A stretch of 64,000 nt of DNA from an uncultured bacterium (GTDB lineage: Bacteria; CAIWAD01). The stretch lies in assembly GCA_903910645.1 (NCBI GenBank), contig CAIWAD010000113.1, positions 45,564 to 109,563 of the forward strand. Reading direction: 5' to 3'. Positions 1 to 64,000 of the stretch are shown piece by piece; the stretch's first letter is position 1; the number at the start of each line of letters is the position of its first letter. Both the position numbers and the translations under genes were made by a program. The notes beneath the pieces were generated by a model. It saw nothing but the letters and a program-made list of their open reading frames with translations. It did not search any database and had not been told where the DNA came from.

Positions 1-150
1 CTGGCCTGGGGCGTGGATTATGAAGGCTACGACCGCGCCGTGGACACGCTCATCGTCCGATTGCGTCGCAAGCTGGTGGGTGAAGGCATGCCCGGCATCC
101 GCACCGCCCGCGGCATGGGATATCGCCTTTCGCTGGAGCCCGAGGCGTGA
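1..150 (+). CDS. Response regulator, C-terminal winged-helix (OmpR/PhoB-type) fragment; the 5' part lies outside the window
   Basis: Frame-1 translation LAWGVDYEGYDRAVDTLIVRLRRKLV...GYRLSLEPEA* matches the trans_reg_C DNA-binding domain. The stop TGA at 148-150 overlaps the kinase GTG at 147 (GTGA). Confidence 0.6.
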   Translation: MAWGVDYEGYDRAVDTLIVRLRRKLVGEGMPGIRTARGMGYRLSLEPEA

Positions 151-1610
151 GGCTGTGGCCCAAGGCCCCCGGCGGTCTGGCTGCGCGCTTCGGCAGCCTG
201 GCTGCGCGCTACGGCGGCTTGCTCCTGATCCTGCTTCTGCTGCAGGCCCTGCTGGCCGGCATCCTCGTCTCCTCCTGGATCAATGCGCGTGATCTTGTCC
301 TCCATCAGCAGGAATTGAAAGAGCAGGCCCGCCTCCTGTTGCCCGCCGTGGAGGACAGTTTGGCCCTGTGGGCGGGGGCCGGACCCATGATCAGCCGCAA
401 GGCCGAGTTGCGCCACCGCATGCAACTAAGCCTGGGGCGTCCTCAGGCCATGAGCCTGGTTTGGGTGGATCGCGGTGGCAATGTGGCGGCGGCCGGCTTT
501 CTAAGCACCGACAAACGACTGGCGCGGCTGAAGGGCTTGGCTCTGGACAGCGAGCGCCCAGAGGCGCTTGAGGCCTGGGCCGCAGAGGAACATCTGGCCC
601 TGGTGGCCCGCCGCACGCCCCAGGGCTGGCTGCTGCTGGCGGGATCGCGGGCCAACTCTCTGTGGAGCGTGGAAGGCCAGGGCCTGCTGGTGCTCATCCT
701 GTTGGCCAGCGCGGCCAGCGCCGGTGGGGCCGGATGGTTGCTGGCACGCCCCTTGTTGCGCCGCTTCAACCGCTTCCATGAGGCCTTTTCCCGCCTGGGC
801 GATGGACATATGGAAAGCCGCCTGGAGGACGCCCATCCGGATGAGCTGGGCCAATTGGGCCAGGAGTTCAATCGCATGGCCTCGCGGTTGCAGCAGCTCA
901 CCTTGCAACTGGAACGCAGTGACCGGGAGCGTCGCCAGCTTGTCAGCGAGGTCAGCCACGAGTTGGGCGCACCACTTACCACGGTGATTGGGCATTTGGA
1001 CATGCTGGAAAGGCGTCTGGATGACGCGGATAGCTTGCGCAGCCTGCGTCTGTGCCGCAGCCAGGCCCGACGCCTGGACACCCTGATCATGGATCTGCTG
1101 GACTTGGCCCGTCTGGATGATGCCGGTCTACGCCTGCGCCTTCATCCCTGTGATCTGCGCGAACTGGTGGATCAGGAAGTGGCGGCGGTGGAGCTGGCCT
1201 GCCTGGATCGGGATATCGACCTGTTCTGGCAACGCCCGGCGGACGCCATTCTTGTACAAGGGGATGAAGCCCGGCTTGCCCAGATCCTGCGTAATCTGCT
1301 GCGCAATGCCGTGACTCATTTGGGCATGCTTGCCTCAGGAAGCGCAAGACTGGAGGTCACCCTTCGGCAGGTGGAATCCATGGCCTGCGTGGTGGTGAAG
1401 GACAATGGCCCTGGCATGTCCACGGAGACCCTGGAGCGCCTTTTCGAGCGCTATTTCCGCCCCCACAGCGCCTTCAGCGAGGGTAGCGGTCTGGGCCTGT
1501 GCATCAGCCGCCGTCTGGCGGAGCTGCACAACGGCAGCCTGGAAGCCTCTTCCCCAGGCGAGGGCCAGGGCGCCAGCTTCACCCTGCTCCTCCCGCTTAC
1601 ATATCGGTAG
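147..1610 (+). CDS. Sensor histidine kinase (TM + HAMP + HisKA + HATPase_c)
   Basis: H-box SHELGAPLT, an N/G-box region (LRNLLRNAVTH...GSGLGL), N-terminal hydrophobic segments, and translational coupling to the upstream response regulator. Confidence 0.85.
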   Translation: MRLWPKAPGGLAARFGSLAARYGGLLLILLLLQALLAGILVSSWINARDLVLHQQELKEQARLLLPAVEDSLALWAGAGPMISRKAELRHRMQLSLGRPQAMSLVWVDRGGNVAAAGFLSTDKRLARLKGLALDSERPEALEAWAAEEHLALVARRTPQGWLLLAGSRANSLWSVEGQGLLVLILLASAASAGGAGWLLARPLLRRFNRFHEAFSRLGDGHMESRLEDAHPDELGQLGQEFNRMASRLQQLTLQLERSDRERRQLVSEVSHELGAPLTTVIGHLDMLERRLDDADSLRSLRLCRSQARRLDTLIMDLLDLARLDDAGLRLRLHPCDLRELVDQEVAAVELACLDRDIDLFWQRPADAILVQGDEARLAQILRNLLRNAVTHLGMLASGSARLEVTLRQVESMACVVVKDNGPGMSTETLERLFERYFRPHSAFSEGSGLGLCISRRLAELHNGSLEASSPGEGQGASFTLLLPLTYR

Positions 1611-1616
1611 CAAGCA

Positions 1617-1662
1617 GGTGCCAGGACGGTGCCAGGAGCGCTCCTGGCACCGTCCTGGCACC
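1617..1662. repeat. Perfect 46-bp palindrome (23-bp arms) containing two CCTGGCACC motifs per arm; REP-like extragenic palindrome between convergent genes
   Basis: GGTGCCAGGACGGTGCCAGGAGC|GCTCCTGGCACCGTCCTGGCACC read directly. The same 23-nt module recurs at 4513-4535. Confidence 0.6.
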
Positions 1663-1682
1663 GGATTCTCCCGGTGAAGGCG

Positions 1683-1708
1683 AAAAGGGGGCACGAGTGC
1701 CCCCTTTT
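1683..1708. terminator. Bidirectional rho-independent terminator between the kinase gene and glnA
   Basis: AAAA-GGGGGCAC-GA-GTGCCCCC-TTTT: perfect 8-bp GC stem with an A-tract and a T-tract. Confidence 0.7.
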
Positions 1709-1731
1709 CCATGTTGCTGCTTCCGTTGCGC

Positions 1732-3075
1732 CTAATAGATGGCCAGGTAGCGGTCCAGCTCCCATTTGGAGACCTGAAGGCGATAAGCGTCCCACTCCTG
1801 GGTTTTGGCATTCAGGTAGGATTGGAAGAGCTCTTCGCCAAAAACCTGGCGCACCAATCGGCTCTTCTTGTACTCGCGAATGGCCTCTCCCAGCGAACCC
1901 GGCATGGACACCATGCGCTGGCGCCTGGCCTCGGAGACGTGGAAAAGATCCTCCTCCGCCGCCTTGGGCGCCTCCATCTTCCTCTTCACGCCATCCAGGC
2001 CGGCGGCCAGCATGACCGCGAAGGCCAGATAAGGATTGGAAGTGGGGTCCGGACAGCGCAGCTCGATGCGCGTGGCATTTTCGCGCCCGGGGCTGATGCG
2101 TGGCACGCGGATGAGGGCGCTGCGGTTGCTGGTGGCCCAGCTGATGTAAACCGGTGCTTCATAACCCGGCACCAGGCGCTTGTAGCTGTTCACCAGGGGA
2201 GCAATGACCGCGCTCATGCTGCGGGCGTGCGTCAGCTGTCCAGCGATGAAGTACTTGGCCAGATCGCTTAAACCGTGACTGTCCTTGCCGCCGTAGAAGG
2301 CGTTCTTGCCATCCTTCCACATGCTCTGGTTGGTGTGCATGCCGGAGCCGTTCTCACCAAAGATGGGCTTGGGCATGAAAGTGGCGTAAAGCCCGTACTT
2401 CTGGGCCACCGCCTTGATGGTAAGGCGCAGCGTGACGGCGTTGTCCGCCGTGGCCAAGGCCTTGTCGTACTTGAAGTTGATCTCATGCTGGCCAACGGCC
2501 ACTTCGTGGTGAAGGGCCTCAATCTCCAGGCCCATTTTGACCAGGTTGTCCACCATGTGGCGACGCACTGTGTGGGCCAGATCCGTGGACACATCGAAAT
2601 ACCCGGCCTGATCCTGCGGCACCAAAGGCAGCAGGCTACCGTCTGGATGGGGCTTGAACAGAAAGAACTCCAGCTCCGTGCCGGTGTAGTAGGTAAGACC
2701 CTGGGCATCCGCTTCCATAAGCTGGCGGCGCAACACGCGGCGGGGATCCCCTTCGAAGGGCGAACCGTCCGGGTGGAAGACATCGCAAATCACGCGGGCA
2801 GTGGGCACATCCTCATCCCAGGGGATTTGAATGAAAGTGGGCAGATCCGGCACCAGCAACATGTCGCTCTCGGCGATGCGGGCAAAGCCCTGGATGGAGC
2901 TGCCATCAAACCACTGGCCATGATCCAGCACATCCTGCCACATGGTAACAGGAATGCCCACGCTCTTGGCAATGCCATTGATGTCCGTGAACTGAAGGTT
3001 GATGAAACGAATGCCAGCCTTGCGGATGAGTTCGTCCACCCGCTCCACTTGGGCTTTGTCATGGGTGAGGGCCAT
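1732..3075 (-). CDS. glnA: Glutamine synthetase type I
   Basis: 448 aa with a GSGMH-like motif (NGSGMHTNQS) and full-length GS fold similarity. RBS GGGAGG 5 nt upstream of the ATG at 3075. Confidence 0.9.
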   Translation of the reverse strand: MALTHDKAQVERVDELIRKAGIRFINLQFTDINGIAKSVGIPVTMWQDVLDHGQWFDGSSIQGFARIAESDMLLVPDLPTFIQIPWDEDVPTARVICDVFHPDGSPFEGDPRRVLRRQLMEADAQGLTYYTGTELEFFLFKPHPDGSLLPLVPQDQAGYFDVSTDLAHTVRRHMVDNLVKMGLEIEALHHEVAVGQHEINFKYDKALATADNAVTLRLTIKAVAQKYGLYATFMPKPIFGENGSGMHTNQSMWKDGKNAFYGGKDSHGLSDLAKYFIAGQLTHARSMSAVIAPLVNSYKRLVPGYEAPVYISWATSNRSALIRVPRISPGRENATRIELRCPDPTSNPYLAFAVMLAAGLDGVKRKMEAPKAAEEDLFHVSEARRQRMVSMPGSLGEAIREYKKSRLVRQVFGEELFQSYLNAKTQEWDAYRLQVSKWELDRYLAIY

Positions 3076-3348
3076 TCTTCCTCCCAAAAGTGAATTATTT
3101 TTTGCGTTTCCGTTTCGAGCCGATTCAGCGCTTTTCAAATCACTTCTGACCGATTTTTCGTCATGAATATGTGTTTTTTCATCCGTTTCTGCAATTCCTT
3201 TCTCACGAACATTGCTTCAATCAAATTATCCCCACCTCATCGTCCAGCATAGGAAATTGACATTTCTTGATTTTTCTCATTTCACGGCACTCCATTCTTG
3301 ATTTTTTCAATTCCACTGTCAATCTTTACCACAGACAGAGGAGGTAGA

Positions 3349-3804
3349 ATGGAAGACTGGTTGCGTTTGGCACACTGGACCCAGGGCAAGCCTTATCGCA
3401 TTGAACGGGTGCGTCTGGTGGACGAAGAGCTTCTGTTGGAAGGTGACTTCGCGCCTTCGCCCCTGGCCCTGTTGACGCCGGAGGATCAGGTTTTCGTGGC
3501 GGCCTTTGTGCGCGCCCACGGTTCCATCAAACAAATGGAAGCCTCCTTCGGCCTTAGCTATCCCACCATCAAGAAAAGACTGGATCGGCTGGCGGAGGGG
3601 CTCACTTTCGTGGAGGCTCAAGTGCAAACCGTGGCCACGAAAGCTCCGACTCCTTCGGCACCGGGGCTATCTGCACTACTGGATGCCCTGGAAGCCGGTT
3701 CCATGGGCGTTGCGGAAGCCTTGGCGCGTTTGGAAAGCAAAACTTCCGCGGACAAAGCGACGGAGAATCAAGACGAACGGCCCGTTGGACCGTCCATCCC
3801 ATAA
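3349..3804 (+). CDS. DUF2089-like DNA-binding protein (HTH)
   Basis: RBS GGAGG before the ATG at 3349. Segment FVAAFVRAHGSIKQMEASFGLSYPTIKKRLDRLAE resembles the DUF2089 HTH region. It lacks the usual N-terminal Cys ribbon, so the family call is tentative. Confidence 0.45.
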   Translation: MEDWLRLAHWTQGKPYRIERVRLVDEELLLEGDFAPSPLALLTPEDQVFVAAFVRAHGSIKQMEASFGLSYPTIKKRLDRLAEGLTFVEAQVQTVATKAPTPSAPGLSALLDALEAGSMGVAEALARLESKTSADKATENQDERPVGPSIP

Positions 3805-3960
3805 GTCTCGCACACGGGTGGCTTGTGGAAGCCGGTGAGTTTGCCTTGGGCCAGGGGAATGGGCATTTGACAGCGACAGGGAAGTCGTTGATACAGGGCT
3901 GGCCACCAATCGGCCGGGTTCAACAGACTGTTGGGGACTAGCGTGAAGGGGGATGATCAA

Positions 3961-4395
3961 ATGAACGAGCGGTTGCGCATTCTGGAACTGTTGGCTGAAG
4001 GGAAAATCAACGCCATGGAGGCTGAACGCCTGCTGGACGCGGTGCGCCGGGAGGAACAGACTCCCCAAGAGGCATTGCCCGTGGACGGTGACGCGGAGGA
4101 AGGCAAGGGCGCCGGTCGCAAGGTGAGCACGCTGCGCGTCCTGGTGAACAAGGTGGATGGTGAACAAGTGAACATCCGCGTGCCGTTGGGCCTCCTGCGG
4201 GCAGGCTTGAAGTTGAAGGGCCTGCTGCCCGGGAAAACCAGGGCCCAGGTGGATGTGGCCATGCAGGAACGGGGCTTGAACTTCAACATCGATGATTTGG
4301 ACAGCAAATCCCTGGACGCCATCGTGGCCGCGCTTAGCGAGACACGCATTGAAATCAACAGCGACAAAGAGCGCGTTCAGGTCTACTGCGAATAG
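3961..4395 (+). CDS. Hypothetical protein with an N-terminal SHOCT-like motif
   Basis: ERLRILELLAEGKINAMEAERLLDAV motif. Co-directional with and immediately downstream of the DUF2089-like gene, a common pairing. Confidence 0.4.
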   Translation: MNERLRILELLAEGKINAMEAERLLDAVRREEQTPQEALPVDGDAEEGKGAGRKVSTLRVLVNKVDGEQVNIRVPLGLLRAGLKLKGLLPGKTRAQVDVAMQERGLNFNIDDLDSKSLDAIVAALSETRIEINSDKERVQVYCE

Positions 4396-4410
4396 AAAAG
4401 GAGGCTTCTC

Positions 4411-4512
4411 ATGCGTTGCCCCAATGTGAACGAGCTGCGGCATGAACAAGAAGAATGCCGATGGTACCTGGGCAGTGTCTCCCTGCAATGCGGGCTGGGC
4501 ATTGTGATCTGA
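4411..4512 (+). CDS. Small ORF (33 aa) with three Cys and a strong RBS
   Basis: AAAGGAGG sits 7 nt upstream of the ATG. Peptide MRCPNVNELRHEQEECRWYLGSVSLQCGLGIVI ends right before the REP-like motif and a terminator. Confidence 0.25.
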   Translation: MRCPNVNELRHEQEECRWYLGSVSLQCGLGIVI

Positions 4513-4535
4513 CCTGGCACCAACCTGGCACCGGA
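4513..4535. repeat. Second copy of the CCTGGCACC-NN-CCTGGCACCGGA module (REP-like)
   Basis: CCTGGCACCAACCTGGCACCGGA, near-identical to 1643-1665. It lies in a convergent intergenic region adjacent to a terminator hairpin. Confidence 0.5.
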
Positions 4536-4546
4536 GCCAAAAAGAA

Positions 4547-4580
4547 AGAGGGCCGGCGATTGCCGGCCCTCTTCTTGTGG
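4547..4580. terminator. Bidirectional terminator hairpin
   Basis: AGAGGGCCGGC-GATT-GCCGGCCCTCT perfect 11-bp stem followed by TCTTGT. Confidence 0.65.
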
Positions 4581-4598
4581 GCGAATGCCCGCCAGGAA

Positions 4599-6116
4599 CT
4601 ACTGGTTCAGGTAGTTCAGGGCGTTGGTCAGCAGGCTCTTGGCGTAAGCCGGGTTGTGCACACCCATGCTGCCGTCGTTCTTCACGAAGAGGTAGCAATA
4701 CACCGCTTCGCGCCAGGCCGTGTTGGTCCACTCCGGATGGAGGACGGCGCTGGTGAAAGTGGTGCTGGACAGGGAGTCCGTGGGCACCGTGAAGCCAAAC
4801 TGAGCCGTGAAGTAATCTTCAATCTGGCCCATGAGGTTCGCCACTTCCGTCTGGCCACCCACGCCGTTCACACCACCGAAGTCGATGTCGAAGCTGGTGG
4901 CACCATTATGGCAGCTCTGGCAAGCCGTCAGGCTGGCTTCGAAGCTGTGGTCATGAATGGTGTAGCCGTGCGGGGCGCTGGCTTCCATGTGACAGGTCAC
5001 ACAGGGATCCGGCACATTGTTGTGCATGGCCGTGCGGTTGTAGGTGAAGCCCGGGATTTCGTAGGAGCCGGCACCCAGGAACATGTCCATCTGGGGGGAC
5101 TCGTGCGGGCCGCGCAGCAGGCTGAACACGCCGCTGGCGTTGGAGAACACCTGGTCGTTCACATTGGTGAGCGTACGACGGGCGTGGTGGCACTGGGCGC
5201 ACAGCTGGCTGTTGGCACGACCGGTGAAGGTGGTGGCGGTGCCGCCGGCCGGAACATAGACCGTGCTGTAGTCGGCAACGGTGCGCAGCTGGGCTTCGTT
5301 GGTGCCATTGTGCGGGTCGTGGCAAGTGACGCAGCCAACCTGATTCAGGGTGGCGCCGCTCACAGGCGTGGTGCCCGTGTAGTCCGGATCGTAAGCAGCC
5401 AGGAAGCCCTGGGTACCGTGACAGGTCCAGCAGCTGCCACTGTTCCACTCAGCCGAGTAGTCTTCAATGGTCACGCCGGGATTCTTGCCCAGGTGGTCGT
5501 GGGCGCCGCCCAGCCACTCTTCCATCTGGCCTTCATGGCAGGTGGCGCAAGCCGCGTCGTCGCCTTCCGCCGGGTTGGTGGCGAAGGAGATCTCGGGGCT
5601 GTGACCGTACAGGTTCGGGCCCATGCTGCTATGGCAGGACTCGCACTGCACACCCTGCAGGGCATGCAGACGGGCGGTGTCCGCCTCGTCGGCGGCCGGC
5701 CAGAAGTCGTCATAGCCACCGTCGAACATGCCATGGTCCGTGATGGTGGTGTCGCCGTAGGCCACGGGGGCGTCCCAGCCCAGCGTATGGCACTGCAGAC
5801 AGTAGGGATTGTTGGACTGGCCAGCAGCCTCCAGGGTGGCGAAGGCATTGGGATGGCCCGTGCCCGTCCACTCCGTCACCGTCTCCGAGTGACAGGTGTA
5901 GCAGGAGCTTCCATTGTTACCAACCCAGGCCCAGGCGTAAAGATCTTCGCCGTCCTGTCCATTCTGACCGTCCTGACCGTCCTGACCGTCCGCACCAGTC
6001 GGTCCTGCAGGTCCAATGGGGCCAGCGGGACCAACAGCTCCATCCTCGCCGGCACAGCCAACCAGCATGATGCCGGTCAGAACCATTGCAGGCAGCGGTC
6101 GAAGCCACTTCTTCAT
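4599..6116 (-). CDS. Multiheme (9x CXXCH) c-type cytochrome lipoprotein with an N-terminal collagen-like Gly-X-Y stalk
   Basis: Signal peptide with lipobox-like LVGC, 10 consecutive GXY triplets (GPAGPIGPAGPTGADGQDGQDGQNGQDGED), and nine CXXCH motifs. RBS GGAGG 7 nt upstream of the ATG at 6116. Confidence 0.85.
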   Translation of the reverse strand: MKKWLRPLPAMVLTGIMLVGCAGEDGAVGPAGPIGPAGPTGADGQDGQDGQNGQDGEDLYAWAWVGNNGSSCYTCHSETVTEWTGTGHPNAFATLEAAGQSNNPYCLQCHTLGWDAPVAYGDTTITDHGMFDGGYDDFWPAADEADTARLHALQGVQCESCHSSMGPNLYGHSPEISFATNPAEGDDAACATCHEGQMEEWLGGAHDHLGKNPGVTIEDYSAEWNSGSCWTCHGTQGFLAAYDPDYTGTTPVSGATLNQVGCVTCHDPHNGTNEAQLRTVADYSTVYVPAGGTATTFTGRANSQLCAQCHHARRTLTNVNDQVFSNASGVFSLLRGPHESPQMDMFLGAGSYEIPGFTYNRTAMHNNVPDPCVTCHMEASAPHGYTIHDHSFEASLTACQSCHNGATSFDIDFGGVNGVGGQTEVANLMGQIEDYFTAQFGFTVPTDSLSSTTFTSAVLHPEWTNTAWREAVYCYLFVKNDGSMGVHNPAYAKSLLTNALNYLNQ

Positions 6117-6372
6117 GTCACACCTCCAATAAAAAATCGGGTAGCCTTTCCAGCGAACTCCCAAAATGTCGCGCCTTTGTCATCGGATGTCAACCAATCT
6201 GTCAACAATTTTACACTTTTTCACCTTTAATGATATGCTATTATCAATTAATGATCGCGTTGTAAATCAAGATGATAAGATGATTTCATACTATGAAAAT
6301 TCTCTATTCCGTTCATTCTGACTCGCTTTGATGTGCACTTCGGCACGAAACTGAAGCATTCCCATTACGAAA

Positions 6373-6395
6373 AGAGGCCGCACAGGGCGGCCTCT
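6373..6395 (-). terminator. Terminator hairpin downstream of the rubrerythrin-like gene
   Basis: AGAGGCCGC-ACAGG-GCGGCCTCT with a T-run on the minus-strand side. Confidence 0.55.
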
Positions 6396-6416
6396 GGTTT
6401 GGATGTGATGGAGATG

Positions 6417-6941
6417 TCAGAAAGGCCAGAAGTTGTTGTCGTGCCAATATTCGGAACGCAACGACTCGTGCAGCTTGACCATGGTGCCGTAGTGCTCGTC
6501 CTCAAACTGGGCCAGCCACACCAGGATCTTCCTCAATTCAGCATCGTCCACCTTTTGGGCGGCCTTGGCATAGAAGTCCCGCGCCTCCTTCTCCAACACA
6601 ATGGCAATGTCCAGCGCCGTGGTATCGAAGTGGGTGGTGCCCAAGCTCTTCTTGAATGCTTCGCTCAGGATGGGATCGTGGATGTCGAAGGCGTGCTCCC
6701 GCCCGCTGCGCAGAATCTCTTCATTCCAGGTGGCCTTGTCCCGCCAGGTGCGGTACAATTCCGTAAGGATGCGCTTGTGATCCAGCTCTTCCTGGGCGAA
6801 TTCCTGGAAGAACTGGCGCGCCGTCTCGTTGGTGGTGCGCTCGGCGGTGGCCAGGTAGAATTCGTGGCCCCGGCTCTCCACCAGAATGGCGTATTTGAAA
6901 ATGTCTTCCACGGTCTTGAATTCGGGCTCTCGTCCGCTCAT
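6417..6941 (-). CDS. Rubrerythrin/ferritin-like diiron protein (no rubredoxin domain)
   Basis: Two EX(2)H motifs (EFAQEELDH, QFEDEHY) in a four-helix-bundle-like sequence. AAGGAG is 6 nt upstream of the second ATG. Confidence 0.6.
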   Translation of the reverse strand: MSGREPEFKTVEDIFKYAILVESRGHEFYLATAERTTNETARQFFQEFAQEELDHKRILTELYRTWRDKATWNEEILRSGREHAFDIHDPILSEAFKKSLGTTHFDTTALDIAIVLEKEARDFYAKAAQKVDDAELRKILVWLAQFEDEHYGTMVKLHESLRSEYWHDNNFWPF

Positions 6942-7175
6942 GGTCATCTCCTTATGATGGATGGGCGCCATGATAGGCAAATGGCGCTTGCCGCGAAAGT
7001 GCCCCCTGCCCCGCGCTTCACCTGTCAGGAAAAAAACCAGGTACCATTTTGGAACAATGGGGCAGGCATGCGAGTATGATGGCCCTGTCCCGGATGGGTC
7101 CACGGCTGTGGAACCACCCGCGCAGGCGCACACGGTCACAACCAATTTTCTCAAAGCTGTCGGAAAGGACATTTC

Positions 7176-7646
7176 ATGAAGAAGATCCTGGCCATCCTCA
7201 CCGGTGCCCTCGTGGTGTTCGCACTGGTTCAAAGCACTCCTGCCCTGGCCGGCGCCGGCTGCTGCCCCAAGGGCGAGAAGACCGCCAAGGCCTCCTCCTG
7301 CGGCGCCCCCGGTGCCGATGCCGCCCACGCCTCCAAGACCTGCACGGTGGACGGCAAAACCACCACCTGCACCATGAACGCCGATGGCAGCTGCAGTTTC
7401 CCCGCCGGCACGGTGGACCCCGCCACGGCCAAGGATGGCCTGAAGACCTGCGTGGTGGACGGCAAGACCGTCACCTGCAAGGTGAGCGCCGACGGCTCCT
7501 GCAGCATGAAGGGCGCCGAGGCTTGCCACGGTGCCGCCGCTGCCGCCAAGGGTTCCTGCTCCATGCCCTGCACCCCCGGCGCCGGCTGCCCGAGCAAGGC
7601 CGCCAAGGCCGTGAACAAGGATCCTTTCAAGGCCAGCGGCCTCTGA
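7176..7646 (+). CDS. Secreted Cys-rich protein (15 Cys) with a duplicated ~22-aa module
   Basis: Signal peptide MKKILAILTGALVVFALVQSTPALA. Repeats KTCTVDGKTTTCTMNADGSCSF and KTCVVDGKTVTCKVSADGSCSM, plus CC and C-x-C pairs. Confidence 0.6.
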   Translation: MKKILAILTGALVVFALVQSTPALAGAGCCPKGEKTAKASSCGAPGADAAHASKTCTVDGKTTTCTMNADGSCSFPAGTVDPATAKDGLKTCVVDGKTVTCKVSADGSCSMKGAEACHGAAAAAKGSCSMPCTPGAGCPSKAAKAVNKDPFKASGL

Positions 7647-7671
7647 TCCTCCGCCTTCAGCACCAATTGGA

Positions 7672-7700
7672 AGGGCCCGGCACCATGTCGGGCCCTTTCT
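7672..7700 (+). terminator. Rho-independent terminator after the Cys-rich protein gene
   Basis: AGGGCCCG-(9 nt loop)-CGGGCCCT followed by TTCT. Confidence 0.6.
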
Positions 7701-7852
7701 GCGCTATGGCGGTGCCATTTGTTTGATGAATGTCATGGATATTTCAGGGCCTGCTCATTATCATTATCGGCTCGGCGCTTGTCCTCAAGACCTCAGTCGC
7801 CTACGGAGCAAAGCGTTTCCGGTAGGCCGAAACCGAAGGCAGACAGAAGACC

Positions 7853-8449
7853 ATGCAGGCAGTTGACCGCTTCCTTCGCGTAGGTCTGCCGCTGACCGTC
7901 GTGAGCGTGCTCATCACGGTCATCCTGGTAGGCTGGAACACCCAACCGGACCGCTACCACATTGGTTATGCGCCGGAGCAGCCCATTCCCTACTCCCACA
8001 AGGTGCACGCCGGGGACAACCACATCCCTTGCGAGTACTGCCACACGGGAGCCCGCCAGGGACGACACGCCATGGTGCCGGCGGTGGAGGCCTGCTTCAA
8101 GTGCCACAACCTTACGCGCACGGACAGCCCGCACATCCAGCGCCTGAAGGCCGCCCTGGATGCCGGCCAGGCCTTCCCCTGGAAGCGCATCCACGACCTG
8201 CCCGACCATGTGTACTTCGACCATCGGCCCCATGTGGGCCTGGGCATCGCCTGCCAGGAATGCCACGGTCCAGTGGAGACCATGGAAGTGGTGGAGCAGG
8301 TGCTGAACATGCGCATGGGCGCCTGCCTTGAGTGCCATCGCGGCCAGCGCCAGTGGTCCACGCCCGTGCCCGCTCCCCGGGCGGACATGGTGCAGGTGGC
8401 TTCCGGCCACCCCACCGGCCCCACCAGTTGCAATGCCTGCCATCGTTGA
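7853..8449 (+). CDS. actA: Alternative Complex III pentaheme cytochrome c subunit
   Basis: N-terminal TM helix plus five CXXCH motifs (CEYCH, CFKCH, CQECH, CLECH, CNACH). First gene of the actABCDEF cluster. Confidence 0.85.
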   Translation: MQAVDRFLRVGLPLTVVSVLITVILVGWNTQPDRYHIGYAPEQPIPYSHKVHAGDNHIPCEYCHTGARQGRHAMVPAVEACFKCHNLTRTDSPHIQRLKAALDAGQAFPWKRIHDLPDHVYFDHRPHVGLGIACQECHGPVETMEVVEQVLNMRMGACLECHRGQRQWSTPVPAPRADMVQVASGHPTGPTSCNACHR

Positions 8450-8476
8450 CATGAACTTCCTGGAGGTTCCGTGCAG

Positions 8477-8674
8477 ATGACGCACACCACCCGGCGACAG
8501 GCCCTGGGAACCCTGGGAGGCCTGCTGGCCGCCCTGGCGCTCTTCCTGGTGCCCGGCTCCAGTGCCCTTGCGGCGCTGCGCAAGCCGGCCGCCACGCCGC
8601 GGACATCCGCTCCGGCCAAGGGCGAAGCGCCCGTGGTCCGGCCGCCCCAACATTCGGTGAGCCGCCATGGCTGA
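8477..8674 (+). CDS. Small (65 aa) putative Tat/Sec-signal protein between actA and actB
   Basis: GGAGG 9 nt upstream of the ATG at 8477. Sequence MTHTTRRQALGTLGGLLAALALFLVPGSSALAAL... has a twin-Arg motif plus a hydrophobic helix. Confidence 0.35.
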   Translation: MTHTTRRQALGTLGGLLAALALFLVPGSSALAALRKPAATPRTSAPAKGEAPVVRPPQHSVSRHG

Positions 8675-11600
8675 TCACACCCCTTCATCGCCGCGCTTCT
8701 GGCGCAGCCGGGCCGAGCAGGCCGCCGATCCCGCCTTCCAGGAACCGCTGCAGCGCGAGTTCGAGCCGAACAGCGCCCACCAGCCGGAAGATCCCGCCGC
8801 GGGCATGTCCCGCAGGCGCTTCCTGGGCTTGCTGGGAGCCTCCGCCGCCTTGGCGGCAGGGGCCGCTGGCTGTGGCCGAAACATCGACCGCGGAGACATT
8901 GTGCCCTACACGCGCCGCCCGGAGGATGGCCTTCCCGGGCGTGCCATGTGGTATGCCACCAGCAGCGCGGAAGCCTGCTGGGTCTTCCCCTTGCTGGTGA
9001 AGACCCGGGAATCGCGACCCATCCTCATTGAAGGCAATGACAGCCATCCCGACTCCCTGGGAGCCGCCCCCATGCGGGCCCAGGCGGAATTGCTGGGCCT
9101 TTACGATCCCGAGCGCCTGCAGGCACCGGCCAAGGCGGGGGCCACGGAGTCGTGGGACAACGCCCTGGCCGCCCTGGCGTCCGGAATGGGCAAAGGCAAG
9201 AGCCTTCTGCTCACGGGCGCCGTGGTGTCGCCATCCCGCCAGGCCCTGCTGGAGCGTTTGGCCCAGAGCTATCCCGGCGTGGAAATCCACTGTTGGGAAG
9301 CCGCCGCGCCCCATGGTGCCCTGGCCGCCAGCCAGCAATTGGGCGCCGGCCAGTTGCTGCCGCGCCTGAACCTGGAAAAGGCCCGGGTGGTGCTCAGCCT
9401 GGAAGCCGAGCTTTTCGCGGGTGAGGGAGATCTTCCCCGACAGATCCGCGCCTTTGCTGCCGCGCGTCGGCCGTTGACCCACGGGGAGGCCACGCCTGAA
9501 GGCATGAACCGCCTGTGGGCGGCGGAATCCCGCATGACTTTGACCGGCGGCAAGAGTGATCATCGCCTGGCCCTGCGCTCCAGCGCGCTGCCCGCCCTGG
9601 CTTTCGCCCTGGCCCGCCGACTGAACGAACTGGGGTTGGCCTGGCCCGGCGCGCCGTTGTCCGCGCCCTCCCTGGCGGAATTCGCCAAGGCGGAAGGCCT
9701 GGATGGCAAGCTGTTGGAGTTATTGGCCCAGGATCTGAAGCAGGCTGGCCCCGCCGCCGTGGTGGTGGCCGGCAACCAGGGCAGCGCCGCCCTTCATGGC
9801 GCGGCCTTGGTGCTGAACCGCATGCTGGGTGCCGAGGGCAATACCTTCAGCTGGCGTCCTGCCGCCTTGCGCCCCCTGGCCTCCCACGCGGAAATGTCCC
9901 AGCTGGGCAAGCGGCTCCAGGCGGGGGAATTCGCCACCGTGGTGCTGGCCGGCGTGAATCCTGTCTACGATGGCCCGGCGGGGCTGGATTGGGCCAAGGC
10001 CCTGTCCGGCGCGGGCGAGCGCTTCCACCTTGGCCTTTTGCCCGACGAGAGCGCCGCCGCCTGCACATGGTCCCTGCCCCTGAACCATTGGCTGGAATGC
10101 TGGGGCGACCACATGGGCGGCCTCCTGCAACAGCCTGTGGTGGCTCCCCTTTACGACACCCGCGCCCTGGACGAAATTCTGCTGAACCTGCTGGCCAAGG
10201 GTGGCCAAAGCGTTCCCGCGGATGGCTTGTCCTGGCTGAAGGGGCTCTGGCAGGCTGAGTACGCCCGCCAGGGCAGCCCGCTGGCTTTTGACGCCTTCTG
10301 GCATGCCTCGCTACAGCAGGGCTTCAGCGCCACGGCCTTCCCCGCTGCCCCCGCGCCTGTTCTTTCCGCTGGCGCCCTCACGGCCTGGTCCGCGCCCATG
10401 GCCGCCTCCAAGCTGGAATTGACGCTTCATGCGGACCGCCGCCTCTTCGATGGACGCGGCGCCAACATCGGCTGGCTGCAGGAGCTCCCGGATCCCGTGA
10501 CCAAGTGCACCTGGGGCAATCCTTTGTCAATTGCCCCGGCGGACGCCAAGGCCCAAAGTTTGAAGGACGGCGACCGCGTCATGTTGTCAAGCGGCGCCCA
10601 GTCGCTGGAGTGCACCGTGCTGGTGCAGCCCGGCCAGAAGGTTGGCACTTGCGCCCTGGCCCTGGGCCATGGACGCACGGCCTTGTCGGTGGCGGAAGGC
10701 ATCGGCGTGAACGCCTTCACCCTGATGCAGGGCGGCGCCACCTTGCTGCCCAATGTGAGCCTGGCCAAGGCCACCACCACCGCCATGACCCACACCACCC
10801 AGGAACACCAGCTGATGGAAGGCCGCGACATTGTGCGCAGCCTGCCGCTGGCCTCCTTTGCCGCCGGCGAGACCGGCGCACCTTCCCATGGCGCCCACGC
10901 GGGTGGCCAAAGTGAAGGGAAGGGTGCTGAGCATGGTGCCGCCGCCGCAGCCGCCCTGGCCACGGGTCGGGACCATGGATTGAAACAGAAGGAAGAGGCT
11001 CCCCTGACCCTGTACCCGGACCACGAGTACCTGGGCCACAAATGGGGCATGGCCATTGACCTTAGCGCCTGTGTGGGCTGCGCCGGTTGCGTTATTGCCT
11101 GCCAGGCGGAGAACAACATTCCCACTGTGGGCCCAGAGCGCGTGGACGAAGGCCGCGAAATGCACTGGATCCGCATCGACCGCTATTACGAGGGCGATGA
11201 GGAGAATCCGGACATGGTCTTCCAGCCCATGTTGTGCCAGCACTGCGACCACGCCCCCTGCGAGAATGTCTGCCCGGTGGCCGCCACCACGCACAACGAG
11301 GAAGGTCTGAACCAGATGACCTACAACCGTTGTGTGGGCACGCGCTACTGCGCCAACAACTGCCCCTACAAGGTGCGCCGCTTCAACTACTTCAGCTACA
11401 CGGGTGAACTGGCCGCCGTGCTGCAGCTGGCCGCCAATCCGGAAGTGAGTGTGCGTCCTCGTGGTGTCATGGAGAAGTGCACGTTCTGCGTGCAGCGCAT
11501 CAACGAGGCCAAGAATCAGGCCAAGGCCGAGGCGCGCCCGCTGGTGGATGGGGAAATCAAGCCCGCCTGCGCGGTGGCCTGCGCCGCCGGCGCCATCACT

Positions 11601-11753
11601 TTCGGCGATTTGAACGCCGACAGCGAGGTGGCGCGCCTGTCCCAGGCCGACCGTCGTTACAAAGTGCTGGAAGAACTGGGAGTGAGGCCCGCCGTGACCT
11701 ACCTGGCCGAACTGCGCAACCCCCTTGCCGCCGGAGGCGCCCATGAGTCATGA
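8667..11753 (+). CDS. actB: Alternative Complex III subunit B (molybdopterin-oxidoreductase-like domain + 4Fe-4S ferredoxin domain)
   Basis: Tat motif [22 protein letters not shown], a large MopB-like region, and a C-terminal Cys-cluster region ([42 protein letters not shown]). The start could alternatively be the ATG at 8805. Confidence 0.9.
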
Positions 11754-13125
11754 GGCCGTGCTGGCCGAGATCCGGCCCAAGCCCCTGGTGGTGGGGGAAG
11801 TCAGCCTGGGAGCCGTGGACGATGCCGTCTACGCCCCCATGGAATCCAAACCGCCCATGGTGTGGTGGGTGGCCCTGGCCTTCACCAGCGCCCTCATGCT
11901 CCTGGGCTTCGCCCTGATTGGCTACACGTTCTACGAAGGCATTGGCGTGTGGGGCAACAACGACCCGGTCTTTTGGGGCTGGGACATCACCAACTTCGTC
12001 TTCTGGGTGGGCATCGGCCACGCCGGAACCCTCATCAGCGCCGTGCTCTTCCTGTTCCGGCAGCGCTGGCGCAACGCCATTGCCCGCCTGGCGGAGGCCA
12101 TGACCATCTTCGCCGTGATGTGCGCGGCCATTTACCCCGCCATCCATGTGGGCAGGCCCTGGTTCGCCTTCTGGCTCTTCCCCTATCCCAACCAGCGCGG
12201 CATGTGGATCAATTTCAACAGCCCACTGGCCTGGGATGTCTTCGCGGTGAGCACCTACTTCACCGTCAGCCTCTTCTTCTGGTATGTGGGTCTTATCCCG
12301 GACCTGGCCAGCGCCCGGGACCGCGCCACGGGCAAGGTGCAGAAGGCCGTGTTCGGCGCCTTGAGCCTGGGCTGGCGCGGTGCCGCCCGGCACTGGACCC
12401 ACTATGAAAAGGCCTACATGATCCTGGCCGGCCTGGCCACGCCGCTGGTGCTCAGCGTGCACAGCATCGTGTCCTTCGACTTCGCCACCAGCGTCATCCC
12501 CGGCTGGCACACCACCATTTTCCCGCCTTACTTCGTGGCGGGCGCCGTGTTCAGCGGCTTCGCCATGGTGGTCACCGTGCTGGTCTTCGTGCGCAAGATC
12601 ATGCGCCTGGACCACCTCATCACCCTGGACCACATGGAAGTGATGAACAAGGTGATCCTTACCACGGGCTCCATTGTGGGTTACGCCTACGGCATGGAGT
12701 TCTTCATTGCCTGGTACGGCGGCGTGCCCGCCGAGCACTATGTCTTCATGAACCGCGCCACGGGCCCCTACGCCTGGGCCTACTGGACCATGGTCAGCTG
12801 CAACGTGATCTTCCCCCAGCTCTTCTGGTTCCGCAAGATCCGCCGCAGCATCGTGGCCATGTTCATCATTTCCATTTTTGTGAACATCGGCATGTGGTTC
12901 GAACGCTTCGTGATCATTGCCACCAGCCTGCACCGGGATTACCTGCCCAGCGCCTGGGGCTACTTCCGCCCCACACTGGTGGACATGGGCATCTTCGCCG
13001 GAACCTTCGGCCTTTTCTTCACCATGATCCTGCTCTTCAGCCGCACCCTGCCGGTGATTGCCACGGCGGAGCTGAAAGCGGTGCTTCCCGGCGCGCAGCC
13101 CGGCCATGGAGGTCATCATGAGTGA
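11743..13125 (+). CDS. actC: Alternative Complex III NrfD/PsrC-like membrane subunit
   Basis: Polytopic membrane protein of the NrfD family. GGAGG RBS, and it overlaps the actB stop. Confidence 0.9.
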
Positions 13126-14299
13126 TCGTCCCTTCCTGGTGCTGGGCCTGTTCCAGGACGCCGACAAGCTGGTCCACGGCATTCGTGCCCTGAAATCGAC
13201 CTACGGCGACAAGCTGGAAGCCTACACGCCCTATCCCATCCACGGGATCGAGAAGGAACTGGGCATTCCAAAATCCCATGTGGGGAAAATCGTCCTCGCC
13301 CTGGGATTGTCGGGCCTGACCCTGGCCCTGGGTTTCCAGAGCTGGGTGTTCACCACGGACTACCAGATCCAGTTCGGCGGCAAGCCCTACTTCAGTTGGG
13401 CCAGCTTCGTGCCCATTGTGTTTGAAGTGACCGTGCTGCTGGCCTGCATTGTGGGCGCCGTGTTCGGCATGCTGGTGTTGGTGAACAAGCTGCCGCACTA
13501 CTCGCACCCCATCCTGTCCAGCCGCAGCATGCCCAAGATCACGCGGGACCGCTTCGCCCTGGCGGTGAGCGTGGACACGGCGGAGGACGCCGCCCGCGCC
13601 GAGGCCGCCCTGCGCCAGGCCGGCGCGCCGGAAACAGAAGTGGTGCACGGCACGGACGAAATTGGATCCGGCCCCTTGCTGCCGCTGAAGCCCGTGCTGG
13701 CCACGGTGATCATCTGCGTGCTGGCGGGTCTGGGCACCTGGCACCTGCAGCGGTTATGGAACAAGCTGCCGCTCATCTCCATCATGGATGAGCAAACCAA
13801 GGTGCTGCCCTTCCGCGCCAACGCCTTCTACCCCGACGGCCAGTCCATGCGCCCGCTGGTGCCGGGCACCGTGTCGCGCAGCGCCGAGTACGCCGCCTGG
13901 ACCACGCCGGAGGAAGCCGGTCAAATGCTGGTCAACCCCCTGTCGGCGGACAGCCTGACTCTTGCCAAGGGTCGCCGGGGCTATGAAACCCATTGCCTGG
14001 TATGCCACGGCCAGTTGGGCGATGGCACGAAACTGCTGAGCGACAAATACACGGGCGCTCCCGCCAACCTGCACCAGGCACGCTTGAAGGAAGCCCCGGA
14101 CGGTCACCTGTTCGCGGTGGTCACCGCCGGCAAGAACACCATGGCCGGTTACGGCAAGGACATTCCCGCCGCCGACCGCTGGGCCATTGTGCACTATGTG
14201 CGCGTGCTGCAGCGGGCCCTGGACGCCAGCGACGCCGATGTCCAGGCGGCCCAGGCCGTGGCTGCGGCCGCGCCTGTTGCCCAGGGAGGAAGCCACTGA
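13118..14299 (+). CDS. actDE: Fused ActD (DUF3341 membrane subunit) and ActE (monoheme cytochrome c)
   Basis: N-terminal half is ActD-like ([25 protein letters not shown]...). C-terminal half carries the single CLVCHG heme motif typical of ActE. It is one continuous ORF. Confidence 0.8.
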
Positions 14300-15450
14300 T
14301 GGGCAAGACCATGCTACCCAAGTTGATGGCCGGTCTGGGCCTGCTGGGCGTGATTGGCGCCTGGTTTGCCGGGGATTCCGCCCGTTTCAGCGCCAACTGG
14401 TTCGTGTGGAGCATCCTGCTCCTGGCCGTGGCCCTGGGTTCCCTGTTCATCGTTGCGCTGGAGCACCTGACCCGCGCCCAGTGGAGCATTGTGTTGCGCC
14501 GCGTGCCGGAACGCCTGTCGGGCCTCCTGCCCGCTCTGGCCGTTGTATTTGCCATTGGCGCGGCCCTGGGCCTTGCCGGGAATTTCGGTTGGTCCACCCC
14601 GGCCTTCCGTGAAGCCCTGGCCACAGAGCCCCACCTGCATGGCAAGGCCATCTGGTACAGCTCGCCCTTCTTCATTGGCCGTCTGGTCTTCATTTTTGCC
14701 GTGTGGCTCATGAGCTGGAAGCTCCTGGCCGGTGGCAGCATGAAGCAGGATGAGACGAAAGATCCGCGCTTCAGTCTTTTCGCCAAGCGCTTCAGTGCGC
14801 CTTTCATGTGGCTCTTCGCCATTAGCGTCACGGTGTTGACGGTGGACTGGCTCATGGGCATGAGCCCGCGCTGGTTCAGCACCATCTTCGGCGTCTACGG
14901 CTTCTCGGGCATCTTTCTGAGCGGTCTGGCGGCCACGGTGCTGGGCATCCTGCACCTGAAGAAGCAAGGCCGCCTCCAGGAAGTGCGTCCGGACCACTTG
15001 TACAGCCTGGGCGGGTTCCTGTTCGCCTTTACGGTGTTCTGGGCTTACATCGCTTTCAGCCAGTTCATGCTCATCTGGTACGCCAACCTGCCGGAAGAGA
15101 CCTTCTGGTTCCACACCCGCCTGACGGGTGGCTGGTACCCGGTCACCTTCATCCTGCCCATCCTGCGCTTCATCGTGCCCTTCTTCGCCCTGCTTTCGCG
15201 GGAAGTGAAGATGGATGCCCGTCGCCTGTCCCTCGTGGCGGTGCTGGTGCTGGTGGGCCAGGCCCTGGACCTGTACTGGCTGATTGTCCCGGAACTGGGT
15301 CGTGGCGTGCTCTTCGGCTGGCAGGAAGTGGCCTTCGGCCTCTTCTTCACGGGCCTGGGACTTAGCCTGGCGGAAGCCCGCATGAATGTGGGCAAGGACC
15401 TGCCGGAAGGCGACCCCAATCTGGACGCCAGTCTTCATTATCACCTGTAG
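14299..15450 (+). CDS. actF: Alternative Complex III second NrfD-like membrane subunit
   Basis: Polytopic membrane protein paralogous to ActC. GGAGGA RBS, and TGATG overlap with actDE. Confidence 0.85.
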   Translation: MGKTMLPKLMAGLGLLGVIGAWFAGDSARFSANWFVWSILLLAVALGSLFIVALEHLTRAQWSIVLRRVPERLSGLLPALAVVFAIGAALGLAGNFGWSTPAFREALATEPHLHGKAIWYSSPFFIGRLVFIFAVWLMSWKLLAGGSMKQDETKDPRFSLFAKRFSAPFMWLFAISVTVLTVDWLMGMSPRWFSTIFGVYGFSGIFLSGLAATVLGILHLKKQGRLQEVRPDHLYSLGGFLFAFTVFWAYIAFSQFMLIWYANLPEETFWFHTRLTGGWYPVTFILPILRFIVPFFALLSREVKMDARRLSLVAVLVLVGQALDLYWLIVPELGRGVLFGWQEVAFGLFFTGLGLSLAEARMNVGKDLPEGDPNLDASLHYHL

Positions 15451-15459
15451 GAAGCAGTC

Positions 15460-16335
15460 ATGGCGCAACCTGAACGCAACAGCATTCTCCCCACCCTGGC
15501 CTGGAGCCTGGCCATCCTCTTGGCCATGGGCATCTTCTTCGGCCTGCTGGTGGGTCCGGCCCTGACAAAGGGCGGCGCGGGCACGGCCCACGGCTATCTG
15601 CCTCCCCAGGCGCCCACGGACCTGACGGAGTTCGATGCGGTGAAGGGCCGTCAGGCGCCGGGCATCAACCTGGGTCAGGCCGTGGCGGGTGATCCTGCAC
15701 TGAAGACCTGGGCCAAGGATGAATACGGCAAGATCTGCGTGGCCTGCCATGGACCCGCGGGCAAGGGCGATGGCCCCGCCGGTCTGGCCCTGCAGGCGCG
15801 CAACTTCACGCTGAACGAGGCCTGGAAGAACGGGCCCAAGCTCACGCAGATCTTCCAGACGCTGAGCAAGGGTTTGCCGCCCAAGATGCCCGCCTACGAC
15901 ACCTACACCCCGGCCCAGCGGCTGGCGCTGGCCCATGTGGTGCAGGGCTTCATGGCCTTCCCCAAGCCGGCGGCCAGCGCGGCGGAGGTGGCGGCCATGG
16001 ACGCGGAATTCAGTCTCAGCGCAGGCGTGCGGGATCCCGGACGCGTAAGCGTAAGTGTGGCCGCCCAGCGCGTGGCCCAGGAAAGTCAGGCCACAAGCTT
16101 GAATGTGGAGGCCCTGCCAGCCGATCTGCGCCATCTGGTGCGTCATGCGGCCAAGGCCGGCCAGACCCTGGTGGGCCTGAAGGGCTTGAGCGGCGCCAAT
16201 TGGACGGCGGCCCTGCATGCGGGAGCACCGGCCAACGGCTTCTCTCCGGCGGTGGGGGCTCTGGGCGGCGCCGATTGGCAGCGTTTGAACGCGGCCCTGG
16301 CGGTGGCCACCCAGGCCGGCACCAGCACCAACTAG
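15460..16335 (+). CDS. Membrane-anchored class I monoheme cytochrome c
   Basis: N-terminal TM helix and one CVACHG motif. Sits between the ACIII and oxidase modules, so it is the likely electron carrier. Confidence 0.7.
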   Translation: MAQPERNSILPTLAWSLAILLAMGIFFGLLVGPALTKGGAGTAHGYLPPQAPTDLTEFDAVKGRQAPGINLGQAVAGDPALKTWAKDEYGKICVACHGPAGKGDGPAGLALQARNFTLNEAWKNGPKLTQIFQTLSKGLPPKMPAYDTYTPAQRLALAHVVQGFMAFPKPAASAAEVAAMDAEFSLSAGVRDPGRVSVSVAAQRVAQESQATSLNVEALPADLRHLVRHAAKAGQTLVGLKGLSGANWTAALHAGAPANGFSPAVGALGGADWQRLNAALAVATQAGTSTN

Positions 16336-16342
16336 GCAGCTC

Positions 16343-16376
16343 AGGCGGCTGCGGTCCTGGACCCGGCCGCCTTTTT
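16343..16376 (+). terminator. Hairpin with a T-run between the cytochrome c gene and sco1 (possible partial terminator/attenuator)
   Basis: AGGCGGC...GCCGCCT followed by TTTT. The loop is long (16 nt), so confidence is low. Confidence 0.3.
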
Positions 16377-16436
16377 CCTGCCTCGCAAGTTCGTCTGGAC
16401 TAAGTTTGTTGATTGAATAACAAGTCAGGAGAACCC

Positions 16437-17306
16437 ATGGCCCCTTCCCCCCCTTTCCGACGATGGGTGCCCATCGTCCTGTTGGTGGCCAGCCTTGCCG
16501 CCTTCCCAGCCCGGGCCGCGCAGCCCGCGGCGGAGGAGGACAAGGCCGGCGTGTTTTTCGATGAGCATCTGGGACAGGTCCTGCCCGGCGATGTGTTGCT
16601 GCGCGACGAAGCGGGCAATCCCGTGCGGCTGGACTCCCTGGTGGACAAGCCCACCATCTTGAACTTCGTCTACTTCGATTGCCCCGGCGTGTGCACGCCC
16701 CTGCTGAACGAAGTGGCGGACATCCTGGGCAAGACGGACCTGGATCCGCGCAAGGAGCCCTTCCAGATCCTGACGGTGAGTTTCGAGCCCCGGGACACGC
16801 CGGAGGTGGCGTCCGAGAAGCGCGCCAATTATCTGGCCATGCTCAGCCGCCCCCTGCCCCAGGAGAGCTGGCGCTTCCTGACCGGCGACGCGGAACCGCT
16901 GGCGCGCCTCACCAAGGCCGCGGGCTTTTCCTACAAGAAGGCCGGCTTTGAATATGTGCATCCCGGCGGGCTCATCCTGCTGGCGCCAGACCGCACCATT
17001 GTGCGCTATCTCTACGGCACCAAGTTCCTGCCCTTCGATTTCAAGATGGGCATCGCCGAAGCCGCAAAGGGACATGTGCTTCCCACCACGGCACGCCTGC
17101 TCACCATCTGCTTCAGCTACGACCCCGAGGGCCGCACCTATGTCTTCAACACCATGCGCGTGGTGGGCAGCAGCATGCTGCTGACGGTGGGCCTCTTCGC
17201 CGGCTTCCTGGCGGTCACCCAGAAGCGCGGCAGCCGTGGCCTGGGCCGCAAAGCCCGCCAGGACAACACAGCAACCACCAGCACCCAGAATCGGGAGGAC
17301 GCATGA
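16437..17306 (+). CDS. SCO1/SenC copper chaperone (thioredoxin-like)
   Basis: CPGVC motif (FDCPGVCTPLLNEV), an N-terminal signal/anchor, and AGGAGA RBS. Confidence 0.85.
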   Translation: MAPSPPFRRWVPIVLLVASLAAFPARAAQPAAEEDKAGVFFDEHLGQVLPGDVLLRDEAGNPVRLDSLVDKPTILNFVYFDCPGVCTPLLNEVADILGKTDLDPRKEPFQILTVSFEPRDTPEVASEKRANYLAMLSRPLPQESWRFLTGDAEPLARLTKAAGFSYKKAGFEYVHPGGLILLAPDRTIVRYLYGTKFLPFDFKMGIAEAAKGHVLPTTARLLTICFSYDPEGRTYVFNTMRVVGSSMLLTVGLFAGFLAVTQKRGSRGLGRKARQDNTATTSTQNREDA

Positions 17307-18931
17307 CGGACAAGGCCAGCGGAGCCACCCCTCCGCGCGGATTTTACGGGCCGGAAGGCGGCGGGGGAGGTCTCCTCTCCTGGGTCTTCTCCACGGACCA
17401 CAAGCGCGTGGGTCTGCTCTACCTCTACTCGCTCCTGAGCTTCTTCGCCATCGGGGCCATCCTGGGCCTTACCATGCGCGCGGAGCTCCTGATGCCCGGC
17501 CAGCAATTGGTCAGTCCCCGGGTTTACAACAGTCTCTTCACCCTGCACGGCGTGATCATGATCTTCCTGTTCATTGTGCCGGGCATTCCCGCCATCATGG
17601 GCAACTTCATGCTGCCCTTGCAGATTGGCGCGGAGGATGTGGCCTTTCCCCGCCTGAATCTGGCCAGCTGGTGGGTGTACATGGTGGGCGCCTTCCTGGC
17701 CGTCACCAGCCTGTTCAGCGGCGGCGGCGCTCCGGACACGGGCTGGACCTTTTACGCGCCTTATTCCATCCGCACCAACTCCAATGTGAGCCTGGCCGTG
17801 CTGGCGGCCTTCATCCTGGGCTTCAGCAGCGTGCTCACGGGCATCAACTTCATCACCACCATCCACCGCATGCGGGCCAAGGGCATGGGATTCTTCCGCA
17901 TGCCGCTCTTCGTGTGGAGCCTTTACGCCACCAGCTGGATCCAGGTCATCGCCACACCGGTGGTGGGCATCACTCTGGTCCTGGTGGTGCTGGAGCGATT
18001 GCTGGGCATTGGCTTCTTTGATCCGGCGGCAGGCGGTGATCCCATCCTCTACCAGCACCTTTTCTGGATTTACAGCCATCCCGCCGTGTACATCATGATC
18101 CTCCCCGCCATGGGTGTCATCAGCGAAATCCTGCCCACTTTTTCCCGGCGCACCATTTTCGGCTACAAGGCCATCGCCATGAGCAGCATGGCCATTGCTG
18201 GCGTGGGCTACCTGGTGTGGGGGCATCACATGTTCACCACGGGCATGAGCGACACCAGCCGCGTGGTGTTCAGCCTCATGACCTTCCTTGTGGCCATCCC
18301 CACAGGCATCAAGATTTTCAACTGGGTGGCCACGCTCTACAGGGGCAGCATCAGTCTTGAAAGCCCCATGCTTTACGCCATGGCCTTCATCTTCCTGTTC
18401 AGCATCGGCGGCCTGACGGGTCTGGTGAACGGCGCCCTGTCCACGGACATCCATGTGCACGACACCTACTTCGTGGTGGGCCACTTCCACTATGTGATGT
18501 TCGGCGGCACGGGCATTGCCCTGTTCGCCGCCCTCCACTATTGGCTGCCCAAGATCAGCGGCCGCATGGTGAATGAGAAGAAAGCCAAGCGCGCCTTCTG
18601 GCTGGTGGTCATTGGCTTCAACCTGCTCTACTTCCCCATGCTGGTGCTGGGCATCATGGGCATGCCGCGCCGTTACCACGATTACCTGCCCATTTTCCAA
18701 ACGCCGCATGTGATCAGCACCATCGGCTCCTGGGTCATTGCCACGGGTCTTGTGCTCATGTTCTGGAATCTGTGGAGCAGCGCCCGCCGGGGCGCCCTGG
18801 CGGGGAACAACCCCTGGGGAGGCACAACGCTGGAATGGCAGACCACCAGCCCGCCGCCCACGCTGAACTTCGACGCCCCCGTCACGGTGACGGCCGGCCC
18901 CTACGAGCGCGGTGAAGGGAGAACGGCATGA
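17303..18931 (+). CDS. ctaD: Cytochrome c oxidase subunit I
   Basis: 12-TM heme-copper oxidase subunit I with conserved His ligands (e.g. GHFHYV, HHMF). ATGA overlap with sco1. Confidence 0.95.
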   Translation: MTDKASGATPPRGFYGPEGGGGGLLSWVFSTDHKRVGLLYLYSLLSFFAIGAILGLTMRAELLMPGQQLVSPRVYNSLFTLHGVIMIFLFIVPGIPAIMGNFMLPLQIGAEDVAFPRLNLASWWVYMVGAFLAVTSLFSGGGAPDTGWTFYAPYSIRTNSNVSLAVLAAFILGFSSVLTGINFITTIHRMRAKGMGFFRMPLFVWSLYATSWIQVIATPVVGITLVLVVLERLLGIGFFDPAAGGDPILYQHLFWIYSHPAVYIMILPAMGVISEILPTFSRRTIFGYKAIAMSSMAIAGVGYLVWGHHMFTTGMSDTSRVVFSLMTFLVAIPTGIKIFNWVATLYRGSISLESPMLYAMAFIFLFSIGGLTGLVNGALSTDIHVHDTYFVVGHFHYVMFGGTGIALFAALHYWLPKISGRMVNEKKAKRAFWLVVIGFNLLYFPMLVLGIMGMPRRYHDYLPIFQTPHVISTIGSWVIATGLVLMFWNLWSSARRGALAGNNPWGGTTLEWQTTSPPPTLNFDAPVTVTAGPYERGEGRTA

Positions 18932-19554
18932 GCGACACCACCCTGGCCCATGGTGCACATGCTCCGCACAAGGACTACGAAGGCGCAAAGACGGGCATGT
19001 GGATCTTCCTGTTCACGGAACTCCTGCTCTTCGGCGGCCTGTTCCTGGTGTACTCGGTCTATCGCACCCTGTACACCCATGACTTCCACCTGGCCGCCGG
19101 GCACCTGAATGTGCCACTGGGCGTCACCAACACCTTCGTGCTCCTCACCAGCAGCCTGACCATGGTGCTCTCCGTGACGGCCCTGCAAAAGGGTGACCGC
19201 CAGAGCGCCCTGAACACACTGGGCTGGACGCTCTTCCTGGCCGGGCTCTTCCTGGTGATCAAATTCTTCGAATGGAGCGCCAAGATCGAGCACGGCCTCT
19301 ACCCCGGCTCACCCGTGCTGAAGTCCCTGCCCGCCGGCGAGGGCCTCTTCTACGGCCTCTATTTCGTCATGACCGGTCTGCACGGCTTCCATGTCATTGT
19401 GGGAATGATCCTCCTGAGCGTCATCGCCTTCCAGGTGAAGAGCGGGCGCGTCCACCAGGGAGACTTCGTGAAGCTGGAGAACGCGGGCCTCTACTGGCAC
19501 CTGGTGGATCTGGTGTGGATCTTCCTTCTGCCTCTTTTCTACCTCACCAACTGA
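18928..19554 (+). CDS. ctaE: Cytochrome c oxidase subunit III
   Basis: Subunit III-like membrane protein. ATGA overlap with ctaD. Confidence 0.9.
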   Translation: MSDTTLAHGAHAPHKDYEGAKTGMWIFLFTELLLFGGLFLVYSVYRTLYTHDFHLAAGHLNVPLGVTNTFVLLTSSLTMVLSVTALQKGDRQSALNTLGWTLFLAGLFLVIKFFEWSAKIEHGLYPGSPVLKSLPAGEGLFYGLYFVMTGLHGFHVIVGMILLSVIAFQVKSGRVHQGDFVKLENAGLYWHLVDLVWIFLLPLFYLTN

Positions 19555-19880
19555 TGGACGGCACCATGCACGACAATACCCATGCACATGGGGACGGCCG
19601 CACCGCGGAGCACGCTCCCCAGCCTTACGGGCTCTTCATCAAGGTGTGGGCGGCGCTCATGCTGCTCACCTGCATCACCGTGGGCGCATCGGTGAACTGG
19701 CCGGGCGCCGTGGGCACCGCGGTGGCCATGGCCGTTACGCCGGTGAAGGCCAGCCTGGTCCTGCTCTTCTTCATGCATTTGAAGTGGGAGCCCCCGGTGT
19801 TCAAAATCATGTTCCTCACCGCCGTGGGGCTGATGGCCGTGTTCTTCGGCCTCAGCTTCTTCGACTATCTCTACCGTTAG
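19554..19880 (+). CDS. Cytochrome c oxidase subunit IV (prokaryotic small subunit)
   Basis: 108-aa three-TM protein with FFMHLKWE-type motif, translationally coupled (TGATG). Confidence 0.7.
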   Translation: MDGTMHDNTHAHGDGRTAEHAPQPYGLFIKVWAALMLLTCITVGASVNWPGAVGTAVAMAVTPVKASLVLLFFMHLKWEPPVFKIMFLTAVGLMAVFFGLSFFDYLYR

Positions 19881-19889
19881 GAGCTCGCC

Positions 19890-20783
19890 ATGCAAGGAGT
19901 TTCAAGCTATTCCGGCATTGTCGATGGCGCCTTCTGGTATATCCTGGGCATCTCGGCCGTGCTGCTTGTTGGCATCACCATCGTGATGATCTGGTTCGCC
20001 TTCCGTTACAGCGTGAAGCGCAATCCCAACCCGGCCCAGATCCACGGCAGCGTGGCGCTGGAGACCCTGTGGACGGTCATTCCCACGCTGCTCGTGCTCA
20101 GCATGTTCTGGTACGGCTGGACGGGCTTCAAGCGCATGCGGGATGTGCCCCAGGAAGCCATGCTGGTGAAGGTGACGGCCCGCATGTGGAGCTGGAGTTT
20201 CGAGTATCCGGATGGCCGCCGCAGCCAGGAGCTGGTGGTGCCCGTGGGCCGTCCCGTACGCCTGGAGCTGCTAAGCAAGGATGTGCTGCACAGCTTCTTC
20301 GTGCCTGCCTTCCGCCTGAAGGAGGACGCGGTGCCCGGGCGCACCAACCACGCCTGGTTCCAGGCGGACAAGGCCGGCTCCTACGATCTGCTGTGCGCCG
20401 AGTACTGCGGTGACCAGCACAGCAAAATGCTGGGCACGGTGCGCGTGCTGCCGGATGCGGACTACGCCACCTGGCAGGCCAATCCTCCCGCCATGGTGAC
20501 CGGTCCGGAGCTGCTGGCCGCCAAGGGTTGCACCACCTGCCACAGCCAGGACGGCAGCCGCATGGTGGGTCCCTCCTTCAAGGGCCTGATGGGGCGCAAG
20601 GAGATGGTGGTGCAGACGGATGGGGAGAGCGAAGTCACCGTGGATGAGGCCTATCTGCGCCGCAGCATCCTGGAGCCCAAGGCCCAGGTGGTGAAGGGCT
20701 TCGACCCGGTCATGCCCGAGCAGCGTGACCTGTTGAGCGACGAGGAGCTGGACGAGATCATCAAGGTCCTGCAGGGCCTCTAA
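19890..20783 (+). CDS. ctaC: Cytochrome c oxidase subunit II with a fused C-terminal cytochrome c domain (caa3-type)
   Basis: CuA site H-x34-CAEYCG-x2-H, plus a C-terminal CTTCH heme motif. Confidence 0.9.
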   Translation: MQGVSSYSGIVDGAFWYILGISAVLLVGITIVMIWFAFRYSVKRNPNPAQIHGSVALETLWTVIPTLLVLSMFWYGWTGFKRMRDVPQEAMLVKVTARMWSWSFEYPDGRRSQELVVPVGRPVRLELLSKDVLHSFFVPAFRLKEDAVPGRTNHAWFQADKAGSYDLLCAEYCGDQHSKMLGTVRVLPDADYATWQANPPAMVTGPELLAAKGCTTCHSQDGSRMVGPSFKGLMGRKEMVVQTDGESEVTVDEAYLRRSILEPKAQVVKGFDPVMPEQRDLLSDEELDEIIKVLQGL

Positions 20784-20931
20784 ATGTGGACAGGGCCCCT
20801 TCCGGCCCGCGCCGGGAGGGGCCCGCACTTCACAAGATCTGCCGGGTGGCATTTGCAGATCATGACAGGGGTCGGACGATTCGTGGACAGGCAAACCCAT
20901 GGGGAAGCGTCCACCAGCTTGAGGGAGCACC

Positions 20932-21819
20932 ATGAAGACGCTGCTTGAACTGATGAAGGTGAAAATCACCGCCGCCGTGACCTTCACCACCGCCGTGGGT
21001 TATGTGCTGGCCCGTGGCACTTTCGACGCTGATGTGGCGGCGCCTCTCCTGGGACTCTTCCTGCAGGCGGCGGGGGCGGCGGCCTTGAACCACGCCCAGG
21101 AGGCGGATGTGGACGCCCTGGTGCCGCGCACGGCCCAGCGCCCCATTCCCAGTGGCCGCATCAGCCGTGGGGGCGTGGTGCTGTGGGCCACCACGCTGCT
21201 CACCCTGGGAAGCGTGGTGTTGTGGATGGGCGCGGGTTGGCTGCCCATGGCCATTGGCCTGGTCACAGCCGTGCTTTACAACGGCATCTATACTCCGTTG
21301 AAACGGCGCACCCCCTTCGCCGTGCTGCCGGGCAGCTTCATTGGCGCCCTGCCGCCACTGGCAGGCTGGGTGGCCGGCGGCGGCTGGCTGCAGGATTTGA
21401 CCATCCATCAGGTGGCTTTCTTCTTCTTCATCTGGCAGGTGCCTCATTTCTGGCTCCTGTTGCTCTTCCACGAACGCGCTTATCGGGAAAACGGCCTGCC
21501 CAGTCTTTTTGACCGATTCGAGAAGCGCCAGATCCTGCGCCTGACCTTCGCCTGGACCAGCGCCACGGCCATTGCCGGCCTGATGATGCCCCTGTTTCGC
21601 GCCGTGCGCCACGATGTCACCGGTTGGCTGATTGCGCTGTCGGCCCTGCTGCTCATGGGAGCGGCGGCCCGCTGGCTGGGCGCCGGCTTCATGGCAAGCA
21701 CCACCGAGGCCGTGGCGGACGAACGGGGGCGCAAGGTGTTCATCCGCTGTTTTGCCGCGGTGAACAGCTATGCCTTGTTCGTGATGATCGCGCTGATTGT
21801 GGATCGCCTGTCGTCCTGA
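20932..21819 (+). CDS. ctaB: Protoheme IX farnesyltransferase (heme O synthase)
   Basis: UbiA-family polyprenyltransferase with an RPIPSGRIS-type motif. Confidence 0.9.
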   Translation: MKTLLELMKVKITAAVTFTTAVGYVLARGTFDADVAAPLLGLFLQAAGAAALNHAQEADVDALVPRTAQRPIPSGRISRGGVVLWATTLLTLGSVVLWMGAGWLPMAIGLVTAVLYNGIYTPLKRRTPFAVLPGSFIGALPPLAGWVAGGGWLQDLTIHQVAFFFFIWQVPHFWLLLLFHERAYRENGLPSLFDRFEKRQILRLTFAWTSATAIAGLMMPLFRAVRHDVTGWLIALSALLLMGAAARWLGAGFMASTTEAVADERGRKVFIRCFAAVNSYALFVMIALIVDRLSS

Positions 21820-22044
21820 TTCACCCATAGGCAAAACAGCTCTCGTCTCGAGTCTCGAACTCCATCTCAGCGCAGCGCTTCTCCTGCCCTGCACCCTGTC
21901 CTTCCAGCGAAAGCTGGGATCTGGAGTCAGCCTGGATTCCCGTTTTCGCGGGAATGACAGGTCCGTGTTCCGCTACTATGTGCAGCAACGCTCCTGCACC
22001 GAGCCGAACATCAAAACCCTGCCGGGCCGATCCTGCCACCAAGA

Positions 22045-22071
22045 GCAAGGGCCCCACGCGGGGGCCCTTGC
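22045..22071. other. GC-rich stem-loop in the convergent intergenic region (no U-tract)
   Basis: GCAAGGGCCCC-ACGCG-GGGGCCCTTGC. Confidence 0.4.
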
Positions 22072-22094
22072 AGCAATGCCTGGTTTGAGGGGGA

Positions 22095-23333
22095 TCAGTT
22101 GGTGATCCGGCAAGTACGGAAGCCAAAGTCCGACATCTGATTTGTTTGGCCATTTGGAGCACGCCACACACTGGGCAACCAGGTATTGTCGCGCTGCCAA
22201 CTGCCATTCTTGGCTACGCGGCTGGTGCTCACCGTGGTGGGCCCAACGGGGTTGGTGCGTGGCTGGTTTGGCAGGGAACTTGCGTAGTAGTCGTTGGTGA
22301 ATTCCCCCACATTTCCGCCCATGTCCTGCAGGCCCTGAGCCGTGTTGCCAAACGGATGGCTACCCACAGCGCTGGTCCAACCCACGCAATAGCCTCCGCG
22401 GTTGTAGTTGGCTTCCGTGCATGTGGGCGAGCTGTTACCCCATGGATAGGTGGTGTCACCATTCATGCAAGCCGCATATTCCCATTCCGCTTCCGTTGGC
22501 AAGCGATAGCCAGTGGCCAAATAGGGGTTGTTGACAGACGGATCCATGGCCCAGTTGCCATTGTAAAAGGGAACCAAGCCTTCCATCATGCTGCGCCAAT
22601 CGCAATAGCACGCGGCACCATACCAGCTTACCATCTTGGCCGGATGGACATTGGCGTCGTAGCCACCAGGATAGGCGAAGCCTGGACCAAATGTACCACC
22701 ATTGTAGGTTGAACTCTGCACATAGAATAGCCCTGTGGTGGAGTTGTATCTGATTTCCAGATAATTTATTCCAGATACATAGACCAGTTTGACACCGTAA
22801 GCATACACATTGCTAGTTCCATAAACCGCATCATAGACAACAGTAATCAGGCCTTCAGCTTTTGCCCAGTTCAGGGCTTCCACATACTCGGCATTGGTTA
22901 CTTCGTGTTGACCCAAACAATAGTTGTGCGTTAAAGTGACTTGATTCATAACACCATTGCCCATGTAGAAGGAACCGGCTTGCAGGCCCACCATGCCCAC
23001 GGGTGTGGTTGAATACTCCAGATTCACGCGGAACATGGCGCTGTCCACGCTGATGGGCGAGCTTGTGCCCATGGCGTACACCACGCTGTGCGCGCCCGCG
23101 GCAACACTTCCCACATCGCCGCTCAGCTGCGCCGTGGGGACACTGGTCCAGTTGGTGCCGCCGTCCAGGCTGCGCTCCACCGTCACCGTGCCCGCCGTGT
23201 CCGTGCTGTAGCTGATATCCACCAGGCCCGTGCCATCCGTGCGCTGGGCGAAGCTGACACCCGACACTGTTGCGGCAAGGGCGCTGCCAGCCACCAGGGC
23301 GCCCATCAGGCTGGTCATCAAAGTCTTGTTCAT
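22095..23333 (-). CDS. Secreted protein with a C-terminal FGE-sulfatase (SUMF1/formylglycine-generating-enzyme family) domain
   Basis: Signal peptide MNKTLMTSLMGALVAGSALAA. C-terminal motifs RLPTEAEWEYAA, GNVGEF, KNGSW typical of the FGE-sulfatase fold. AAGGAG RBS. Confidence 0.8.
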   Translation of the reverse strand: MNKTLMTSLMGALVAGSALAATVSGVSFAQRTDGTGLVDISYSTDTAGTVTVERSLDGGTNWTSVPTAQLSGDVGSVAAGAHSVVYAMGTSSPISVDSAMFRVNLEYSTTPVGMVGLQAGSFYMGNGVMNQVTLTHNYCLGQHEVTNAEYVEALNWAKAEGLITVVYDAVYGTSNVYAYGVKLVYVSGINYLEIRYNSTTGLFYVQSSTYNGGTFGPGFAYPGGYDANVHPAKMVSWYGAACYCDWRSMMEGLVPFYNGNWAMDPSVNNPYLATGYRLPTEAEWEYAACMNGDTTYPWGNSSPTCTEANYNRGGYCVGWTSAVGSHPFGNTAQGLQDMGGNVGEFTNDYYASSLPNQPRTNPVGPTTVSTSRVAKNGSWQRDNTWLPSVWRAPNGQTNQMSDFGFRTCRITN

Positions 23334-23344
23334 CAGGATGCTCC

Positions 23345-24313
23345 TTACTTGCTCAACATGAGCTTCTGCGCCTGCTGGCGCCCCGCCGCCTCCAGCACCG
23401 CGATGTACACGCCGCTGGACCACTGGCTGCCATCCACCTGCACCTCGTGGGTGCCGGCTTCCACCAAACCCGTCACCAGGGTGGCCTGCAAGGCGCCCTT
23501 CAGGTCGTAGACCTTCAGGCTGGCCTCGCCCAGCTCATCCATGCTGTAGCGCAGCGTGCAGGAGGGGTTGAAGGGATTCGGGTAGGGATTGGACAGGGCG
23601 AAGGTGGTGGCCAGCTCGCCAGCGTCCACCATGTCGTTCACCTGGCAGATCACCGTGCCGTGGGAGCTGACGATGGAGCACTGGGTCTGGCCGCTGTGAT
23701 CGCCTTCAAAGGTCACCGTCACCGTGACGCTCTCGCCCTGGGCCAGTTCATAGCTCGCGGGGCTGACGCTGAAGGTGCCGCACTCTTCGCTGATGGTGCC
23801 GGCAAGGCTCGTGGGGCAGGTGCCGGTGGAGGTGTTGTGGATGGTGAAGCTGCGCGTCACGGGCCCCATCAGGTTCACCGTGCCGAAGTCCAGCAGCTCC
23901 GCATCCAGGGCCGTGCTTTCCACACAGGCGGGAGGCAGCACAACGACGGGTCCAAGCACGGTGGCGGCGTTGCCGTAGGCATCCAGGGCCGCCACGCGCA
24001 AGGTGTAAAGACCGGTCTCCCCTTCCGTCCAGCTCACCGCGTCCGAGAAAGCGAAGGCCGTGCCCAACACAATCTCATCCACGCTATCGTCCAGCGCCCA
24101 CACGGCACGCACGGCGCCGGGATGTGCATCCGCCGCCACCCAAGAGGCGGACAACAGGGCCGGGGTGTGTCCCAGGGTGGGGAAATCCACGCTGGTGAAT
24201 GTGGGCGGGGTTGTGTCCAGGACGCCCAGGGCACTGGTGCCGGACACCACTGCGGCGAACACCGCGGGGCCTACAGCCAGGCCTGCGCACAGAGCAAGCA
24301 GTCGACGCTTCAT
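23345..24313 (-). CDS. Secreted protein with a T9SS (Por) C-terminal sorting domain
   Basis: Signal peptide, and a C-terminal ~80 aa ending ...SNPYPNPFNPSCTLRYSM...KVYDLKGALQATL...GVYIAVLEA... typical of the T9SS CTD. It sits just upstream of the FGE-family gene in the same orientation. Confidence 0.7.
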   Translation of the reverse strand: MKRRLLALCAGLAVGPAVFAAVVSGTSALGVLDTTPPTFTSVDFPTLGHTPALLSASWVAADAHPGAVRAVWALDDSVDEIVLGTAFAFSDAVSWTEGETGLYTLRVAALDAYGNAATVLGPVVVLPPACVESTALDAELLDFGTVNLMGPVTRSFTIHNTSTGTCPTSLAGTISEECGTFSVSPASYELAQGESVTVTVTFEGDHSGQTQCSIVSSHGTVICQVNDMVDAGELATTFALSNPYPNPFNPSCTLRYSMDELGEASLKVYDLKGALQATLVTGLVEAGTHEVQVDGSQWSSGVYIAVLEAAGRQQAQKLMLSK

Positions 24314-24460
24314 GCCGATTCTCCTTCAAACGATGTTGTGCTTCACGGCCAAGGGCACCCGGCCGTTGGGGGGTCAACAGAGGCCTGGCCGATGACGACA
24401 CTCATCGTCACTTCACAAGTTCAGATTGAGGGGTTCTCGGCTTCAGGGCGCGAAAAGGAG

Positions 24461-24477
24461 TTGCAAGAGTTGTGCCA
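24461..24477 (-). promoter_or_regulatory. Sigma54 (-24/-12) promoter, exact consensus, oriented toward the T9SS-cargo/FGE operon
   Basis: Minus-strand reading TGGCAC-AACTC-TTGCA. It lies ~150 nt upstream of the ATG at 24313. Confidence 0.5.
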
Positions 24478-24757
24478 TTCCTGGCATGGCCACATCAACC
24501 GTTGTGCATCAACAGCTTTCTCTCGAAGTTCTATTCACTTTTAGTTCAAATTCAATGTGCTGATGTTCGTTTTCCGGCACACCTGTCGGATTTGAAACAC
24601 TTTGGGTGGCCGCACTCCATGGTGTCGGCAGCTTTCCCGTCCCAAGCCCTGTCATCCCAGTGAAAGCAGGGATCTCCATTTCAAGCTGTCCTCTTGTTAT
24701 GACAATACAATGGCTTGGGCCGCTGATTGTCAGTGGAGCAGCTTTGAGCTGATGACA

Positions 24758-25060
24758 CACCGCACCGGCACCACACCGGCACCGCACCGGCACCACACCG
24801 GCACCACACCGGCACCACACCGGCACCGCACCGGCACCACACCGGCACCACACCGGCACCGCACCGGCACCGCACCGGCACCACACCGGCACCGCACCGG
24901 CACCGCACCGGCACCGCACCGGCACCACACCGGCACCGCACCGGCACCACACTGGCACCACACCGGCACCGCACCGGCACCACACCGGCACCGCACCGGC
25001 ACCACACTGGCACCACACCGGCACCGCACCGGCACCACACCGGCACCACACCGGCACCAC
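24758..25060. repeat. Tandem repeat of a 12-bp unit CACCGGCACC(A/G)C, ~25 copies (two CACTGGCACCAC variants)
   Basis: Read directly from the sequence. It lies in the divergent intergenic region between the 24313(-) and 25147(+) genes. The ORFs spanning it on both strands are periodic artefacts. Confidence 0.85.
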
Positions 25061-25146
25061 GCTTCCATGAGAGGTCCTTTGTGGGAGGGAGTATCCATCC
25101 GCTGCAGGCTTGGTATCTTGCAACCTGTCAAGCCGGAGATTCCCCC

Positions 25147-25689
25147 ATGTTTGAAAGCTACACCGCTTGGGTTCGCGAGCTTCCTTTCACCAGTGCCTTT
25201 GTTCAATTCGCGGTGTTGGGAACCCTGGGCGAGCTGCTGCCCTGGTGGTTGAAGCATCGCCGCACCCTGCCCTGCACACGCACGCAGTTCATGGGAAAAG
25301 TACTGGGATGGGGGCTGTTGGGCCTGCTCATCAAGCTGGGCTTCCTGATGATGAAGGGCGCCACCACAGCGACCATTGACCATGGTCTCCTGCCGGAGAG
25401 CTTCCGCCAGGGTTTGGGCTGGGCATTCTCCGTAAGCGTGCTCACCAATCTGTTCTTTGGGCCGCAAATGATGTTCGGCCATCGTCTATGGGACAATGTG
25501 ATCCTGCGTCAGCGCAATTGGATTGGCCTGGAAAAGGCATGGTGGACCCTCATCTGGTTCTGGATCCCCGCCCACACCCTCACCTTTTCCCTGCCACCGG
25601 ACTATCAGATTGGTCTGGCCGCCTTGTGGAGCATTGTGCTGGGCGTCATCCTGGGATTCACCACGCGCAAGGGCAAGGCCGCAGCCTGA
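25147..25689 (+). CDS. Hypothetical integral membrane protein
   Basis: About 180 aa with 4-5 hydrophobic segments. The family is not recognised. Confidence 0.45.
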   Translation: MFESYTAWVRELPFTSAFVQFAVLGTLGELLPWWLKHRRTLPCTRTQFMGKVLGWGLLGLLIKLGFLMMKGATTATIDHGLLPESFRQGLGWAFSVSVLTNLFFGPQMMFGHRLWDNVILRQRNWIGLEKAWWTLIWFWIPAHTLTFSLPPDYQIGLAALWSIVLGVILGFTTRKGKAAA

Positions 25690-25731
25690 TTCCTGAACCC
25701 CTTGCTGCTTCCCTGCCCCGGAAGCCGACCC

Positions 25732-25766
25732 AAAAAAGGAAGGCCCGCCAAAAGCGGGCCTTTGTC
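25732..25766. terminator. Bidirectional rho-independent terminator
   Basis: AAAAAA-AGGCCCGC-CAAAA-GCGGGCCT-TTT. Confidence 0.65.
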
Positions 25767-25915
25767 GCCATTGAAATCAGAAGCTGCCAGTGACGATCCC
25801 CGCCGCCGCCCGGAAATCCACCACCACGGGGACTCCCGGGCTTGGGCTGGAACGCAATCACTTTCAGTTTGCGTCCCCTGAAGTCCTTGCCAAGGGTCGT
25901 TCAATGGCCACGCGA

Positions 25916-26518
25916 TTACACAACGGGGGCTGGCGGCGCAGCGCCCCGACCGCCAGCGGCTCCGCCATTGCAGCTGTTCATGGCCTCACGCAGGCCCTTG
26001 CGCAGCCACAGGCGCACGCCACCTTCCGCACGCTCCAGCATGTCACCCACATCCGGGCGCAGCGCCTCTGGCATGGGGGCCAGCACAAAACTCTTCAATT
26101 GGGCGCCGGGCACGGGATGCAGGGGGCGAAAGCCCAGGCGCAGGCGGGGGACCTGCGTTCCCAGGTGCTGCACCACATGGCTCATGCCATTGTGATTGCC
26201 GCCGCTGCCGGATTCGCGGAATCGGATTTCACCCAGGGGCAGGTCTATGTCATCGAAAGCCACAAGCACTTCTTGGACGTCAACCTTGTAGAAGCGGCTC
26301 ACCTCCGCCACGGCCTGGCCGGAGAGATTCATGAAAGTGGTGGGCTTCACCAGCACGGTGTCCTCACCCTCCAGCCGCAGGCGGGCTTCCAGGTAGGAAC
26401 CCCGGCCGCTGCGGAAGGGTGAATTGCCGGCGAGCCGGTCCACAAGGAGAAATCCCAGGTTGTGCCACGTGTTACGGTAGCGCTCCCCGGGATTCCCCAA
26501 GCCACATATGATGCGCAT
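25916..26518 (-). CDS. pth: Peptidyl-tRNA hydrolase
   Basis: MRIICGLGNPG...HNLGF...NHNG motifs. Confidence 0.9.
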   Translation of the reverse strand: MRIICGLGNPGERYRNTWHNLGFLLVDRLAGNSPFRSGRGSYLEARLRLEGEDTVLVKPTTFMNLSGQAVAEVSRFYKVDVQEVLVAFDDIDLPLGEIRFRESGSGGNHNGMSHVVQHLGTQVPRLRLGFRPLHPVPGAQLKSFVLAPMPEALRPDVGDMLERAEGGVRLWLRKGLREAMNSCNGGAAGGRGAAPPAPVV

Positions 26519-26527
26519 CAGACGGGC

Positions 26528-27076
26528 TTACTTGAGGCGGGCCTTGGTGATCTGGACAACGGCCACGTGGTCCGGATTCAACAGGCGGATGGCATCGGTG
26601 TGGAGGTCCTTCACCAGCAGGTTGCGACCCGCCTCCAGCTCCGTCACATCAATGTCAAAGAAGTCCGGCAGCGTACCGGCCGTGCAGCTCACCTTCACCT
26701 TGCCCATGAGACGGCGCAGCTGGCCACCCTGCTTCACGCCCACGGGATTGCCCAGGAGGCGCACGGGCAGATCGGTGTTAATCTTCTGGTCCGGGCTGAC
26801 CACCAGGAAGTCCACATGCAGCACTTCCTCGCTCACCGGGTGGCGCTGGATGTCGCGGATCAGGCAGGTCAGGGCCTTGCCATCCGCATGAAGGTCCACC
26901 ATGCGGGCATGCTTGGCAAGGGCCATTTCCAGGTCGTGAGCTTTCACGGACAAGTGCAGGGTCTCCTGCTTCTGTCCATAGACCACCACCGGCACCATGT
27001 TGCCGCGACGGGTTGTACGGGCGCCGCCCTTGCCAAGGCGTTCGCGGGGTTGGGCGTCAAGGGTGAATGCACCCAT
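26528..27076 (-). CDS. rplY: Ribosomal protein L25/general stress protein Ctc
   Basis: L25/Ctc family similarity, in the conserved position between prs and pth. Confidence 0.9.
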   Translation of the reverse strand: MGAFTLDAQPRERLGKGGARTTRRGNMVPVVVYGQKQETLHLSVKAHDLEMALAKHARMVDLHADGKALTCLIRDIQRHPVSEEVLHVDFLVVSPDQKINTDLPVRLLGNPVGVKQGGQLRRLMGKVKVSCTAGTLPDFFDIDVTELEAGRNLLVKDLHTDAIRLLNPDHVAVVQITKARLK

Positions 27077-27104
27077 GGTTCAATCTCCTGATTTGTTGGT
27101 CTTC

Positions 27105-28037
27105 TCAGCCGAACAGTGTCGCTATGGACTGTTCGTCGTGGATCATACGCACGGCCTCGGCGAAGATGGGCGCCACGCTCAGCACGCGCAAACGCTCCAC
27201 GCCAAGATCCTCCCGGTATGGGATGGTGTCCGTGACGATCAATTCCTTCAAGGGAGCCGCGTTGATGCGCTCCACAGCCTGCCCCGAGAGCAGGGCGTGG
27301 GTGCACACGCAGGTGACGCTAAGCGCGCCCAGGTCCATGGCCACTTTCACGCTCTGGGTCATGGTGCCCGCCGTGTCCGCCATGTCATCCACAATGATCA
27401 CATTGCGGTCCCGCACCTCGCCAATAAGATTCATCACCTCAGCCACATTGGCGCGGGGGCGACGCTTGTCCACAATGGCCAGATCCGCACCCAGACGCTT
27501 GGCGTAACTGCGCGCCATTTTCACGGAACCAATGTCCGGTGCCAGCACCGTGGGGACATCCAGGCCAAGGGTTTCCAGATAAGGCAAGAGCACGGCACGA
27601 CCATAAAGATGGTCGAAAGGGATGTTGAAGAAGCCCTGAATCTGGTCCGCGTGCAGATCCATGGTCAGCACGCGATCCGCTCCGGCGGTGGTGAGCAGGT
27701 CCGCCACCAGCTTGGCGGCGATGCTCACACGGGGCTGGTCCTTGCGGTCCTGCCGGGCGTAGCCGAAGTAGGGAATGACGCAGGTGATGCGCCGGGCACT
27801 GGCGCGCTTGGCGGCATCCATCATGAGCAGGAGCTGCATGAGGTTGTCCGCTGGAGCCACCGTGGACTGCACCAGGAAGACATCCTTTCCCCGGATGTTC
27901 TCCTGGTACTTCACATACAACTCACCATCTGAGAAACGACGAAGATCGACCTCGCCCAGGGGAATACCCAGGCTTTCGGCGATGTTTGTCGCCAGGCGGC
28001 GGGAGATGTCGCCGGCGAAGATGCGAAGCTCCGTCAC
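27105..28037 (-). CDS. prs: Ribose-phosphate pyrophosphokinase
   Basis: PRPP synthetase motifs (DLHADQIQGFF, VDDMADTAGT). GTG start. Confidence 0.95.
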   Translation of the reverse strand: MTELRIFAGDISRRLATNIAESLGIPLGEVDLRRFSDGELYVKYQENIRGKDVFLVQSTVAPADNLMQLLLMMDAAKRASARRITCVIPYFGYARQDRKDQPRVSIAAKLVADLLTTAGADRVLTMDLHADQIQGFFNIPFDHLYGRAVLLPYLETLGLDVPTVLAPDIGSVKMARSYAKRLGADLAIVDKRRPRANVAEVMNLIGEVRDRNVIIVDDMADTAGTMTQSVKVAMDLGALSVTCVCTHALLSGQAVERINAAPLKELIVTDTIPYREDLGVERLRVLSVAPIFAEAVRMIHDEQSIATLFG

Positions 28038-28088
28038 GGCTGTTGGCCCTCGTCTTCATGGGGGTCCGACCTGCGGTTCCCCAAGCCC

Positions 28089-28406
28089 TTATTCCATGCC
28101 GGCCATGGGGCCAGCACCATCCTGCTCGGTATGATCTGCGGCTTCTGGCCCAAGAACGCATTGATTGGCATAAGCTTCCAACACGCGATCCTCCACCTCC
28201 TGACGAAAGTCGTTGGAGATGGGATGGGCAATATCCCGATGGCTGCCGTCCTCCATGCGCCTGCTGGGCATGCACACAAAAAGGCCGCGCTGGCCCTCGA
28301 TCACTTTCAATCCGCGGACGACGAAGACATCATCCAGGGTGATGTTCACGAAGGCGCGCAAACGCTCTTCATGACGCAGGTTGACATGGACCTCGGTAAT
28401 GCGCAT
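28089..28406 (-). CDS. spoVG: SpoVG-family protein
   Basis: MRITEVHVNLRHEERLRAFVNITLDDVFVVRGLKVIEG. GGGAGG RBS. Confidence 0.85.
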   Translation of the reverse strand: MRITEVHVNLRHEERLRAFVNITLDDVFVVRGLKVIEGQRGLFVCMPSRRMEDGSHRDIAHPISNDFRQEVEDRVLEAYANQCVLGPEAADHTEQDGAGPMAGME

Positions 28407-29310
28407 CCGCCTCCCCCTTTTCAGCCTTCCCGCTTGGCGAGGTGTCCAGGGGGAGGGTGGACACCACCACAGGATAGCGGGACTGCAGTTCCTGCGCCAC
28501 AAGCCGGGCCGTCTGCAGATCTTCAAACAATGCGAACAAGGCCGACCCGCTTCCACTCATGGCCGCGAAGCGCGCTCCCATGCGTTTCAACAGGGCTTTT
28601 GCCTCCCGAAGCTGTGGATGAGCGGCAAAGACCACAGTCTCGAAATCATTCTCCGGCCATGTGGACGGATCCGCATGTCCATTCACGAAATCATGGGAAC
28701 CGTGAAAGCTAGCGTAGGCTCCCTGCTTTGTCAACCAACGGGATAGCTCGGCATAGGCCCAGCCGGTGGAGACATGCAATCCAGGCCAGAGCACCACCAC
28801 GGCATCCTGGAACAGCGGTTCGATGGGCGTCAGGATCTCGCCACGCCCCGTGACATGGCACCAGTCCGACTGCAGAAAGAAAGGGACATCGCTGCCCAGC
28901 TTCAAGGCCAATTCCGCCAGTGGAAAACCTGGATCTCCATCACCCAGGTGCTCCTCCAGCAGGAGCAGACAGGCGGCGGCGTCGCTGGAACCACCACCCA
29001 GCCCGGCCCCGGCAGGGATGTTCTTGTGCAAGTGAAGCTGCACGGCCTGGTGGCACAGGGGCCGCCCCCGCCCATGGGATTCCTCCCGCCAAAGCCGCAA
29101 AGCCTTGACTACCAAATTGTTTTCATCCATGGGGAGGGCAGGATCGGAACAGGAGAAATTGTCACGATCCGCCACCTCCATGCACAGGCGGTCGGCCAGT
29201 TGCAGGGGGACGAAAATGGATTCCAGCTCGTGGAAACCATCCGGGCGGCGACCCAAAATCTTCAAGCCCAGATTCAGCTTGGCGGGAGCCTGTCTCTCCA
29301 TGGAATGCAT
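28369..29310 (-). CDS. ispE: 4-diphosphocytidyl-2-C-methyl-D-erythritol kinase
   Basis: GHMP kinase motif PAGAGLGGGSSDAAA and N-terminal AKLNLGLKI. Confidence 0.9.
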   Translation of the reverse strand: MHSMERQAPAKLNLGLKILGRRPDGFHELESIFVPLQLADRLCMEVADRDNFSCSDPALPMDENNLVVKALRLWREESHGRGRPLCHQAVQLHLHKNIPAGAGLGGGSSDAAACLLLLEEHLGDGDPGFPLAELALKLGSDVPFFLQSDWCHVTGRGEILTPIEPLFQDAVVVLWPGLHVSTGWAYAELSRWLTKQGAYASFHGSHDFVNGHADPSTWPENDFETVVFAAHPQLREAKALLKRMGARFAAMSGSGSALFALFEDLQTARLVAQELQSRYPVVVSTLPLDTSPSGKAEKGEADAHYRGPCQPAS

Positions 29311-29415
29311 CAGGTGTTGAAGATTTGGGTTTGAGCGGCGACGAGCTTCCGGTCCATGGTCGGAGAATTGGCCTCCAATCCTGCACCCGGATTCAGGAAC
29401 GCAGCACTCGACAAG

Positions 29416-31776
29416 TCATGAGACATGTTCTGCACGCTCGGGCTGCCCTCGCCGCCGCGTGGAGCGCCGACGGGGGCTTTTGGCTGTTTCACCGTAATAA
29501 TAATAGCGATTATAGTAGTGGTAGTAATAGTAATAACTGCCGTAAACACGCTTAATGTCATAATCATTCAACACCGCACCCACCACTTGGCTGCCGGACT
29601 GCTCCAACTTGGAGAGGGCTTCGGACACTTCCCGATGATGGCTGGAGTTGCTGCGCACCACAATCACCACCGCATCCACCAGCCTGGCCAGAATGGTGGG
29701 ATCCGTCACGGGCACCACCGGCGGAGTGTCCACAATGACGAAGTCGTATTCCCGGCGCGCCCATTCCACCAGTTCGACCATGGCCGAACTGGCCAGCAGT
29801 TCCGCCGGATTGGGCGGAATGGGCCCGGCGCTGAGCACATGGAGATTTTCAATGTCCGTGTCGGAAATGGTGGTGGACGCATTTTGGCTGCCCGCCAGGA
29901 TTCCCGACAGCCCCACATTGCGCTCCAGACCAAAGTTCTTGTGGGCCGTTGGTCGGCGCATGTCGGCGTCAATGATCAAGGTGCGTCGTCCGGTTTGGGC
30001 CAGCGTGACGGCCAGGTTTGCGCTGGTCAGGCTCTTGCCTTCCTGGGTGGTGGACGATGTCACAATGATGGCTGGTGCGCGATTGACATCCTGGCCGTCG
30101 GCAACCGAACGCTCCAGCTTCATGAGAAGGGTGGTGCGCAGACTGCGATAGGCCTCGCTGATGGGCGATTTGGGGCTGAAATGGGTGATGAGCTTGCGCC
30201 GTACTTTCCAGGCGTCCTCTTCACGCAGGGTTTTGCCGGCGTTTTGTTTCAGCGCCCGTTCCAGACGGCGCACATTGATGGTAGGGACGGCCCCCAGCAT
30301 GGGAAGTCCGGCCTTGCGCAGATCCTCCGGCGTGACAATGCGTGTGTCGAAGAGGTGGTAGACGAAGGCCGCGCCCACTCCCAGGAAAAAGCCCAACAGG
30401 ATCCCCAGCAGCAGATTGAGGCGCTTGTTGGGACGCACGGGATGCTGGGGAACTTCCGCCTTGTCCAGCAGGCGCACATTGCCAATCATCCCCGCCGCCA
30501 CCGCCTGGTTCTCCTGGTGCTTCTCCATCAGCAGGCGGTAGAGCTTCTCGTTGATCTCCACATCCCGCGTGAACCGCGCATATTCGCGGCCCGCCTCCGG
30601 CAGCAGGCGCAAACGGCCCTCAAAGTCCGCCACCACCTTGCCCTGGGCATCCTGTGCGGCGCGCAGGGCCCGTCCTTCCACTTCCAGATCAATGATGCGC
30701 TCGAAGATCTGCTGCATGGTGCCAAGTGGGTCGGAACTTTTCATCTCCGTGATGGAAAGCTTGTTGGTCTCCTCCTTCAAGGAACTCTTCACCTTGCGCA
30801 GCTCGTCCTCCAGACGCCGCACATAGTCCTCCCACCCCGGTTCAGCCTTTGCCCGCACATTGGCGATCTGCGTCTGCTTGTCCGCGATTTCCCTGGACAG
30901 ACGCTCGATGGTTCCCGTGGACAAATTGCCCACATCGTCCACCAGGCTGCTCTGGCCCTGGCTGTACTGGCGTCGCAGATTCTCCAGGCTTACCTCGTTG
31001 GAACGCAACTCCAGATTGATGCGACTCAGCTCGGTCTGGGCGTTGGCGCTCTGCTGCACAATGGTGGCGGTTTCCACATCCAGGGCCGCCAGCTTCGAAC
31101 CCTCCTTGAACTGGGTCAAGTTGGTCTCCGCACCCTGCAGGCGCGTGGTCACTTGATCCAGTTGGTCCTTCAGGAAGCTGGTGAGCTCCGTGTACTCGGC
31201 ACGGCTGAACTCCTGGTTCTGCCGATGGAAGTGCTCGGCCAGCGTGTTGGCCAAATAGGCCGCCTCGAAGCCCGATGTGGCTTCAATACTGATGGAGAGC
31301 ACATTGGAATTCAGCACCTGCTTCACGGTCAAATGGGCCAGGAACCATTCGATGGCCTGGTCTTCCGATGCACTGCCCGGAGTGTCGGACTCTCCCAGCA
31401 TGACCAATCGGTCGGCATAGGGACTGGCGGCGGCACTAAGCACCACCTCCCGCGCCAGGCGCCGACTCTCCAGGATGCGCAGTTGGTCGGACACGCTGAA
31501 ATTTCCTGCAGACAGTGCGCCGTCCAAGGCCAGACCCGCTTCCCAGGGGCTGTTGGTGAGCACCATGGCGGTGGCTTCCGCGCGATAGACATAGGTCATG
31601 CGCGAATTGACCACCAAGGCCGCCAGCACGGCCAGCAACAGGGAGGCCAGCACGAACCAGCGCCCGGCGTAGAGGATGCGGTAGAGTTCGCCCAAGTCAA
31701 TGCGTCCGCCCTCGTCCTCGTCCGGGCGGGGTGTCCGGCTTTCTCGCGACGCTTTCACGGGCCGCTCTCCTTCCAT
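29416..31776 (-). CDS. Polysaccharide chain-length determinant/BY-kinase (Wzc/GumC-like) with a C-terminal Tyr cluster
   Basis: N-terminal TM, coiled-coil Wzz region, Walker A (TSSTTQEGKS) and DxD motifs, and a C-terminal SYYYYYHYYNRYYYYGE tail. Confidence 0.85.
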   Translation of the reverse strand: MEGERPVKASRESRTPRPDEDEGGRIDLGELYRILYAGRWFVLASLLLAVLAALVVNSRMTYVYRAEATAMVLTNSPWEAGLALDGALSAGNFSVSDQLRILESRRLAREVVLSAAASPYADRLVMLGESDTPGSASEDQAIEWFLAHLTVKQVLNSNVLSISIEATSGFEAAYLANTLAEHFHRQNQEFSRAEYTELTSFLKDQLDQVTTRLQGAETNLTQFKEGSKLAALDVETATIVQQSANAQTELSRINLELRSNEVSLENLRRQYSQGQSSLVDDVGNLSTGTIERLSREIADKQTQIANVRAKAEPGWEDYVRRLEDELRKVKSSLKEETNKLSITEMKSSDPLGTMQQIFERIIDLEVEGRALRAAQDAQGKVVADFEGRLRLLPEAGREYARFTRDVEINEKLYRLLMEKHQENQAVAAGMIGNVRLLDKAEVPQHPVRPNKRLNLLLGILLGFFLGVGAAFVYHLFDTRIVTPEDLRKAGLPMLGAVPTINVRRLERALKQNAGKTLREEDAWKVRRKLITHFSPKSPISEAYRSLRTTLLMKLERSVADGQDVNRAPAIIVTSSTTQEGKSLTSANLAVTLAQTGRRTLIIDADMRRPTAHKNFGLERNVGLSGILAGSQNASTTISDTDIENLHVLSAGPIPPNPAELLASSAMVELVEWARREYDFVIVDTPPVVPVTDPTILARLVDAVVIVVRSNSSHHREVSEALSKLEQSGSQVVGAVLNDYDIKRVYGSYYYYYHYYNRYYYYGETAKSPRRRSTRRRGQPERAEHVS

Positions 31777-32870
31777 TGCATCACATCCGAAAAACGCAGC
31801 CTGAGGAAAGGCAGGGCCACCAGTCCCAACACGGTCAGCACCAGCCAGGTGATGAGGTGGTTGCCCAAGGCGAAGCTGGTGGCTTCCTCGGCACCCGCCC
31901 CAATGAGACCCATGGCCAGGGCCGTGAAGTACTGCACCGTGCCGAAAGCTCCCGGCGCGGCGGGGATCATGTAGCCCAGGCTGACGAAAACCAGCAGCAT
32001 CAACAGGGAGGCGAAGGGCGCCTGGCCAAAGAGGGCCATCTCCTGATGAAGGCCATAGGCGTGCACCATGCAGGCAAGTGACGCCAGGTAGCAGCCCATC
32101 AGCAAGGAGGTCTGGGCAAGCAGAAGCAAGGCTTCCCATGGGGACCGCAGAATCTCCAGCCCTGATGAGAAGGTGGCGAAGAGGCGATGCAGGCGCGCCG
32201 CCGGACGGGCGGGAAGGAAGCGCGTGAGCAGGGCTTCCGACAACACTAGGCTGCGCTCACGGAAGAGCACCAAAAGGAGCAGAAAGGCCAAGCCCAATCC
32301 TGCGCCGGTGGCCAGCAGCGGTGCCAGCGAACGGAAGCGGTCCAGGGCCCCAAGCGCCTCCGGGCTTGCCGCCCCGGCGGCCTCCAGCAAATCCCCCTGC
32401 ATCAGCACCATCAACACCAACACAGAGAGGGCGCCGATCATGTCCATCATGCGTTCAAGCACAATGGTGGCCAGGGCGCCCGCCACGGGCACCTGACTGC
32501 GCAGGCCCAGCGCGCCGGCGCGCAAGACCTCACCCAGTCGCATGGGCAGCAGGTTGTTGGCCATGTAGCCCAGGTTGGTCAAATGGAACATGCGATCCAA
32601 TGGCACGCGGTCCAGGGGACGGGCAATGAGTTGCCAGCGCCATGCCCGCACCACCAGGGACAGGATGAGGAAGCCCAGGGCTCCGGCAAAGGGCAGCCAC
32701 TTGAGATGCAGCAGAAGCCTGCCCACGGTGGGCCAATCCACGCGGGTGGCCAGAAAGGCCTGTGCCATGGTGGCTTCACCACGGTACCAGGCTCCCGGCG
32801 CGGGATTGAAGACAAAGAGATAGATGAAGAAGAGCGAGATGAGCAGGGCCACCAGGCTGCTGCGCTTCAT
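31755..32870 (-). CDS. Flippase-like membrane protein (UPF0104/lysylphosphatidylglycerol-synthase TM-domain family)
   Basis: Polytopic, ~370 aa, with family-like sequence through the TM region. The start was chosen at MKRSSLVALLISLFF. Confidence 0.55.
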   Translation of the reverse strand: MKRSSLVALLISLFFIYLFVFNPAPGAWYRGEATMAQAFLATRVDWPTVGRLLLHLKWLPFAGALGFLILSLVVRAWRWQLIARPLDRVPLDRMFHLTNLGYMANNLLPMRLGEVLRAGALGLRSQVPVAGALATIVLERMMDMIGALSVLVLMVLMQGDLLEAAGAASPEALGALDRFRSLAPLLATGAGLGLAFLLLLVLFRERSLVLSEALLTRFLPARPAARLHRLFATFSSGLEILRSPWEALLLLAQTSLLMGCYLASLACMVHAYGLHQEMALFGQAPFASLLMLLVFVSLGYMIPAAPGAFGTVQYFTALAMGLIGAGAEEATSFALGNHLITWLVLTVLGLVALPFLRLRFSDVMQWKESGP

Positions 32871-33526
32871 GGGCGGCCCCCGCCGCCGGCACCCGGGCGC
32901 AGATCCACCAGCTCCATGCCGGCAGGCAGGCGGAACGCCAGCTCCTTGGCCTTCACTCCGCGATTCGGCCAGGACTGCCGCTTCAGCACCACAAAGCGCA
33001 TGCGCGTGTCCGTGAAATCCGTGAAGGCCACATCCCGCGGCCACCACTGGTCCTTTTCCTTCTGCAGGGTCAGTTGAACTTCGCGCATGAACTCCGAACC
33101 ACTGCGCGGCGACAAGCGCATCAGTTTGCGCCGTGGACCCGCGCTCTTCAAGGACTGGGGCTTGAAGCGCTCCTCCACCAGGATGAGCAGCTGATGGGGC
33201 AGGAGCACGTCCTCGCTTTGACCAGGCTTCTCCAGCAGAACCTGTGCGCCTCCATCCTCCCAGCGCCACAGGCTTTTGCCATCGCTGAGCAGGTGCATGC
33301 CTTCCATGTCCACGCGGAAACTGCCGTCGGGACAAGCCAGCAGGCGGCCCCGTGTGCGCAGCGTGTCCGTGCCGTGCTGGGGCAGTTGCTGCTGTTCAAA
33401 GGAAAGCTCCCAAAGGTCCCGGGACTGGAAGGCGTTGCGAACCTGGCGCAGAAGCTTCTCCGCCTCGCCAGCCTGGCACACCAAGGCGGCCAGCAGGATC
33501 CCCACACATGCAAGCAGCGCTTTCAC
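32867..33526 (-). CDS. lolA: LolA-like outer-membrane lipoprotein carrier protein
   Basis: Signal peptide plus LolA-like beta-barrel sequence. GTGA overlap with the ftsK stop (ftsK-lolA synteny as in E. coli). Confidence 0.7.
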   Translation of the reverse strand: MKALLACVGILLAALVCQAGEAEKLLRQVRNAFQSRDLWELSFEQQQLPQHGTDTLRTRGRLLACPDGSFRVDMEGMHLLSDGKSLWRWEDGGAQVLLEKPGQSEDVLLPHQLLILVEERFKPQSLKSAGPRRKLMRLSPRSGSEFMREVQLTLQKEKDQWWPRDVAFTDFTDTRMRFVVLKRQSWPNRGVKAKELAFRLPAGMELVDLRPGAGGGGRP

Positions 33527-35952
33527 AGGCTGCGGTGCTCCTCTATCCAGTCCATGTCCACCAGCACTTGCCTTGCCTTGGAGCCATCAAAGGGGCCCAC
33601 CACGCCGGCGATCTCCAGCTCATCAATGAGACGGCTGGCGCGGCTGTGGCCAATGCGCAGGCGCCGTTGCAGCACGGAGACCGATCCTTGTTGGGAAAGA
33701 ATGACTTGTTCCGCCGCATCCCAGAACAGCTCGTCCCGCGCACCGCCTTCCGCCGGCGAGGAGGAGGATCGGCTTCCATCCACTTCCCCCGACACGGGCA
33801 GGCGGAACTTGGGGAAGTCCCGGCTCTGCTTGCGGATGTGGTCCAGCAAGGCGCGGATTTCCTTGCCGGTGATCAGGCTGTTGTGCATGCGCACAGGCTC
33901 GGGGCTGCCCGATGCCAGGTACAACATGTCGCCACGGCCCAGCAGCTGGTCGGCGCCCATGCAATCGATGATGGTCTTGGAGTCCACCTTCTGGCGCACG
34001 GCGAAGGCGATGCGCGCCGGGAAGTTGGCCTTGATGAGGCCGGTGAGCACATCCACGCTGGGGCGCTGGGTGGCCACCACCAAATGGATGCCCACGGCGC
34101 GCGCTTTCTGCGCCAGCCGGGCGATGGAGGTTTCAATCTCCTTGCCCGCCGTCATCATCAAATCCGCCAGCTCGTCGATGATCACCACCAGGTAGACCAT
34201 CTTCTCCGGAGCGCGATCCTGGCGGCCTGGCAGTTCCAAATCCCCTGCTTCCAGGCGGCGTTGCACTTCGCCGGAGAGCAGGGCCTCGTTGAACTCCTGG
34301 ATGGAGCGATAGCCGGTCTGGCTCAGGTAGCGGTAGCGGTTGTCCATTTCCACTTCCAGGGCGGCCAGCACGCGCACGGCATCCTGGGGATCCGTGATCA
34401 CATCCCCTTCCACGCCATCCATGCCGGCAATGAAGTGGTCGGCTATGCGCCGGTAATCGGAGAGCTCGATCATCTTGGGATCCACCATCACGAACTGCAC
34501 CTCGGTGGGCAGCGCGCGCAGCAGGATGCTGCAGATGATGCCGTTCACGCACACGCTCTTGCCGGATCCCGTCTGGCCAGCCACCAGCACATGGGGCATG
34601 GCGCGCAAATCCGCCACCGCCGCCTCGCCGCTGGAGGTTTTCCCAAGAACCACGGCCAGCGGGCTGTCGGCCCGGGTGAACTTCTCCGTGTTCACAATGC
34701 TCTTCATGAACACCGTGTTGCGCACTCGGTTGGGCAGCTCGATGCCCACGGCCCCCTTGCCGGGCACGGGAGCGATGATACGGATGCGTTCCGCCTTGAG
34801 CTTCATGGCCAGATCATCCGCCAGGGCGACAATGCGGCTCACTTTCACGCCAGGGGCGGGCTCCAGGTCGTAGCGCGTGATGACAGGTCCGGGATGCACA
34901 TGCACAACCCTTGCCTCCACGCTGAAGTCCCCCAGGCAGGCCACCAGGGCCTCGGAGTTGGCGCGCAGATCCTCTTCCGTCACGTGGTACTCATCGGCGG
35001 GCGGATCCGCCAGCAGATCCACGGGTGGCGGTTTGTAGCGGAACTCCGAAGTGCGTTCCGCCCGGAACAGGGCTTCGTCTTCAACCACCGGCTGGGTGAT
35101 CTCGAACTCGTCGCCATTGCGCGGCACGGGACGGGGGCGCGGCGCATCCGGCGCGGTGTCTGGCACAAGCGGCGAATCCTGCTCCGGTACGGCGCCCCCA
35201 AGCCCGGTTGCGGGCTCCTCCACCTGGGGAAAGTCCTCCCGCACAGGCAGTGGGCGACGACGCCCTCCGCGCGGCGGACTCGCCTCCGGGCGCTCCAGAG
35301 TCTCCTCCAGATCCTTGGCCTCCGCCTGGCGGCGGGCCAGATCCCGCTCGGCCCTGCGCTGGGCGCGGGCTTCACGCCAATCGTCCAGCCTTTCCAGCAG
35401 GCGTGGGCCAAGGCTGCCCATGCGGGCCAGCAGGCCTTCCAGGAATGGCCCCGGATTCCATTTGAACACAATGGCCAAGGTGAGCAGATCCAGGGTGGCC
35501 AGCAGGATGAACAGGCCCACTGAACCGGTCCAGTCCTCCACCAGACGACGGGTGAGCACGGCCAGCCAGGTTCCAGAGATCCAGGCTCCACCGCTGTCGA
35601 TGCCATGCAGGCTGTAAATGCGGGCGATGGCGCCGTGAGTCAGGGCGCCGGCCAGGCCCAGCAGCAGCAAACGCAGATTGGCCGCCCACACGGGTGCAGG
35701 CTGGGAACGCAACAGATTCCATCCATAGCGGGCCAACATGACGGGAAAAACCAGTGACCAGATCTGGCCCAGGCCCCAGGTGATGAGCGTGCGGGAGAAG
35801 AAATCCCCCATGGCGCCCAGGAGATGCAGACCCTCCTCCTGATGCGCGGCAACCAGGGCCACAGTCAGGAAAAGGCTGAAGCCCATCAGGCCGATTCCCA
35901 ACAGGATCCGCCCCTGCACGCCCTGTTGCTCCATGCCCCTGCTCCTGGCCAT
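33523..35952 (-). CDS. ftsK: DNA translocase FtsK/SpoIIIE
   Basis: N-terminal TMs, Pro-rich linker, Walker A GQTGSGKS, and a C-terminal gamma (winged-helix) domain. Confidence 0.95.
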   Translation of the reverse strand: MARSRGMEQQGVQGRILLGIGLMGFSLFLTVALVAAHQEEGLHLLGAMGDFFSRTLITWGLGQIWSLVFPVMLARYGWNLLRSQPAPVWAANLRLLLLGLAGALTHGAIARIYSLHGIDSGGAWISGTWLAVLTRRLVEDWTGSVGLFILLATLDLLTLAIVFKWNPGPFLEGLLARMGSLGPRLLERLDDWREARAQRRAERDLARRQAEAKDLEETLERPEASPPRGGRRRPLPVREDFPQVEEPATGLGGAVPEQDSPLVPDTAPDAPRPRPVPRNGDEFEITQPVVEDEALFRAERTSEFRYKPPPVDLLADPPADEYHVTEEDLRANSEALVACLGDFSVEARVVHVHPGPVITRYDLEPAPGVKVSRIVALADDLAMKLKAERIRIIAPVPGKGAVGIELPNRVRNTVFMKSIVNTEKFTRADSPLAVVLGKTSSGEAAVADLRAMPHVLVAGQTGSGKSVCVNGIICSILLRALPTEVQFVMVDPKMIELSDYRRIADHFIAGMDGVEGDVITDPQDAVRVLAALEVEMDNRYRYLSQTGYRSIQEFNEALLSGEVQRRLEAGDLELPGRQDRAPEKMVYLVVIIDELADLMMTAGKEIETSIARLAQKARAVGIHLVVATQRPSVDVLTGLIKANFPARIAFAVRQKVDSKTIIDCMGADQLLGRGDMLYLASGSPEPVRMHNSLITGKEIRALLDHIRKQSRDFPKFRLPVSGEVDGSRSSSSPAEGGARDELFWDAAEQVILSQQGSVSVLQRRLRIGHSRASRLIDELEIAGVVGPFDGSKARQVLVDMDWIEEHRSL

Positions 35953-36770
35953 CAGCGCTCCCTGCTCTCCTCTTGGCCTCCACTGGTCGCATCAACTGGG
36001 GAGAGTTCCTCCGGATCCTCCACTTGTGGTGGAGTCAGAGTGATCTCCTCTCCCCATTGGAAAGGCAGGACATCCAGCGCGTCCACGCTGGCACAGGCGT
36101 CCAGGTCCTCGCCAAGTCCCATGGCCTTCAGGCGCTGCCCGTGGGCGCTTTGATCCAGGCAATCGCGCGGATCCCCACCCCAACGCTCCGCCAGCACCAA
36201 ACCCACCCGGGCGGCATCATTCAGCTCCACATCCTGCTCCGGGAGCAATTCCAGCACGCGCGCGATGAGCATGCCGCCACACACGGCATCCTCCAGACAG
36301 AAGCGGCCGGCCTGCCCCGAACACACCACCAGCACATGGCGCTCAGCGCCGGCCAGCCAGCGGGCGGCCGCGCCCAGATTCACCAGGGATGCCACCGCCA
36401 CCGAACGCACATGACGCAGGGCGGCCAGTGCAGGCGTGCCGTTCCCCGTCAACATGATGAGGTTCGTCCCCTTCAGGCGTGGTGAGGTGAACTCCCGTGG
36501 ACTGTTGCCCAAATCGAAGCCGGGAATGGGCCTGGACTCCCGCTCGCCGCCCAACAACACGCGGCTGCGACCCAGGCTTTCCACCAGTTCCGTGACCTCA
36601 CCCAGATCCCCCGCCGCCATGATGCGACGGCATCCCGCCGCCATGGCGTGGCACATGCTGGTGGTGGAGCGCAACACATCAATGACCGCCACGCGGGCAT
36701 CGCGCAGGCCATCCTCCTCGCCGGAAGGGAGGGGTTGGCGGGGAGGGGTCAGTAAAAGGTCAAGCTTCAC
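35952..36770 (-). CDS. comB: 2-phosphosulfolactate phosphatase family protein
   Basis: VIDVLRSTTS and GFDLGNSP motifs. The GTG start overlaps the gcvT stop (GTGA). Confidence 0.7.
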   Translation of the reverse strand: MKLDLLLTPPRQPLPSGEEDGLRDARVAVIDVLRSTTSMCHAMAAGCRRIMAAGDLGEVTELVESLGRSRVLLGGERESRPIPGFDLGNSPREFTSPRLKGTNLIMLTGNGTPALAALRHVRSVAVASLVNLGAAARWLAGAERHVLVVCSGQAGRFCLEDAVCGGMLIARVLELLPEQDVELNDAARVGLVLAERWGGDPRDCLDQSAHGQRLKAMGLGEDLDACASVDALDVLPFQWGEEITLTPPQVEDPEELSPVDATSGGQEESRER

Positions 36771-37870
36771 CGGCACGGCACTTCCAGCTGCACGAAGGGC
36801 GTGGGCACCACCCGCGCGGCACAGCGCCGGCCACCCAGATCCACTTCGAACTCGACGCCGTTGACCGCATGGGGAAGCGCCAGGTAGGCCATGCCAATGG
36901 CCTTTCCCAGCACGGGGCTGTGGCCCCCGCTGGTGACCTGGCCAATGGACAAGCCGTCCATCAGGCAATCCTGGCCATGCCGGGCAATGCCCCGGCCCAG
37001 CACCTCAAAGCCCACAAGCTTGCGCTGCAGGCCCTGGGCCTTCTGGCGCTGCAGGACTTCCAGCCCAAGGAAGGGGCGGCCCTTCTTCATCTTGGTGATC
37101 CAACCCAGGTCCGCCTCCAGCGTGCTGGTGCCCCCGTCGATGTCGTTCCCATAAAGGGCGTACTTCATTTCCAGGCGCAGACTGTCCCGGGCCCCCAGGC
37201 CAATGGGCCCCATGCCGCCTTCACGCAGGGCGGGCATGAGCAGGTCCCACAGCTCCCCGGCGCGCTCGTTTTTCACATAAAGCTCGAAACCGCGCTCCCC
37301 GGTGTAGCCGGTGCGGGCCAGGATAAGGGGAATACCCCCCAGGCTCCCTTCGCGGAACCAGTAATAGGGCAGGTCTTTGAGATCCTGATCGGCCATGCGC
37401 AGCACAAGCTGATAGGCTTCGCGCCCCTGCAAGGCCAGGAGGCTGAATTCGTCGCTGCGATCCTTCAGGGTAACGCCCTCACCCACATGGGCTTGCAGCC
37501 AGGCCCAGTCCTTGTCCCGGTTGGAGGCGTTCACCACCAGCATGAAATGCGTGTCGTCCATGCGGTGCACCAATAGGTCGTCCACAATGCCGCCTTCGGG
37601 GGTCATGAAGGCCGAGTACTGCACCTGTCCGTGGGCCAGGGAGGCCACGTGATTCACGGTGACCGAGTCCAGGAAGGCTTCCGCCCCGGGGCCCTCCACG
37701 AAGAATTCGCCCATGTGGGACACATCGAAAACTCCACCCAGGCGGCGCACCAGGAGATGCTCCTCGATGATGGATCCATATTGGATGGGCATGCGGTAGC
37801 CGGCGAAGTCCACCATTTTGGCCCCGCAGGCCAAGTGGCGGTCGTGCAGCGCGGTGGCTTGTGCGCTCAT
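36767..37870 (-). CDS. gcvT: Glycine cleavage system T protein (aminomethyltransferase)
   Basis: Full-length GcvT similarity (FDVSHMG, ARTGYTGE motifs). Confidence 0.9.
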   Translation of the reverse strand: MSAQATALHDRHLACGAKMVDFAGYRMPIQYGSIIEEHLLVRRLGGVFDVSHMGEFFVEGPGAEAFLDSVTVNHVASLAHGQVQYSAFMTPEGGIVDDLLVHRMDDTHFMLVVNASNRDKDWAWLQAHVGEGVTLKDRSDEFSLLALQGREAYQLVLRMADQDLKDLPYYWFREGSLGGIPLILARTGYTGERGFELYVKNERAGELWDLLMPALREGGMGPIGLGARDSLRLEMKYALYGNDIDGGTSTLEADLGWITKMKKGRPFLGLEVLQRQKAQGLQRKLVGFEVLGRGIARHGQDCLMDGLSIGQVTSGGHSPVLGKAIGMAYLALPHAVNGVEFEVDLGGRRCAARVVPTPFVQLEVPCR

Positions 37871-37920
37871 CTATAGCCTCTCGGTATTGATGGTGTGTGG
37901 CCTCCAATGTAACCAACGGC

Positions 37921-39342
37921 ATGCGATATTCGGCCATGGAAAGGCCCCACACCCAGCGTCCAATCCGCTTGAGCAGCGCCGCCAAGGCCATTCTGGCCCT
38001 TGTCCTGCTCCTCTGCGCCCCGCCCGGAGAGGGGCAGGCCTCCACCCGGCTGGAGGATACGCGCCGCCAATTGGACAGTCTGGCCCGCGCCCAGGAAACC
38101 CAGCGGGGACGCCTGGCGGATCTGTCCGGCCGCGAGGCGGGTGGACTGGATCGCCTGGATCGTCTGGAGGAGCAGGGTGCGGCGCGGCGGCGCCTGTGTC
38201 GCCAACTGGAACAGGAGATTGTCCTGTTGCAGGAGGGTGAGGCGCAGCAAGGTCAGGAGTTGGAACGAAGCCTTTTACGCCTGGACAGCCTTGCCCGGGG
38301 CAGCGATCACGCCAAAACACAGGATGTGGCCCTGCGTCGGGAAAGCGCCCAACTGGCCCGCAAGCTCTTTCCCTTGCGCAGGGTGGACGGTCTGGCCCTG
38401 TGGTTCTCCTCCGCCTGGCAGGCGCGAGAGGGCCGCAGTCTGCGTCTGCTCCCTTATCTGCTGGATGGTCTCCGATCCCGATTGCTGGAGCTGGCGGGGG
38501 TGCAACGGCTGCTGCGCGGAATGCAGGATGGCACGCGGCAGGAGGGAGAACTGCATCGCCAACTGCTCCAGCAGAAGACCCGGGACAAAACACGCGCTGG
38601 CGATGCCCGCCAGGAGGCCGCGCGGGAACTGGATCAGCTGAAAGTGGAGGAGGCGGAACAGGGCCGTCTGCTGACCCAAGTGCGGCGGGACAAGGCCCTG
38701 GCGGCGGAGCAGGCGGAACGCATGCGCCGGGCAGGCGATGAAGTGGCCCGGCAGGTGGCGGATTTGCAGCGTCGCTGGACGGAGCGCGAGAGTCGCCTGG
38801 GCGAGGAGAAACGCCGCCAGGATGCCGTGGCCGGCCGACTGGCCAAAGAAGAGAGTGCGCCATCCGCGGTTCGTCCTGCGCCAGGTCCACTTCCAGCGCC
38901 CGCCACACCACGCACACAGGACAATGCCCCCACCGGCGGACTGTCCGACTTGCGCGGCCGCTTGCCGGCTCCGGTGGGTGGCAAGGTGATCCGACCCTAT
39001 GGCTCCCGTCAGGACACCGCACTTGGGACCGTGCTGGACAATCCCGGAGTGGACTATCGCTGTGCGCCGGGCAGCCCCGTCAAGGCCGTGCACACAGGTC
39101 GCGTTGAGAAAATCACCTGGGTGGCCGGCTTCGGCAACACCATCCTCCTGTCCCATGGTCAGGATTGCTGGACTGTTTACGCCAAGCTGGAGGATGTGGA
39201 TGTGCGCGAAGGTCAAAGCGTGGCGGGCGGCCAGCTGCTGGGACGCGCCGGACGCTTCGACAGCGCCGATCAGGGCGCCCTTCATTTCGAGTTGTGGCAG
39301 GATCGCCAGGCCCGCAACCCCGGCCAGTGGCTGAAGCCCTGA
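37921..39342 (+). CDS. EnvC-like M23 peptidase with an N-terminal coiled coil
   Basis: Signal peptide and a long Q/E/R/L-rich coiled-coil region. C-terminal M23 (LytM) domain with HxxxD/HxH-like residues (GFGNTILLSHG...HFELW). Start is ambiguous (37897 GTG, 37921 or 37936). Confidence 0.75.
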   Translation: MRYSAMERPHTQRPIRLSSAAKAILALVLLLCAPPGEGQASTRLEDTRRQLDSLARAQETQRGRLADLSGREAGGLDRLDRLEEQGAARRRLCRQLEQEIVLLQEGEAQQGQELERSLLRLDSLARGSDHAKTQDVALRRESAQLARKLFPLRRVDGLALWFSSAWQAREGRSLRLLPYLLDGLRSRLLELAGVQRLLRGMQDGTRQEGELHRQLLQQKTRDKTRAGDARQEAARELDQLKVEEAEQGRLLTQVRRDKALAAEQAERMRRAGDEVARQVADLQRRWTERESRLGEEKRRQDAVAGRLAKEESAPSAVRPAPGPLPAPATPRTQDNAPTGGLSDLRGRLPAPVGGKVIRPYGSRQDTALGTVLDNPGVDYRCAPGSPVKAVHTGRVEKITWVAGFGNTILLSHGQDCWTVYAKLEDVDVREGQSVAGGQLLGRAGRFDSADQGALHFELWQDRQARNPGQWLKP

Positions 39343-39425
39343 TCCAGGGCGGGCGGGTTCCCACCGGAAGGCCCCCCGGCGCCCGCCGTTCCTTACCTTC
39401 AAAGCAGTCACGATGGAAGGGGCAC

Positions 39426-40592
39426 ATGTCCACTTATCAGCAGCTGGCAGGTCAGGATGTCCTGGTGCGCATCCTGCGGCGTGCAATGCGCCGTGGGCAA
39501 ATGGCGCATGCCCTGCTGTTCCATGGCGAAAATGGCCAGGGCATGGAGTTGGCGGCCTGGGCCCTGGCCCGCGCCTTGTTGTGCCAGGAAGGTGGCGAGG
39601 AGGCGTGCGAGCGCTGTCCTTCCTGCGCGAAAACCGCCCGTCTGGATCATCCGGATCTGGAGCTGGTGCTTCCCTTGCCCACCCTGGGCGCGGCGGCTGA
39701 CAGCGGGGAAGGCACCGACCAGGCGCTGGGAGACTTCGCCACCCAGGTGCGCCAGGCCTTGGGCAGCTGGATGGAGAAGCCCCACTTCTCTCCGCATGTG
39801 GACAAGGCCCGCCAGATCCAGGTGGCCCAGGTGCGCGCCCTGAAGAAGTGGGCCCTCATGCGCAGTTTTGAGGGCGGGCGGCGTGTGGCCATCCTCTTCG
39901 ATGCCGGGCGGATGGGCATTCAGGCCCAGAATGCCCTGCTGAAGTTGCTGGAGGAGCCCCCCGACGGTCTGGTTCTGCTCCTGTGCACGCATCAGCCGGA
40001 AGCCCTGCTGCCCACCATCCTCAGCCGTTGCCAGCAACTGCACCTGCGGCCGGTGCAATTGGAGCTTCTTGCCGCCTGGGTGGCTGGCCAGGGCCTGGAC
40101 GAAAGCTGCGGCATGGACGCCCATGAGCTGGCCCAACTGTCCAGCGGCAATCCGGGGCGCGCCGTGGAGCTGGCGGATGAGCTGAAATCCGGCGAGCAGG
40201 ACACGCTGTGGCGACCGGAAGCCTTCATTCGAGACATCCTGGCTCGGGAAAGCGATGCGCTCTATCAGCGCATTGTGTCCATGGAGGAATCCCGGGACCG
40301 GGAGCGGGTGAAGCGCTTCCTGGAAGATTTGCAGATCTGGCTGATGGACGCCGAACTGGTGCGCCTGCTGGGCGCGGAAGCAGCGCCCCGGGTGGTGAAC
40401 CGCCAGCAACTGACCAAGCTGGAGACCTTCAGCTCACGCTGGCACTATCCCCGCCTTGACCTGTTGCTGGAAAGCCTGGGAACGGCATCCCGGCGCCTGG
40501 ACCGCAACGTCAACACCTTTTTGCTGCTCACCACTCTGGCGCAAGCCATGCGCCGGGCGGCTGAGCCCATTGCACGAAAGCAACCTGCATGA
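39426..40592 (+). CDS. holB: DNA polymerase III delta' subunit
   Basis: AAA+ clamp-loader fold with HALLFHGENG P-loop-like region and a Zn module CxxC...CxxC (CERCPSC). Confidence 0.85.
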   Translation: MSTYQQLAGQDVLVRILRRAMRRGQMAHALLFHGENGQGMELAAWALARALLCQEGGEEACERCPSCAKTARLDHPDLELVLPLPTLGAAADSGEGTDQALGDFATQVRQALGSWMEKPHFSPHVDKARQIQVAQVRALKKWALMRSFEGGRRVAILFDAGRMGIQAQNALLKLLEEPPDGLVLLLCTHQPEALLPTILSRCQQLHLRPVQLELLAAWVAGQGLDESCGMDAHELAQLSSGNPGRAVELADELKSGEQDTLWRPEAFIRDILARESDALYQRIVSMEESRDRERVKRFLEDLQIWLMDAELVRLLGAEAAPRVVNRQQLTKLETFSSRWHYPRLDLLLESLGTASRRLDRNVNTFLLLTTLAQAMRRAAEPIARKQPA

Positions 40593-41674
40593 ACTTTTTC
40601 GAGATCCAGTTCAAAGGAAACCGCCGCGCCGCCTTCACCAATCCCATGGGCTTCCCTGTGAAACTTGGGGACCATGTCATTGTGAACGCGGAAAAGGGCG
40701 AAGATCTGGGCCGCGTGGTGCAGATCAGCGAGGTGGACCGCATTTCGCAGGAGGAGGAGCGCCATGAAGTGCGCACCATTGTGCGCAAGGCGGGTCCCCA
40801 TGATTTCCAGCGGCGCCGCCGCAACCTGCAGAAGGAGAACCGTGCCGAGGAGGTGTGCCGCCGTCTGGTGCTGGATCATCGTCTGGCCATGAAAGTGGTG
40901 AACGTGGAGTTCCAGCTGGATGGCAAGAAGGTCACCTTCTTCTTCACCGCCGAAGGCCGCGTGGACTTCCGCAACCTGGTGCGGGACCTGGCGGGGGAAC
41001 TGCGCACACGCATCGAGCTGCGTCAGATCGGCGCCAGGGACGAGGCGCGCAAGTTCGGCGGCTTCGGGCCCTGTGGCCAGCGCCAGTGCTGCAGTGGCTG
41101 GTTGTCGCGTTTCGACCCCGTGACCACCTCCATGGCCAAGGAGCAGAACCTGCCCTTGAACCCGGTGAAGCTCTCCGGCAACTGTGGGCGTTTGAAGTGC
41201 TGCCTGCGCTATGAGTTGGACTTCTATCGCAGCGAATTGAAGCGCTACCCGCCCCTGGAGCGGGCGGTGGAGACCCTGCGCGGGGCCGTCTTCATTGAGA
41301 AGATCGACATCTTCAATGAAGACGTGCTCATCCGCTACGCCACGGGCGAGCTGGAGTCCGTCTCTCGGGCGGATTTGGAGCGCCTGATGAATTTCGACCC
41401 CGCCGAGAACCACTGCGAGGGAGCCTGTGGCCGCGAGGGTCTGGGTCCTGAGGACGCGCCTCCACCGGCGGAGCCCGGCATCCTGGTGGCCGCCGCCCTT
41501 CCCCCTGCGGACCTTCCTCCACTGGAGGAAGACGAGGAGGGTGAGGATGGGGCCGAAGGTCCTCCCGGCGAGGAAACTTCCGAGGCCCGTGGAGACGCCC
41601 AGCGTCGCCGCCGGGGTCGGCGGGGTGGGCGCCGCAACCGCCGTCCGGGAGAGGGTGGGGGCCAGGAGTCCTAA
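40589..41674 (+). CDS. PSP1 C-terminal domain protein (RicT/YaaT-like)
   Basis: PSP1 domain similarity, ATGA overlap with holB (holB-yaaT synteny as in Bacillus), and an acidic/Arg-rich tail. Confidence 0.85.
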   Translation: MNFFEIQFKGNRRAAFTNPMGFPVKLGDHVIVNAEKGEDLGRVVQISEVDRISQEEERHEVRTIVRKAGPHDFQRRRRNLQKENRAEEVCRRLVLDHRLAMKVVNVEFQLDGKKVTFFFTAEGRVDFRNLVRDLAGELRTRIELRQIGARDEARKFGGFGPCGQRQCCSGWLSRFDPVTTSMAKEQNLPLNPVKLSGNCGRLKCCLRYELDFYRSELKRYPPLERAVETLRGAVFIEKIDIFNEDVLIRYATGELESVSRADLERLMNFDPAENHCEGACGREGLGPEDAPPPAEPGILVAAALPPADLPPLEEDEEGEDGAEGPPGEETSEARGDAQRRRRGRRGGRRNRRPGEGGGQES

Positions 41675-41886
41675 GCGACCGCCAGGGCCGCTTCACGCTC
41701 TTCACGCCCCAGGCGGGATTGGTTTCTTGGAGGTTCTTGCGGGCAGATCCATTCGCCCGCGAGCACTTCACAGCAGCCGCCGCCACTTGGGCACGAAGCT
41801 TGGCGATGAAGTGGGTCCGGCGGACATGCGGCCCTCCACATGGCGGGTCTTTTCAATGGATCAAGGATTGTGCCACAGGAGGGAAG

Positions 41887-43824
41887 GTGAAGCCGTACTA
41901 CATCACCACGCCGATCTACTATGTGAACTCTGATCTGCATCTGGGCCACGCCTACACCACGGTGCTGGCTGATGTCTTCACGCGCTTCCACCGTCTGCTG
42001 GGGCGCGAGGCTTTCTTCCTGACCGGTGACGACGAGCATGGCCAGAAGGTGCTGGAGGCCGCCCAGCGCGCAGGCATCTCCCCAAAAGAGCTGTGCGACC
42101 GCATGAGCGTGCGCTTCCGTGATCTGTGGACGCGCCTGAACATTGACTACAGCCATTACATCCGCACCACGGATCCCGGGCATGTGACTGTGGTGCAGGC
42201 CATGCTGCAGCGCCTGCACGATGGCGGCCATCTTTACGCCGCGGATTATGAAGGCCAATACTGCGTGCCCTGCGAGCGCTTCTACACGGAGAAGGACCTG
42301 GTGGATGGCGGCTGTCCGGAGTGCCATCGCCCAGTGGAGCTGCTGAAGGAGCGCAACTGGTACTTCCGCATGAGCGCCTTCCAGGACTGGCTGGTGGCGC
42401 ACATCGAGGCCAATCCGGACTTCATCCTTCCCCACACCCGGCGCAACGAGGTGCTGGGTTTCCTGCGCCAACCCTTGCGGGATTTGTGCATAAGCCGCAA
42501 CAAGGAGCGCATGAGCTGGGGCATTGAACTGCCCTTCGACACGGACTATGTGTGCTATGTGTGGGTGGACGCCCTGTTGAACTATGTCTCCGGCGCGGGT
42601 CTGGGGCAGGATGGCGAGCGCTTCCAGAGCCTGTGGCCCGCGGACGCCCACCTGATTGGCAAGGACATTCTCACCACCCATTGCGTCTACTGGCCCACCC
42701 TGCTGAAGGCGCTGGACATCGAAGCTCCCAAGAGCTTCCTCATCCACGGCTGGTGGCTGGCGGGCGAGCAGAAAATGTCCAAGAGCCTGGGGAATGTGGT
42801 GCAACCACTGGACCTCATCGACCGCGTGGGCGTGGATGCCTTCCGCTTCTTCCTGATCCGCGAGATGGTGCCCTGGAACGACAGTTCCTTCAGCGCCGAA
42901 CTGCTGGTGAAGCGGGTGAACACGGATCTGGCCAACGATTTGGGCAACCTGCTCAGCCGCGTGACCAACCTGGCGGCGCGGCACTTTGATGGCAATCTGC
43001 CCGCCGCCACGGGCGCCACGGGAGGCGGTGCGCTGCGCCAGGCGGCGGAGCTGCTGGTGGAGGGCATGGAGCAGCGTCTGGAGCGCATGGATCTTTACGG
43101 GCTGCTGGAGCAGGTCTTTGGCCTGTTGCGCCTGGGGAACCAGTGGATGGAGCAGTGCGCACCATGGAAGCTGGTGAAGACGGAAGCCGAGGCCGCGGGC
43201 CATGTGCTGGCCGACATGGCCGAACTGCTGCGCCTGTGCGCCAGCCTCCTACACCCGGTGATGCCGGTCCTGTGCACGCGCATGCTTGAGCGGCTGGGCG
43301 CCGAGGCTCCGGCGCGGGATGGCCTGTGCTGGAAGGAGCGGGGCGTGGGTCGCATTGTTCATGGGGATCCGCTGGTGCCTCGCATGGACGAGGAGGCCTT
43401 CCTGGCATCCCTGGCGCCTCCCGCGGAGTCCACAACAGCTGACGCCCCTGTCCCGGCAGCCCCAGGGAAGACCGGTGATTCATCCTCACCTGTGGGCGAG
43501 GGCCTCATCGCCTTTGGGGATTTCGGCAAGGTCAAGCTGGTGGCGGCCCGCATCTTGGCGGCCCAGCCCGTCAAGGGCGCCGACCGGGTGCTGCAGTTAA
43601 GCGTGGACTGCGGCGAAGTCCAGGCGCGCACCATTGTGGCGGGCATTGCCGCGGACCATGCGCCGGAAAGCCTGCCCGGGCGCATGATTTGTGTGGTCGC
43701 AAACCTGGAACCCGCCAAGATCCGGGGCATCCTCAGCCAGGGCATGCTGCTGGCGGCCAAGGGTCCCCAGGGGCTGGCCCTGCTGGATCCAGGCCCCGTG
43801 CCGCCGGGGACGCCAATTGGTTGA
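41887..43824 (+). CDS. metG: Methionyl-tRNA synthetase with a C-terminal EMAP/tRNA-binding domain
   Basis: HLGH (HLGHAYT) and KMSKS motifs, and a Zn knuckle CPECH. GTG start with a GGAGGGAAG RBS. Confidence 0.95.
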   Translation: MKPYYITTPIYYVNSDLHLGHAYTTVLADVFTRFHRLLGREAFFLTGDDEHGQKVLEAAQRAGISPKELCDRMSVRFRDLWTRLNIDYSHYIRTTDPGHVTVVQAMLQRLHDGGHLYAADYEGQYCVPCERFYTEKDLVDGGCPECHRPVELLKERNWYFRMSAFQDWLVAHIEANPDFILPHTRRNEVLGFLRQPLRDLCISRNKERMSWGIELPFDTDYVCYVWVDALLNYVSGAGLGQDGERFQSLWPADAHLIGKDILTTHCVYWPTLLKALDIEAPKSFLIHGWWLAGEQKMSKSLGNVVQPLDLIDRVGVDAFRFFLIREMVPWNDSSFSAELLVKRVNTDLANDLGNLLSRVTNLAARHFDGNLPAATGATGGGALRQAAELLVEGMEQRLERMDLYGLLEQVFGLLRLGNQWMEQCAPWKLVKTEAEAAGHVLADMAELLRLCASLLHPVMPVLCTRMLERLGAEAPARDGLCWKERGVGRIVHGDPLVPRMDEEAFLASLAPPAESTTADAPVPAAPGKTGDSSSPVGEGLIAFGDFGKVKLVAARILAAQPVKGADRVLQLSVDCGEVQARTIVAGIAADHAPESLPGRMICVVANLEPAKIRGILSQGMLLAAKGPQGLALLDPGPVPPGTPIG

Positions 43825-43858
43825 TTGATTGGGGATCCTTCGTTGTCGGGGGGACAGA

Positions 43859-46501
43859 ATGAGCCATCGCTTGCTGATCCCGCTGATGGAGAGCAGCCAC
43901 AAGGGCTGTCTGCTCACGGGTCCACAGGGCATTGTGGCGGTGAACGCGGCACTGGAAGCCATGTGCGGCCTGGGCGCCGCCGTGTTGCTGGGCAGGGATC
44001 CCGCAACCCTCATCAGTCCGGCACCTCGCCCGGGCTTCCGCGGCATGGCGCTGCTGGACGCTCAGGACGGCGGACGGCTGCTGGAATGCCAGTGCCACGG
44101 CGGGGAGGACGAGTGGCTGGTGATCCTGGGCGATCCCGCCAGTTTGGACGCCGAGCAACTCTCGGGACGCCTGCAGACCATTCTTGAGATCTCCCGCAAA
44201 ATGGCCGGCGCCGCGGACACGGGCGAACTGCTGCGGGAAATCACGCGGGCCTGCCGCCATCTGGTGGACTCCCATGACACCACCATCTACGGGCTGGCTC
44301 CCGAGGGAGACCGGCTCATCCCCCTCTTCACCGACGCCCCGGATTGGGGCGATCTCACCATGAGTTTCGAAATCCCGCTGGGCACGGGCCTTACCGGCCA
44401 TGTGGCGCGCACGGGACAGGCGACCATCGTCAACGATCCTGCCTCCAGCCCATTGGTGGTGCAGGTTCCGGGCACTCCCGACGAGGCGGACGAAGTCTTG
44501 ATGAGCGTGCCCCTGGTGGCGGGGGAGCGCGTGCTGGGCGCCATTACACTGGCGCGTCCGGTGGACAAGCCCTTCGCCGTAAGTGATCTGGAGATCATCA
44601 GCATCCTGGCCGGACAGGCCGCCGTGCTTTTGGCCCAGACCGAGCTCATCCATCTCATCGCCGAATCCGAGCACCAGTTCCGCAGCCTGGTGGAGAATGC
44701 GCACATCGGCCTGTTCCGTCTGAACCCAGACGGAAGCGTGGTGGGCGTGAATCCCTATGTCTGCCGCGTGCTGGCGCTGCCATCGGCGCTAGATGTGGAA
44801 CCCCGCCGCATCTGGGGCAGTGAGCGCGCCCACCAGGATTTCATGGCCCGCCTGGCGCAGGATGGCGTCGTCACCGATGAACCGGTCACCACCATGAGTG
44901 GCGACGGCCGGGTGGTGGAGTTGCTGGTGTCGGCACGCCGGGTGGAGGGGCAACAGGAGTTCGAAGGCAGTCTGCGGGACGACACGGAGCGCCACCACCT
45001 AGAGCTGGAGAGCCGGGCCCGCCTGGCGTTCCTGGACAACCTGCTCTCCCAATTGCCATTGGGTCTGGTGGTGCTGGATCCGGGTGGCAATGTGCGGCAA
45101 CACAACGCCTTCTTCGTCCGTCTGCTTGGCTTGTCTTCCACAGATGAGGCCGCGGCGGCCTTCGAGAGCCTGCGCCAGCGTCTTCCGGAGATTGCCCGGC
45201 TGTGGCAGCGCGCCCTGCGCAGGGAGGCCGGCCGGGCCGAGGAGCTGGCCCTGCCTGCTGATTGCTGCGGCGATGGCGGCCTGCGCCACATTTCCGCCAC
45301 CACGGTGCCCATGAGCAACCAGGCTGCCGTGCTCACGGATGTGGTCTTCCTCTTCGAGGATGTCAGCGAGCGCCGCCAACTGCGCAACCAGCTGATCCAG
45401 CGGCAGAAGATGGACAGTGTAGGCAGTCTGGCGGGAGGCCTGGCCCATGACTTCAACACCATCCTTTCCGGCATCCTGGGCAACACGGGACAGCTCCGTC
45501 GCCTGGCGGATGGCCAAGAGGAGCTGACTCCGCCCCTGGACACCATTGAACGCAGTGTGGCCCAGGCCGCCCAGCTTACTCGGCAGCTCCTGGGATTTGC
45601 CCGCAAAGGATCGGAAAGCATGGGCGCGGTAAGCTTGAACACCGCCGCCGTGCACAGCCTGGATCTGTTCCGTCGCACCATGAAGGCGGGAATCCGTCTG
45701 GACGAGGATCTGGCCCAGCAGCTTCCCCCCTTGCGTGGCGACGCCATGCAGGTGGAGCAAGCCATCCTGAATCTGCTTATCAACGCCGCCGACGCCATGG
45801 ATCAGGGCGGCGTGATCAGTGTGCGCACGCGGCTGAGGCTGGGGGATCCCAATGCCCATGCCGAGGGGCGGACGCCGGTGGAGCGTTGGCTGGAGGTGGA
45901 GATTCAGGACACGGGCACGGGCATTCCCGATGAGCATCTGGGCAAGGTCTTCGACCCCTTTTTCACCACCAAGGAAAAGGGCCAGGGCAGCGGGCTGGGC
46001 CTGGCCATGGTCTTCACCATCATGCAACGGCACGGTGGACGGGCTGAAATCCAGAGCCGTGTGGGTTACGGCACGCGGCTCAGGCTGCTCTTTCCCGCCC
46101 AGGAAGCCGCCGAGAGTTCCACCGCGGAAGTGGATGCCAGTGCCATGGTGTGGGTGGCCGACGACGACGAGGTCCTGCGCACCATGCTGCGGCGCGTGCT
46201 GGAGAGCCTGCGTTACCGCGTAAAGGTGTTCGACGGCGGCGCCTCGCTGCTGGAGGCCCTCCGCCAAAGTCCCGGCGACCCGGACATCTTCCTGCTGGAT
46301 GTGCTCATGCCCGGCATGAGCGGCATCGAGCTGCGCCATGAGATCGCCGGCCTGCGGCCGGATCTCCGTGTGGTCTTCTGCAGCGGCTACACGCAGGACC
46401 AGCAAGAAGAGCTGATGGGCCTGCCCGGCGTGAAGGGCTTCGTGGGAAAACCCTTCACCATTTCCACCATGGCGACACTTATGCAGCGCGCCCTCAGTTG
46501 A
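43859..46501 (+). CDS. Hybrid sensor histidine kinase (GAF + PAS + HisKA + HATPase_c + C-terminal REC)
   Basis: H-box HDFNTILSGI, G-boxes GSGLGL, and receiver WVADDDEVLRTML...DVLMPGMSG. Confidence 0.85.
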   Translation: MSHRLLIPLMESSHKGCLLTGPQGIVAVNAALEAMCGLGAAVLLGRDPATLISPAPRPGFRGMALLDAQDGGRLLECQCHGGEDEWLVILGDPASLDAEQLSGRLQTILEISRKMAGAADTGELLREITRACRHLVDSHDTTIYGLAPEGDRLIPLFTDAPDWGDLTMSFEIPLGTGLTGHVARTGQATIVNDPASSPLVVQVPGTPDEADEVLMSVPLVAGERVLGAITLARPVDKPFAVSDLEIISILAGQAAVLLAQTELIHLIAESEHQFRSLVENAHIGLFRLNPDGSVVGVNPYVCRVLALPSALDVEPRRIWGSERAHQDFMARLAQDGVVTDEPVTTMSGDGRVVELLVSARRVEGQQEFEGSLRDDTERHHLELESRARLAFLDNLLSQLPLGLVVLDPGGNVRQHNAFFVRLLGLSSTDEAAAAFESLRQRLPEIARLWQRALRREAGRAEELALPADCCGDGGLRHISATTVPMSNQAAVLTDVVFLFEDVSERRQLRNQLIQRQKMDSVGSLAGGLAHDFNTILSGILGNTGQLRRLADGQEELTPPLDTIERSVAQAAQLTRQLLGFARKGSESMGAVSLNTAAVHSLDLFRRTMKAGIRLDEDLAQQLPPLRGDAMQVEQAILNLLINAADAMDQGGVISVRTRLRLGDPNAHAEGRTPVERWLEVEIQDTGTGIPDEHLGKVFDPFFTTKEKGQGSGLGLAMVFTIMQRHGGRAEIQSRVGYGTRLRLLFPAQEAAESSTAEVDASAMVWVADDDEVLRTMLRRVLESLRYRVKVFDGGASLLEALRQSPGDPDIFLLDVLMPGMSGIELRHEIAGLRPDLRVVFCSGYTQDQQEELMGLPGVKGFVGKPFTISTMATLMQRALS

Positions 46502-48833
46502 GGACGCGGGCCAGCACTTCCTCCAGACGGGACACGCCCACGATCTCCAGGTCGGCGCGGATTTCCGCCGGAATCTCCTCCACATCCTTCAGGTTGTCCG
46601 CCGGGGCAAGAATGGTGCGGATGCCCGCCCGGTGGGCGGCCATCACTTTCTCCCTCAATCCGCCGATGGGCAGCACCTTGCCCCGCAGGCTGAGTTCGCC
46701 CGTCATGGCCACATCGTGGCGCAGGGGCCGGTGGCTGAGCAGCGAGACCAGGCAGCTGGCAATGGCAATGCCCGCCGAGGGGCCGTCCTTTGGCGTGGAA
46801 CCCTCGGGGAAGTGCAAGTGCAGATCCGTGGTGCGGTGGAAGTCGGGATCAATGCCCAGCTCCGCCGCGTGGCTGCGGATGTAGCTAAGGGCAATCTCGC
46901 CGGATTCACGCATCACTTCGCCCAGACTGCCCGTCAGGCGCAAATGGCCGCCGCCCGGCATGGATCCCGCCTCAATGAACATCAGGGCGCCACCATAGGG
47001 CGTCCAGGCCATGCCCGTGGCCACGCCCACCTCAGGCTGGCGATTGGCCGTCTCGGGCGTGATGCGGCGGTTGCCCAGCAGGTCCCGCACCACGGTGCGG
47101 CCAGCCTTCACATGAAGGTCCTCGCCTTCCGCCACGCGCCGCGCCACCTTGCGCGCCACGCTGCCAATGCGCTGCTCCAGTTGGCGAACCCCCGCTTCGC
47201 GCGTGTACTCTTCAATGACTGTGCGCAGACCCTCCGGCTGGAAGGCCAGCTGGGCACGCTTCAGGCCACAGGCCTCCAGCTGCCTCGGCACCAGGTATTG
47301 CCGGGCGATCTCCAGCTTTTCCGTGGGCAGGTAACCCGCCAACTGGATGACCTCCATGCGGTCACGCAGCGGCGCCGGAATGCGCTCCAGCTGGTTGGCC
47401 GTGGCAATGAACATCACCTGGCTAAGATCCACCGGCACTTCCATGTAGTGGTCGGCGAAAGTGTGGTTCTGGGCGGGATCCAGCACCTCCAGCAGGGCGG
47501 CGGCGGGATCGCCCTTCACATCGGCGCCCAGCTTGTCGATTTCGTCCAGCATGAAGACCGGGTTGGTGCAGCCCACCTCGCGCAGCTTCTGCACAATGCG
47601 GCCGGGCATGGCGCCCACATAGGTGCGGCGATGGCCGCGGATCTCGCTTTCATCATGCACGCCGCCCAGGGCCAGGCGCACGAAGCGGCGCCCCAGTGAC
47701 TCGGCAATGCTCTTCCCCAGGCTGGTCTTGCCCACGCCGGGAGGTCCGGCGAAGCAGAGGATGGGGCTCTTGCGTCCGCCGCCGGTGAGCTTGCGCACGG
47801 CGATGAACTCCAGGATGCGCTCCTTCACGGTCTCCAGGCCGTAGTGGTCGCGGTCCAGGATGCGCCGGGCGCGGCCCACATCATGCCGGTCGCGGTCCTG
47901 CTTGGACCAGGGGAATTGCACCAGCCAGTCCACATAGGTGCGGGCCACGCTGAACTCCCCGGACGAGGGGCTCATGCGCCCCAGACGACGCAGCTCGCGC
48001 AGGCCGCACTCACGCACACCCTCCGGCATGCCCTGTGCCTCGAAACGCTTGCGCAGCTCTTCCAACTCCGCCTGGGCATCCTCATCCTCACCCAGCTCGT
48101 GACGGATGACTTTGATCTGCTCGCGGAGGTAGTACTCCTTCTGGTTGCGGTCCATGGCGCTGGCCAGGTCGTCCTGGATTTTGCGCGACAGCTCCGCCAG
48201 CTCCACTTCCCGACGAAGCAGCTTCAGCACGGCCTTGGCCCGCTCCACCACGCCCAGTTCCCCCAGCACGCGCTGGCGATCCACCACACTGAAGCTGAGG
48301 TTGGCGCAGATAAGGTCCGCCATGCGACCCAGCTCCGGCACACTGCGCAGGGATTGGCGCAGCTCATCCCCCACCCAGCTGTTGTGCTGGCAGAAATCCT
48401 CAAAGGACTTCTGCAGGGCCTGACGGTAGCTCTCCGTGCGCACCGAGGTGCGCATGTCGTCGCTGTGGCGCTCCACCTTCACCATCAGGTGCGGCGAGCG
48501 GGCGGCCACCTCCTGGAAGCGCAGACGGCCCACACCCTGCAGCAACAAACCCAGGCTGCCGTCGGGCACGCTGAACATTTTCAGGACCTGGGCGGCGGCG
48601 CCCACCGGGGCCAGGCGGCCATTCTCCTCGTTCTCCTGCTTCAGGAAAACGGCCAGCATGCGGCTGCCGCGCAAGGCGTCCTGCACGGCGCGGATGAGGC
48701 GGGGATCGCTGACCACATAGGGCAGCACCAGTCCGGGAAACACCACCGCGTCGGTGACAGGCAACAGGTGCAGGACTTCGGGGAATGTGGTGGCGGGAAC
48801 CAGTTCCTGGCCCTCGGGCACATCGGTTCTCAT
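46494..48833 (-). CDS. lon: ATP-dependent Lon protease
   Basis: LON N-domain, AAA+ (GPPGVGKTS), and a protease domain with the catalytic S in PKDGPSAG. Confidence 0.95.
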   Translation of the reverse strand: MRTDVPEGQELVPATTFPEVLHLLPVTDAVVFPGLVLPYVVSDPRLIRAVQDALRGSRMLAVFLKQENEENGRLAPVGAAAQVLKMFSVPDGSLGLLLQGVGRLRFQEVAARSPHLMVKVERHSDDMRTSVRTESYRQALQKSFEDFCQHNSWVGDELRQSLRSVPELGRMADLICANLSFSVVDRQRVLGELGVVERAKAVLKLLRREVELAELSRKIQDDLASAMDRNQKEYYLREQIKVIRHELGEDEDAQAELEELRKRFEAQGMPEGVRECGLRELRRLGRMSPSSGEFSVARTYVDWLVQFPWSKQDRDRHDVGRARRILDRDHYGLETVKERILEFIAVRKLTGGGRKSPILCFAGPPGVGKTSLGKSIAESLGRRFVRLALGGVHDESEIRGHRRTYVGAMPGRIVQKLREVGCTNPVFMLDEIDKLGADVKGDPAAALLEVLDPAQNHTFADHYMEVPVDLSQVMFIATANQLERIPAPLRDRMEVIQLAGYLPTEKLEIARQYLVPRQLEACGLKRAQLAFQPEGLRTVIEEYTREAGVRQLEQRIGSVARKVARRVAEGEDLHVKAGRTVVRDLLGNRRITPETANRQPEVGVATGMAWTPYGGALMFIEAGSMPGGGHLRLTGSLGEVMRESGEIALSYIRSHAAELGIDPDFHRTTDLHLHFPEGSTPKDGPSAGIAIASCLVSLLSHRPLRHDVAMTGELSLRGKVLPIGGLREKVMAAHRAGIRTILAPADNLKDVEEIPAEIRADLEIVGVSRLEEVLARVLN

Positions 48834-49291
48834 GCCTGCTCCTCCCCGTGCCAGGTGACTTCAGATCCTTCCTGCCGAGGAATGCGGATGAGCAGCAAGC
48901 CATCACGGTAGCTGGCCGCCACTTCCTCCATGAGCAGGCCCGCCGGAAGGGGAATCCGCCGCTCGAAGCCGCCCGTGGAGATCTCCATGGCCAGCCAGCG
49001 TTCCTTGTCCGCCTCCACCACCTCGCGGCGCCGCCCCTGCACCACCAGCTCGTCCAGGCCGGTGGATAGGCGCACATCCTCGCGGCGAATGCCGGCCAGC
49101 TCCATCACCACCACCAGCTCCTTGTCGGTCATGACCAGGTCGGTGGGCGGGGTGAAGGCTCCCGCGGCGTCCAGCTCGTCGGTGCGGTTCTCCAGCAAGG
49201 TGCGGAAGCGACGCTCCAGCTCGGGGTCGGCGCTGCGGATCTGTTCCAACTGTCGGCGATCAAGCATGGATTTCTCTCCTGTGAGGGGCAT
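48830..49291 (-). CDS. Hsp20/alpha-crystallin small heat-shock protein
   Basis: ACD domain sequence. AAGGGGAG RBS. ATGA coupling with lon. Confidence 0.85.
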   Translation of the reverse strand: MPLTGEKSMLDRRQLEQIRSADPELERRFRTLLENRTDELDAAGAFTPPTDLVMTDKELVVVMELAGIRREDVRLSTGLDELVVQGRRREVVEADKERWLAMEISTGGFERRIPLPAGLLMEEVAASYRDGLLLIRIPRQEGSEVTWHGEEQA

Positions 49292-49378
49292 GTCTCAAGC
49301 TCCCCTTCTCATCGGCTCCAAAGCAGGGTGAATTGACCCTCTGTTGGCCAAGGGCGCCACCCAGCTGAGGGGGCGCGC

Positions 49379-50338
49379 TCAGCGCAGGAAGGGATTCTCA
49401 TCCAGGGCGGGAAGCGCATCCAGGTCCAGGCGCTCGCGCAGAATGGCTTCCCATTCCCCCATGCGGCGCCGGTCCGCCAGGCGCAGCTGGATGTCCGCCA
49501 TGGGTGGAATTCCCAGCAGTGTGGCCAGGCCCGGCAGGATGCGCTTTCCCTCCTCCAGGTCCAGATCGCAGGCCATGGCGCGCAGCATGCGGGACAAGAG
49601 CCGGGCACGGGCAGCCGCATCCAGGTCCGGACGCCTCAGACAAGCGCCAAAAATCCACGGCGAGGAAATGGCCGCCCTTCCCAGCACCACCGCTTCCAGG
49701 CGCGGTTGTCCGGCCAGTGCCGCCCGGGCCTCCGCCGCGCTGCGCAGATCCCCACCCGCCCACAGGCGCGGACCACCCGCGGGAAGCAGCTCCACCAGGC
49801 TCCAATCCACCGCCTCGCGGTAGGCCCCTTCCAGGCTGCGCGGATGCAGGCTGAACCAATCCAGGCCCGCTTCCCCGGCCAGTTCGTGCAGCAGCACGAA
49901 ATCCCTGTCCCCTGTCCGCCTCCCGCAGCGGCACTTCACGCCCGCGGGCATGCCACAACCAGCAAGAGCGCTGAGCATGGGTTTCAGGATCTGCCATTGT
50001 CCCAGCAGGGCACTGCCACAGCCGCGCTCCACAATGGGGCCGGCGGGGCAACCCAGATTCAGTTCCACTCCCTGGAATCCCAATTCATCCGCCATGGCCA
50101 GGGCCGGCACAAGTGTGTCCACATCCGGGGCGAAGAGCTGCAGGATCTGGGGACCCTGGCCTTCGCCACGATGGGCGCGGCGCAGACTTCCCGGCGAGCG
50201 TCGCGCCAGCCCTTGTGCGTCCACCAGCCCGGTGCTGGCGCATCCCGCCCCCTGCTCCAGGCAGATGGCACGCATGCCCGCCGTGCTGATACCGGCCATG
50301 GGAGCAAGCAGGAAGGGAGAGGCAAGAGTCAGTGACAT
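49379..50338 (-). CDS. tRNA-dihydrouridine synthase
   Basis: FLLAPMAGIS...ELNLGCP TIM-barrel Dus motifs. Confidence 0.8.
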   Translation of the reverse strand: MSLTLASPFLLAPMAGISTAGMRAICLEQGAGCASTGLVDAQGLARRSPGSLRRAHRGEGQGPQILQLFAPDVDTLVPALAMADELGFQGVELNLGCPAGPIVERGCGSALLGQWQILKPMLSALAGCGMPAGVKCRCGRRTGDRDFVLLHELAGEAGLDWFSLHPRSLEGAYREAVDWSLVELLPAGGPRLWAGGDLRSAAEARAALAGQPRLEAVVLGRAAISSPWIFGACLRRPDLDAAARARLLSRMLRAMACDLDLEEGKRILPGLATLLGIPPMADIQLRLADRRRMGEWEAILRERLDLDALPALDENPFLR

Positions 50339-50429
50339 GGGTTGAAGGTAGCAGGCTTGCAGCGGGCTTGCCTGGAAATGAAAAGGTCCGGCCGAAGCCG
50401 GACCTGATGCTTGCAGAATGGAAAAGGAA

Positions 50430-51350
50430 TCAGCCTGTGAGTTCACTCACCATGCCGCGCACACGCTCCCGCGATCCCTTGATGTCCCGCCGCATGGCGG
50501 CCAGCAGTTCACGCGTGCCTTCCTCGTCCAGCGCGGGCTTCATGCTGCACAGCACATGCCAGGCGGGATCCAGCTCCAGCTCCCACAGGCTGTCCTCGCC
50601 CAGGCAGCTCAGATCCTCATCCTTCACCAGGTGGTTGGCCATGCGCACGCAGGCCACCAGGTTGGCGCTGGGATGGGCTGGATCGAAGGCGTGATGTTGG
50701 CTGATGGCCGCGCTCAGGCTGTCCGGCAGTCCCCACTTGGCGGCCAGCTTCTCCCCCACATCGGCATGGTCCAGCCCAAGCAGGCGGGTCTCCGCCTCGA
50801 ACTGGGGCAGGCCGCGCCGGTGGGACAAATCCAGACAGTCGCGGAATTCAGCGTGGAAATGCTGGTCCAGGACCACCTTGCCCACATCGTGCAGAAGGCC
50901 TGCGGTGAAATCCACGCCACGGAAGTCCAGCCCGAAATGGGCCGCCACGCGCACGGCGATCTCCCCCGTGCCCACGCTGTGGGCCCAAAACTGCTCCTTG
51001 TCCAGGATGCGTCCACGAGTGAAGGCGTCGTCGAAGGAGCGCATGACCGAGATGGTGGTCACCAGGCGATGGATCTCCTTCGCCCCCAGCAGCACCATGG
51101 CCTCGTGCAGGCTGTCAATCTGCCGTGGGCGCCCGTAGATGGCGCTGTTGGCCAGCTTCAGCAGCCGCGCGGTCAGGGCGGGATCCTGCTGCACCAGTCC
51201 CATCAGCTCATCGATGTTGTAGTTGGCGTCGGACAACAGGCGCAACATGTCGGACACCACACGCGGCAGCGAGGGCAGGGTGTCCAGAGTGGCGATGCGC
51301 TCCAGAATGCGCTGGCGGCGCTCGTGCTCCATCCGCCGGGCTTCAGTCAT
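50430..51350 (-). CDS. HDOD domain signalling protein
   Basis: HDOD family similarity (LPSLPRVVSDMLRLLSD...HDVGK). Confidence 0.75.
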   Translation of the reverse strand: MTEARRMEHERRQRILERIATLDTLPSLPRVVSDMLRLLSDANYNIDELMGLVQQDPALTARLLKLANSAIYGRPRQIDSLHEAMVLLGAKEIHRLVTTISVMRSFDDAFTRGRILDKEQFWAHSVGTGEIAVRVAAHFGLDFRGVDFTAGLLHDVGKVVLDQHFHAEFRDCLDLSHRRGLPQFEAETRLLGLDHADVGEKLAAKWGLPDSLSAAISQHHAFDPAHPSANLVACVRMANHLVKDEDLSCLGEDSLWELELDPAWHVLCSMKPALDEEGTRELLAAMRRDIKGSRERVRGMVSELTG

Positions 51351-52023
51351 TGACCACTCCCAAGAAGCTTTGCACGCGTAACCCAAGTTCGCCAAGCCGG
51401 AAGGGCTTGGTCATGAAGCCCACATTGTTGTAATGGAAGGTCTCGAAGACCTGGCTCACGGAGGTGCTTCCCGTCATGAGCAGGACCGGCAGATCCGGCG
51501 AGCAGCTCTTGATCTCCATGAGGATCTTGAAGCCGTTCATGCGTGGCATGTAGACATCGCACAGCACCAGATCCGGGTGGCACTTGTGGAAGAGCTGCAT
51601 GGCCTCCAGCCCATTGTGGGCCTGGATCACCTCATAGCCCCGTTGTTGCAGATACCACGACACCGTGGCGTTGCTGTCCACATCATCCTCCGCCACCAGA
51701 ACGGTCTGCTTGCGCTGCGCAACGGATTCATTCGCCCGCGCGGCGGCGCCCTCCTGGCGGGCATTCTCGATCTCTCGCCGTTCGTCGATGCTGCGCGCCA
51801 GCAAGCGGGCCACCAGCTCGGGCCGTTTCATGGCCAGCTTGAGCAGCTCGTCACCGGAAGTGCACTTCTCCATCACAAGCTTCAGCATGGCGTCCTCATC
51901 GGTGAGCGAGGACAGGGCCAGCTCCAGGCCGCCCCCACCTTCCTCAGACAAGGTTGCCAGCAACTCGTCCTCATCCGTCCGCTGGGCGCCATGGACGGGA
52001 ACCACCTGCTCCGCGCCCTTCAC
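51343..52023 (-). CDS. Response regulator (N-terminal unknown region + C-terminal REC)
   Basis: REC motifs VLVAEDD...DVYMPRMNGFK. GTG start. Confidence 0.75.
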   Translation of the reverse strand: MKGAEQVVPVHGAQRTDEDELLATLSEEGGGGLELALSSLTDEDAMLKLVMEKCTSGDELLKLAMKRPELVARLLARSIDERREIENARQEGAAARANESVAQRKQTVLVAEDDVDSNATVSWYLQQRGYEVIQAHNGLEAMQLFHKCHPDLVLCDVYMPRMNGFKILMEIKSCSPDLPVLLMTGSTSVSQVFETFHYNNVGFMTKPFRLGELGLRVQSFLGVVND

Positions 52024-53312
52024 GATGCGGACCCCAGCATGCTGCGGATGCGCTCACCCAGCTCGCTAAGCCGGAAGGGCTTGGCCAGGAAGCTGACATT
52101 GCGGTACTTGGATGAGTTCAAGACCTCGGCGGCGGAGCTGTAGCCCGTCATCATGAGCATGGGCAGTTCCGGCACGCGGTTCTTCACCTCAAGCAAAAGC
52201 TTGAACCCATTCATGCGCGGCATGTAGACATCGCTGAGGATAAGGGCCGGACGGCGGGCCTTGAACAAGCTCATGGCCTCCACGCCATCCTCCGCCTGAT
52301 GGACTTCGTAGCCCTGCAATAGCAGGTAGTGGGCCGTGAGTTCGCGGATGTTCTGCTCGTCCTCCACCAGCAGCAGGACGGGCACCACATTGTCCTGGCT
52401 TACCCGGGCGCGGATCTGGCTGGCCAGTTCCGCCGGGCCGGAGGCCGTGGCGGCCAACAACGCGCTGATGTCCCTGGACAGGCGGCGCATGCCGCGATCC
52501 CCTTCGTCGGGGATTTGGATGATGCGCAGGCAAGGGTTGGAACGGCGCATCTGCGTTAGCAGGCTGGCATGCCGCTCGGCGCACACGCTGTCCACAATCA
52601 GGAAGTCCACTTCGTCGCTTTCCGCCAGGGTGCCGTTCTCACCCACGCGAAGCGGGCTGGCGCCCACATCCACCAGGGCCTCAAGCAGATCGCTCTGCTG
52701 GTCGGCCAGGCTTAGCAGCACGCGGATGCGGCTGTTCACCACGGGAAGCGCGGAGTCACCATCCGGAACGGGCAGAGTGGGCAAGCCCGCAGGCGGCGCG
52801 CTCTCACGCGGGGCCTTGGCCGGTTCCGGGGCGCGGGGCGTGGCGGCGGGCGTCCCCAGGGTGGAATTGAGCCCCTGGGAGCCTGCGGGCAATTCCGCCT
52901 GCTGGCGGAACTCCAAGGCACGCTGTTGCAAAGCGTGGAGGCGTTCCAGGTAGAAGCTGTCCGGTGTGTTGCGCGGCAGGTACTCGGCCAATTGGATCAG
53001 CGCCAGCTGCTCGCGCTCTTCGCGCAGCGCCACCCGGTCCGCGGGATCGGCCGAACCAATCACAATCACGCCGCCGGCGGCCATGCGCGGGAAAATCTCC
53101 CGGATCATGGTCATGGCCACCGTCACATCCCGGCGCTCCTCGCGCAGATCGAAAATGACCACATCCGGCAAGGCCGTGCGGTAGGCGGACAGGGCACCGC
53201 GTCCCACGGGAAAGAACTGCACGCGGCCCAGGCGCTCATCCCGGACGCTCTCGTCCAGGTGCTCGGCCCAGGTGGCGTCGCTGCTGATCAGATAGACGAT
53301 GGTGGACTTCAC
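52020..53312 (-). CDS. Multi-REC response regulator (two degenerate REC-like domains + canonical C-terminal REC), paralogous to the downstream regulator
   Basis: C-terminal REC shares the DVYMPRMNGFKLL motif with 51343-52023. GTG start overlapping the stop of the sigma54 activator. Confidence 0.7.
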   Translation of the reverse strand: MKSTIVYLISSDATWAEHLDESVRDERLGRVQFFPVGRGALSAYRTALPDVVIFDLREERRDVTVAMTMIREIFPRMAAGGVIVIGSADPADRVALREEREQLALIQLAEYLPRNTPDSFYLERLHALQQRALEFRQQAELPAGSQGLNSTLGTPAATPRAPEPAKAPRESAPPAGLPTLPVPDGDSALPVVNSRIRVLLSLADQQSDLLEALVDVGASPLRVGENGTLAESDEVDFLIVDSVCAERHASLLTQMRRSNPCLRIIQIPDEGDRGMRRLSRDISALLAATASGPAELASQIRARVSQDNVVPVLLLVEDEQNIRELTAHYLLLQGYEVHQAEDGVEAMSLFKARRPALILSDVYMPRMNGFKLLLEVKNRVPELPMLMMTGYSSAAEVLNSSKYRNVSFLAKPFRLSELGERIRSMLGSAS

Positions 53313-54832
53313 AAATGGCCTGAATGCTTGCTCTGTGCGTTGTGCGCGTGACTCTCCTTTGCCCTATCGGCAGGCGGGACGGGCAACTTGCGTGCCGACG
53401 GATCGGAACCGTGCCCTTTCGCCGGACTTTTCCGGCGGAACTGCGAAGGCTCAAGACCCAGGCGCTTCAGCTTGGCTTGCAGGTTCTTGCGCGCGATGCC
53501 CAGGCGCCGGGAACAGGCGGAGACATTGCCGTCCTCCTCTTCCAGCACGCGGGCCAGCAAGTCCTGCTCAAAGCGCTCCCGGGCCTCTTCAAGGGTAAGA
53601 CCTGCCAGATCGGCACCCCAAGGCGGATGCGGGGCCTCGGCGCCGGTGCGGCGATACTCCGGCGGCAACTGCGCCAGGCCCAAACTGTCGCCAACATGCA
53701 GGAGGCAGCGCTCTAGCAGGTTTTCCAGTTCACGAATGTTGCCCGGCCAATCCAGGTTGGCCAGGTGCTCCAGCAGCTCATCATCCACGCGGGGCAGCTC
53801 CCGCCGCAAGCGTTGGCAGTGACGGGCCAGGATGAAGTCCACCAGCTCCGGCAGGTCCTCGCGCCGTTCGCGCAAGGGAGGCAAATGCAGTTCCAGCACA
53901 TTCAGCCGGTAGTAGAGATCCTGGCGGAACTCGCCATCCGCCATGGCTTTGGACAGGTTGCGATTGGTGGCGCTGATGAGGCGGATGTTCACCTTGCGGG
54001 TGCGCGAACTCCCCACCGGCTCGAATTCCCGTTCCTGCAGCACGCGCAGCAGTTTGGCCTGCAGTTCGGGCCGCAGTTCGCCAATCTCGTCCAGGAACAG
54101 CGTGCCGCCCTCGGCTTCCGCCACGCGGCCCTTGCGATCCCTGTCCGCGCCGGTGAAGGCTCCGCGCACATGGCCGAAAAGTTCACTCTCCAACAGGGTG
54201 GCGGGAATGGCCGCCGCACTGACGCGTATGAATGGACCGACGCGGCGAGGGGAGAAATGGTGGATCAGGCTGGCCATCAATTCCTTGCCCGTACCGGATT
54301 CCCCAGTCACCAGCACGCTGGCATCGCTGTCCGCAATGCGGTTGATGGTAAGCTGCAAGAGGTTGTTCATGCGACGGTTGCGGCTGGCGGGAAGGCCCTG
54401 CTGCAGGCGTCGCAGCATTTCCGTCATCAGTTGACCGCCCCGGGAGGACAAGTGCAGATCCTGGGCAAGGACCTGGATGTCCGCCAACAAGCGGGGAAAG
54501 TCCACTGGTTTGGTGATGTAGCCCAGGGCGCCCTTGCGCATGGCGGCCACGGCATCGGGAATACTGCCATAGCCGGTGAACAGCATGACGCGTGTGCCCG
54601 GATGCTGGGCAAGCACCGCATCCAACAATTGCAGCCCGTCCATGCGCGGCATGCGGATATCAGACAGCACCAGCTGGGCGGGGGCCTCTTCCAACAGCTG
54701 CAGGGCTTCCCGGCCATCCATGGCTTGGCGCACGCGGTGTCCGGCCTCGACAAGAAGCTCGGAAACCACTTCGCGGACAACGCGCTCGTCGTCCACCACC
54801 AGAATGCTCAGCGGCGTATCAGTGCTGTCCAT
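53309..54832 (-). CDS. Sigma54-dependent transcriptional activator (REC + AAA+ sigma54-interaction + Fis-type HTH), NtrC family
   Basis: GESGTGKE Walker A, GAFTGA motif, and a C-terminal HTH. Confidence 0.9.
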   Translation of the reverse strand: MDSTDTPLSILVVDDERVVREVVSELLVEAGHRVRQAMDGREALQLLEEAPAQLVLSDIRMPRMDGLQLLDAVLAQHPGTRVMLFTGYGSIPDAVAAMRKGALGYITKPVDFPRLLADIQVLAQDLHLSSRGGQLMTEMLRRLQQGLPASRNRRMNNLLQLTINRIADSDASVLVTGESGTGKELMASLIHHFSPRRVGPFIRVSAAAIPATLLESELFGHVRGAFTGADRDRKGRVAEAEGGTLFLDEIGELRPELQAKLLRVLQEREFEPVGSSRTRKVNIRLISATNRNLSKAMADGEFRQDLYYRLNVLELHLPPLRERREDLPELVDFILARHCQRLRRELPRVDDELLEHLANLDWPGNIRELENLLERCLLHVGDSLGLAQLPPEYRRTGAEAPHPPWGADLAGLTLEEARERFEQDLLARVLEEEDGNVSACSRRLGIARKNLQAKLKRLGLEPSQFRRKSPAKGHGSDPSARKLPVPPADRAKESHAHNAQSKHSGHL

Positions 54833-55014
54833 GGGTGAAGGCCCAATCGATGCAAGGATTGGTCAACCGGTTCCAACTGCGTGACCAATGTACCCAGCGC
54901 CTGCTCCCAGCGCAATGCGGAAGGCTGGGCTCCTTTCAAAGCAAGGGAATGGCGCCTGGCTTGATCCTTGATGGAGACAGTGATTTTTCTCGCCCCGCCT
55001 GCCGACATTGGAGC

Positions 55015-55320
55015 ATGGTCGTCAAGCTTTTCGCCTGGAATCCCTATCGCTTCCACTGCTACGGCGTGCCCGGCTCCGGCATGCCCGGACTGGCGCCGGG
55101 GCCCGAGGACGATGCGGACGAAATCTGGATTGCCGACCTCTTCCCTGCGTGGATGATTCCCGGCCTGGCTCTGCATGAATGGGTGGAATTGAAGTGGGGA
55201 AGCCATCGGCTGGCGGTGGCGGCGGAACTTGTGTGTTACAACCTGCTCTGGCCCGCCTACCACCTTAGCTACTTGTGGATCGTGTGGCGCCATCCCTTGT
55301 CCAACAAACTCTTCGAATAG
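55015..55320 (+). CDS. Hypothetical small protein (101 aa)
   Basis: ORF with a GGAG upstream. Trp/aromatic rich, no family recognised. Confidence 0.3.
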   Translation: MVVKLFAWNPYRFHCYGVPGSGMPGLAPGPEDDADEIWIADLFPAWMIPGLALHEWVELKWGSHRLAVAAELVCYNLLWPAYHLSYLWIVWRHPLSNKLFE

Positions 55321-55331
55321 GCCCGCCGGGC

Positions 55332-56210
55332 TCAGTCGCTGTCTCCCTCCTCCAGCAGTCTGCGCAGCTTCTCCGCCAAACGGCGTGCGCGGAATCCCGT
55401 GACCGGTCGAATGCGCGCCCCCAGCTCCAATACCAGATCCCCCATGCCCTGGGCGGCGGGCAGGCCCTGTCCCTTCAAGCGGATGCGCTGCCCCTGCTGG
55501 CTTCCGGCGGGTAGATTCAAGTCCAGATTGCGGCCCTTGGGCGTGCGCAGGCTGTAGCTTCCGCCCGTCATGAGCAGGAGAGCGTCCACCTCCACAGTCA
55601 GGTGCAGATCCGACCCCTCCAGGCGAAGTCCAGCAGGCAACTGGGCGTGCAGCACCAGGATCAGGCGCCCTGCCGGCCCGCCATGGCGGCCGGGCAAGCC
55701 CATGCCGGGCAGGACCAATTCATCACCTGGAATGATGCGCAGAGGAAGTTTGAGATCCAGTGGAGGCTGGCTGCCCAGCTCCACGCGGAAGGATCCGCCG
55801 CCTTCAAACCGCTCCAGGGGCAGGGGGAGATGGCGCCGCAGATCCTGTCCCGCCTGGGGTCGAGGGGCCTCCGGACGCGGCCCTTCCGTGCTGTCCCGTT
55901 GCGGCCTGGGGCCCCCTTCCCGGGCGGCTGGTCGGGGCCGTGAAGGTCCAGGACGCGGAGCACCGCCGGCACGGGGTCGGTCGGCAGGGCCGGCCAAGCG
56001 CGCGTCATACGCGGCGCGCTGGGCGGGATCACCCAACACACGATATGCCTCATGCAGTGCTTTGAAGCGATCTTCCGCTTGAGGATCATTGGGATTGCGG
56101 TCCGGATGCCACTCCTTGGCCAGGCGCTTCCACGCCCGGCGAATGTCTTCATCCGAAGCCCCCGGCAGCAGACCAAGGCGCTGGTAAAAGTCCCCTGCGG
56201 CTTCCGCCAT
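55332..56210 (-). CDS. J-domain protein (CbpA/DnaJ-like, J domain + DnaJ C-terminal-like domain, no Zn finger)
   Basis: J domain DFYQRLGL...HPDRNP (HPD motif), a Pro/Arg-rich linker, and a C-terminal substrate-binding-like region. Confidence 0.8.
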   Translation of the reverse strand: MAEAAGDFYQRLGLLPGASDEDIRRAWKRLAKEWHPDRNPNDPQAEDRFKALHEAYRVLGDPAQRAAYDARLAGPADRPRAGGAPRPGPSRPRPAAREGGPRPQRDSTEGPRPEAPRPQAGQDLRRHLPLPLERFEGGGSFRVELGSQPPLDLKLPLRIIPGDELVLPGMGLPGRHGGPAGRLILVLHAQLPAGLRLEGSDLHLTVEVDALLLMTGGSYSLRTPKGRNLDLNLPAGSQQGQRIRLKGQGLPAAQGMGDLVLELGARIRPVTGFRARRLAEKLRRLLEEGDSD

Positions 56211-56592
56211 GGCAATCCCCCGTCCTGACATCCACTTCCAACATAATACCACGAAAGGCCGTGGGGCTTTGATCCATCCCTGAACTTCAGGCACAAGAAG
56301 AAGCCGGCATACCCGCCACCGACCTTCAGGATCCTGGGAAAGTCCCTTCAGCGGCTACGATGAAGCCCGCCAGGCGGCCATTTCAAGGGGATTCGCTGAC
56401 AGGGCAGCCTTGTCCCCCCCTTGCCCGCCACTCTGAGACCCCAGGGTTCCACTCCAGTGCCACGCGCTTTCAAAAAGGTGAATAGCCCAACCTGGAGCTG
56501 GTTCGATTCACCCATTTTGGTTCAGGCAACCTGTTGCGATTCAATCACTTCCACACTTGAGCGACTGACCAAGTTCCGAAGTTCGCAAGAGC

Positions 56593-56608
56593 TGGCACGG
56601 CCTTTGCG
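56593..56608 (+). promoter_or_regulatory. Sigma54 (-24/-12) promoter, exact match
   Basis: TGGCAC-GGCCT-TTGCG with correct GG-N10-GC spacing, 36 nt upstream of the ATG at 56644. Confidence 0.5.
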
Positions 56609-56643
56609 CTATGGGATTATCGACAAAGCAGCAGGAGGAAAAA

Positions 56644-56952
56644 ATGGCCTTTGCATCCCCTTCCCTTCCCGAGAGCGCCCATTTGGCCGACACGCTTCGC
56701 CGCTTCAAGATGCACAAGCGCACCTTGGAAGCACGCTTGCAGGCTGTGCGTGAGGAGAGGGACGACTTGCGCCACATGGTGAGCATCCCGGTGAATCCCC
56801 GCAGCCGTCAGCAGCCGCTGATGGATGTGGAAAAGGACAGCCGCCTGGTGGAGATCTTCGCAAAGGTGGACAAGGGCCGTTATTTCCAGCGTGATCTGGC
56901 GGAGGACATCAGTGAGAAGCTGATGGATCGCCTCTGGAGCATCACCTTTTAA
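56644..56952 (+). CDS. Hypothetical small protein (102 aa), candidate sigma54-dependent gene
   Basis: AGGAGGAAAAA-ATG RBS. Coiled-coil-like sequence with no Cys. Confidence 0.4.
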   Translation: MAFASPSLPESAHLADTLRRFKMHKRTLEARLQAVREERDDLRHMVSIPVNPRSRQQPLMDVEKDSRLVEIFAKVDKGRYFQRDLAEDISEKLMDRLWSITF

Positions 56953-57280
56953 CTCGACCTACCTTCTTGATCTGGCTGAGGTGACAGGCGTGGCCTGTCG
57001 CGGATCGGACGCCCGCCAGGGTTTCCGCTTCGCGGCGGGCCACCGCTTTATCAGCCAATTGCAATCCCCGCTATCGCTTTCATTTGCCCGCCGGGGCTGC
57101 CATCGCTGCGTAGGCCGGGATCTCTCTTCACCACAGATTCCCGCTGGCGCTTAACTGACGGACGGCGGGCCATGTTTCCCTTTCCCCACAACAGCAACGG
57201 GAACGGGAAGGAGTCGATAACTTGGTGGAGCAAGACCATGACGGCTTGACCACTTTGGCACTTCCAATCGCGAGGCAAAC

Positions 57281-58735
57281 ATGAACCGTGCACTGTGTTT
57301 GGCAACTCCCCTGCTGCTCCTGGGCGCGCTGCCCTTGATGGCCCAGGAGGAGGGAGCGGTCCCGGAGCAAGCTGCGGAAGGGATGAAGGCAGCCATGGGA
57401 ATCGGCGCCGTCACCATGGATGGCCAGACCTGGACCCAGATCGCCCTGCGGCCGGAGATTCCCATTGGCAAACTGGGCATAGCCCTGGACCTTACCCTGT
57501 ATTTCGACTCGGATGGCAACATCCGCAAGCAGGATTGGGATGAGGGCAAGGACCTGATCGAGAAGATCTACTACATCCGCTGGGGCCACAAAGGGGATAA
57601 CCTATACCTGAAGGCCGGCGCCCTGGATGATGTGACCCTGGGCTACGGCATGCTGGTGCGCCACTACGCCAACACGGTCGAGTACCCCGCCGTGCGCCGG
57701 GTGGGTGGCGAGTTCGACGTGAAACTGGGCGGCCCCCAGGTGGAAGGCTTCGTGGGCAATGTGCGCGAGCTGGACGGTCCCGGTCTCGTCGGCCTGCGCG
57801 CCAGCTACCCGGTCATTGGCAACCTGCGGGTGGGCGCCTCCTTCGTGATGGACGGCAACCTCTACGCCGGCATGGCCGACCAGGACGACGACCATGTTCC
57901 GGATCAGCTGGACCGTTTTCCCGACCACAACGACAGCGACGAATATGTGCTGTGGGATGATCTGCACACCGCGCTGGGGGATGGCGAGTTGTGGGAACGC
58001 ATGAAAGAGAGCGCCAGCTATCCCGGCGACGACTGGCTGGACAATCCGCTGGCGGACTATTCAAAAGCTGAAGAGAGCCTGCAGGCCATGGGGGCGGATC
58101 TGGGCTACGAGTTGCTGCCCAATCTGGATCTCTATTTCCAGGCGGCCAGCTTCACGGGTTATGGCACTGGCTGGGCGCCGGGTGTGCGCTGGCGGCCCTT
58201 CAACTGGCTGCAGGCCGGCGCCGAGTACCGCAACTGGGGCGAGCAGTTCATTGGGGATTTCTTCAACCGCACCTATGATGTGGAGCGCACCATTTTCCGC
58301 GGCGACAGCTTGTACACGCGGGAAGAGCTGCTGAAGGACGCCCCCGCCATGAGCGGCCTCTACGCCGACGCCAGCGCCAGCCTCTTCAACCTCATCACCT
58401 TCAGCGCGGCATGGAACACCATGAAGCCCAAGGACGCGGCGAATGCCGTGGACTGGAACAGTTTGTGGGGCGATGCCCGCTTGAATCTGGCCAAGGTGCC
58501 CAAGATCAAGGAGCTGAGCGCCTACTACAACCAGGTGGGCGCGGAGGATCTGCTGGACATCAAGAACGAGCACGCCGTGCACGGCCTGCGCGTTGGTTAC
58601 GAGGTGGCCCCGGGCGCCCTCATGCGCCTGGACTGGCGCACCACCTACACGGATCGCAATGGCGACGGTGAGATCAAGGGCGACGCCGAGGAGAACCGCA
58701 CCTTCCTGGTGGAGACCGTTTTCCAGCTGAAATAG
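57281..58735 (+). CDS. Secreted, probable outer-membrane protein of unknown family
   Basis: Signal peptide MNRALCLATPLLLLGALPLMAQE, beta-strand-rich alternating pattern, and a C-terminal aromatic (F-Q-L-K). Confidence 0.55.
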   Translation: MNRALCLATPLLLLGALPLMAQEEGAVPEQAAEGMKAAMGIGAVTMDGQTWTQIALRPEIPIGKLGIALDLTLYFDSDGNIRKQDWDEGKDLIEKIYYIRWGHKGDNLYLKAGALDDVTLGYGMLVRHYANTVEYPAVRRVGGEFDVKLGGPQVEGFVGNVRELDGPGLVGLRASYPVIGNLRVGASFVMDGNLYAGMADQDDDHVPDQLDRFPDHNDSDEYVLWDDLHTALGDGELWERMKESASYPGDDWLDNPLADYSKAEESLQAMGADLGYELLPNLDLYFQAASFTGYGTGWAPGVRWRPFNWLQAGAEYRNWGEQFIGDFFNRTYDVERTIFRGDSLYTREELLKDAPAMSGLYADASASLFNLITFSAAWNTMKPKDAANAVDWNSLWGDARLNLAKVPKIKELSAYYNQVGAEDLLDIKNEHAVHGLRVGYEVAPGALMRLDWRTTYTDRNGDGEIKGDAEENRTFLVETVFQLK

Positions 58736-58759
58736 TCGCCTGGCGGCTTGAACATGCAT

Positions 58760-58791
58760 GGGCCTCGTCCACCGGGACGGGGCCCTTTTTT
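58760..58791 (+). terminator. Rho-independent terminator
   Basis: GGGCCTCGTCC-ACCG-GGACGGGGCCC followed by TTTTTT. Confidence 0.7.
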
Positions 58792-59076
58792 ATGCTGGCC
58801 AAGACCACCCACTTTGGCTCAATTCCACCAATCCCGCCATGGGAAGTGCTTGACTCCAAAGCTGATTCCATTGGCACAGCACTTGCAATATGCAGGTCTG
58901 AGAAGGGCGGCCGTGTGGGGACGGCCCTGGCTGGCGGATCCGACCGGAGATGTTCCGTGGGGACGGTGAAGGCGTCCTGGTCCCGGTCCGCAGCTTTCCT
59001 TCCGGGAAAGTGGCCACGACAAAGCAGAAGGGCGGCGGCGATTGTAGGCAGAGTTCGCCCCCGACCGTTGAAGGAG

Positions 59077-59114
59077 GACCCGGATTCCAGGGGTGGGATC
59101 CGGGTCGTTTTTTT
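59077..59114 (+). terminator. Second plus-oriented terminator hairpin about 300 nt downstream of the first
   Basis: GACCCGGAT-(12 nt)-ATCCGGGTC followed by GTTTTTTT. Confidence 0.55.
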
Positions 59115-59132
59115 GATGGACTGGGACTTCGC

Positions 59133-59903
59133 CTACTTGCTGAGGCCCTTCAGCTTGGTGACCACCCAGGTGCCGCCACGGGTTTTATCCCGGGTGACTT
59201 CCAGGATGTCGTTGCGCGCGGCGTCCTCCAGGAACTCGCCGAAGTTGTTGTAGCCCAGGCTGCTTTCACTGAAGCTGGGGTTCTTGCGCTTGATCGTGTC
59301 CTTGATGAGGCTGGCCAGCAGAAGTTCCGTGCCTTCGCGCAGCAGGGCGTTCACGGCGCTGACCAGCTGCTTCATGGCGGAGAGCTTGTCCTTGGGAATG
59401 GTCTTGGTCAGGGAGCTCTCCTGGGCCTTCTCCTCCGCGCCCAGATTCTCATAGAACAGGAATTCGTCGCAATTCTCCACCAGCAGGTTGGAGCTGCTCT
59501 CGCGCATGCCAATGCCGATGATGGTCTTGTTGTTCTCCCGCAACTTGCTCACCAGGGGACTGAAGTCGCTGTCACCGGAAAAAATGACGAAGGTGTCGAT
59601 GTGCGAATTGGTGTGGCACAGGTCCATGGCGTCCACCACCAGACGGATGTCCGCACTGTTCTTCCCGGTCATGCTGCGCTTGGGGATTTCAATGAGTTCA
59701 ATGCCGTGGGCGTGAAGTTCGTCCTTGTACTTGGTGTAGAAATGCCAGTCGGCATAGGCGCGCTTGGTGATAATGCGCCCCTTTTCGAGCAAGCGATTGA
59801 GCACCATGCGGATGTCCAGCTTGGTGCCATTCTTGGATTTGAAGCCGATGGCGATGTTGTCGAAGTCGATGTACAAGGCCAGGTTGCGTTGGGTCGTTGT
59901 CAT
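59133..59903 (-). CDS. NYN-domain protein with a C-terminal OST-HTH/LOTUS domain
   Basis: LALYIDFDNI...DTFVIFSGDSDFSPLV NYN (PIN-like) motifs, plus a C-terminal LOTUS-like region. Confidence 0.8.
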   Translation of the reverse strand: MTTTQRNLALYIDFDNIAIGFKSKNGTKLDIRMVLNRLLEKGRIITKRAYADWHFYTKYKDELHAHGIELIEIPKRSMTGKNSADIRLVVDAMDLCHTNSHIDTFVIFSGDSDFSPLVSKLRENNKTIIGIGMRESSSNLLVENCDEFLFYENLGAEEKAQESSLTKTIPKDKLSAMKQLVSAVNALLREGTELLLASLIKDTIKRKNPSFSESSLGYNNFGEFLEDAARNDILEVTRDKTRGGTWVVTKLKGLSK

Positions 59904-59984
59904 GTCTCGTTCCTTGCTCCACCCTTCCGCGCTGCAGAAGGGAGGGTGGTCTGTGCTGTGGGACCGGCGCCCGCCGGCCCTTGA

Positions 59985-61151
59985 TCAATCCTCGGAGTCG
60001 CGGTCCTGCCGCAGGCTCCGACCCTTGCGCGGCGTCGCCATGCCGCGATGCTTGTCCGCCCAGCTCCACACGCTGCTGGTGGAGGCGGGCAGGGGACCGT
60101 CCCGCAGGGTCTCCCTGGCCAGTACTTCGGCCATATCCGGCGGCATGGGAGCCTCGAAATCCAGCTCTTGCCCCAGCACCGGATGGCGGAAGCCCATGCG
60201 CCAGCTGTGCAGGGCCTGGCGGCGGATGCAGTCCAGGTAGTGGTGGGCGCGGCTCTGGCGGTCCCCCGTGAAACCCGCCCGTCGCAGGTCCCGCCCGTCG
60301 TAGTCCGCATCCCCGAACACGGGGTGGCCCAGATGTTTCATATGCACGCGAATCTGGTGCGTGCGCCCGGTTTCCAGTTTCAATTCCATCAAAGAGAGGA
60401 AGTCGAAGCGCGCCGTGGTCTTGTAGTGGGTCACCGCGTGGCGGCCAATGGGTTCCGGCACCACGGCCATCTTCAGGCGATCCCGGGGATCCCGCCCGAT
60501 GCCCGCGTCCACGCTGCCCTGCAACTGGCGCGGACTTCCCCACACCAGGGCGCGGTAAATGCGATGGATCTCCCGGTCGTGGAACATGCGGCTAAGCTCT
60601 CGCACGGCCTCCGGTGTTTTGCCAATCACCATCAGTCCCGTGGTGTCCCGGTCCAGACGATGCACGATGCCCGGGCGGAAGTCCTCCCCCGCCGACTCCG
60701 GCATTTCGTCCAGGTAATTCATCAACGCGTTCACCAGGGTGCCGTTGAAGTTGCCCCGGGCCGGATGCACCACCATGCCCGCCGCCTTGTTGATGACCAT
60801 GAGGTGCGCGTCCTCGTGCAAAACCTCCAGGGGGATGTCCTCGGCGGTGATGAGGGGACGGGGCTTGCGCGGCACCCGCACCAACAGCCGCTCGCCAGGG
60901 GAGACGCGCTGGCTGGGTTTCAGCACGGGACGGCCCTCCACCAGCACCATGCCCTCTTCGATGATGTGCTGGATGAAGGTGCGGCTCACGAAGCGGATCT
61001 GGCGGGAGAGCCACAGGTCCACACGCTCGGGGGACTGGTTTGCGCCAATTTCCAGCTGGATCTCCTCCACCTGGATGTGCTCCGGATCCGGGGGCGTGGC
61101 GGGAGGCGCCGACGCGTAGCGCACATAGCTCTGGCGGCCCCGCGGGCTCAC
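59985..61151 (-). CDS. rluD: 23S rRNA pseudouridine synthase, RluA family (RluD-like) with S4 domain
   Basis: S4 motif RVDLWLS and catalytic HRLDRDTTG. Start chosen as the GTG overlapping the lspA stop (GTGA). The long 602-aa ORF in the track is an artefact of read-through into the lspA region. Confidence 0.8.
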   Translation of the reverse strand: MSPRGRQSYVRYASAPPATPPDPEHIQVEEIQLEIGANQSPERVDLWLSRQIRFVSRTFIQHIIEEGMVLVEGRPVLKPSQRVSPGERLLVRVPRKPRPLITAEDIPLEVLHEDAHLMVINKAAGMVVHPARGNFNGTLVNALMNYLDEMPESAGEDFRPGIVHRLDRDTTGLMVIGKTPEAVRELSRMFHDREIHRIYRALVWGSPRQLQGSVDAGIGRDPRDRLKMAVVPEPIGRHAVTHYKTTARFDFLSLMELKLETGRTHQIRVHMKHLGHPVFGDADYDGRDLRRAGFTGDRQSRAHHYLDCIRRQALHSWRMGFRHPVLGQELDFEAPMPPDMAEVLARETLRDGPLPASTSSVWSWADKHRGMATPRKGRSLRQDRDSED

Positions 61152-61663
61152 GGCGCGGCGTCCAGGGGAGGCGGGTCGCCGGATCCGGCCGGAATGGGGG
61201 CGGGCTCCTCCTCCAGCTTGCCCGTGAAGCTGAAGACAATGAGCAGGATCATGCCGGTGAAGATGTAGCAGTCCGCCAGGTTGAAGACCCACCAGCGCTC
61301 CAGCTGGAAGACCCCCAGCGCGATGTTGGGGATGTCCACATCCAGCATGTCCGTCACCTGACCGAAGATCAGTCGGTCGAAGAGATTGCCCGCCGCGCCC
61401 CCCACCACCCAGGGCAGGATGCGCGCCAGCCAGCTGCGGCTGGGAAGGCGACGCCACATCCACCAGGCCATGATGGCCATGGCGGGCAGGCTGGCCAGGG
61501 TGACTACCCACAAGGGCAACAGGGAGATGCCCATCACGGCGGCGCGGTTTTCCACATAGGTGAAGCGGAACACATCCCCCAGCACTTGCACGCTCTGGGA
61601 TTCCACCATGGAGGAACGCACCGCCACTTTGAGCAGCTGGTCCGAGGCGAAGCAGAAGGCCAT
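61148..61663 (-). CDS. lspA: Lipoprotein signal peptidase II
   Basis: FNLADxxI motif (FNLADCYIFTG). Confidence 0.9.
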   Translation of the reverse strand: MAFCFASDQLLKVAVRSSMVESQSVQVLGDVFRFTYVENRAAVMGISLLPLWVVTLASLPAMAIMAWWMWRRLPSRSWLARILPWVVGGAAGNLFDRLIFGQVTDMLDVDIPNIALGVFQLERWWVFNLADCYIFTGMILLIVFSFTGKLEEEPAPIPAGSGDPPPLDAAP

Positions 61664-61699
61664 GATCAAAAAGGCACGCTGGCGTGTGATGGCGGGCTC

Positions 61700-62080
61700 C
61701 TATTCCTCGGGGGTCTTGCAGTTCACGCAAAGCTTGGCCGTGGGCACAATGCGCAGGCGCTGCTCGGCAATCTGGCAGCCGCACTTCACGCACACGCCGT
61801 AACGGCCCTCTTCAATGCGCTCCAGGGCCATGTCCACGGTCTGCACGAATTTGCCCTGGCGGGAGGCGAACATGAAGGTCTTCTCCTGCTCCTGGGCGTC
61901 CGTGCCCTGGTCCGCCATGTGGAACGAGTAGGTGCTGCTGTCTCCAGCTGCCTGGGAAAGGCCCTCCTCCAGCTCCTTCTTCAGGTAGTCCAGCTCCTCA
62001 AGCGCCTCCTTGCGCTTGTCCAGGAGGATCTGGCGGAACTCCTCAAGCTTCTCGGGCGAGTAGAATGGGTTGCTGATCAT
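61700..62080 (-). CDS. dksA: DksA/TraR-family C4 zinc-finger transcription factor
   Basis: CVKCGCQI...AKLCVNCK C4 finger and a coiled-coil N-terminus. GGAGGA RBS. Confidence 0.85.
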   Translation of the reverse strand: MISNPFYSPEKLEEFRQILLDKRKEALEELDYLKKELEEGLSQAAGDSSTYSFHMADQGTDAQEQEKTFMFASRQGKFVQTVDMALERIEEGRYGVCVKCGCQIAEQRLRIVPTAKLCVNCKTPEE

Positions 62081-62113
62081 GCGTCCTCCATGCCGGGACC
62101 GATGGGTCCGGCG

Positions 62114-64000
62114 TCAAGCTTCATGCCCGGCCCGCGCCAGTCCGATGGCGGTGGGCACCTCGTTCAAAATACACTCGCGAAGGGGGGCGGAGTCAAGCAC
62201 CAGGTGCAGCTCCACCGCCAGGGTCTCCCGGGCGATGCGCTCGCCGTGGGCTTCCACCACGCGGCGCAGCTCCGGCCCGTCCAGGATGGACAGCGCGATG
62301 CGGTCGCTCACCTGCAGGCCACTGTCCTTGCGCAGGTTCTGCACGCGATTGATGAGTTCCCGGGCCAGGCCTTCCAGCACCAGATCCTCATCCAGCTCCG
62401 TGTCCAGCGCTATGGTGAAGCCGCGCTCGGTGACCACCTTCAAACCCTCGCGCTCCTTGCGCTGGATCACCAGATCCTCCAGCAGCACCTGTTCGCCCAG
62501 GACCTCCAGCATCTCGCCGTGCTCCAGCATGGCGATCTCCGCCGTGCCCCAGGCGCCAATGATCTCCGAGGCCTCCTTCATGCGCGGACCCAGGCGCTTG
62601 CCCAGGGTGCGGAAGTTGGGCTTCACCGAGATCTCCACCAGCTCGTGCTCGTCGCGGCTGATTTCGATGTGGCGCACATTCAATTCCTCGCGGATGAGGC
62701 CGGCCATGCGCCGGATGCAGCTGTCATCCTCGCCGGCGCCCACCACCACCAACATTTTGCGCAAGGGCTGGCGCGTCTTCAACTGGTGCTGCGCCCGCAG
62801 TGCGCGCCCCAGCTTCACCGCGTGGTAGACCAGATCCATTTCGCGCTCCAGCACAACATCGCGGTAGCCCTGATCCGCCTGGGGCCAGTCGCAGAGGTGC
62901 ACGGATAGGGGCAGGCCGGGCTCCGCAGGCCGCAGCAGGCGCTGGTGCACCACTTCCGTCACAAAGGGCAGGAAGGGGGCCAGGATCTGCGTCAGTTCGC
63001 GGATGCAACGGTAGAGCGTGCTGTAGGCGCGGTGCTTGTCGGCATCGTCCTCGCTCTTCCAGAAGCGGGCGCGGCTGCGTCGGATGTACCAATTGGACAG
63101 CTCGTCCAGGTGATCGGTGATGGCCTCGCTGGCGCTGAACACATCGAAGGCGTCCAGGGCGGCGCACACACGCTCGTTCAACCGCTCCGTGGCGCTGAGG
63201 ATCCAGCGATCCAGTTCCGTCTCCGGGGCCGCCAGGCCCTTGTCCGGCGACCAGCCGTCAATCTCAGCGTAAGTGGCGAAGAAGGCGTAGATGTTCCAGT
63301 AGGGCAGCACCACCTGCTTCACAGCCTCGCGGATCAGGTCCTCGCTGAAGCGCTTGGCGTTCCAGGGATGGCTGTTGAAGAAGGTCCAGCGCACGGCGTC
63401 GGCGCCAAAGTCCTCGAAGACATCCATGGGGTCAATGACATTCCCCAGGGTCTTGGACATTTTGCGGCCGTCCTTGTCCGCCACCAGGCCGGTGCAGATC
63501 ACATTGCGGAAGGAGCTCTCGCCAGTGAGGATGGTGGACAGAGCCAACAGCGTGTAGAACCAGCCCCGTGTCTGGTCCAGGCCTTCACAGATGAAGTCCG
63601 CCGGATACTGCCCCTGGAAGATCTCCCGCGAGCCCTTCCTGGCAGGATAGCCGAACTGCCCCCAGGGCATAAGGCCGGCGTTGAACCAGCAGTCCAGCAC
63701 ATAGGGTTCGCGGCGCATGGCCTTGCCACAGGCGGGGCAGGACACAGGCAGCTGGTCGATCCACGGCATGTGCGGGTCGAAGTCCGGGCCGATCTCCGCC
63801 GATGTGAGGCCACGCAACTCGTCCAGGCTTTCCACGCAGAGGCGATGACCGCAGCCGTCATCCCCCTCGCAGCACCACACGGGCAAGGGACTGCCCCAGT
63901 AGCGCTCACGTGAAACAGCCCAGTCCACATTGTTTTCCAGCCAGCTGCCGAAGCGGCCTTCGCCGATGCTGGCGGGCACCCAGTTGATGCGGCTGTTGGC
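62114..64000 (-). CDS. ileS: Isoleucyl-tRNA synthetase, C-terminal ~630 codons (the N-terminus lies beyond the window end)
   Basis: KMSKS motif (KMSKTLGN), CP1/anticodon-binding similarity, and a Zn-binding CxxC...CxxC. The ORF is open to the window edge. Confidence 0.9.
   Translation of the reverse strand, partial: ANSRINWVPASIGEGRFGSWLENNVDWAVSRERYWGSPLPVWCCEGDDGCGHRLCVESLDELRGLTSAEIGPDFDPHMPWIDQLPVSCPACGKAMRREPYVLDCWFNAGLMPWGQFGYPARKGSREIFQGQYPADFICEGLDQTRGWFYTLLALSTILTGESSFRNVICTGLVADKDGRKMSKTLGNVIDPMDVFEDFGADAVRWTFFNSHPWNAKRFSEDLIREAVKQVVLPYWNIYAFFATYAEIDGWSPDKGLAAPETELDRWILSATERLNERVCAALDAFDVFSASEAITDHLDELSNWYIRRSRARFWKSEDDADKHRAYSTLYRCIRELTQILAPFLPFVTEVVHQRLLRPAEPGLPLSVHLCDWPQADQGYRDVVLEREMDLVYHAVKLGRALRAQHQLKTRQPLRKMLVVVGAGEDDSCIRRMAGLIREELNVRHIEISRDEHELVEISVKPNFRTLGKRLGPRMKEASEIIGAWGTAEIAMLEHGEMLEVLGEQVLLEDLVIQRKEREGLKVVTERGFTIALDTELDEDLVLEGLARELINRVQNLRKDSGLQVSDRIALSILDGPELRRVVEAHGERIARETLAVELHLVLDSAPLRECILNEVPTAIGLARAGHEA

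Follow-up and report, generated by a model that had tools for sequence, protein, structure and literature searches.

What is a perfect palindrome, each of whose arms resembles a sigma-54 promoter, doing between the 3' ends of two convergent genes? The question arises from a 64,000-nt stretch of DNA from an uncultured bacterium, the window, to which all coordinates below refer unless stated otherwise. The initial annotation offered three readings of the palindrome, namely a species-specific element of the REP type, a decoy site for sigma-54 or a regulator, and an RNA-stabilizing hairpin. As to the organism, a GlnA protein of the same 90% cluster as the one encoded here carries the NCBI name Candidatus Delongbacteria bacterium, and a T9SS sorting domain in the window fits placement in the FCB group.

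The setting that had been described for the palindrome, between a kinase stop codon and a bidirectional terminator at convergent gene ends, is borne out by our gene calls and folds. Upstream lies the gene for a HAMP/HisKA/HATPase sensor histidine kinase, which stops with TAG at 1608-1610 and is itself directly preceded by an OmpR-family regulator gene. On the other side, glnA (glutamine synthetase; minus strand, 1732-3075) converges on the kinase gene with its 3' end at 1732, and the spacer between the two genes is 121 bp in the window. In this spacer and at its edge lie the following features:

1606-1616, minus strand: a degenerate third left-arm unit, CTTGCTACC.., which covers part of the kinase stop codon
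1617-1662, no strand assigned: copy 1, a perfect 46-bp palindrome with arms of two 11-bp units each
1617-1636: left arm of copy 1, GGTGCCAGGACGGTGCCAGG, made of two inverted units, GGTGCCAGGAC and GGTGCCAGG
1637-1642: centre of copy 1, AGCGCT, 6 bp and itself palindromic
1643-1662: right arm of copy 1, CCTGGCACCGTCCTGGCACC, made of two direct units, CCTGGCACCGT and CCTGGCACC
1683-1708, no strand assigned: an intrinsic-terminator-like bidirectional hairpin, AAAA GGGGGCAC GA GTGCCCCC TTTT, seen in folds

The last of these, an A4-stem-T4 hairpin, is common to the kinase operon and glnA and is a neighbour of the repeat rather than part of it; it appears in the folds, yet is absent from the consensus terminator scan list. 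Its stem (1687-1704) contains the GGCAC/GTGCC words of the repeat units, possibly by coincidence. Other convergent spacers of the window have plain intrinsic terminators without repeat units. To the left of the window, one assembly (L001, its own positions 13687-17860) holds small ORFs with PqqD-like, ATP-grasp and Orn/DAP decarboxylase genes near the two-component system, a cluster that looks like a peptide-modification (RiPP-like) locus.

The palindrome is indeed perfect over 46 bp, as first described, and ends at 1662; the earlier end at 1665 had included a trailing GGA. Its hairpin is predicted at -47.9 kcal/mol as RNA (z = -10.6) and at -29.4 kcal/mol as DNA, and it is still predicted when the whole kinase 3' UTR is folded. 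Because its sequence is identical across four independent metagenome assemblies (L001-L003 and L129), the palindrome is real and no assembly artefact. Nor are its units a product of base composition in the window: the dimer pattern, with up to 3 mismatches, gives 8 matches against 0.34 expected, a number reached by none of 100 shuffles, and the third left-arm unit of copy 1 is picked up in the same scan as a match at 1606-1625 with 3 mismatches. The 9-mer of the repeat occurs seven times in 64 kb (2.3 expected), six of these inside copies 1 and 2.

Some readings of the hairpin could be set aside early. Copy 1 is ruled out as an intrinsic terminator, since the bases that follow directly 3' of the palindrome, GGAUUCUCCCGG, contain no U tract. 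A CsrA sponge, to which CAGGACG in the left-arm units might point, was discarded: its GGA lies in the spacer, the variable part of the repeat, and is missing from copy 2 and from two loci described below (L159 and L017). A search of the whole window with Rfam 15 returned zero matches at the gathering threshold and only sub-threshold generic hairpin matches at a permissive one.

The palindrome does not stand alone. GGCACC at 11-bp spacing recurs in the window only at copy 1, at the shorter copy 2 and at a third locus that the initial annotation had missed, a long array. The features concerned are these:

4513-4534, plus strand: copy 2, a direct dimer, CCTGGCACCAA CCTGGCACCGG, immediately 3' of the TGA of a 33-aa ORF
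4545-4574, no strand assigned: a bidirectional intrinsic terminator 3' of copy 2, from terminator scan and fold
24758-25060, plus strand: a tandem array of 27.5 units of CCGGCACCRCA, from Tandem Repeats Finder

Copy 2 had been taken for a second palindrome (4513-4532). In the window it is a direct dimer for which folding predicts no hairpin. The terminator behind it is common to the convergent gene of a multihaem cytochrome (4599-6164, minus strand). The 33-aa ORF before it (4411-4512, plus strand; MRCPNVNELRHEQEECRWYLGSVSLQCGLGIVI) is Cys-rich and preceded by a strong AAGGAGG ribosome-binding site; several assemblies have it annotated as a gene, and it is found only in this species, together with copy 2. 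Further along, the window carries an alternative complex III-type cluster at 7853-14299 (a multihaem cytochrome, a 1028-aa molybdopterin/Fe-S subunit, NrfD and ActD), close to a rubrerythrin gene and a multihaem cytochrome with collagen repeats.

The long array is non-coding and, like copy 2, gives no hairpin on folding. Its setting is a divergent spacer of 833 bp. On one flank, 87 nt beyond the array, is the ATG (25147) of a 180-aa gene of unknown function; the gene on the opposite flank of the spacer encodes a T9SS-tailed protein and has a perfect sigma-54 promoter. Two of the array's units read CTGGCACC, and CGGCAC takes the place of TGGCAC in 25 of the 27 full units. A peptide repeat was rejected: there is no in-frame start before 25081, and a contig without the array encodes an identical 180-aa product. 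A CRISPR array, with repeats of 23-50 bp and unique spacers of similar length, is ruled out as well, since the units are 11 bp long and contiguous, without spacers between them.

What the three loci have in common is a YGGCACC core, an 11-bp period and an intergenic position, and the spacers between the cores differ from one locus to the next. One short unit at several separate non-coding loci of one lineage is the hallmark of dispersed short tandem repeats (STRR-like). The family is defined here by three loci in about 80 kb of this species; a metagenome scan for the 23-mer CCTGGCACCNNCCTGGCACCGGA found nine loci, of which the sole one from this species is the copy 1 locus.

Comparison of close strains reveals how unstable these loci are. 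At copy 1, one metagenome contig (L154, JGI 3300044629) has a left arm of nine units (GGTGCCAGG plus TC or AC), against two in the window, followed by AGCGCT-CCTGGC and then the end of the contig, and a second (L155, JGI 3300044615) ends four and a half units into the same expanded arm; the kinase gene of each is 96.7% identical to that of the window. In another JGI contig the spacer between glnA and the kinase gene is 198 bp rather than 121 bp, a difference of 7 x 11. The long array has 18.5 units in one strain (L134), against 27.5 in the window (99 bp fewer), between flanks that are 99.7% identical; two other contigs (L135 and L136) stop within the array, and a scaffold (L161) has an N-gap there. 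At the start of copy 2, exactly, two scaffolds (L001 and L003) have gaps of 100 N. Two contigs (L157 and L158) have copy 2 as it stands in the window, and a further one (L159), with flanks 99.7% identical to the window, reads TGA-TCT-GGTGCCAGGTC-GGTGCCAGGT up to its end. The units of this last contig are inverted after the same TGA, so inverted units exist at the copy 2 locus in some strains.

Unit number therefore differs between close strains, as in a VNTR, with flanks that are 96.7-99.7% identical. Because all three loci are variable, the palindrome of two plus two units in the window is one allele. Larger changes occur in the same place: in L133/L160 the long array is missing and unrelated DNA with PFOR and CBS genes is joined to the last unit, at window position 25053. 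There (2600-3000 of a 130-kb contig) PFOR, DHODH, Usp and CBS genes replace the region of the T9SS protein (window 24314-25146), and the breakpoint in the last repeat unit could reflect either a rearrangement at the array or a chimeric join.

How old, then, is the repeat at these sites? We compared the corresponding syntenic regions in two related Delongbacteria (L130/L131 and L132), whose GlnA falls in the same 90% cluster. In both, gene order is unchanged and each convergent junction still has its terminator hairpin, with the position of the 4545-4574 terminator preserved; at these loci neither has the palindrome, the dimer or the 33-aa ORF. At the syntenic locus one (L130) has only a degenerate CCAGCACCTGCGCCTGCACCCC and the other (L132) an A+T-rich spacer of 225 bp; no 11-bp GGCACC repeat was found in 21 kb of these relatives.

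Similar words do turn up in distant genomes. A dimer scan with CCTGGCACCNNCCTGGCACC across one genome per GTDB species gave at least 117 loci, where about 17 would be expected with equiprobable bases. This species is absent among the matches listed, and the conserved core of the matches is uninformative on selection because the search itself fixed the core. Phylum labels here are those of the records, and some of the MAG names look unreliable. A crude gene caller based on GC3 places at least 77 of 135 match clusters, among those listed, between genes (27 in convergent, 33 in tandem and 17 in divergent spacers). In viral contigs the real dimer has one match and two shuffled dimers have nine and seven, so that the real one is rarer than its controls and there is no enrichment in viruses. 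Across 126 loci, a search for a recurrent neighbour (transposase, RAYT or regulator) returned clusters of generic ABC ATPases and aldehyde dehydrogenases only.

The architectures in these other genomes are varied. One MAG that also encodes a T9SS-tailed protein carries GGTGCCAGGGTGGTGCCAGG-GTCGAC-CCTGGCACCACCCTGGCACC (L017), the same arrangement of two plus two units with another spacer and another centre; this palindrome fills a convergent spacer of 57 bp in which there is no other terminator. A second locus of this MAG (L041) consists of 2.5 direct units, with a signal-peptide gene about 55 nt downstream. Among the matches listed, many copies come from freshwater Planctomycetota/Phycisphaerales MAGs, and records under the names Streptomyces, Ectothiorhodospiraceae and Acetofilamentum contribute plain tandem arrays. 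In the Planctomycetota MAG samp_4449_semibin_254 the words belong to MITE-like elements of about 205-230 bp (L033 1186-1413 and L022 4716-4920) with terminal inverted repeats of 58-61 nt made of 11-bp GGTGCCWGGCACC-type words; such elements are found on many contigs of several Phycisphaerales/Planctomycetota MAGs, often right 3' of stop codons. The Actinomycetes MAG MFD06085.bin.2.163 (L107 2990-3200 and L086 5886-6040) has a 28-bp quasi-palindrome, CCGGTGCCTGGCACCTGCCTGGCACCGG, repeated every 47-80 bp with short variable spacers, a layout like that of BIME clusters with spacers too short for CRISPR.

Full-text literature searches with the sequence words of the repeat returned primer lists only, and searches for 11-bp tandem repeats returned nothing relevant. 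We regard the three loci as a family whose sequence is new but whose kind is known, that of short tandem repeats which are extragenic, dispersed and hypervariable, here in an uncultured phylum; several known systems help to place it. REP and BIME elements are imperfect extragenic palindromes of about 20-40 nt, typically found after stop codons in tens to hundreds per genome, with a conserved GTAG/GTGG head and a cognate RAYT (Y1 transposase). Copy 1 resembles those of Enterobacteria and Pseudomonas as an extragenic palindrome 6 nt after a stop codon, between convergent genes, with a hairpin in the 3' UTR, and also in the alternating orientation of its units and their strain-variable number at a locus. 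It departs from them in that the palindrome is perfect and built of 11-bp tandem subunits, in that direct-only alleles exist and in that three loci were seen in about 80 kb. The only GTAG near copy 1 (GGTAGC, 1607-1612) is the kinase stop codon, and no transposase is among the genes annotated around the loci. The REP-type reading of the initial annotation accordingly holds in part: the element is extragenic, palindromic, repeated in the genome and lineage-specific, but its unit number varies and it is not a fixed palindrome.

The cyanobacterial STRR, which are short tandem repeats, are described as capable of folding into intergenic hairpins and possibly of stabilizing transcripts (PMC2670836). 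Like them, the present family has a short unit that is amplified at dispersed non-coding loci, is lineage-specific and in its palindromic alleles can fold into a hairpin between genes; it differs in its 11-bp rather than 7-bp unit, in its host, Candidatus Delongbacteria, and in its inverted arrays with a defined 6-bp centre. The variable unit number of an intergenic tandem repeat (two against nine units, 27.5 against 18.5) is shared with minisatellites of the MIRU-VNTR kind, whose units are 40-100 bp long and often contain small ORFs, whereas here an 11-bp core recurs at several loci and also inverted. A 9-10-nt word in inverted pairs 3' of genes recalls the DUS of Neisseria and the USS of Haemophilus, which serve as terminators in that form; those words occur about once per kb and also inside genes, in contrast to seven occurrences of the 9-mer in 64 kb here.

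Taken together, we consider it probable, with moderate confidence, that the three loci belong to a lineage-specific, slippage-prone family of 11-bp repeats whose palindromic alleles play a hairpin role in 3' UTRs similar to that of REP, BIME or STRR elements. The unit of the family would be the YGGCACC core plus a variable spacer of 4 nt, set out in dispersed tandem repeats. At the copy 1 locus, an array of inverted units, (GGTGCCAGGNN)n, would face an array of direct units, (NNCCTGGCACC)m, across the palindromic 6-bp centre. That arrays expand and contract in 11-bp steps is apparent from the copy-number changes between strains, for which slippage during replication or unequal recombination, promoted by hairpins, is the most likely cause. 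The transcript of the kinase operon should cross the element before it reaches the terminator, so in the allele with two plus two units the kinase 3' UTR would contain a G+C-rich hairpin of 21 bp, separated from the stop codon by 6 nt and from the terminator by about 20 nt. There, judging from the fold and from better-known elements, it would most likely act as a barrier to 3'-to-5' exonucleases and as an additional block to read-through between the convergent genes.

Such an effect would be limited to some alleles. The RNA-hairpin role that had been proposed is plausible for palindromic alleles, given the folding energy of copy 1, and does not extend to copy 2 or the long array, which form no hairpin in the window; because these two cannot fold, the family is not accounted for by a hairpin function. 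Taken as a whole, it fits a simple repeat that propagates itself and evolves fast better than it fits a conserved regulatory site.

From here it is a short step to a repeat that does nothing at all, a neutral or selfish simple sequence in which the hairpin is an accidental inverted duplication, tolerated in a 3' spacer. We hold this to be rather unlikely. The relatives lack the repeat at the same loci with gene order and terminators unchanged, and unit number, even the presence of an arm, varies between strains whose flanks are 96.7-99.7% identical. Direct-only alleles have no hairpin, which means that the family as a whole may be neutral, and a canonical terminator already stands 3' of copy 1, which would make an extra hairpin dispensable. 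Against neutrality, the 9-nt core recurs at separate loci with different spacers, the palindrome of the other T9SS-bearing MAG is the only hairpin in its 57-bp convergent spacer, and about 57% of the dimer matches listed in other genomes are intergenic, a share that fits purifying selection against insertions in coding sequence but also a role at 3' ends. A common core with different spacers at three loci could also reflect selection for a protein-binding word. The hairpin could, alternatively, be what is left of a mobile element, either a remnant of a MITE or transposon or its solo ends, in which terminal inverted repeats consisting of 11-bp subrepeats were later amplified by slippage. The MITE pattern fits the Planctomycetota elements, with their long terminal inverted repeats of the same words (GGTGCCTGGCACCTGCCTGGCACC...), but the window offers no internal sequence, target-site duplication or nearby transposase, and no neighbouring protein family recurs at the matches. 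The order of the arms, with GGTGCCAGG first and then CCTGGCACC, is reversed in L033 and shared by L022, the two Planctomycetota elements compared. Copy 1 as a MITE was rejected, its arms being only 6 bp apart and its flanks not duplicated, and we think a derivation from mobile-element ends improbable.

It remains to ask what the likeness to sigma-54 promoters means. The count of 10 of 11 consensus positions (TGGCAC-CGTCC-TGGCA) was correct, and the view that the arms are unlikely to be promoters is borne out by the arms of copy 1 pointing into gene 3' ends. The units read TGGCAC-N5-TGGCA, with TGGCAC at -24, GC at -12 and the correct GG-N10-GC spacing in each adjacent pair, in an organism that uses sigma-54: it has a gene for a GAFTGA activator (53309-54832, minus strand; the motif around 54163), and canonical TGGCAC-N5-TTGC promoters stand in the window at 24477 (minus strand), 56593 (plus strand) and 58872 (plus strand). 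These points favour a reading of the repeats as arrays of sigma-54 (RpoN) binding sites, on which closed complexes would act as a decoy, as a roadblock or as outward promoters for antisense or short RNAs, and so does the orientation of the long array and of the units near the signal-peptide gene (L041), which are co-oriented with the downstream gene 55-90 nt upstream of its ATG. The -12 element, however, is TGGCA and not TTGCW, with the T at -14 replaced by G, and the units score 10 of 12, the same as several intragenic chance sites, as against 11 of 12 for the true promoters of the window. CGGCAC and CGGCA stand in 25 of the 27 full units of the long array. Neither copy 1, in either arm, nor copy 2 stands in front of a gene read in its direction: each faces a terminator at a distance of 20-25 nt, beyond which the neighbouring gene lies in antisense. 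The units are absent from the orthologous loci and unconstrained in number, and comparable arrays with an 11-bp period are present in records carrying the labels Streptomyces and Actinomycetes, a phylum that is not known to have rpoN. Sigma-54 arrays are in our estimation scarcely probable, and the decoy proposed in the initial annotation finds no support either: its units are no better than random intragenic sites, have CGGCAC in the long array and are absent in relatives. The likeness is probably incidental, following, on the evidence of the sequence, from an 11-bp period around GGCAC; we call it a by-product because of the chance-level score, the orientation at gene ends, the absence at orthologous loci and the unconstrained unit number.

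The same register could suit another DNA-binding protein, of an OmpR/PhoB-like type, with phased cores on one face of the helix. The strict 11-bp register, the conserved core with a variable spacer of 2-4 nt at three loci and the OmpR-family regulator gene directly upstream of the kinase gene all speak for it. The relatives, however, keep the two-component system and have no repeat, the repeats lie at 3' ends rather than in the operon promoter, across genomes no candidate protein accompanies the repeats, and copy number varies freely; of the explanations weighed here we give this one the least credence. A broader form, in which YGGCACC arrays bind sigma-54 holoenzyme or some other factor and their copy number tunes titration, roadblocking or insulation, seems to us scarcely more than a long shot, on a par with the sigma-54 arrays. 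If it were true, the occurrence of the word in MAGs labelled Planctomycetota, Actinomycetes, Gammaproteobacteria and Chloroflexota-like would reflect a shared binding partner, not coincidence, and gene ends with binding arrays of variable length would make a novel regulatory device, of which the present data give no sign.

Two of the canonical promoters merit a mention in their own right. The perfect one on the minus strand (24462-24477, TGGCAC-AACTC-TTGCA) lies about 280 bp from the start of the long array and about 150 nt upstream of the gene for the T9SS-tailed protein, which is Ig-like (23345-24313, minus strand). The one at 58872 on the plus strand (TGGCACAGCACTTGCA) lies in a spacer between two terminators, with a strong intrinsic terminator (59090-59120) about 200 nt 3' of it, no ORF in between and no Rfam match; going by this arrangement, 58872-59120 looks like a candidate sigma-54-dependent small RNA on the plus strand.

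Overall, the lineage-specific, slippage-prone repeat that we favour has several practical consequences. Scans for sigma-54 promoters should be expected to return false positives wherever 11-bp repeats of the TGGCACC type occur. The repeats explain why assemblies of this organism break at the three loci, and the same loci are VNTR markers, changing in 11-bp steps, with which strains can be told apart in metagenomes. Finally, the analysis supplies a first account of a repeat family in Candidatus Delongbacteria, which as a phylum is known solely through metagenomes.

What the first reader, a model, noticed from the sequence alone, without database searches (positions are those of the whole stretch)
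4599..6116. Nonaheme c-type cytochrome lipoprotein carrying a collagen-like (Gly-X-Y)x10 stalk
Right after a lipoprotein-type signal (…LVGC) the protein has ten uninterrupted G-X-Y triplets (GPAGPIGPAGPTGADGQDGQDGQNGQDGED), encoded by the GTCCTGACC DNA repeats at ~5950-5990. Nine CXXCH heme motifs follow. Bacterial collagen-like segments trimerise, so this could be a trimeric, stalked multiheme electron-transfer module projecting from the membrane, which is an unusual architecture for a cytochrome. It sits convergent to a small accessory cluster (DUF2089-like, SHOCT-like, Cys peptide) and divergent from a rubrerythrin-like gene, with an AT-rich upstream region (6180-6330) containing two TGTCAAC direct repeats.
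Basis: seen in the sequence. Interest (0 to 1): 0.65.

Follow-up and report, generated by a model that had tools for sequence, protein, structure and literature searches.

The report
Collagen-stalked nine-haem lipoprotein cytochrome
This gene encodes a lipid-anchored nine-haem electron-transfer protein held on a collagen-like Gly-X-Y stalk, and the same anchor-stalk-haem layout turns out to be common, but apparently undescribed, among bacterial multihaem cytochromes whose characterised relatives work at the cell surface.

Summary

The stalk is a family trait. About 109 of 113 close homologues with a recognisable lipobox carry 4-21 triplets starting at Cys+2. Pro dominates the X position, and the tracts are acidic with almost no Lys or Arg. 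Close strain variants change X/Y residues but never a Gly or the tract length.

The same module sits on 105 of 120 OmcA/MtrC-family decahaem proteins surveyed. Shewanella MtrC itself has five triplets. A haem-blind DNA scan for the motif returned multihaem cytochromes in 31 of 40 complete ORFs. In some orthologues the gene heads an operon with a predicted 22-strand outer-membrane barrel and further cytochromes.

My best reading is a selected, extended spacer and tether for a lipid-anchored, probably outer-surface, electron-transfer head. Trimerisation into a true triple helix is untested and doubtful for this acidic, Pro-poor tract. I found no literature on this architecture. I rate it a new variant of a known kind, of moderate interest.

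The parts
4599..6116 (-). Complete CDS, 505 aa: lipoprotein precursor of a stalked nonahaem c-type cytochrome
   Evidence: An identical protein (P0001) is found on 13 contigs.
6057..6116 (-). Signal peptide, aa 1-20 (MKKWLRPLPAMVLTGIMLVG), ending in the lipobox L-V-G before Cys21
   Evidence: Read from the sequence. Cys21 and Gly20 are invariant or nearly invariant in the 64-sequence alignment.
6054..6056 (-). Cys21, the predicted lipidated N-terminal residue of the mature protein
   Evidence: Lipobox LVGC. Invariant column C21.
5943..6050 (-). Collagen-like stalk: 12 uninterrupted Gly-X-Y triplets (aa 23-58), with 8 Asp/Glu, no Lys/Arg and 4 Pro
   Evidence: Pfam PF01391 scores 29.1 bits against a 27.2 cut-off. 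None of 2000 shuffles reaches the run length. AlphaFold2 pLDDT is below 50 for aa 20-59.
5950..5991 (.). 9-bp tandem DNA repeat (consensus CCGTCCTGA on the + strand, 4.7 copies) encoding the GQD/GAD triplets
   Evidence: Tandem Repeats Finder.
4602..5942 (-). Nonahaem head, aa 59-505. CXXCH motifs at aa 72-76, 106-110, 158-162, 190-194, 229-233, 262-266, 306-310, 372-376 and 399-403. OcwA/OmhA-type fold.
4605..4856 (-). C-terminal three-helix region (aa 421-504) of the NrfA/OcwA type, including the conserved ...NDGSxGVHNPxY... motif
   Evidence: Model helices H421-440, H466-481 and H489-504. Pfam Cytochrom_C552 matches only this part of the protein, profile positions 230-372. Alignments to OcwA and NrfA.
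6123..6127 (-). Shine-Dalgarno-like GGAGG, 6 nt upstream of the ATG
   Evidence: Read from the sequence. Conserved in L083.
6161..6195 (-). Conserved upstream block GGTTGACATCCGATGACAAAGGCGCGACATTTTGG. It contains the proximal TTGACA-like hexamer and is a likely promoter or operator.
   Evidence: Conserved between the window and L083, whose proteins are only 57% identical. It lies in the 33%-GC spacer.
4545..4574 (-). Intrinsic-terminator-like hairpin (13 bp, 9 G-C pairs) followed by a T-run, directly after the stop codon
   Evidence: With the promoter region, it makes the gene a separate transcription unit.

Best explanation
Shown by the sequence and homology: the gene encodes a lipoprotein whose lipidated Cys21 is followed, after one residue, by a 36-residue strictly periodic Gly-X-Y tract. 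After the tract comes a 447-aa nine-haem c-type cytochrome head of the OcwA/OmhA type, within the NrfA/cytochrome c554 superfamily.

Inferred, step 1: the Gly-X-Y tract is a selected, extended, strongly acidic spacer with a collagen-like or polyproline-II conformation. It would be about 10 nm long at 0.29-0.31 nm per residue. It tethers the haem head to a membrane while holding it off the anionic membrane or LPS surface, giving a lipid-anchored redox head a defined reach.

Inferred, step 2: the acidic start of the tract (C-A-G-E-D-G here; C-[E/S]-G-[D/E]-x-G in the family) is part of a sorting determinant shared with OmcA/MtrC-type surface cytochromes. The protein is therefore most likely anchored in the outer membrane and exposed at the cell surface.

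Inferred, step 3: the head accepts electrons from a membrane-proximal partner and passes them to acceptors that cannot reach the membrane, such as minerals, polymers or other cells. It may also reduce small N-oxyanions, as OcwA does weakly in vitro.

Whether three chains wind into a true triple helix is left open. I put that at roughly one in three for this protein.
For: Architecture.

The stalk is under selection:
- In 109 of 113 close homologues with a recognisable lipobox, the first Gly of the run is at Cys+2.
- Among the 105 homologues matching the strict C-x-(GXY)n pattern, there are 4-21 triplets, while the spacer to haem 1 stays at 12-15 aa, so all length change is in whole triplets.
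- X is Pro in 54% of triplets; Y is Q/E/A/D.
- There are 0.52 acidic and 0.04 basic residues per triplet.
- Variants at 90% identity or more keep 12 triplets and every Gly, yet carry 6 substitutions in 37 stalk residues against 5 in the other 447 (Fisher p = 5e-5).

The module recurs on other surface-type cytochromes:
- 105 of 120 OmcA/MtrC-family homologues have a lipobox Cys followed by 4-27 triplets.
- S. oneidensis MtrC reads ...LTGC-G-GSD-GNN-GND-GSD-GGE.
- Both families share acidic +4/+5 positions.
- A haem-blind scan for DNA encoding C-x-G-D-D-G-x-x-G-P-x-G-P gave 71 of 81 hits in a lipobox context, and 31 of 40 unique complete ORFs were multihaem.

Context in orthologues: in L005, L006 and L087 the stalked gene heads a co-directional cluster. 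It is followed by a conserved protein predicted as a signal peptide plus a 22-strand beta-barrel, whose Foldseek hits are only outer-membrane barrels. Then come 11-, 7- and 4-haem cytochromes.

More distant relatives carry Asp-rich linkers of the Bacteroidota surface-export type (the export signal is defined in PMC5080379). The window organism encodes a type IX secretion substrate.
Against: No outer-membrane barrel or other multihaem gene except ActA lies within the 64-kb window. The conserved neighbours in this lineage are alternative complex III and a caa3 oxidase, which fits a periplasmic role equally well.

Elsewhere the gene usually stands alone.

The query's +2/+3 residues (Ala, Gly) do not match the experimentally defined Bacteroidota export signal, which needs K, Q or S before the acidic pair. 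No sorting rule is known for this phylum.

A collagen-like or polyproline-II rod does not conduct electrons, so a rigid 10-nm spacer needs either a hinge or partners at the same height.

The register could in part be a by-product of 9-bp repeat expansion.

Nothing here is experimental. Haem attachment, lipidation, location and function are all inferred.
Confidence: 0.55

Rival explanations
1. The Gly-X-Y tract forms a true collagen triple helix, so the mature protein is an obligate homotrimer with 27 haems on a rigid, roughly 10-nm stalk. The helix would be nucleated by three adjacent lipid anchors and/or by a trimeric haem head. This is nested within the best explanation rather than exclusive of it.
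For: Gly periodicity is strict and uninterrupted across more than 100 diverged orthologues, and all indels are whole triplets.

Pro strongly prefers X over Y (54% against 11%). The common X and Y residues are, as I recall the published host-guest scales, among those favourable for a triple helix.

Pfam Collagen scores above its gathering cut-off.

Related octahaem enzymes HAO and MccA are homotrimers built through the same C-terminal helices (my own knowledge; the helices are described in PMC6703420).

Precedents exist. The (GAS)n collagen-like domain of Burkholderia Bucl8 sits on a trimeric outer-membrane protein and forms a triple helix (PMC7682875). N-terminal lipidation stabilises short synthetic triple helices (Yu, Tirrell and Fields 1996 and 1998, listed in the references of PMC3505660).
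Against: The tract has a net charge of about -8 per chain, no basic residue to form ion pairs, and only 4 Pro in 36 residues.

The family median is 7 triplets and the minimum 4. That is too short for an autonomous helix without hydroxyproline.

MtrC carries a 5-triplet version in the same register and occupies a 1:1:1 complex with MtrA and MtrB (PDB 6R2Q; my own knowledge). OcwA is a monomer/dimer mixture.

The Lol pathway carries lipoproteins one at a time, so assembly would have to happen after membrane insertion.

Single-chain AlphaFold2 says nothing either way (pLDDT below 50).
Confidence: 0.3
2. The protein is a periplasmic, membrane-tethered redox protein of the aerobic or microaerobic chain. 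It would be anchored in the inner membrane or the inner leaflet of the outer membrane. It would either carry electrons between alternative complex III and a partner, or act as an NrfA-like reductase or oxidase for nitrite, hydroxylamine or a similar small molecule. The stalk would set its height within the periplasm.
For: Synteny with ACIII-caa3 is conserved in three lineages whose proteins are 46-100% identical.

glnA lies 1.5-4.5 kb from the gene in those lineages and also in a distant genome, where a P-II gene is present as well.

The C-terminal half is NrfA-like. OcwA reduces nitrite and hydroxylamine in vitro.

No porin-cytochrome genes are in the window. The +2 residue is Glu in 72-77% of homologues, depending on how the lipobox set is defined. 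In E. coli an acidic +2 residue (Asp) retains lipoproteins in the inner membrane (my own knowledge).
Against: The gene is its own transcription unit, separated from ACIII by two unrelated genes, an AT-rich promoter region and a terminator.

Outside this lineage there is no ACIII linkage.

The nearest structural relatives are surface reductases, not NrfA. There is no CXXCK motif, and the NCBIfam NrfA model scores 15.5 against a cut-off of 595.

The identical N-terminal module is found on OmcA/MtrC-type proteins, which are surface-exposed in Shewanella.
Confidence: 0.25
3. The Gly-X-Y tract is only a neutral, flexible, low-complexity lipoprotein linker. Its periodicity reflects slippage of 9-bp repeat units, and neither its conformation nor its length matters.
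For: A 9-bp tandem repeat underlies part of the tract.

Triplet number varies 4-21 between lineages.

One full-length orthologue (P0065) lacks the tract. Distant relatives use other linkers or Ig/PKD-like domains instead.

Many lipoproteins have disordered N-terminal tethers (my own knowledge).
Against: The X/Y residues are diverse and fast-evolving, while Gly and tract length are fixed among close variants. Recent slippage would produce the opposite pattern.

The tract is retained in about 96% of orthologues, and always starts at Cys+2.

The same design recurs on unrelated haem domains in other phyla, and is strongly enriched on multihaem proteins: 31 of 40 in a haem-blind scan.
Confidence: 0.15
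4. The collagen-like tract is primarily an adhesin or ligand-binding element, for mineral, polymer or cell-cell attachment, as in the streptococcal Scl, Legionella Lcl or Bacillus BclA proteins.
For: Weak NCBIfam similarity to the SclA/SclB/Lcl collagen-like adhesins, far below their cut-offs. The acidic tract could chelate metal cations.
Against: The tract is buried between the lipid anchor and the head, not at the distal tip. It is short. Similarity to the adhesins is limited to the Gly-X-Y repeat itself.
Confidence: 0.05

Closest known systems
OcwA (Thermincola potens, PDB 6I5B) and OmhA (Carboxydothermus ferrireducens, PDB 6QVM): cell-surface nona- and undecahaem terminal reductases
   Different: OcwA and OmhA come from Gram-positive bacteria. 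No lipoprotein or collagen-like feature is mentioned in the papers describing them. Identity to the query is only about 25-29%. The query comes from a high-GC bacterium whose nearest syntenic relative is a contig labelled Delongbacteria, and it is a lipoprotein with a Gly-X-Y stalk. The catalytic His pairs near haems 2 and 5 could not be checked here.
OmcA/MtrC-family decahaem outer-surface lipoproteins (Shewanella MtrC, PDB 7QTH, 6R2Q)
   Same: A lipobox Cys is followed by an acidic Gly-X-Y tract in the same register. MtrC has 5 triplets, and 105 of 120 environmental homologues have 4-27. The likely role at the cell surface is the same.
   Different: The haem domain has a different fold, with two pentahaem domains and two beta-barrel domains. 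The query's head matches OcwA, not MtrC, and no OmcA/MtrC NCBIfam model matches it. MtrC's own tract has no Pro.
NrfA (pentahaem) and ONR (octahaem) cytochrome c nitrite reductases
   Different: There is no CXXCK catalytic motif. The query has nine haems. It scores far below the NCBIfam NrfA cut-offs, at 15.5 against 595. It is a lipoprotein with a stalk.
Bacterial collagen-like proteins (Scl1/Scl2, BclA, Lcl, Burkholderia Bucl8)
   Same: Uninterrupted Gly-X-Y repeats without hydroxyproline, with Pro favoured in X. Repeat number varies between lineages. In Bucl8 a collagen-like domain is attached to a membrane-embedded protein.
   Different: Those proteins usually have 20 to more than 80 triplets, mixed charges, and a known or inferred trimerisation domain. 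They act as adhesins or surface fibres. Here there are 12 triplets (family median 7), the tract is purely acidic, it lies between a lipid anchor and a redox enzyme, and triple-helix formation is unproven.
Geobacter PgcA: extracellular trihaem lipoprotein with (Pro-Thr)n tethers
   Same: A lipoprotein cytochrome whose haem modules are spaced by Pro-rich repetitive tethers, and which is implicated in reaching insoluble Fe(III) oxides (PMC5732950).
   Different: The repeats are PT(x) rather than Gly-X-Y. They lie between single-haem domains rather than between the anchor and one large head. There is no homology.

Membership tests
Bacterial lipoprotein (signal peptidase II substrate) | Positively charged n-region, hydrophobic h-region, and lipobox [LVI][ASTVI][GAS]C | tested here: met
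   MKKWLR-PLPAMVLTGIM-LVG-C21. Cys21 is invariant and Gly20 nearly invariant in 64 sequences.
Collagen triple-helix repeat (Pfam PF01391) | Uninterrupted Gly-X-Y repeats that score above the Pfam gathering threshold | tested here: met
   12 triplets, aa 23-58. 29.1 bits against a 27.2 cut-off. None of 2000 shuffles reaches the run.
Collagen triple-helix repeat (Pfam PF01391) | Three chains assemble into a triple helix | not testable with these tools
   Only single-chain AlphaFold2 was available, and the stalk has pLDDT below 50. Composition argues against a stable homotrimer: 8 acidic, no basic, 4 Pro.
Collagen triple-helix repeat (Pfam PF01391) | An adjacent domain that trimerises and nucleates the helix | tested here: inconclusive
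   The head has the C-terminal helices that mediate oligomerisation in NrfA (dimer), HAO and MccA (trimers). Its closest relative OcwA is a monomer/dimer mixture.
OcwA/OmhA clade of multihaem cytochromes | Nine colinear CXXCH motifs and significant profile similarity | tested here: met
   hmmsearch of the family profile against the PDB gives 6i5b at E 5e-21. The printed stretches align seven of the nine motifs (haems 1 and 3-8) in order.
OcwA/OmhA clade of multihaem cytochromes | Globular haem domain plus C-terminal three-helix bundle, with a best fold match to OcwA/OmhA | tested here: met
OcwA/OmhA clade of multihaem cytochromes | Two five-coordinate catalytic haems (2 and 5) with neighbouring distal His residues | not testable with these tools
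   The models contain no haem. The family keeps invariant His at 88, 206, 269, 338 and 487, plus nearly invariant 365 and 390. The consensus HFGPH is LLRGPH in the query, so one His of the pair is absent.
OcwA/OmhA clade of multihaem cytochromes | Cell-surface location and reduction of insoluble Fe(III) | not testable with these tools
   Only indirect evidence is available. Porin-cytochrome-like operons occur in orthologues, and the N-terminal module is shared with OmcA/MtrC.
NrfA cytochrome c nitrite reductase | CXXCK catalytic haem motif, five haems, and a score above the equivalog cut-off | tested here: not met
   All nine motifs are CXXCH. NF008339 scores 15.5 bits against 595, and TIGR03153 and TIGR03146 are far below their cut-offs.
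OmcA/MtrC decahaem family | Ten haems in two pentahaem domains alternating with two beta-barrel domains | tested here: not met
Bacteroidota-type surface lipoprotein export signal | A polar or positive residue followed by at least two Asp/Glu within +2 to +6 (C-X-K-(D/E)2, SDDDD, SDDFE) | tested here: inconclusive
   The query reads C-A-G-E-D-G. It has the acidic pair at +4/+5 but no K, Q or S before it. In the family, +4 is D/E in 77% of sequences and +5 in 45%. The signal definition is from PMC5080379 and is untested outside Bacteroidota.
Porin-cytochrome extracellular electron conduit (as the extracellular partner) | Adjacent genes for an outer-membrane beta-barrel and periplasmic multihaem cytochromes | tested here: not met
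   Not met in the window: there is no barrel homologue and no multihaem ORF other than ActA. It is met in orthologues L005, L006 and L087, which have a predicted 22-strand barrel and 11-, 7- and 4-haem genes.

The most novel reading that the evidence does not exclude
Collagen triple helices act as molecular stalks for respiration. Three lipid anchors nucleate a short, acidic, hydroxyproline-free triple helix. This turns OcwA-like and OmcA/MtrC-like cytochromes into trimeric heads of 27-30 haems, held a genetically set distance (about 3-25 nm, by triplet number) above the outer membrane. This would be a general, phylum-spanning and so far unrecognised way for bacteria to get electrons past LPS, capsule or S-layer to minerals and partner cells.
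Probability: 0.25. Interest if true: 0.8.

Novelty: new variant of a known kind. Interest (0 to 1): 0.55.

Why it matters
How electrons travel the last nanometres from the outer membrane to insoluble acceptors is a central open question in extracellular electron transfer. The same is true of how lipid-anchored cytochromes get clear of the LPS layer. Structural work has routinely removed or failed to resolve the N-terminal linker of MtrC and OmcA (my own knowledge).

The data here show that a strictly periodic, acidic Gly-X-Y tract directly after the lipid anchor is the rule in two unrelated families of multihaem lipoproteins. It extends from 5 Pro-free triplets in Shewanella MtrC to 27-30 Pro-rich triplets in Myxococcota and others.

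That gives a concrete, testable variable, which is stalk length and register. It also gives a simple sequence signature for finding candidate surface cytochromes in metagenomes of poorly known phyla.

If the tracts do form triple helices, this would be a new functional class of bacterial collagen, and a design principle for engineered electroactive cell surfaces.

Tried and rejected
1. NrfA or nitrite reductase, the name some databases give to homologues. Rejected: no CXXCK motif, nine haems, and NCBIfam scores far below cut-off.

2. An MtrC/OmcA head. Rejected by the fold searches.

3. UshA-like selenoprotein NF041198, the top NCBIfam hit at 65 bits against a cut-off of 275. It covers only a short haem segment and was ignored.

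4. The TGTCAAC direct repeats as a regulatory feature. The heptamer is at chance frequency across the window. Only the proximal copy and the block after it are conserved in L083. I kept this as a likely promoter or operator and nothing more.

5. An operon with the DUF2089/SHOCT or rubrerythrin-like genes. The terminator, the AT-rich spacer and the convergent orientation make the cytochrome gene a separate unit. The synteny is specific to this lineage.

6. Rampant length polymorphism of the BclA type. Not seen: all full-length members of the 90% cluster have 12 triplets. The members of 495 and 422 aa are N-terminal miscalls or fragments.

7. A direct test of trimerisation. This was not possible, because the structure tool folds single chains and only accepts unmodified sequences.

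8. A PDB sequence search with the L039 MtrC-like protein did not cover the N-terminus. I replaced it with a search using the MtrC N-terminus itself.

9. Literature. No paper in the searchable library combines collagen-like sequences with multihaem cytochromes. The search for 'collagen' plus 'decaheme' gave four papers, and the only relevant one mentions collagen in passing when discussing PgcA circular dichroism. The library is open-access only, so the absence of a description is not proof.

10. Pfam and NCBIfam gave nothing for the conserved 422-aa neighbour. Structure prediction resolved it as a beta-barrel.
Full report
**1. What is in the sequence**

On the minus strand an ORF runs from the ATG at 6116 to a stop at 4599-4601, encoding 505 aa. 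A GGAGG lies 6 nt upstream of the ATG. The 300-bp spacer upstream is AT-rich, at 33% GC against a window mean of 64%. A 13-bp hairpin followed by a T-run sits directly after the stop, at 4545-4574. The gene is therefore its own transcription unit.

The product starts MKKWLRPLPAMVLTGIMLVGC, a textbook lipoprotein signal. After Cys21 and Ala22 there are twelve uninterrupted Gly-X-Y triplets, aa 23-58. Nine CXXCH motifs follow.

The run is far beyond chance. None of 2000 shuffles of the region reaches it, and Pfam Collagen scores above its gathering cut-off. Part of the tract is encoded by a 9-bp tandem repeat at 5950-5991.

The exception is that the rubrerythrin-like gene is co-directional with the cytochrome gene, not divergent.

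**2. What the haem domain is**

Pfam and NCBIfam return only generic multihaem families and a partial match to the C-terminal half of NrfA. All specific NCBIfam models fall far below their cut-offs.

A profile built from 64 homologues finds OcwA (PDB 6I5B) at E 5e-21. The printed stretches align seven of the nine CXXCH motifs in order.

OcwA and OmhA are the cell-surface terminal reductases of two thermophilic Gram-positive bacteria. OcwA reduces Fe(III) oxides and, slowly, nitrite and hydroxylamine (PMC6703420; bioRxiv 10.1101/2022.02.24.481543). Neither paper mentions a lipoprotein or collagen-like feature.

The head is therefore an OcwA-type nonahaem module. It is neither a nitrite reductase nor an MtrC.

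**3. Is the stalk a quirk or a trait?**

The family is large. In a library of representatives clustered at 50% identity, 834 reach E of 1e-30 or better and 2815 reach 1e-10.

Among the 120 closest homologues (37-62% identity), nearly every full-length sequence has a Gly-X-Y run starting exactly at Cys+2. This holds for 109 of 113 sequences with a recognisable lipobox.

Among the 105 that match the strict C-x-(GXY)n pattern, triplet number ranges from 4 to 21 with a median of 7. The distance from the end of the run to the first haem motif stays at 12-15 residues. All length change is therefore in whole triplets.

Pro occupies 54% of X positions but only 11% of Y positions. Y is mostly Gln, Glu, Ala or Asp. 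The tracts carry 0.52 acidic and only 0.04 basic residues per triplet.

Members of the query's own 90%-identity cluster all keep 12 triplets and every Gly. Yet they differ at 6 of 37 stalk residues, against 5 of the other 447 (Fisher p = 5e-5).

That pattern means that register and length are constrained while side chains are free. It is the opposite of what a recently slipped, neutral repeat would show.

Only about a tenth of the homologues carry a precomputed Pfam Collagen hit, because most tracts are too short to score. This probably explains why annotation has missed the feature.

More distant relatives, at 33% identity or less, lack the tract. They carry Ig/PKD-like domains or Asp-rich linkers instead.

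**4. The module is not confined to this family**

In 1.38 Mb of fetched loci, all 22 ORFs with a lipobox Cys followed by five or more triplets are multihaem cytochromes. They include several other architectures:
- stalk, then a CarboxypepD_reg-like domain, then nine haems, in Myxococcota and Anaeromyxobacter, with up to 30 triplets;
- a five-haem protein in a Bacteroidota genome;
- two OmcA/MtrC-family proteins in one locus.

A search with one of those OmcA/MtrC-family proteins showed that 105 of its 120 homologues have 4-27 triplets after the lipobox. Shewanella oneidensis MtrC itself reads ...LTGC-G-GSD-GNN-GND-GSD-GGE, which is five Pro-free triplets in the same register (PDB SEQRES). Both families share an acidic first triplet, C-[E/S]-G-[D/E]-x-G.

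As a test that does not depend on haem content, I scanned metagenome contigs for DNA encoding C-x-G-D-D-G-x-x-G-P-x-G-P.
- 71 of 81 matches lie in a signal-peptide and lipobox context.
- Of 40 unique ORFs complete at their 3' end, 31 have four or more CXXCH motifs.
- 26 of those 31 are decahaem.

The anchor, acidic start and Gly-X-Y tract are thus a strong, though not exclusive, hallmark of multihaem lipoproteins.

**5. Genomic context**

In the window the gene lies 1.7 kb from a cluster encoding alternative complex III and a caa3 oxidase. This order is conserved in two related lineages whose proteins are 57% and 46% identical to the query. The order is: ACIII, a Cys-rich secreted protein, a rubrerythrin-like gene, the cytochrome, SHOCT/DUF2089, then glnA. 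One of the two lineages is on a contig labelled Delongbacteria and has two tandem stalked paralogues.

Elsewhere the gene mostly stands alone.

In three other orthologues (L005, L006, L087; about 40% identity, all stalked) the gene heads a co-directional cluster. It is followed by a conserved 386-422-aa protein and then by 11-, 7- and 4-haem cytochromes. AlphaFold2 folds that protein as a signal helix plus 22 beta-strands (pLDDT 77). Foldseek matches only outer-membrane barrels. This is the layout of a porin-cytochrome conduit, with the stalked lipoprotein as the likely external partner.

No such barrel or cytochrome set is present in the 64-kb window.

**6. How it most likely works**

The following are shown: a lipobox, a periodic acidic Gly-X-Y tract under constraint, an OcwA-type nonahaem head, and recurrence of the module on surface-type cytochromes.

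The following are inferred:
- The tract is an extended spacer, about 10 nm here and about 3-18 nm across the family, at 0.29-0.31 nm per residue (my own knowledge).
- It tethers the head to the membrane but keeps it off the anionic surface. The head can then reach acceptors that cannot approach the membrane, or swing between a membrane-proximal donor and a distal acceptor.
- The shared acidic start may be a sorting signal. It resembles, but does not match, the Bacteroidota surface-export signal (PMC5080379).

I put this composite reading at about 0.55.

The location is its weakest part. The ACIII-caa3 synteny and the absence of a conduit in the window leave a periplasmic, membrane-tethered role quite possible (about 0.25).

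**7. Trimer or not**

In favour of a trimer:
- the strict register;
- the asymmetric use of Pro;
- relatives that trimerise through the same helices (HAO and MccA; my own knowledge);
- the precedent of Bucl8 (PMC7682875);
- the known stabilisation of short triple helices by N-terminal lipid tails (references in PMC3505660).

Against a trimer:
- a net charge of about -8 per chain with no basic partner, and only four prolines;
- a family median of seven triplets;
- monomeric MtrC in the MtrCAB complex despite the same kind of linker (my own knowledge);
- OcwA being a monomer/dimer mixture.

No tool available here can fold three chains. I rate a true triple helix for this protein at about 0.3.

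**8. Novelty and verdict**

The head is a new, diderm, lipoprotein member of a known clade. The collagen-like stalk is a conserved feature. I could not find it described for any cytochrome in the open-access library.

Even so, it is widespread in sequence databases, and a short version sits in the best-studied surface cytochrome, MtrC.

I classify the finding as a new variant of a known kind. Interest is moderate, at 0.55. It would rise to about 0.8 if the tracts prove to be triple helices that set the reach of trimeric multihaem heads.

Noticed in passing
window 4411-4512 (+): A 33-aa ORF, MRCPNVNELRHEQEECRWYLGSVSLQCGLGIVI (three Cys), lies between the SHOCT-like gene and the shared terminator hairpin. 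A gene of 33 or 41 aa is called at the same position in L002 and L084, so it may be a real small protein of the DUF2089/SHOCT cluster.
   Followed up: partly
window 7176-7646 (+): A secreted 156-aa Cys-rich protein with two KTCxVDGKTxTCxxxADGSCS repeats. It has no Pfam match, and only a far-below-cutoff NCBIfam hit, even at permissive thresholds. A 150-177-aa gene with no Pfam hit holds the same position between ACIII and the rubrerythrin-like gene in L083 and L084.
   Followed up: partly
window 7853-21819 (+): A complete alternative complex III (pentahaem ActA, a 65-aa ORF, the 1028-aa ActB, NrfD-like ActC, and ActD/E-like genes). It is directly followed by SCO1, COX1, COX3, a COX2-cytochrome c fusion and haem O synthase, forming an ACIII-caa3 respiratory supercluster.
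   Followed up: partly
window 23345-24313 (-): A protein with an Ig-like domain and a type IX secretion C-terminal sorting domain (Por_Secre_tail). It indicates an FCB-group-type outer-membrane secretion system in this organism.
   Followed up: no
window 4512-4532: An exact 11-bp direct repeat (ACCTGGCACCA, 1.9 copies) lies just beside the terminator hairpin at 4545-4574. The hairpin sits between two convergent genes and could terminate both.
   Followed up: no
L087 9654-10919; also L006 12279-13544 and L005 13816-14973: A conserved 386-422-aa protein with no Pfam family is predicted as a 22-strand outer-membrane beta-barrel. It lies immediately downstream of stalked nonahaem genes and upstream of 11-, 7- and 4-haem cytochromes. 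This is a candidate new porin family of porin-cytochrome conduits in FCB-group bacteria. Weak homologues sit next to unstalked relatives in L010 and L028, with a further weak match elsewhere in L013.
   Followed up: yes
L039 (5333-6820, 8666-11431, 15655-17889): Three different stalked multihaem lipoproteins lie in one 21-kb locus of a deltaproteobacterial MAG: a pentahaem and a decahaem protein of OmcA/MtrC type, and an 889-aa OcwA-like nonahaem protein with extra Ig-like domains.
   Followed up: partly
L084 8001-9464 and 10232-11686: Two tandem stalked paralogues (13 and 12 triplets) lie on a contig labelled Delongbacteria, in the same synteny as the window. If the tracts do trimerise, this raises the possibility of heterotrimers.
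   Followed up: no
PDB 7QTH/7O7G SEQRES (S. oneidensis MtrC), residues 25-41: The archetypal surface cytochrome MtrC has five Gly-X-Y triplets (GSD GNN GND GSD GGE) directly after its lipobox Cys, in the same register as the window protein.
   Followed up: yes
L001 16779-21518 (beyond the window's left edge): Next to the two-component system at the window's left edge lies a cluster encoding two proteins without Pfam hits, a PqqD-like protein, an ATP-grasp protein, an Orn/DAP decarboxylase and a UT/peptidase M23 protein. It may be a peptide-modification cluster.
   Followed up: no

Follow-up and report, generated by a model that had tools for sequence, protein, structure and literature searches.

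The window, the stretch of 64,000 nucleotides analysed here, encodes at 7176..7646 on the forward strand a Cys-rich protein of 156 amino acids for which export is predicted. A divergent rubrerythrin-like gene (erythrin, di-iron four-helix; Pfam Rubrerythrin, E 1e-13) lies upstream on the reverse strand at 6417..6938, its product of 173 amino acids having no signal peptide. Downstream, an ACIII-caa3 operon spans 7853 to approximately 21819, opening on the forward strand with the gene for the pentahaem subunit ActA (7853..8449; five CxxCH motifs, Pfam Cytochrome_C7) and continuing in the order ActB, ActC, ActD/E, ActF, cytochrome c, SCO1, COX1, COX3, COX4, COX2 and CtaB. Pfam assigned ActB, ActC, ActD, SCO1 and COX1-4; the SCO1 of the operon carries CPGVC and the COX2 a CuA motif, CAEYCGDQHSKM. 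Annotation of the neighbours confirmed the position of the gene beside an ACIII-caa3/SCO1 operon and a rubrerythrin-like gene, as had been given in a preliminary description of this DNA.

The ORF call returned the expected frame of 156 amino acids, running from ATG to TGA, and this reading frame is a genuine gene, since dN/dS against close orthologues was 0.14-0.33, denoting purifying selection, GC3 was 0.88 and the ribosome-binding site is conserved. The latter, GGAAAGGA (7162..7169, forward strand), ends 6 nt before the ATG, and GAAAGGA is kept at equal distance in all orthologous loci. The exact protein was found on 14 public contigs. Counting in the translation gave 13 cysteines (positions 29, 30, 42, 56, 65, 73, 92, 101, 109, 117, 128, 132 and 138) and not the 15 previously stated; of the spacings attributed to them, CC and C-x3-C (CSMPC) are present and C-x-C is absent. 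Ala, Gly, Lys and Thr abound in the mature part, as described, and so does Ser (A25, G16, K15, T13 and S12 of 130 residues). A motif check found no CXXCH in the protein, and a Pfam scan at E<=10 returned zero families, in agreement with the absence of a recognisable family. Among NCBIfam models the only hit was Ca_tandemer (NF033510), a model of Ca2+-stabilised adhesin repeats, which was sub-threshold at 17.4 bits (E 0.004) against a cutoff of 50 bits.

Beginning with MKK and proceeding through a hydrophobic core to ALA↓G, the N-terminus reads as a Sec-type signal peptide (aa 1-25, MKKILAILTGALVVFALVQSTPALA; 7176..7250, forward strand), from which export to the periplasm is predicted, consistent with the secreted Cys-rich protein first proposed. 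The residues M1, K2, A23, A25, G26, G28 and C29 are invariant or nearly so family-wide, and the signal of every member ends A-x-A↓G-x-G-C, where A-x-A↓G is the predicted cleavage (SPase I) site. A short Cys-containing linker, G-x-G-C-C..., follows between the signal peptide and the modules described below. The signal peptide has no twin-arginine motif (KK, not RR). An Fe-S role is unlikely because export appears to be of the Sec type and not the Tat type; an exported Fe-S carrier similar to HiPIP was rejected on the MKK signal without RR and the lack of a Pfam match.

The window protein has two Cys-triad modules. Module 1 (aa 54-75, KTCTVDGKTTTCTMNADGSCSF; 7335..7400, forward strand) carries C56, C65 and C73, and module 2 (aa 90-111, KTCVVDGKTVTCKVSADGSCSM; 7443..7508, forward strand), its internal duplicate, carries C92, C101 and C109. 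The near-duplication that had been remarked upon amounts to 16 of 22 residues and 51 of 66 nucleotides. Across the family the module consensus is 20 amino acids with the spacing C-x8-C-x7-C, present in one to three copies per member and in two copies in the window protein. Loss of the Cys pattern in homologues had been named in the preliminary description as grounds for refutation; the triad is instead the best-conserved part of the family. No variation is seen at C56, D59, G60, C65, D70, G71 and C73 in A6, the alignment extended to the most distant members, while P0017, which lies outside A6, has Met in place of C56. Of the HMM and structure prediction suggested in the preliminary description as a check, the former gave no Pfam family, and AF2 predicted beta-meanders with a pLDDT of about 70-77, module 1 being modelled with three strands (pLDDT 70-77).

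The triad of module 2 is retained in most members. It is exchanged as a block for V/I, A and L/M in P0009, P0018 and P0019, which form one subclade; module 2 is missing altogether from the single-module members, and P0016 has an extra module copy. The Cys triad behaves as one unit, with joint loss in module 2 and a copy number of one to three. As an observation in its own right, the family provides a clean example of a conserved three-Cys unit that has been gained, lost and duplicated as a block.

A remote likeness was detected between the module and the repeat core of Big_13. Local alignment by hhalign yielded a probability of 91% (E 9e-7, 44% identity) over 27 columns, in which the core VTVNGKTYTATNNGDGTWTLPAGTI of 27 residues aligns with CTVDGKTTTCTMNADGSCSFPAGTV. 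The core motif V-x-V-(N/D)G-K/Q-x-x-x-A-T-x-N-x-DG-T-W-T-L-P, corresponding to strands B, C and C', is matched with V, A and W replaced by Cys, and these are buried positions in the Big_13 Ig-like repeats. Searches with phmmer against 1.8 billion proteins gave E-values of 8e-6 to 3e-4 to proteins that carry Big_13. The full model of ~100 residues (PF19077) gave no match above the gathering score (Pfam, E<=10). Likeness to Big_13, a domain of adhesin-like surface proteins, is confined to the 27-residue repeat core: the window protein has three of the roughly seven strands of an Ig domain, the family proteins are of 130-200 amino acids and are not giant adhesins, and the V/A/W of the core are Cys.

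The C-terminal Cys/His tail (aa 117-138, CHGAAAAAKGSCSMPCTPGAGC; 7524..7589, forward strand) is followed by a Lys-rich end. Both C117 and C128 are invariant in alignment A5, and C128 alone once the most distant members are included (A6); the remaining tail cysteines differ between members in number and place. Tails of related members contain ACxHEGDCTxACAP, in two copies in P0047, or motifs of the CAPGC type, and CxxxC, C-x-P-G-C and ACxHEGDC also occur. The pLDDT of the tail is <50, which predicts disorder, and the tails flanking the modules are of low complexity with a variable number of Cys. A variant haem site (C-x7-CH or C-x4-CH) was considered and rejected, since the His is not conserved: in C109-x7-C117-H118 it is lost in P0005, P0007, P0008 and P0016.

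The family is small. Roughly 15 billion proteins yielded about 18 sequence clusters, every one from uncultured Delongbacteria-like bacteria and without a Pfam match, and no description of a Cys-triad family was found in the literature. When species-representative genomes were scanned for peptide patterns taken from the family alignment, no members were returned; two were later recovered from those genomes by way of the ActA neighbour. No paralogue of the gene was found within the window, and no known metal-binding family or fold matched the protein. Members have 9-16 Cys in the mature part, odd and even with many odd, and tail Cys have been gained or lost singly across the family. Mature proteins are 7-11% Cys, Lys-rich and contain 0-2 aromatic residues; P0009 and P0018, in which triad 2 is lost, are Met-richer (6 and 8 Met, respectively). 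Change has been rapid, with identities of 28-60% where ActA keeps 67-84%. The Cys-rich protein is an uncharacterised one, confined to a single uncultured lineage and encoded nearly always just upstream of the operon for oxygen respiration.

Upstream of the gene, the element GGAAC (7051-7055)-N17-AGTA (7073-7076), at 7051..7076 on the forward strand, ends 100 nt before the ATG. In 13 of the 15 orthologous loci GGAAC-N17-[ACT]GT[AT] recurs, placed 88-154 nt before the start codon, its spacer not being conserved between loci, and the exact element occurs as a single copy in the window. The layout agrees with that of ECF-type promoters (-35 GGAAC and -10 (C/A)GT(T/A), about 16-17 nt apart) and matches that of the tabulated sigma E/H promoters, GGAACA-N16-(A/C)GTT (PMC10012870). 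The conserved element thus resembles an ECF-sigma-like promoter, and is predicted to be that of the Cys-rich gene; an ECF sigma gene was not found within the window. An A-tract, GGAAAAAAACC (7028..7038, forward strand), about 12 nt 5' of GGAAC may act as an UP-like element, and A-rich blocks (AGGAGAAAAAC, AGATAAAAAC, AGAGAAAAAAC) stand at the matching relative position in L001, L009, L013, L015, L019, L022, L024 and L025. A sigma54-like string, TGGAAC-N5-GCGCA at 7109-7124, had also been pointed out; the string is present, but it is not conserved in the orthologous loci and was rejected as a promoter on that ground. Other GG/GC pairs near 7050 were discarded as sigma54 sites since their spacing is inconsistent between loci.

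Beyond the stop codon lies a GC-rich hairpin resembling an intrinsic terminator (7669..7700, forward strand; core GGGCCCG/CGGGCCC, then TTTCT), whose short T-run let it escape a simple scan. All 12 loci examined have a strong hairpin and then a T-rich run after the stop, differing in sequence and identical in position. Given a conserved promoter-like element and a conserved terminator hairpin of its own, the Cys-rich gene is, by prediction, a monocistronic transcription unit outside the act operon. The FNR-like half-site previously noted at 7723-7736 is both present and conserved; it is, however, a full TTGAT-N4-GTCAT in the ActA promoter and not a half-site for the Cys-rich gene. Promoter scanning placed this FNR/CRP-like box (TTGATGAATGTCAT) together with a sigma70-like TGGATA-17-TATCAT (7736-7764) in the act operon promoter (7723..7764, forward strand), and 10 of 13 loci have TTGA[TC]-N4-[AG]TCA ahead of ActA. 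As the box sits about 41.5 bp upstream of the predicted act operon start, it does not regulate the Cys-rich gene. The two regulatory inputs are separated, an ECF-type promoter for the Cys-rich gene and an FNR-type box for the act operon. Rfam returned no riboswitch or RNA family over the whole window.

The co-occurrence with act/cta operons that had been put forward as a check was borne out. In 13 of 14 informative lineages the Cys-rich gene is followed directly by ActA, with SCO1 and COX1 further along. One of these lineages is that of the distant P0020, where the genes on the upstream side are unrelated, and the position is shared by lineages whose Cys-rich copies are only about 30-60% identical. 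The lineage of P0005 (L003) keeps the gene with no ACIII operon adjacent. Among about 70 ACIII loci from other phyla no secreted Cys-rich ORF was found upstream of ActA, so the gene is not needed for ACIII/caa3 in general. Two further associations were pursued and dismissed. Related loci have an ATP-grasp/PqqD pair about 8 kb upstream, and a role as RiPP precursor was rejected on the classical signal peptide and the unrelated operons in between; at the P0009 locus a link to a heavy-metal RND pump had no support, the pump being at best a generic multidrug RND below all cutoffs.

So regular a position directly 5' of ActA could be taken to mark an accessory subunit of the ACIII-caa3 supercomplex that is periplasmic and peculiar to this lineage, or a partner in its assembly, although we consider this unlikely. 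The protein would then be a small disulfide-stabilised beta module, perhaps lipid-anchored via C29, that docks on ActA, ActB or ActE in the manner of ActH in Rhodothermus marinus, whose ACIII has, besides ActH, for which there are no homologues beyond close relatives, one unidentified periplasmic subunit (PMC5928083). In most members the invariant G-x-G-C that follows the signal can be read as a relaxed lipobox, and an SPase II gene is encoded within the window. Checked against [LVI][ASTVI][GAS]C, the window protein reads A-G-A-G-C29, with Gly rather than Leu/Val/Ile at -3, and position -2 is Pro in three members (P0003, P0020 and P0046) whereas every member has the SPase I site. A separate ECF-like promoter and strong conserved terminator are at odds with stoichiometric co-expression with an act operon under FNR-type control. 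The very fast evolution and variable module copies would be unusual for a fixed subunit of a complex, and the P0005 lineage carries the gene away from ACIII.

The other neighbour directs attention to oxidative stress. The divergent rubrerythrin-like gene is found upstream in 13 of 15 lineages, among them P0005, which has no adjacent ACIII, and is absent for P0020 and P0009, which counts against the oxidant-sink reading given next. It has been considered, as a doubtful alternative, that the protein serves in the periplasm as a thiol redox buffer or as a sacrificial sink for oxidants, induced through an ECF stress response when a microaerophile meets oxygen or oxidants, partnered by the divergent cytoplasmic rubrerythrin-like peroxidase and analogous to methionine-rich periplasmic sink peptides. 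An ECF-type promoter like those of sigma E/H stress genes, low-complexity tails predicted to be disordered with many exposed Cys in variable number, and the additional Met of members without triad 2 all agree with such a role. A generic sink would nevertheless require no structured module with three invariant Cys and invariant turns (DG, ADG); no recycling reductase is encoded in the immediate locus, where MsrP-, DsbD- and thioredoxin-like genes are absent, and the rubrerythrin-like protein, having no signal peptide, would reside in another compartment.

Placement just before the act operon and the predicted character of the product, small, soluble and exported, would also suit a new kind of electron carrier in the periplasm, which would use a Cu-thiolate or some other redox centre to take electrons from ACIII to the oxidase or to a different acceptor. 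In other bacteria ACIII is served in this way by auracyanin, HiPIP or soluble cytochrome c, and reduction of soluble carriers in the periplasm, HiPIP and cytochrome c among them, is established for ACIII (PMC5928083). We regard it here as most improbable. The Sec-type signal is at variance with an Fe-S cofactor assembled before export; CXXCH is absent, and members do not all keep the C-x7-CH string; the His2-Cys-Met ligand set of a cupredoxin is lacking and His is not conserved. The operon already has ActE-like and COX2-fused cytochrome c domains for direct transfer, and neither the variable module number nor ECF-type regulation befits a core respiratory carrier.

All observations are compatible with a metal-binding or redox-buffer role as originally suggested, and the protein probably binds a metal such as copper. 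The reading we favour, to which a probability of about 35% is attached, is that of a periplasmic thiolate binder or donor of metal (Cu) serving the oxidase locus. Under this proposal the Cys triads and Cys-rich tails would remain reduced and bind a soft metal, most plausibly Cu(I), through their thiolates; a sigma factor responding to envelope or metal/oxidant stress would turn on expression; and the protein would act as a periplasmic copper buffer or donor, holding Cu for the neighbouring haem-copper oxidase (CuA/CuB) and the SCO1 chaperone or shielding them from its excess. Such a role would be akin to that of PCuAC, Csp1 or metallothioneins elsewhere.

Several features argue for copper binding. 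The triad Cys are the conserved core, with C56/C65/C73 invariant in A6, and the Cys to Met exchange at the first triad position of P0017 substitutes another soft-metal ligand. Cys counts that are often odd, and tail Cys that come and go singly, are unlike a fixed disulfide framework and like metallothionein-type binders. ACxHEGDCTxACAP constitutes a Cys3-His-like tail element, duplicated in P0047. The adjacent operon has SCO1 and a CuA-type COX2, while a regular expression for the PCuAC motif, H(M)x10Mx21HxM, found no instance among the ORFs of the window. Of 15 loci, 13 retain the ECF-type promoter, and Cys-based periplasmic Cu proteins are known, namely Csp1, CueP and Sco1 (PMC7558416).

Other points weigh against a copper-binding role. 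The three triad Cys, on a modelled flat three-strand sheet, may be too far apart for one trigonal site. Periplasmic Cu(I) sites are more often built from Met and His, and periplasmic Cys are usually oxidised to disulfides. With a promoter and terminator of its own the gene would not be co-transcribed with the oxidase genes. P0005 retains it without an adjacent ACIII, and synteny within the lineage may simply be inherited.

A more specific form of the copper proposal, distinctly unlikely as it stands, holds that the triad module, a half-Ig, is a new metal-thiolate fold. Beta-meanders, two or three in one protein or one from each half of a dimer of single-module proteins, would pack face to face with Cys in place of the hydrophobic core, so that a polynuclear Cu(I)-thiolate cluster could be enclosed by at least six Cys; the protein would then be a stress-inducible Cu store or donor for ACIII-caa3 in a lineage without PCuAC, and would represent a new copper supply route to a haem-copper oxidase. 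If metal binding is borne out more generally, the family would offer a new structural solution for the handling of copper, or some other soft metal, in the periplasm, derived from part of an Ig-like repeat in which the core turned into a Cys triad, and a lineage-specific accessory factor for the little-studied biogenesis of ACIII-caa3 in uncultured microaerophiles. Whatever the function, the block-wise gain, loss and duplication of the triad, the two separated regulatory inputs and the corrections to the earlier Cys count and regulatory sites stand. The practical impact is modest for so tiny a family, with no cultured host known.

Comparison with known systems places the protein apart from each of them. 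PCuAC (PccA) is a soluble periplasmic beta-protein that gives Cu to Sco1 or COX2 and whose genes are often near oxidase operons (PMC7558416). Its ligands are Met and His, H(M)x10Mx21HxM, in a single globular domain (PF04314), whereas the window protein relies on Cys and has neither the motif nor the Pfam match. ActH, a peripheral subunit of the R. marinus ACIII (PMC5928083), is likewise a small, lineage-restricted periplasmic protein; it is, however, entirely alpha-helical and was found in the purified complex, while the window protein is predicted to be beta and disordered and is linked to ACIII by gene adjacency. No homology of the Cys-rich protein to any Pfam Act family was found. Bacterial and eukaryotic metallothioneins share with it the high Cys content in variable number, the near absence of aromatics and the low-complexity composition rich in Lys, Ala, Ser and Gly. 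The similarity is one of composition alone, with no match to a metallothionein model in Pfam or NCBIfam, and metallothioneins are cytosolic and without a conserved beta-module, whereas the window protein bears a signal and has the module. As regards the Csp family (Csp1/Csp3), there was no Pfam match, AF2 gave strands and coil without long helices, the signal is of the KK type, and no similarity to Csp1 in sequence or fold was found. Csp1 is a Tat-exported four-helix bundle with Cys along its helices, as against the Sec-type signal, predicted beta-meanders and disordered tails of the window protein. The Csp1 of Methylosinus trichosporium nevertheless offers the closest working analogy, being small and exported, each chain having about 13 Cys but few ligands of other kinds, with a presumed role in keeping Cu(I) for a copper enzyme of the membrane (PMC7558416).

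The Cys-rich ORF opens with an ATG at 7176 and closes with a TGA ending at 7646 (+ strand), giving the 156 codons of the preliminary description, and an RBS-like GGAAAGGA lies six bases before the ATG. GC3 of the ORF was 0.88 in a window of approximately 63% GC. Nei-Gojobori dN/dS ranged from 0.14 to 0.33 for the closer pairs and was also below 1 in distant pairs, for which synonymous sites are saturated. On coding evidence of this kind, the ORF is judged to be a real gene. Overlapping ORFs in other frames were rejected as high-GC artefacts.

The protein contains 13 Cys (residues 29, 30, 42, 56, 65, 73, 92, 101, 109, 117, 128, 132 and 138) and not the 15 originally counted. The numbers of residues between successive Cys are 0, 11, 13, 8, 7, 18, 8, 7, 7, 10, 3 and 5, so that the reported CC and C-x3-C spacings are present and the reported C-x-C is absent. 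The duplicated module (aa 54-75 and 90-111) is real, the copies being identical at 16 of 22 residues and 51 of 66 nucleotides. As described, no CXXCH occurs in the protein; that it represents a novel electron carrier is highly improbable. The absence of a recognisable family also held, with no Pfam match even at E ≤ 10 and, in NCBIfam, a sole match to an adhesin repeat at 17 bits against a cutoff of 50 bits. The PDB chain 7muc_AN (Legionella, Dot/Icm-associated) resembles aa 14-76 at the signal-peptide end and mature start (SPAFAADGCCSK versus TPALAGAGCCPK), with an E-value of only 0.11, and this likeness is probably due to chance.

Searches of 5.8 billion clusters and 1.84 billion representatives yielded approximately 18 clusters of the family in total, and species-representative genomes gave two more copies beside ActA, the first gene of the ACIII-caa3 (act) operon. 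All members derive from metagenomes, the sole informative names being 'Candidatus Delongbacteria bacterium' and 'bacterium'; the identical window protein is present on 14 public contigs. The family is undescribed in the literature, and no known family or fold corresponds to it. Elsewhere in the window, the product of 23345-24322 (-) combines an Ig-like domain with a C-terminal sorting domain for type IX secretion (Por_Secre_tail), which indicates that the host probably has a T9SS, as in an FCB-type lineage.

Members share a conserved architecture in which a Sec-type signal, from which export is predicted, is followed by β modules carrying a Cys triad and by Cys-rich disordered tails. The signal peptide reads MKK, a hydrophobic core and A-x-A|G-x-G-C, residues that are invariant or nearly so, and has no twin arginine. 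A lipobox can be read in most members and fails in three, which have Pro at -2; cleavage by SPase I to a soluble protein is therefore the favoured prediction. The N-terminal linker, rich in Lys and Ala, varies between members and holds one to three Cys; it is short, though far longer in P0020. The module has the consensus K-T-C-V-V-D-G-K-T-V-T-C-T-V-N-A-D-G-S-C and is found once in P0020, P0045, P0046 and P0047, three times in P0016 and twice in most members. In the Lys-rich tail, the number and position of Cys vary, with C128 invariant throughout the family and C117 in all except the most distant members. Recurrent tail elements are CSMPC/CSKPC, CAPGC, C-x-P-G-S-C-H and ACxHEGDCTxACAP, the last present twice in P0047. 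Mature proteins contain 9-16 Cys (7-11%), in odd and even counts, with 0-2 aromatic residues and 13-20 Lys.

In a full phmmer scan, the only matches outside the family were to proteins with Big_13 Ig-like repeats (E 8e-6 to 3e-4). Profile-profile comparison of 18 modules with Big_13 repeats gave 91% probability (E 9e-7, 27 columns), pairing CTVDGKTTTCTMNADGSCSFPAGTV with VTVDGQTHTATNNGDGTWTLPGTSL, an alignment that places the three Cys at V, A and W positions facing the hydrophobic core of the Ig domain. These comparisons point to a Big_13-like origin of the module. AlphaFold2 predicted a three-strand meander for each module (E53-58, E61-67 and E73-75; E89-94, E97-103 and E109-111) with pLDDT of 70-77, the rest of the window protein falling below 50. 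In the subclade of P0009, P0018 and P0019, the whole triad of module 2 is replaced by V/I, A and L/M while the remaining part (KVNADGS) is retained; such reversion to hydrophobic residues fits three side chains on one buried face. The module 1 triad is intact in all members except P0017, known as a protein sequence only, where the first Cys is Met. The triad behaves as a unit. Its block-wise loss, the copy number of one to three and the mixed odd and even Cys totals are hard to reconcile with fixed structural disulfides between modules, and for these reasons each triad and each tail motif is better seen as a probable separate thiol(ate) site.

A GGAAC-N17-(A/C/T)GT(A/T) element was found 88-154 nt before the start codon in 13 of 15 orthologous loci, with spacers unrelated in sequence between loci. 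In the window it lies at 7051-7076 (+), preceded by an A-tract (7028-7038, +), and the 64 kb hold no second copy of it. Its layout is that of the ECF sigma E/H promoters tabulated as GGAACA-N16-AGTT or CGTT (PMC10012870); no ECF sigma gene was found within the window. A weak sigma70 reading of this sequence (TGGAAC-16-GAGTAT) is a possible alternative. The sigma54-like string previously proposed at 7109-7124 is kept only in a 90%-identical lineage. A strong GC-rich hairpin stands directly 3' of the stop codon at every locus examined (7669-7700, + in the window); its sequence differs from locus to locus, and a T-rich stretch follows it in each. This conserved hairpin indicates that the gene is monocistronic. 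The gene has a putative stress-type promoter and a terminator of its own, and keeps a fixed position beside an oxidase operon with SCO1 and a CuA-type COX2.

The supposed FNR-like half-site proved to be a full TTGAT-N4-GTCAT box belonging to the act operon. The box, TTGATGAATGTCAT, and a TGGATA-17-TATCAT promoter occupy 7723-7764 (+); the box lies 22 nt before the TATCAT -10, so that its centre falls approximately 41.5 bp ahead of the expected start, a class II geometry. A box of the FNR/CRP type recurs ahead of ActA at 10 of 13 loci, a pattern suggestive of oxygen-responsive regulation of the operon. The previously listed neighbours were confirmed; the rubrerythrin-like gene lies divergently upstream and the oxidase operon with SCO1 downstream. 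The downstream order is ActA (7853-8449, +), a 67-aa ORF, ActB, ActC, an ActD-cytochrome c fusion, ActF, cytochrome c, SCO1 (CPGVC), COX1, COX3, COX4, caa3-type COX2 (CuA motif and CTTCH) and CtaB. The 67-aa ORF (8471-8674, +) has one hydrophobic helix, overlaps the ActB start and has no Pfam match; ORFs of 59-65 aa were called at this place in all related loci except L025, and it may represent a small ACIII subunit so far overlooked. The fusion, called in all related loci, is a 397-aa ORF (13106-14299, +) joining ActD (PF11821) to a monohaem, ActE-like cytochrome c domain.

ActA directly follows the Cys-rich gene in 13 of the 14 lineages with a known downstream side (the window, P0001-4, P0006, P0007, P0018, P0019, P0020, P0045, P0046 and P0047). 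P0003 was counted by position and shared act-promoter sequence, as the downstream ORF on L014 is cut short by the contig end and has no recorded Pfam match. In P0020, among the most distant members, polysaccharide genes lie upstream and ActA still follows. The exception is P0005, where isocitrate dehydrogenase is convergent on the Cys-rich gene; a group II intron RT and AbiE genes (AbiEii/DUF6922) nearby (L003 900-2200 and 12900-13800) suggest rearrangement via mobile elements. No homologue or analogous secreted Cys-rich ORF was found upstream of ActA in approximately 70 ACIII loci from Myxococcota, Acidobacteriota, Binatia, Gemmatimonadota, Elusimicrobia and others, which indicates a lineage-specific addition to the locus and not a general ACIII component. 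It is unlikely that this addition supplies an ACIII accessory subunit comparable to the lineage-specific ActH (PMC5928083). Within the lineage the protein diverges far faster (28-60% identity) than ActA (67-84%).

Of 15 lineages, 13 have the rubrerythrin-like gene as the divergent neighbour; P0020 does not, nor does P0009, in which a generic RND pump takes that place. Similarly doubtful is the view that the Cys-rich protein works alongside the rubrerythrin-like gene as a thiol-based redox buffer or a sacrificial sink. The rubrerythrin-like gene (6417-6938, -) encodes a 173-aa rubrerythrin/erythrin-like di-iron protein without rubredoxin domain or signal peptide, its best NCBIfam likeness, below threshold, being to the N-terminal domain of the iron exporter MbfA; its -10, TATCAT (minus strand, inside ATGATAGGCAA), is conserved across loci. 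Adjoining it in related loci, with two copies in L107, is a gene that in the window (4599-6116, -) encodes a 505-aa lipoprotein (lipobox LVGC) with an N-terminal collagen-like G-X-Y repeat (Pfam Collagen, E 8e-7) and then nine CxxCH, a predicted multihaem cytochrome on a collagen-like tether. In the related locus L001 (1-2527), approximately 8 kb upstream, ATP-grasp (ATPgrasp_Ter), PqqD and two small ORFs look like a RiPP-type cluster, judged unrelated to the Cys-rich gene.

The main concrete gains are the corrected Cys count and the C-x8-C-x7-C module with its proposed Big_13-like origin and block-wise evolution, together with the evidence that the gene forms a transcription unit of its own under an ECF-like promoter and the reassignment of the FNR-like site to the act operon. 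As to function, the thiols may be ligands for a soft metal, with Cu(I) the most plausible, and the protein would then serve the neighbouring oxidase as a copper buffer or donor, a tentative reading to which we give a probability of roughly one in three; what the named alternatives leave falls to 'something else'. In this proposed role the protein would be functionally alike to Csp1, PCuAC and CueP (PMC7558416), to which it is unrelated. Small exported Cys-rich metal or redox proteins are already known as a kind, and it is these that the family most resembles.
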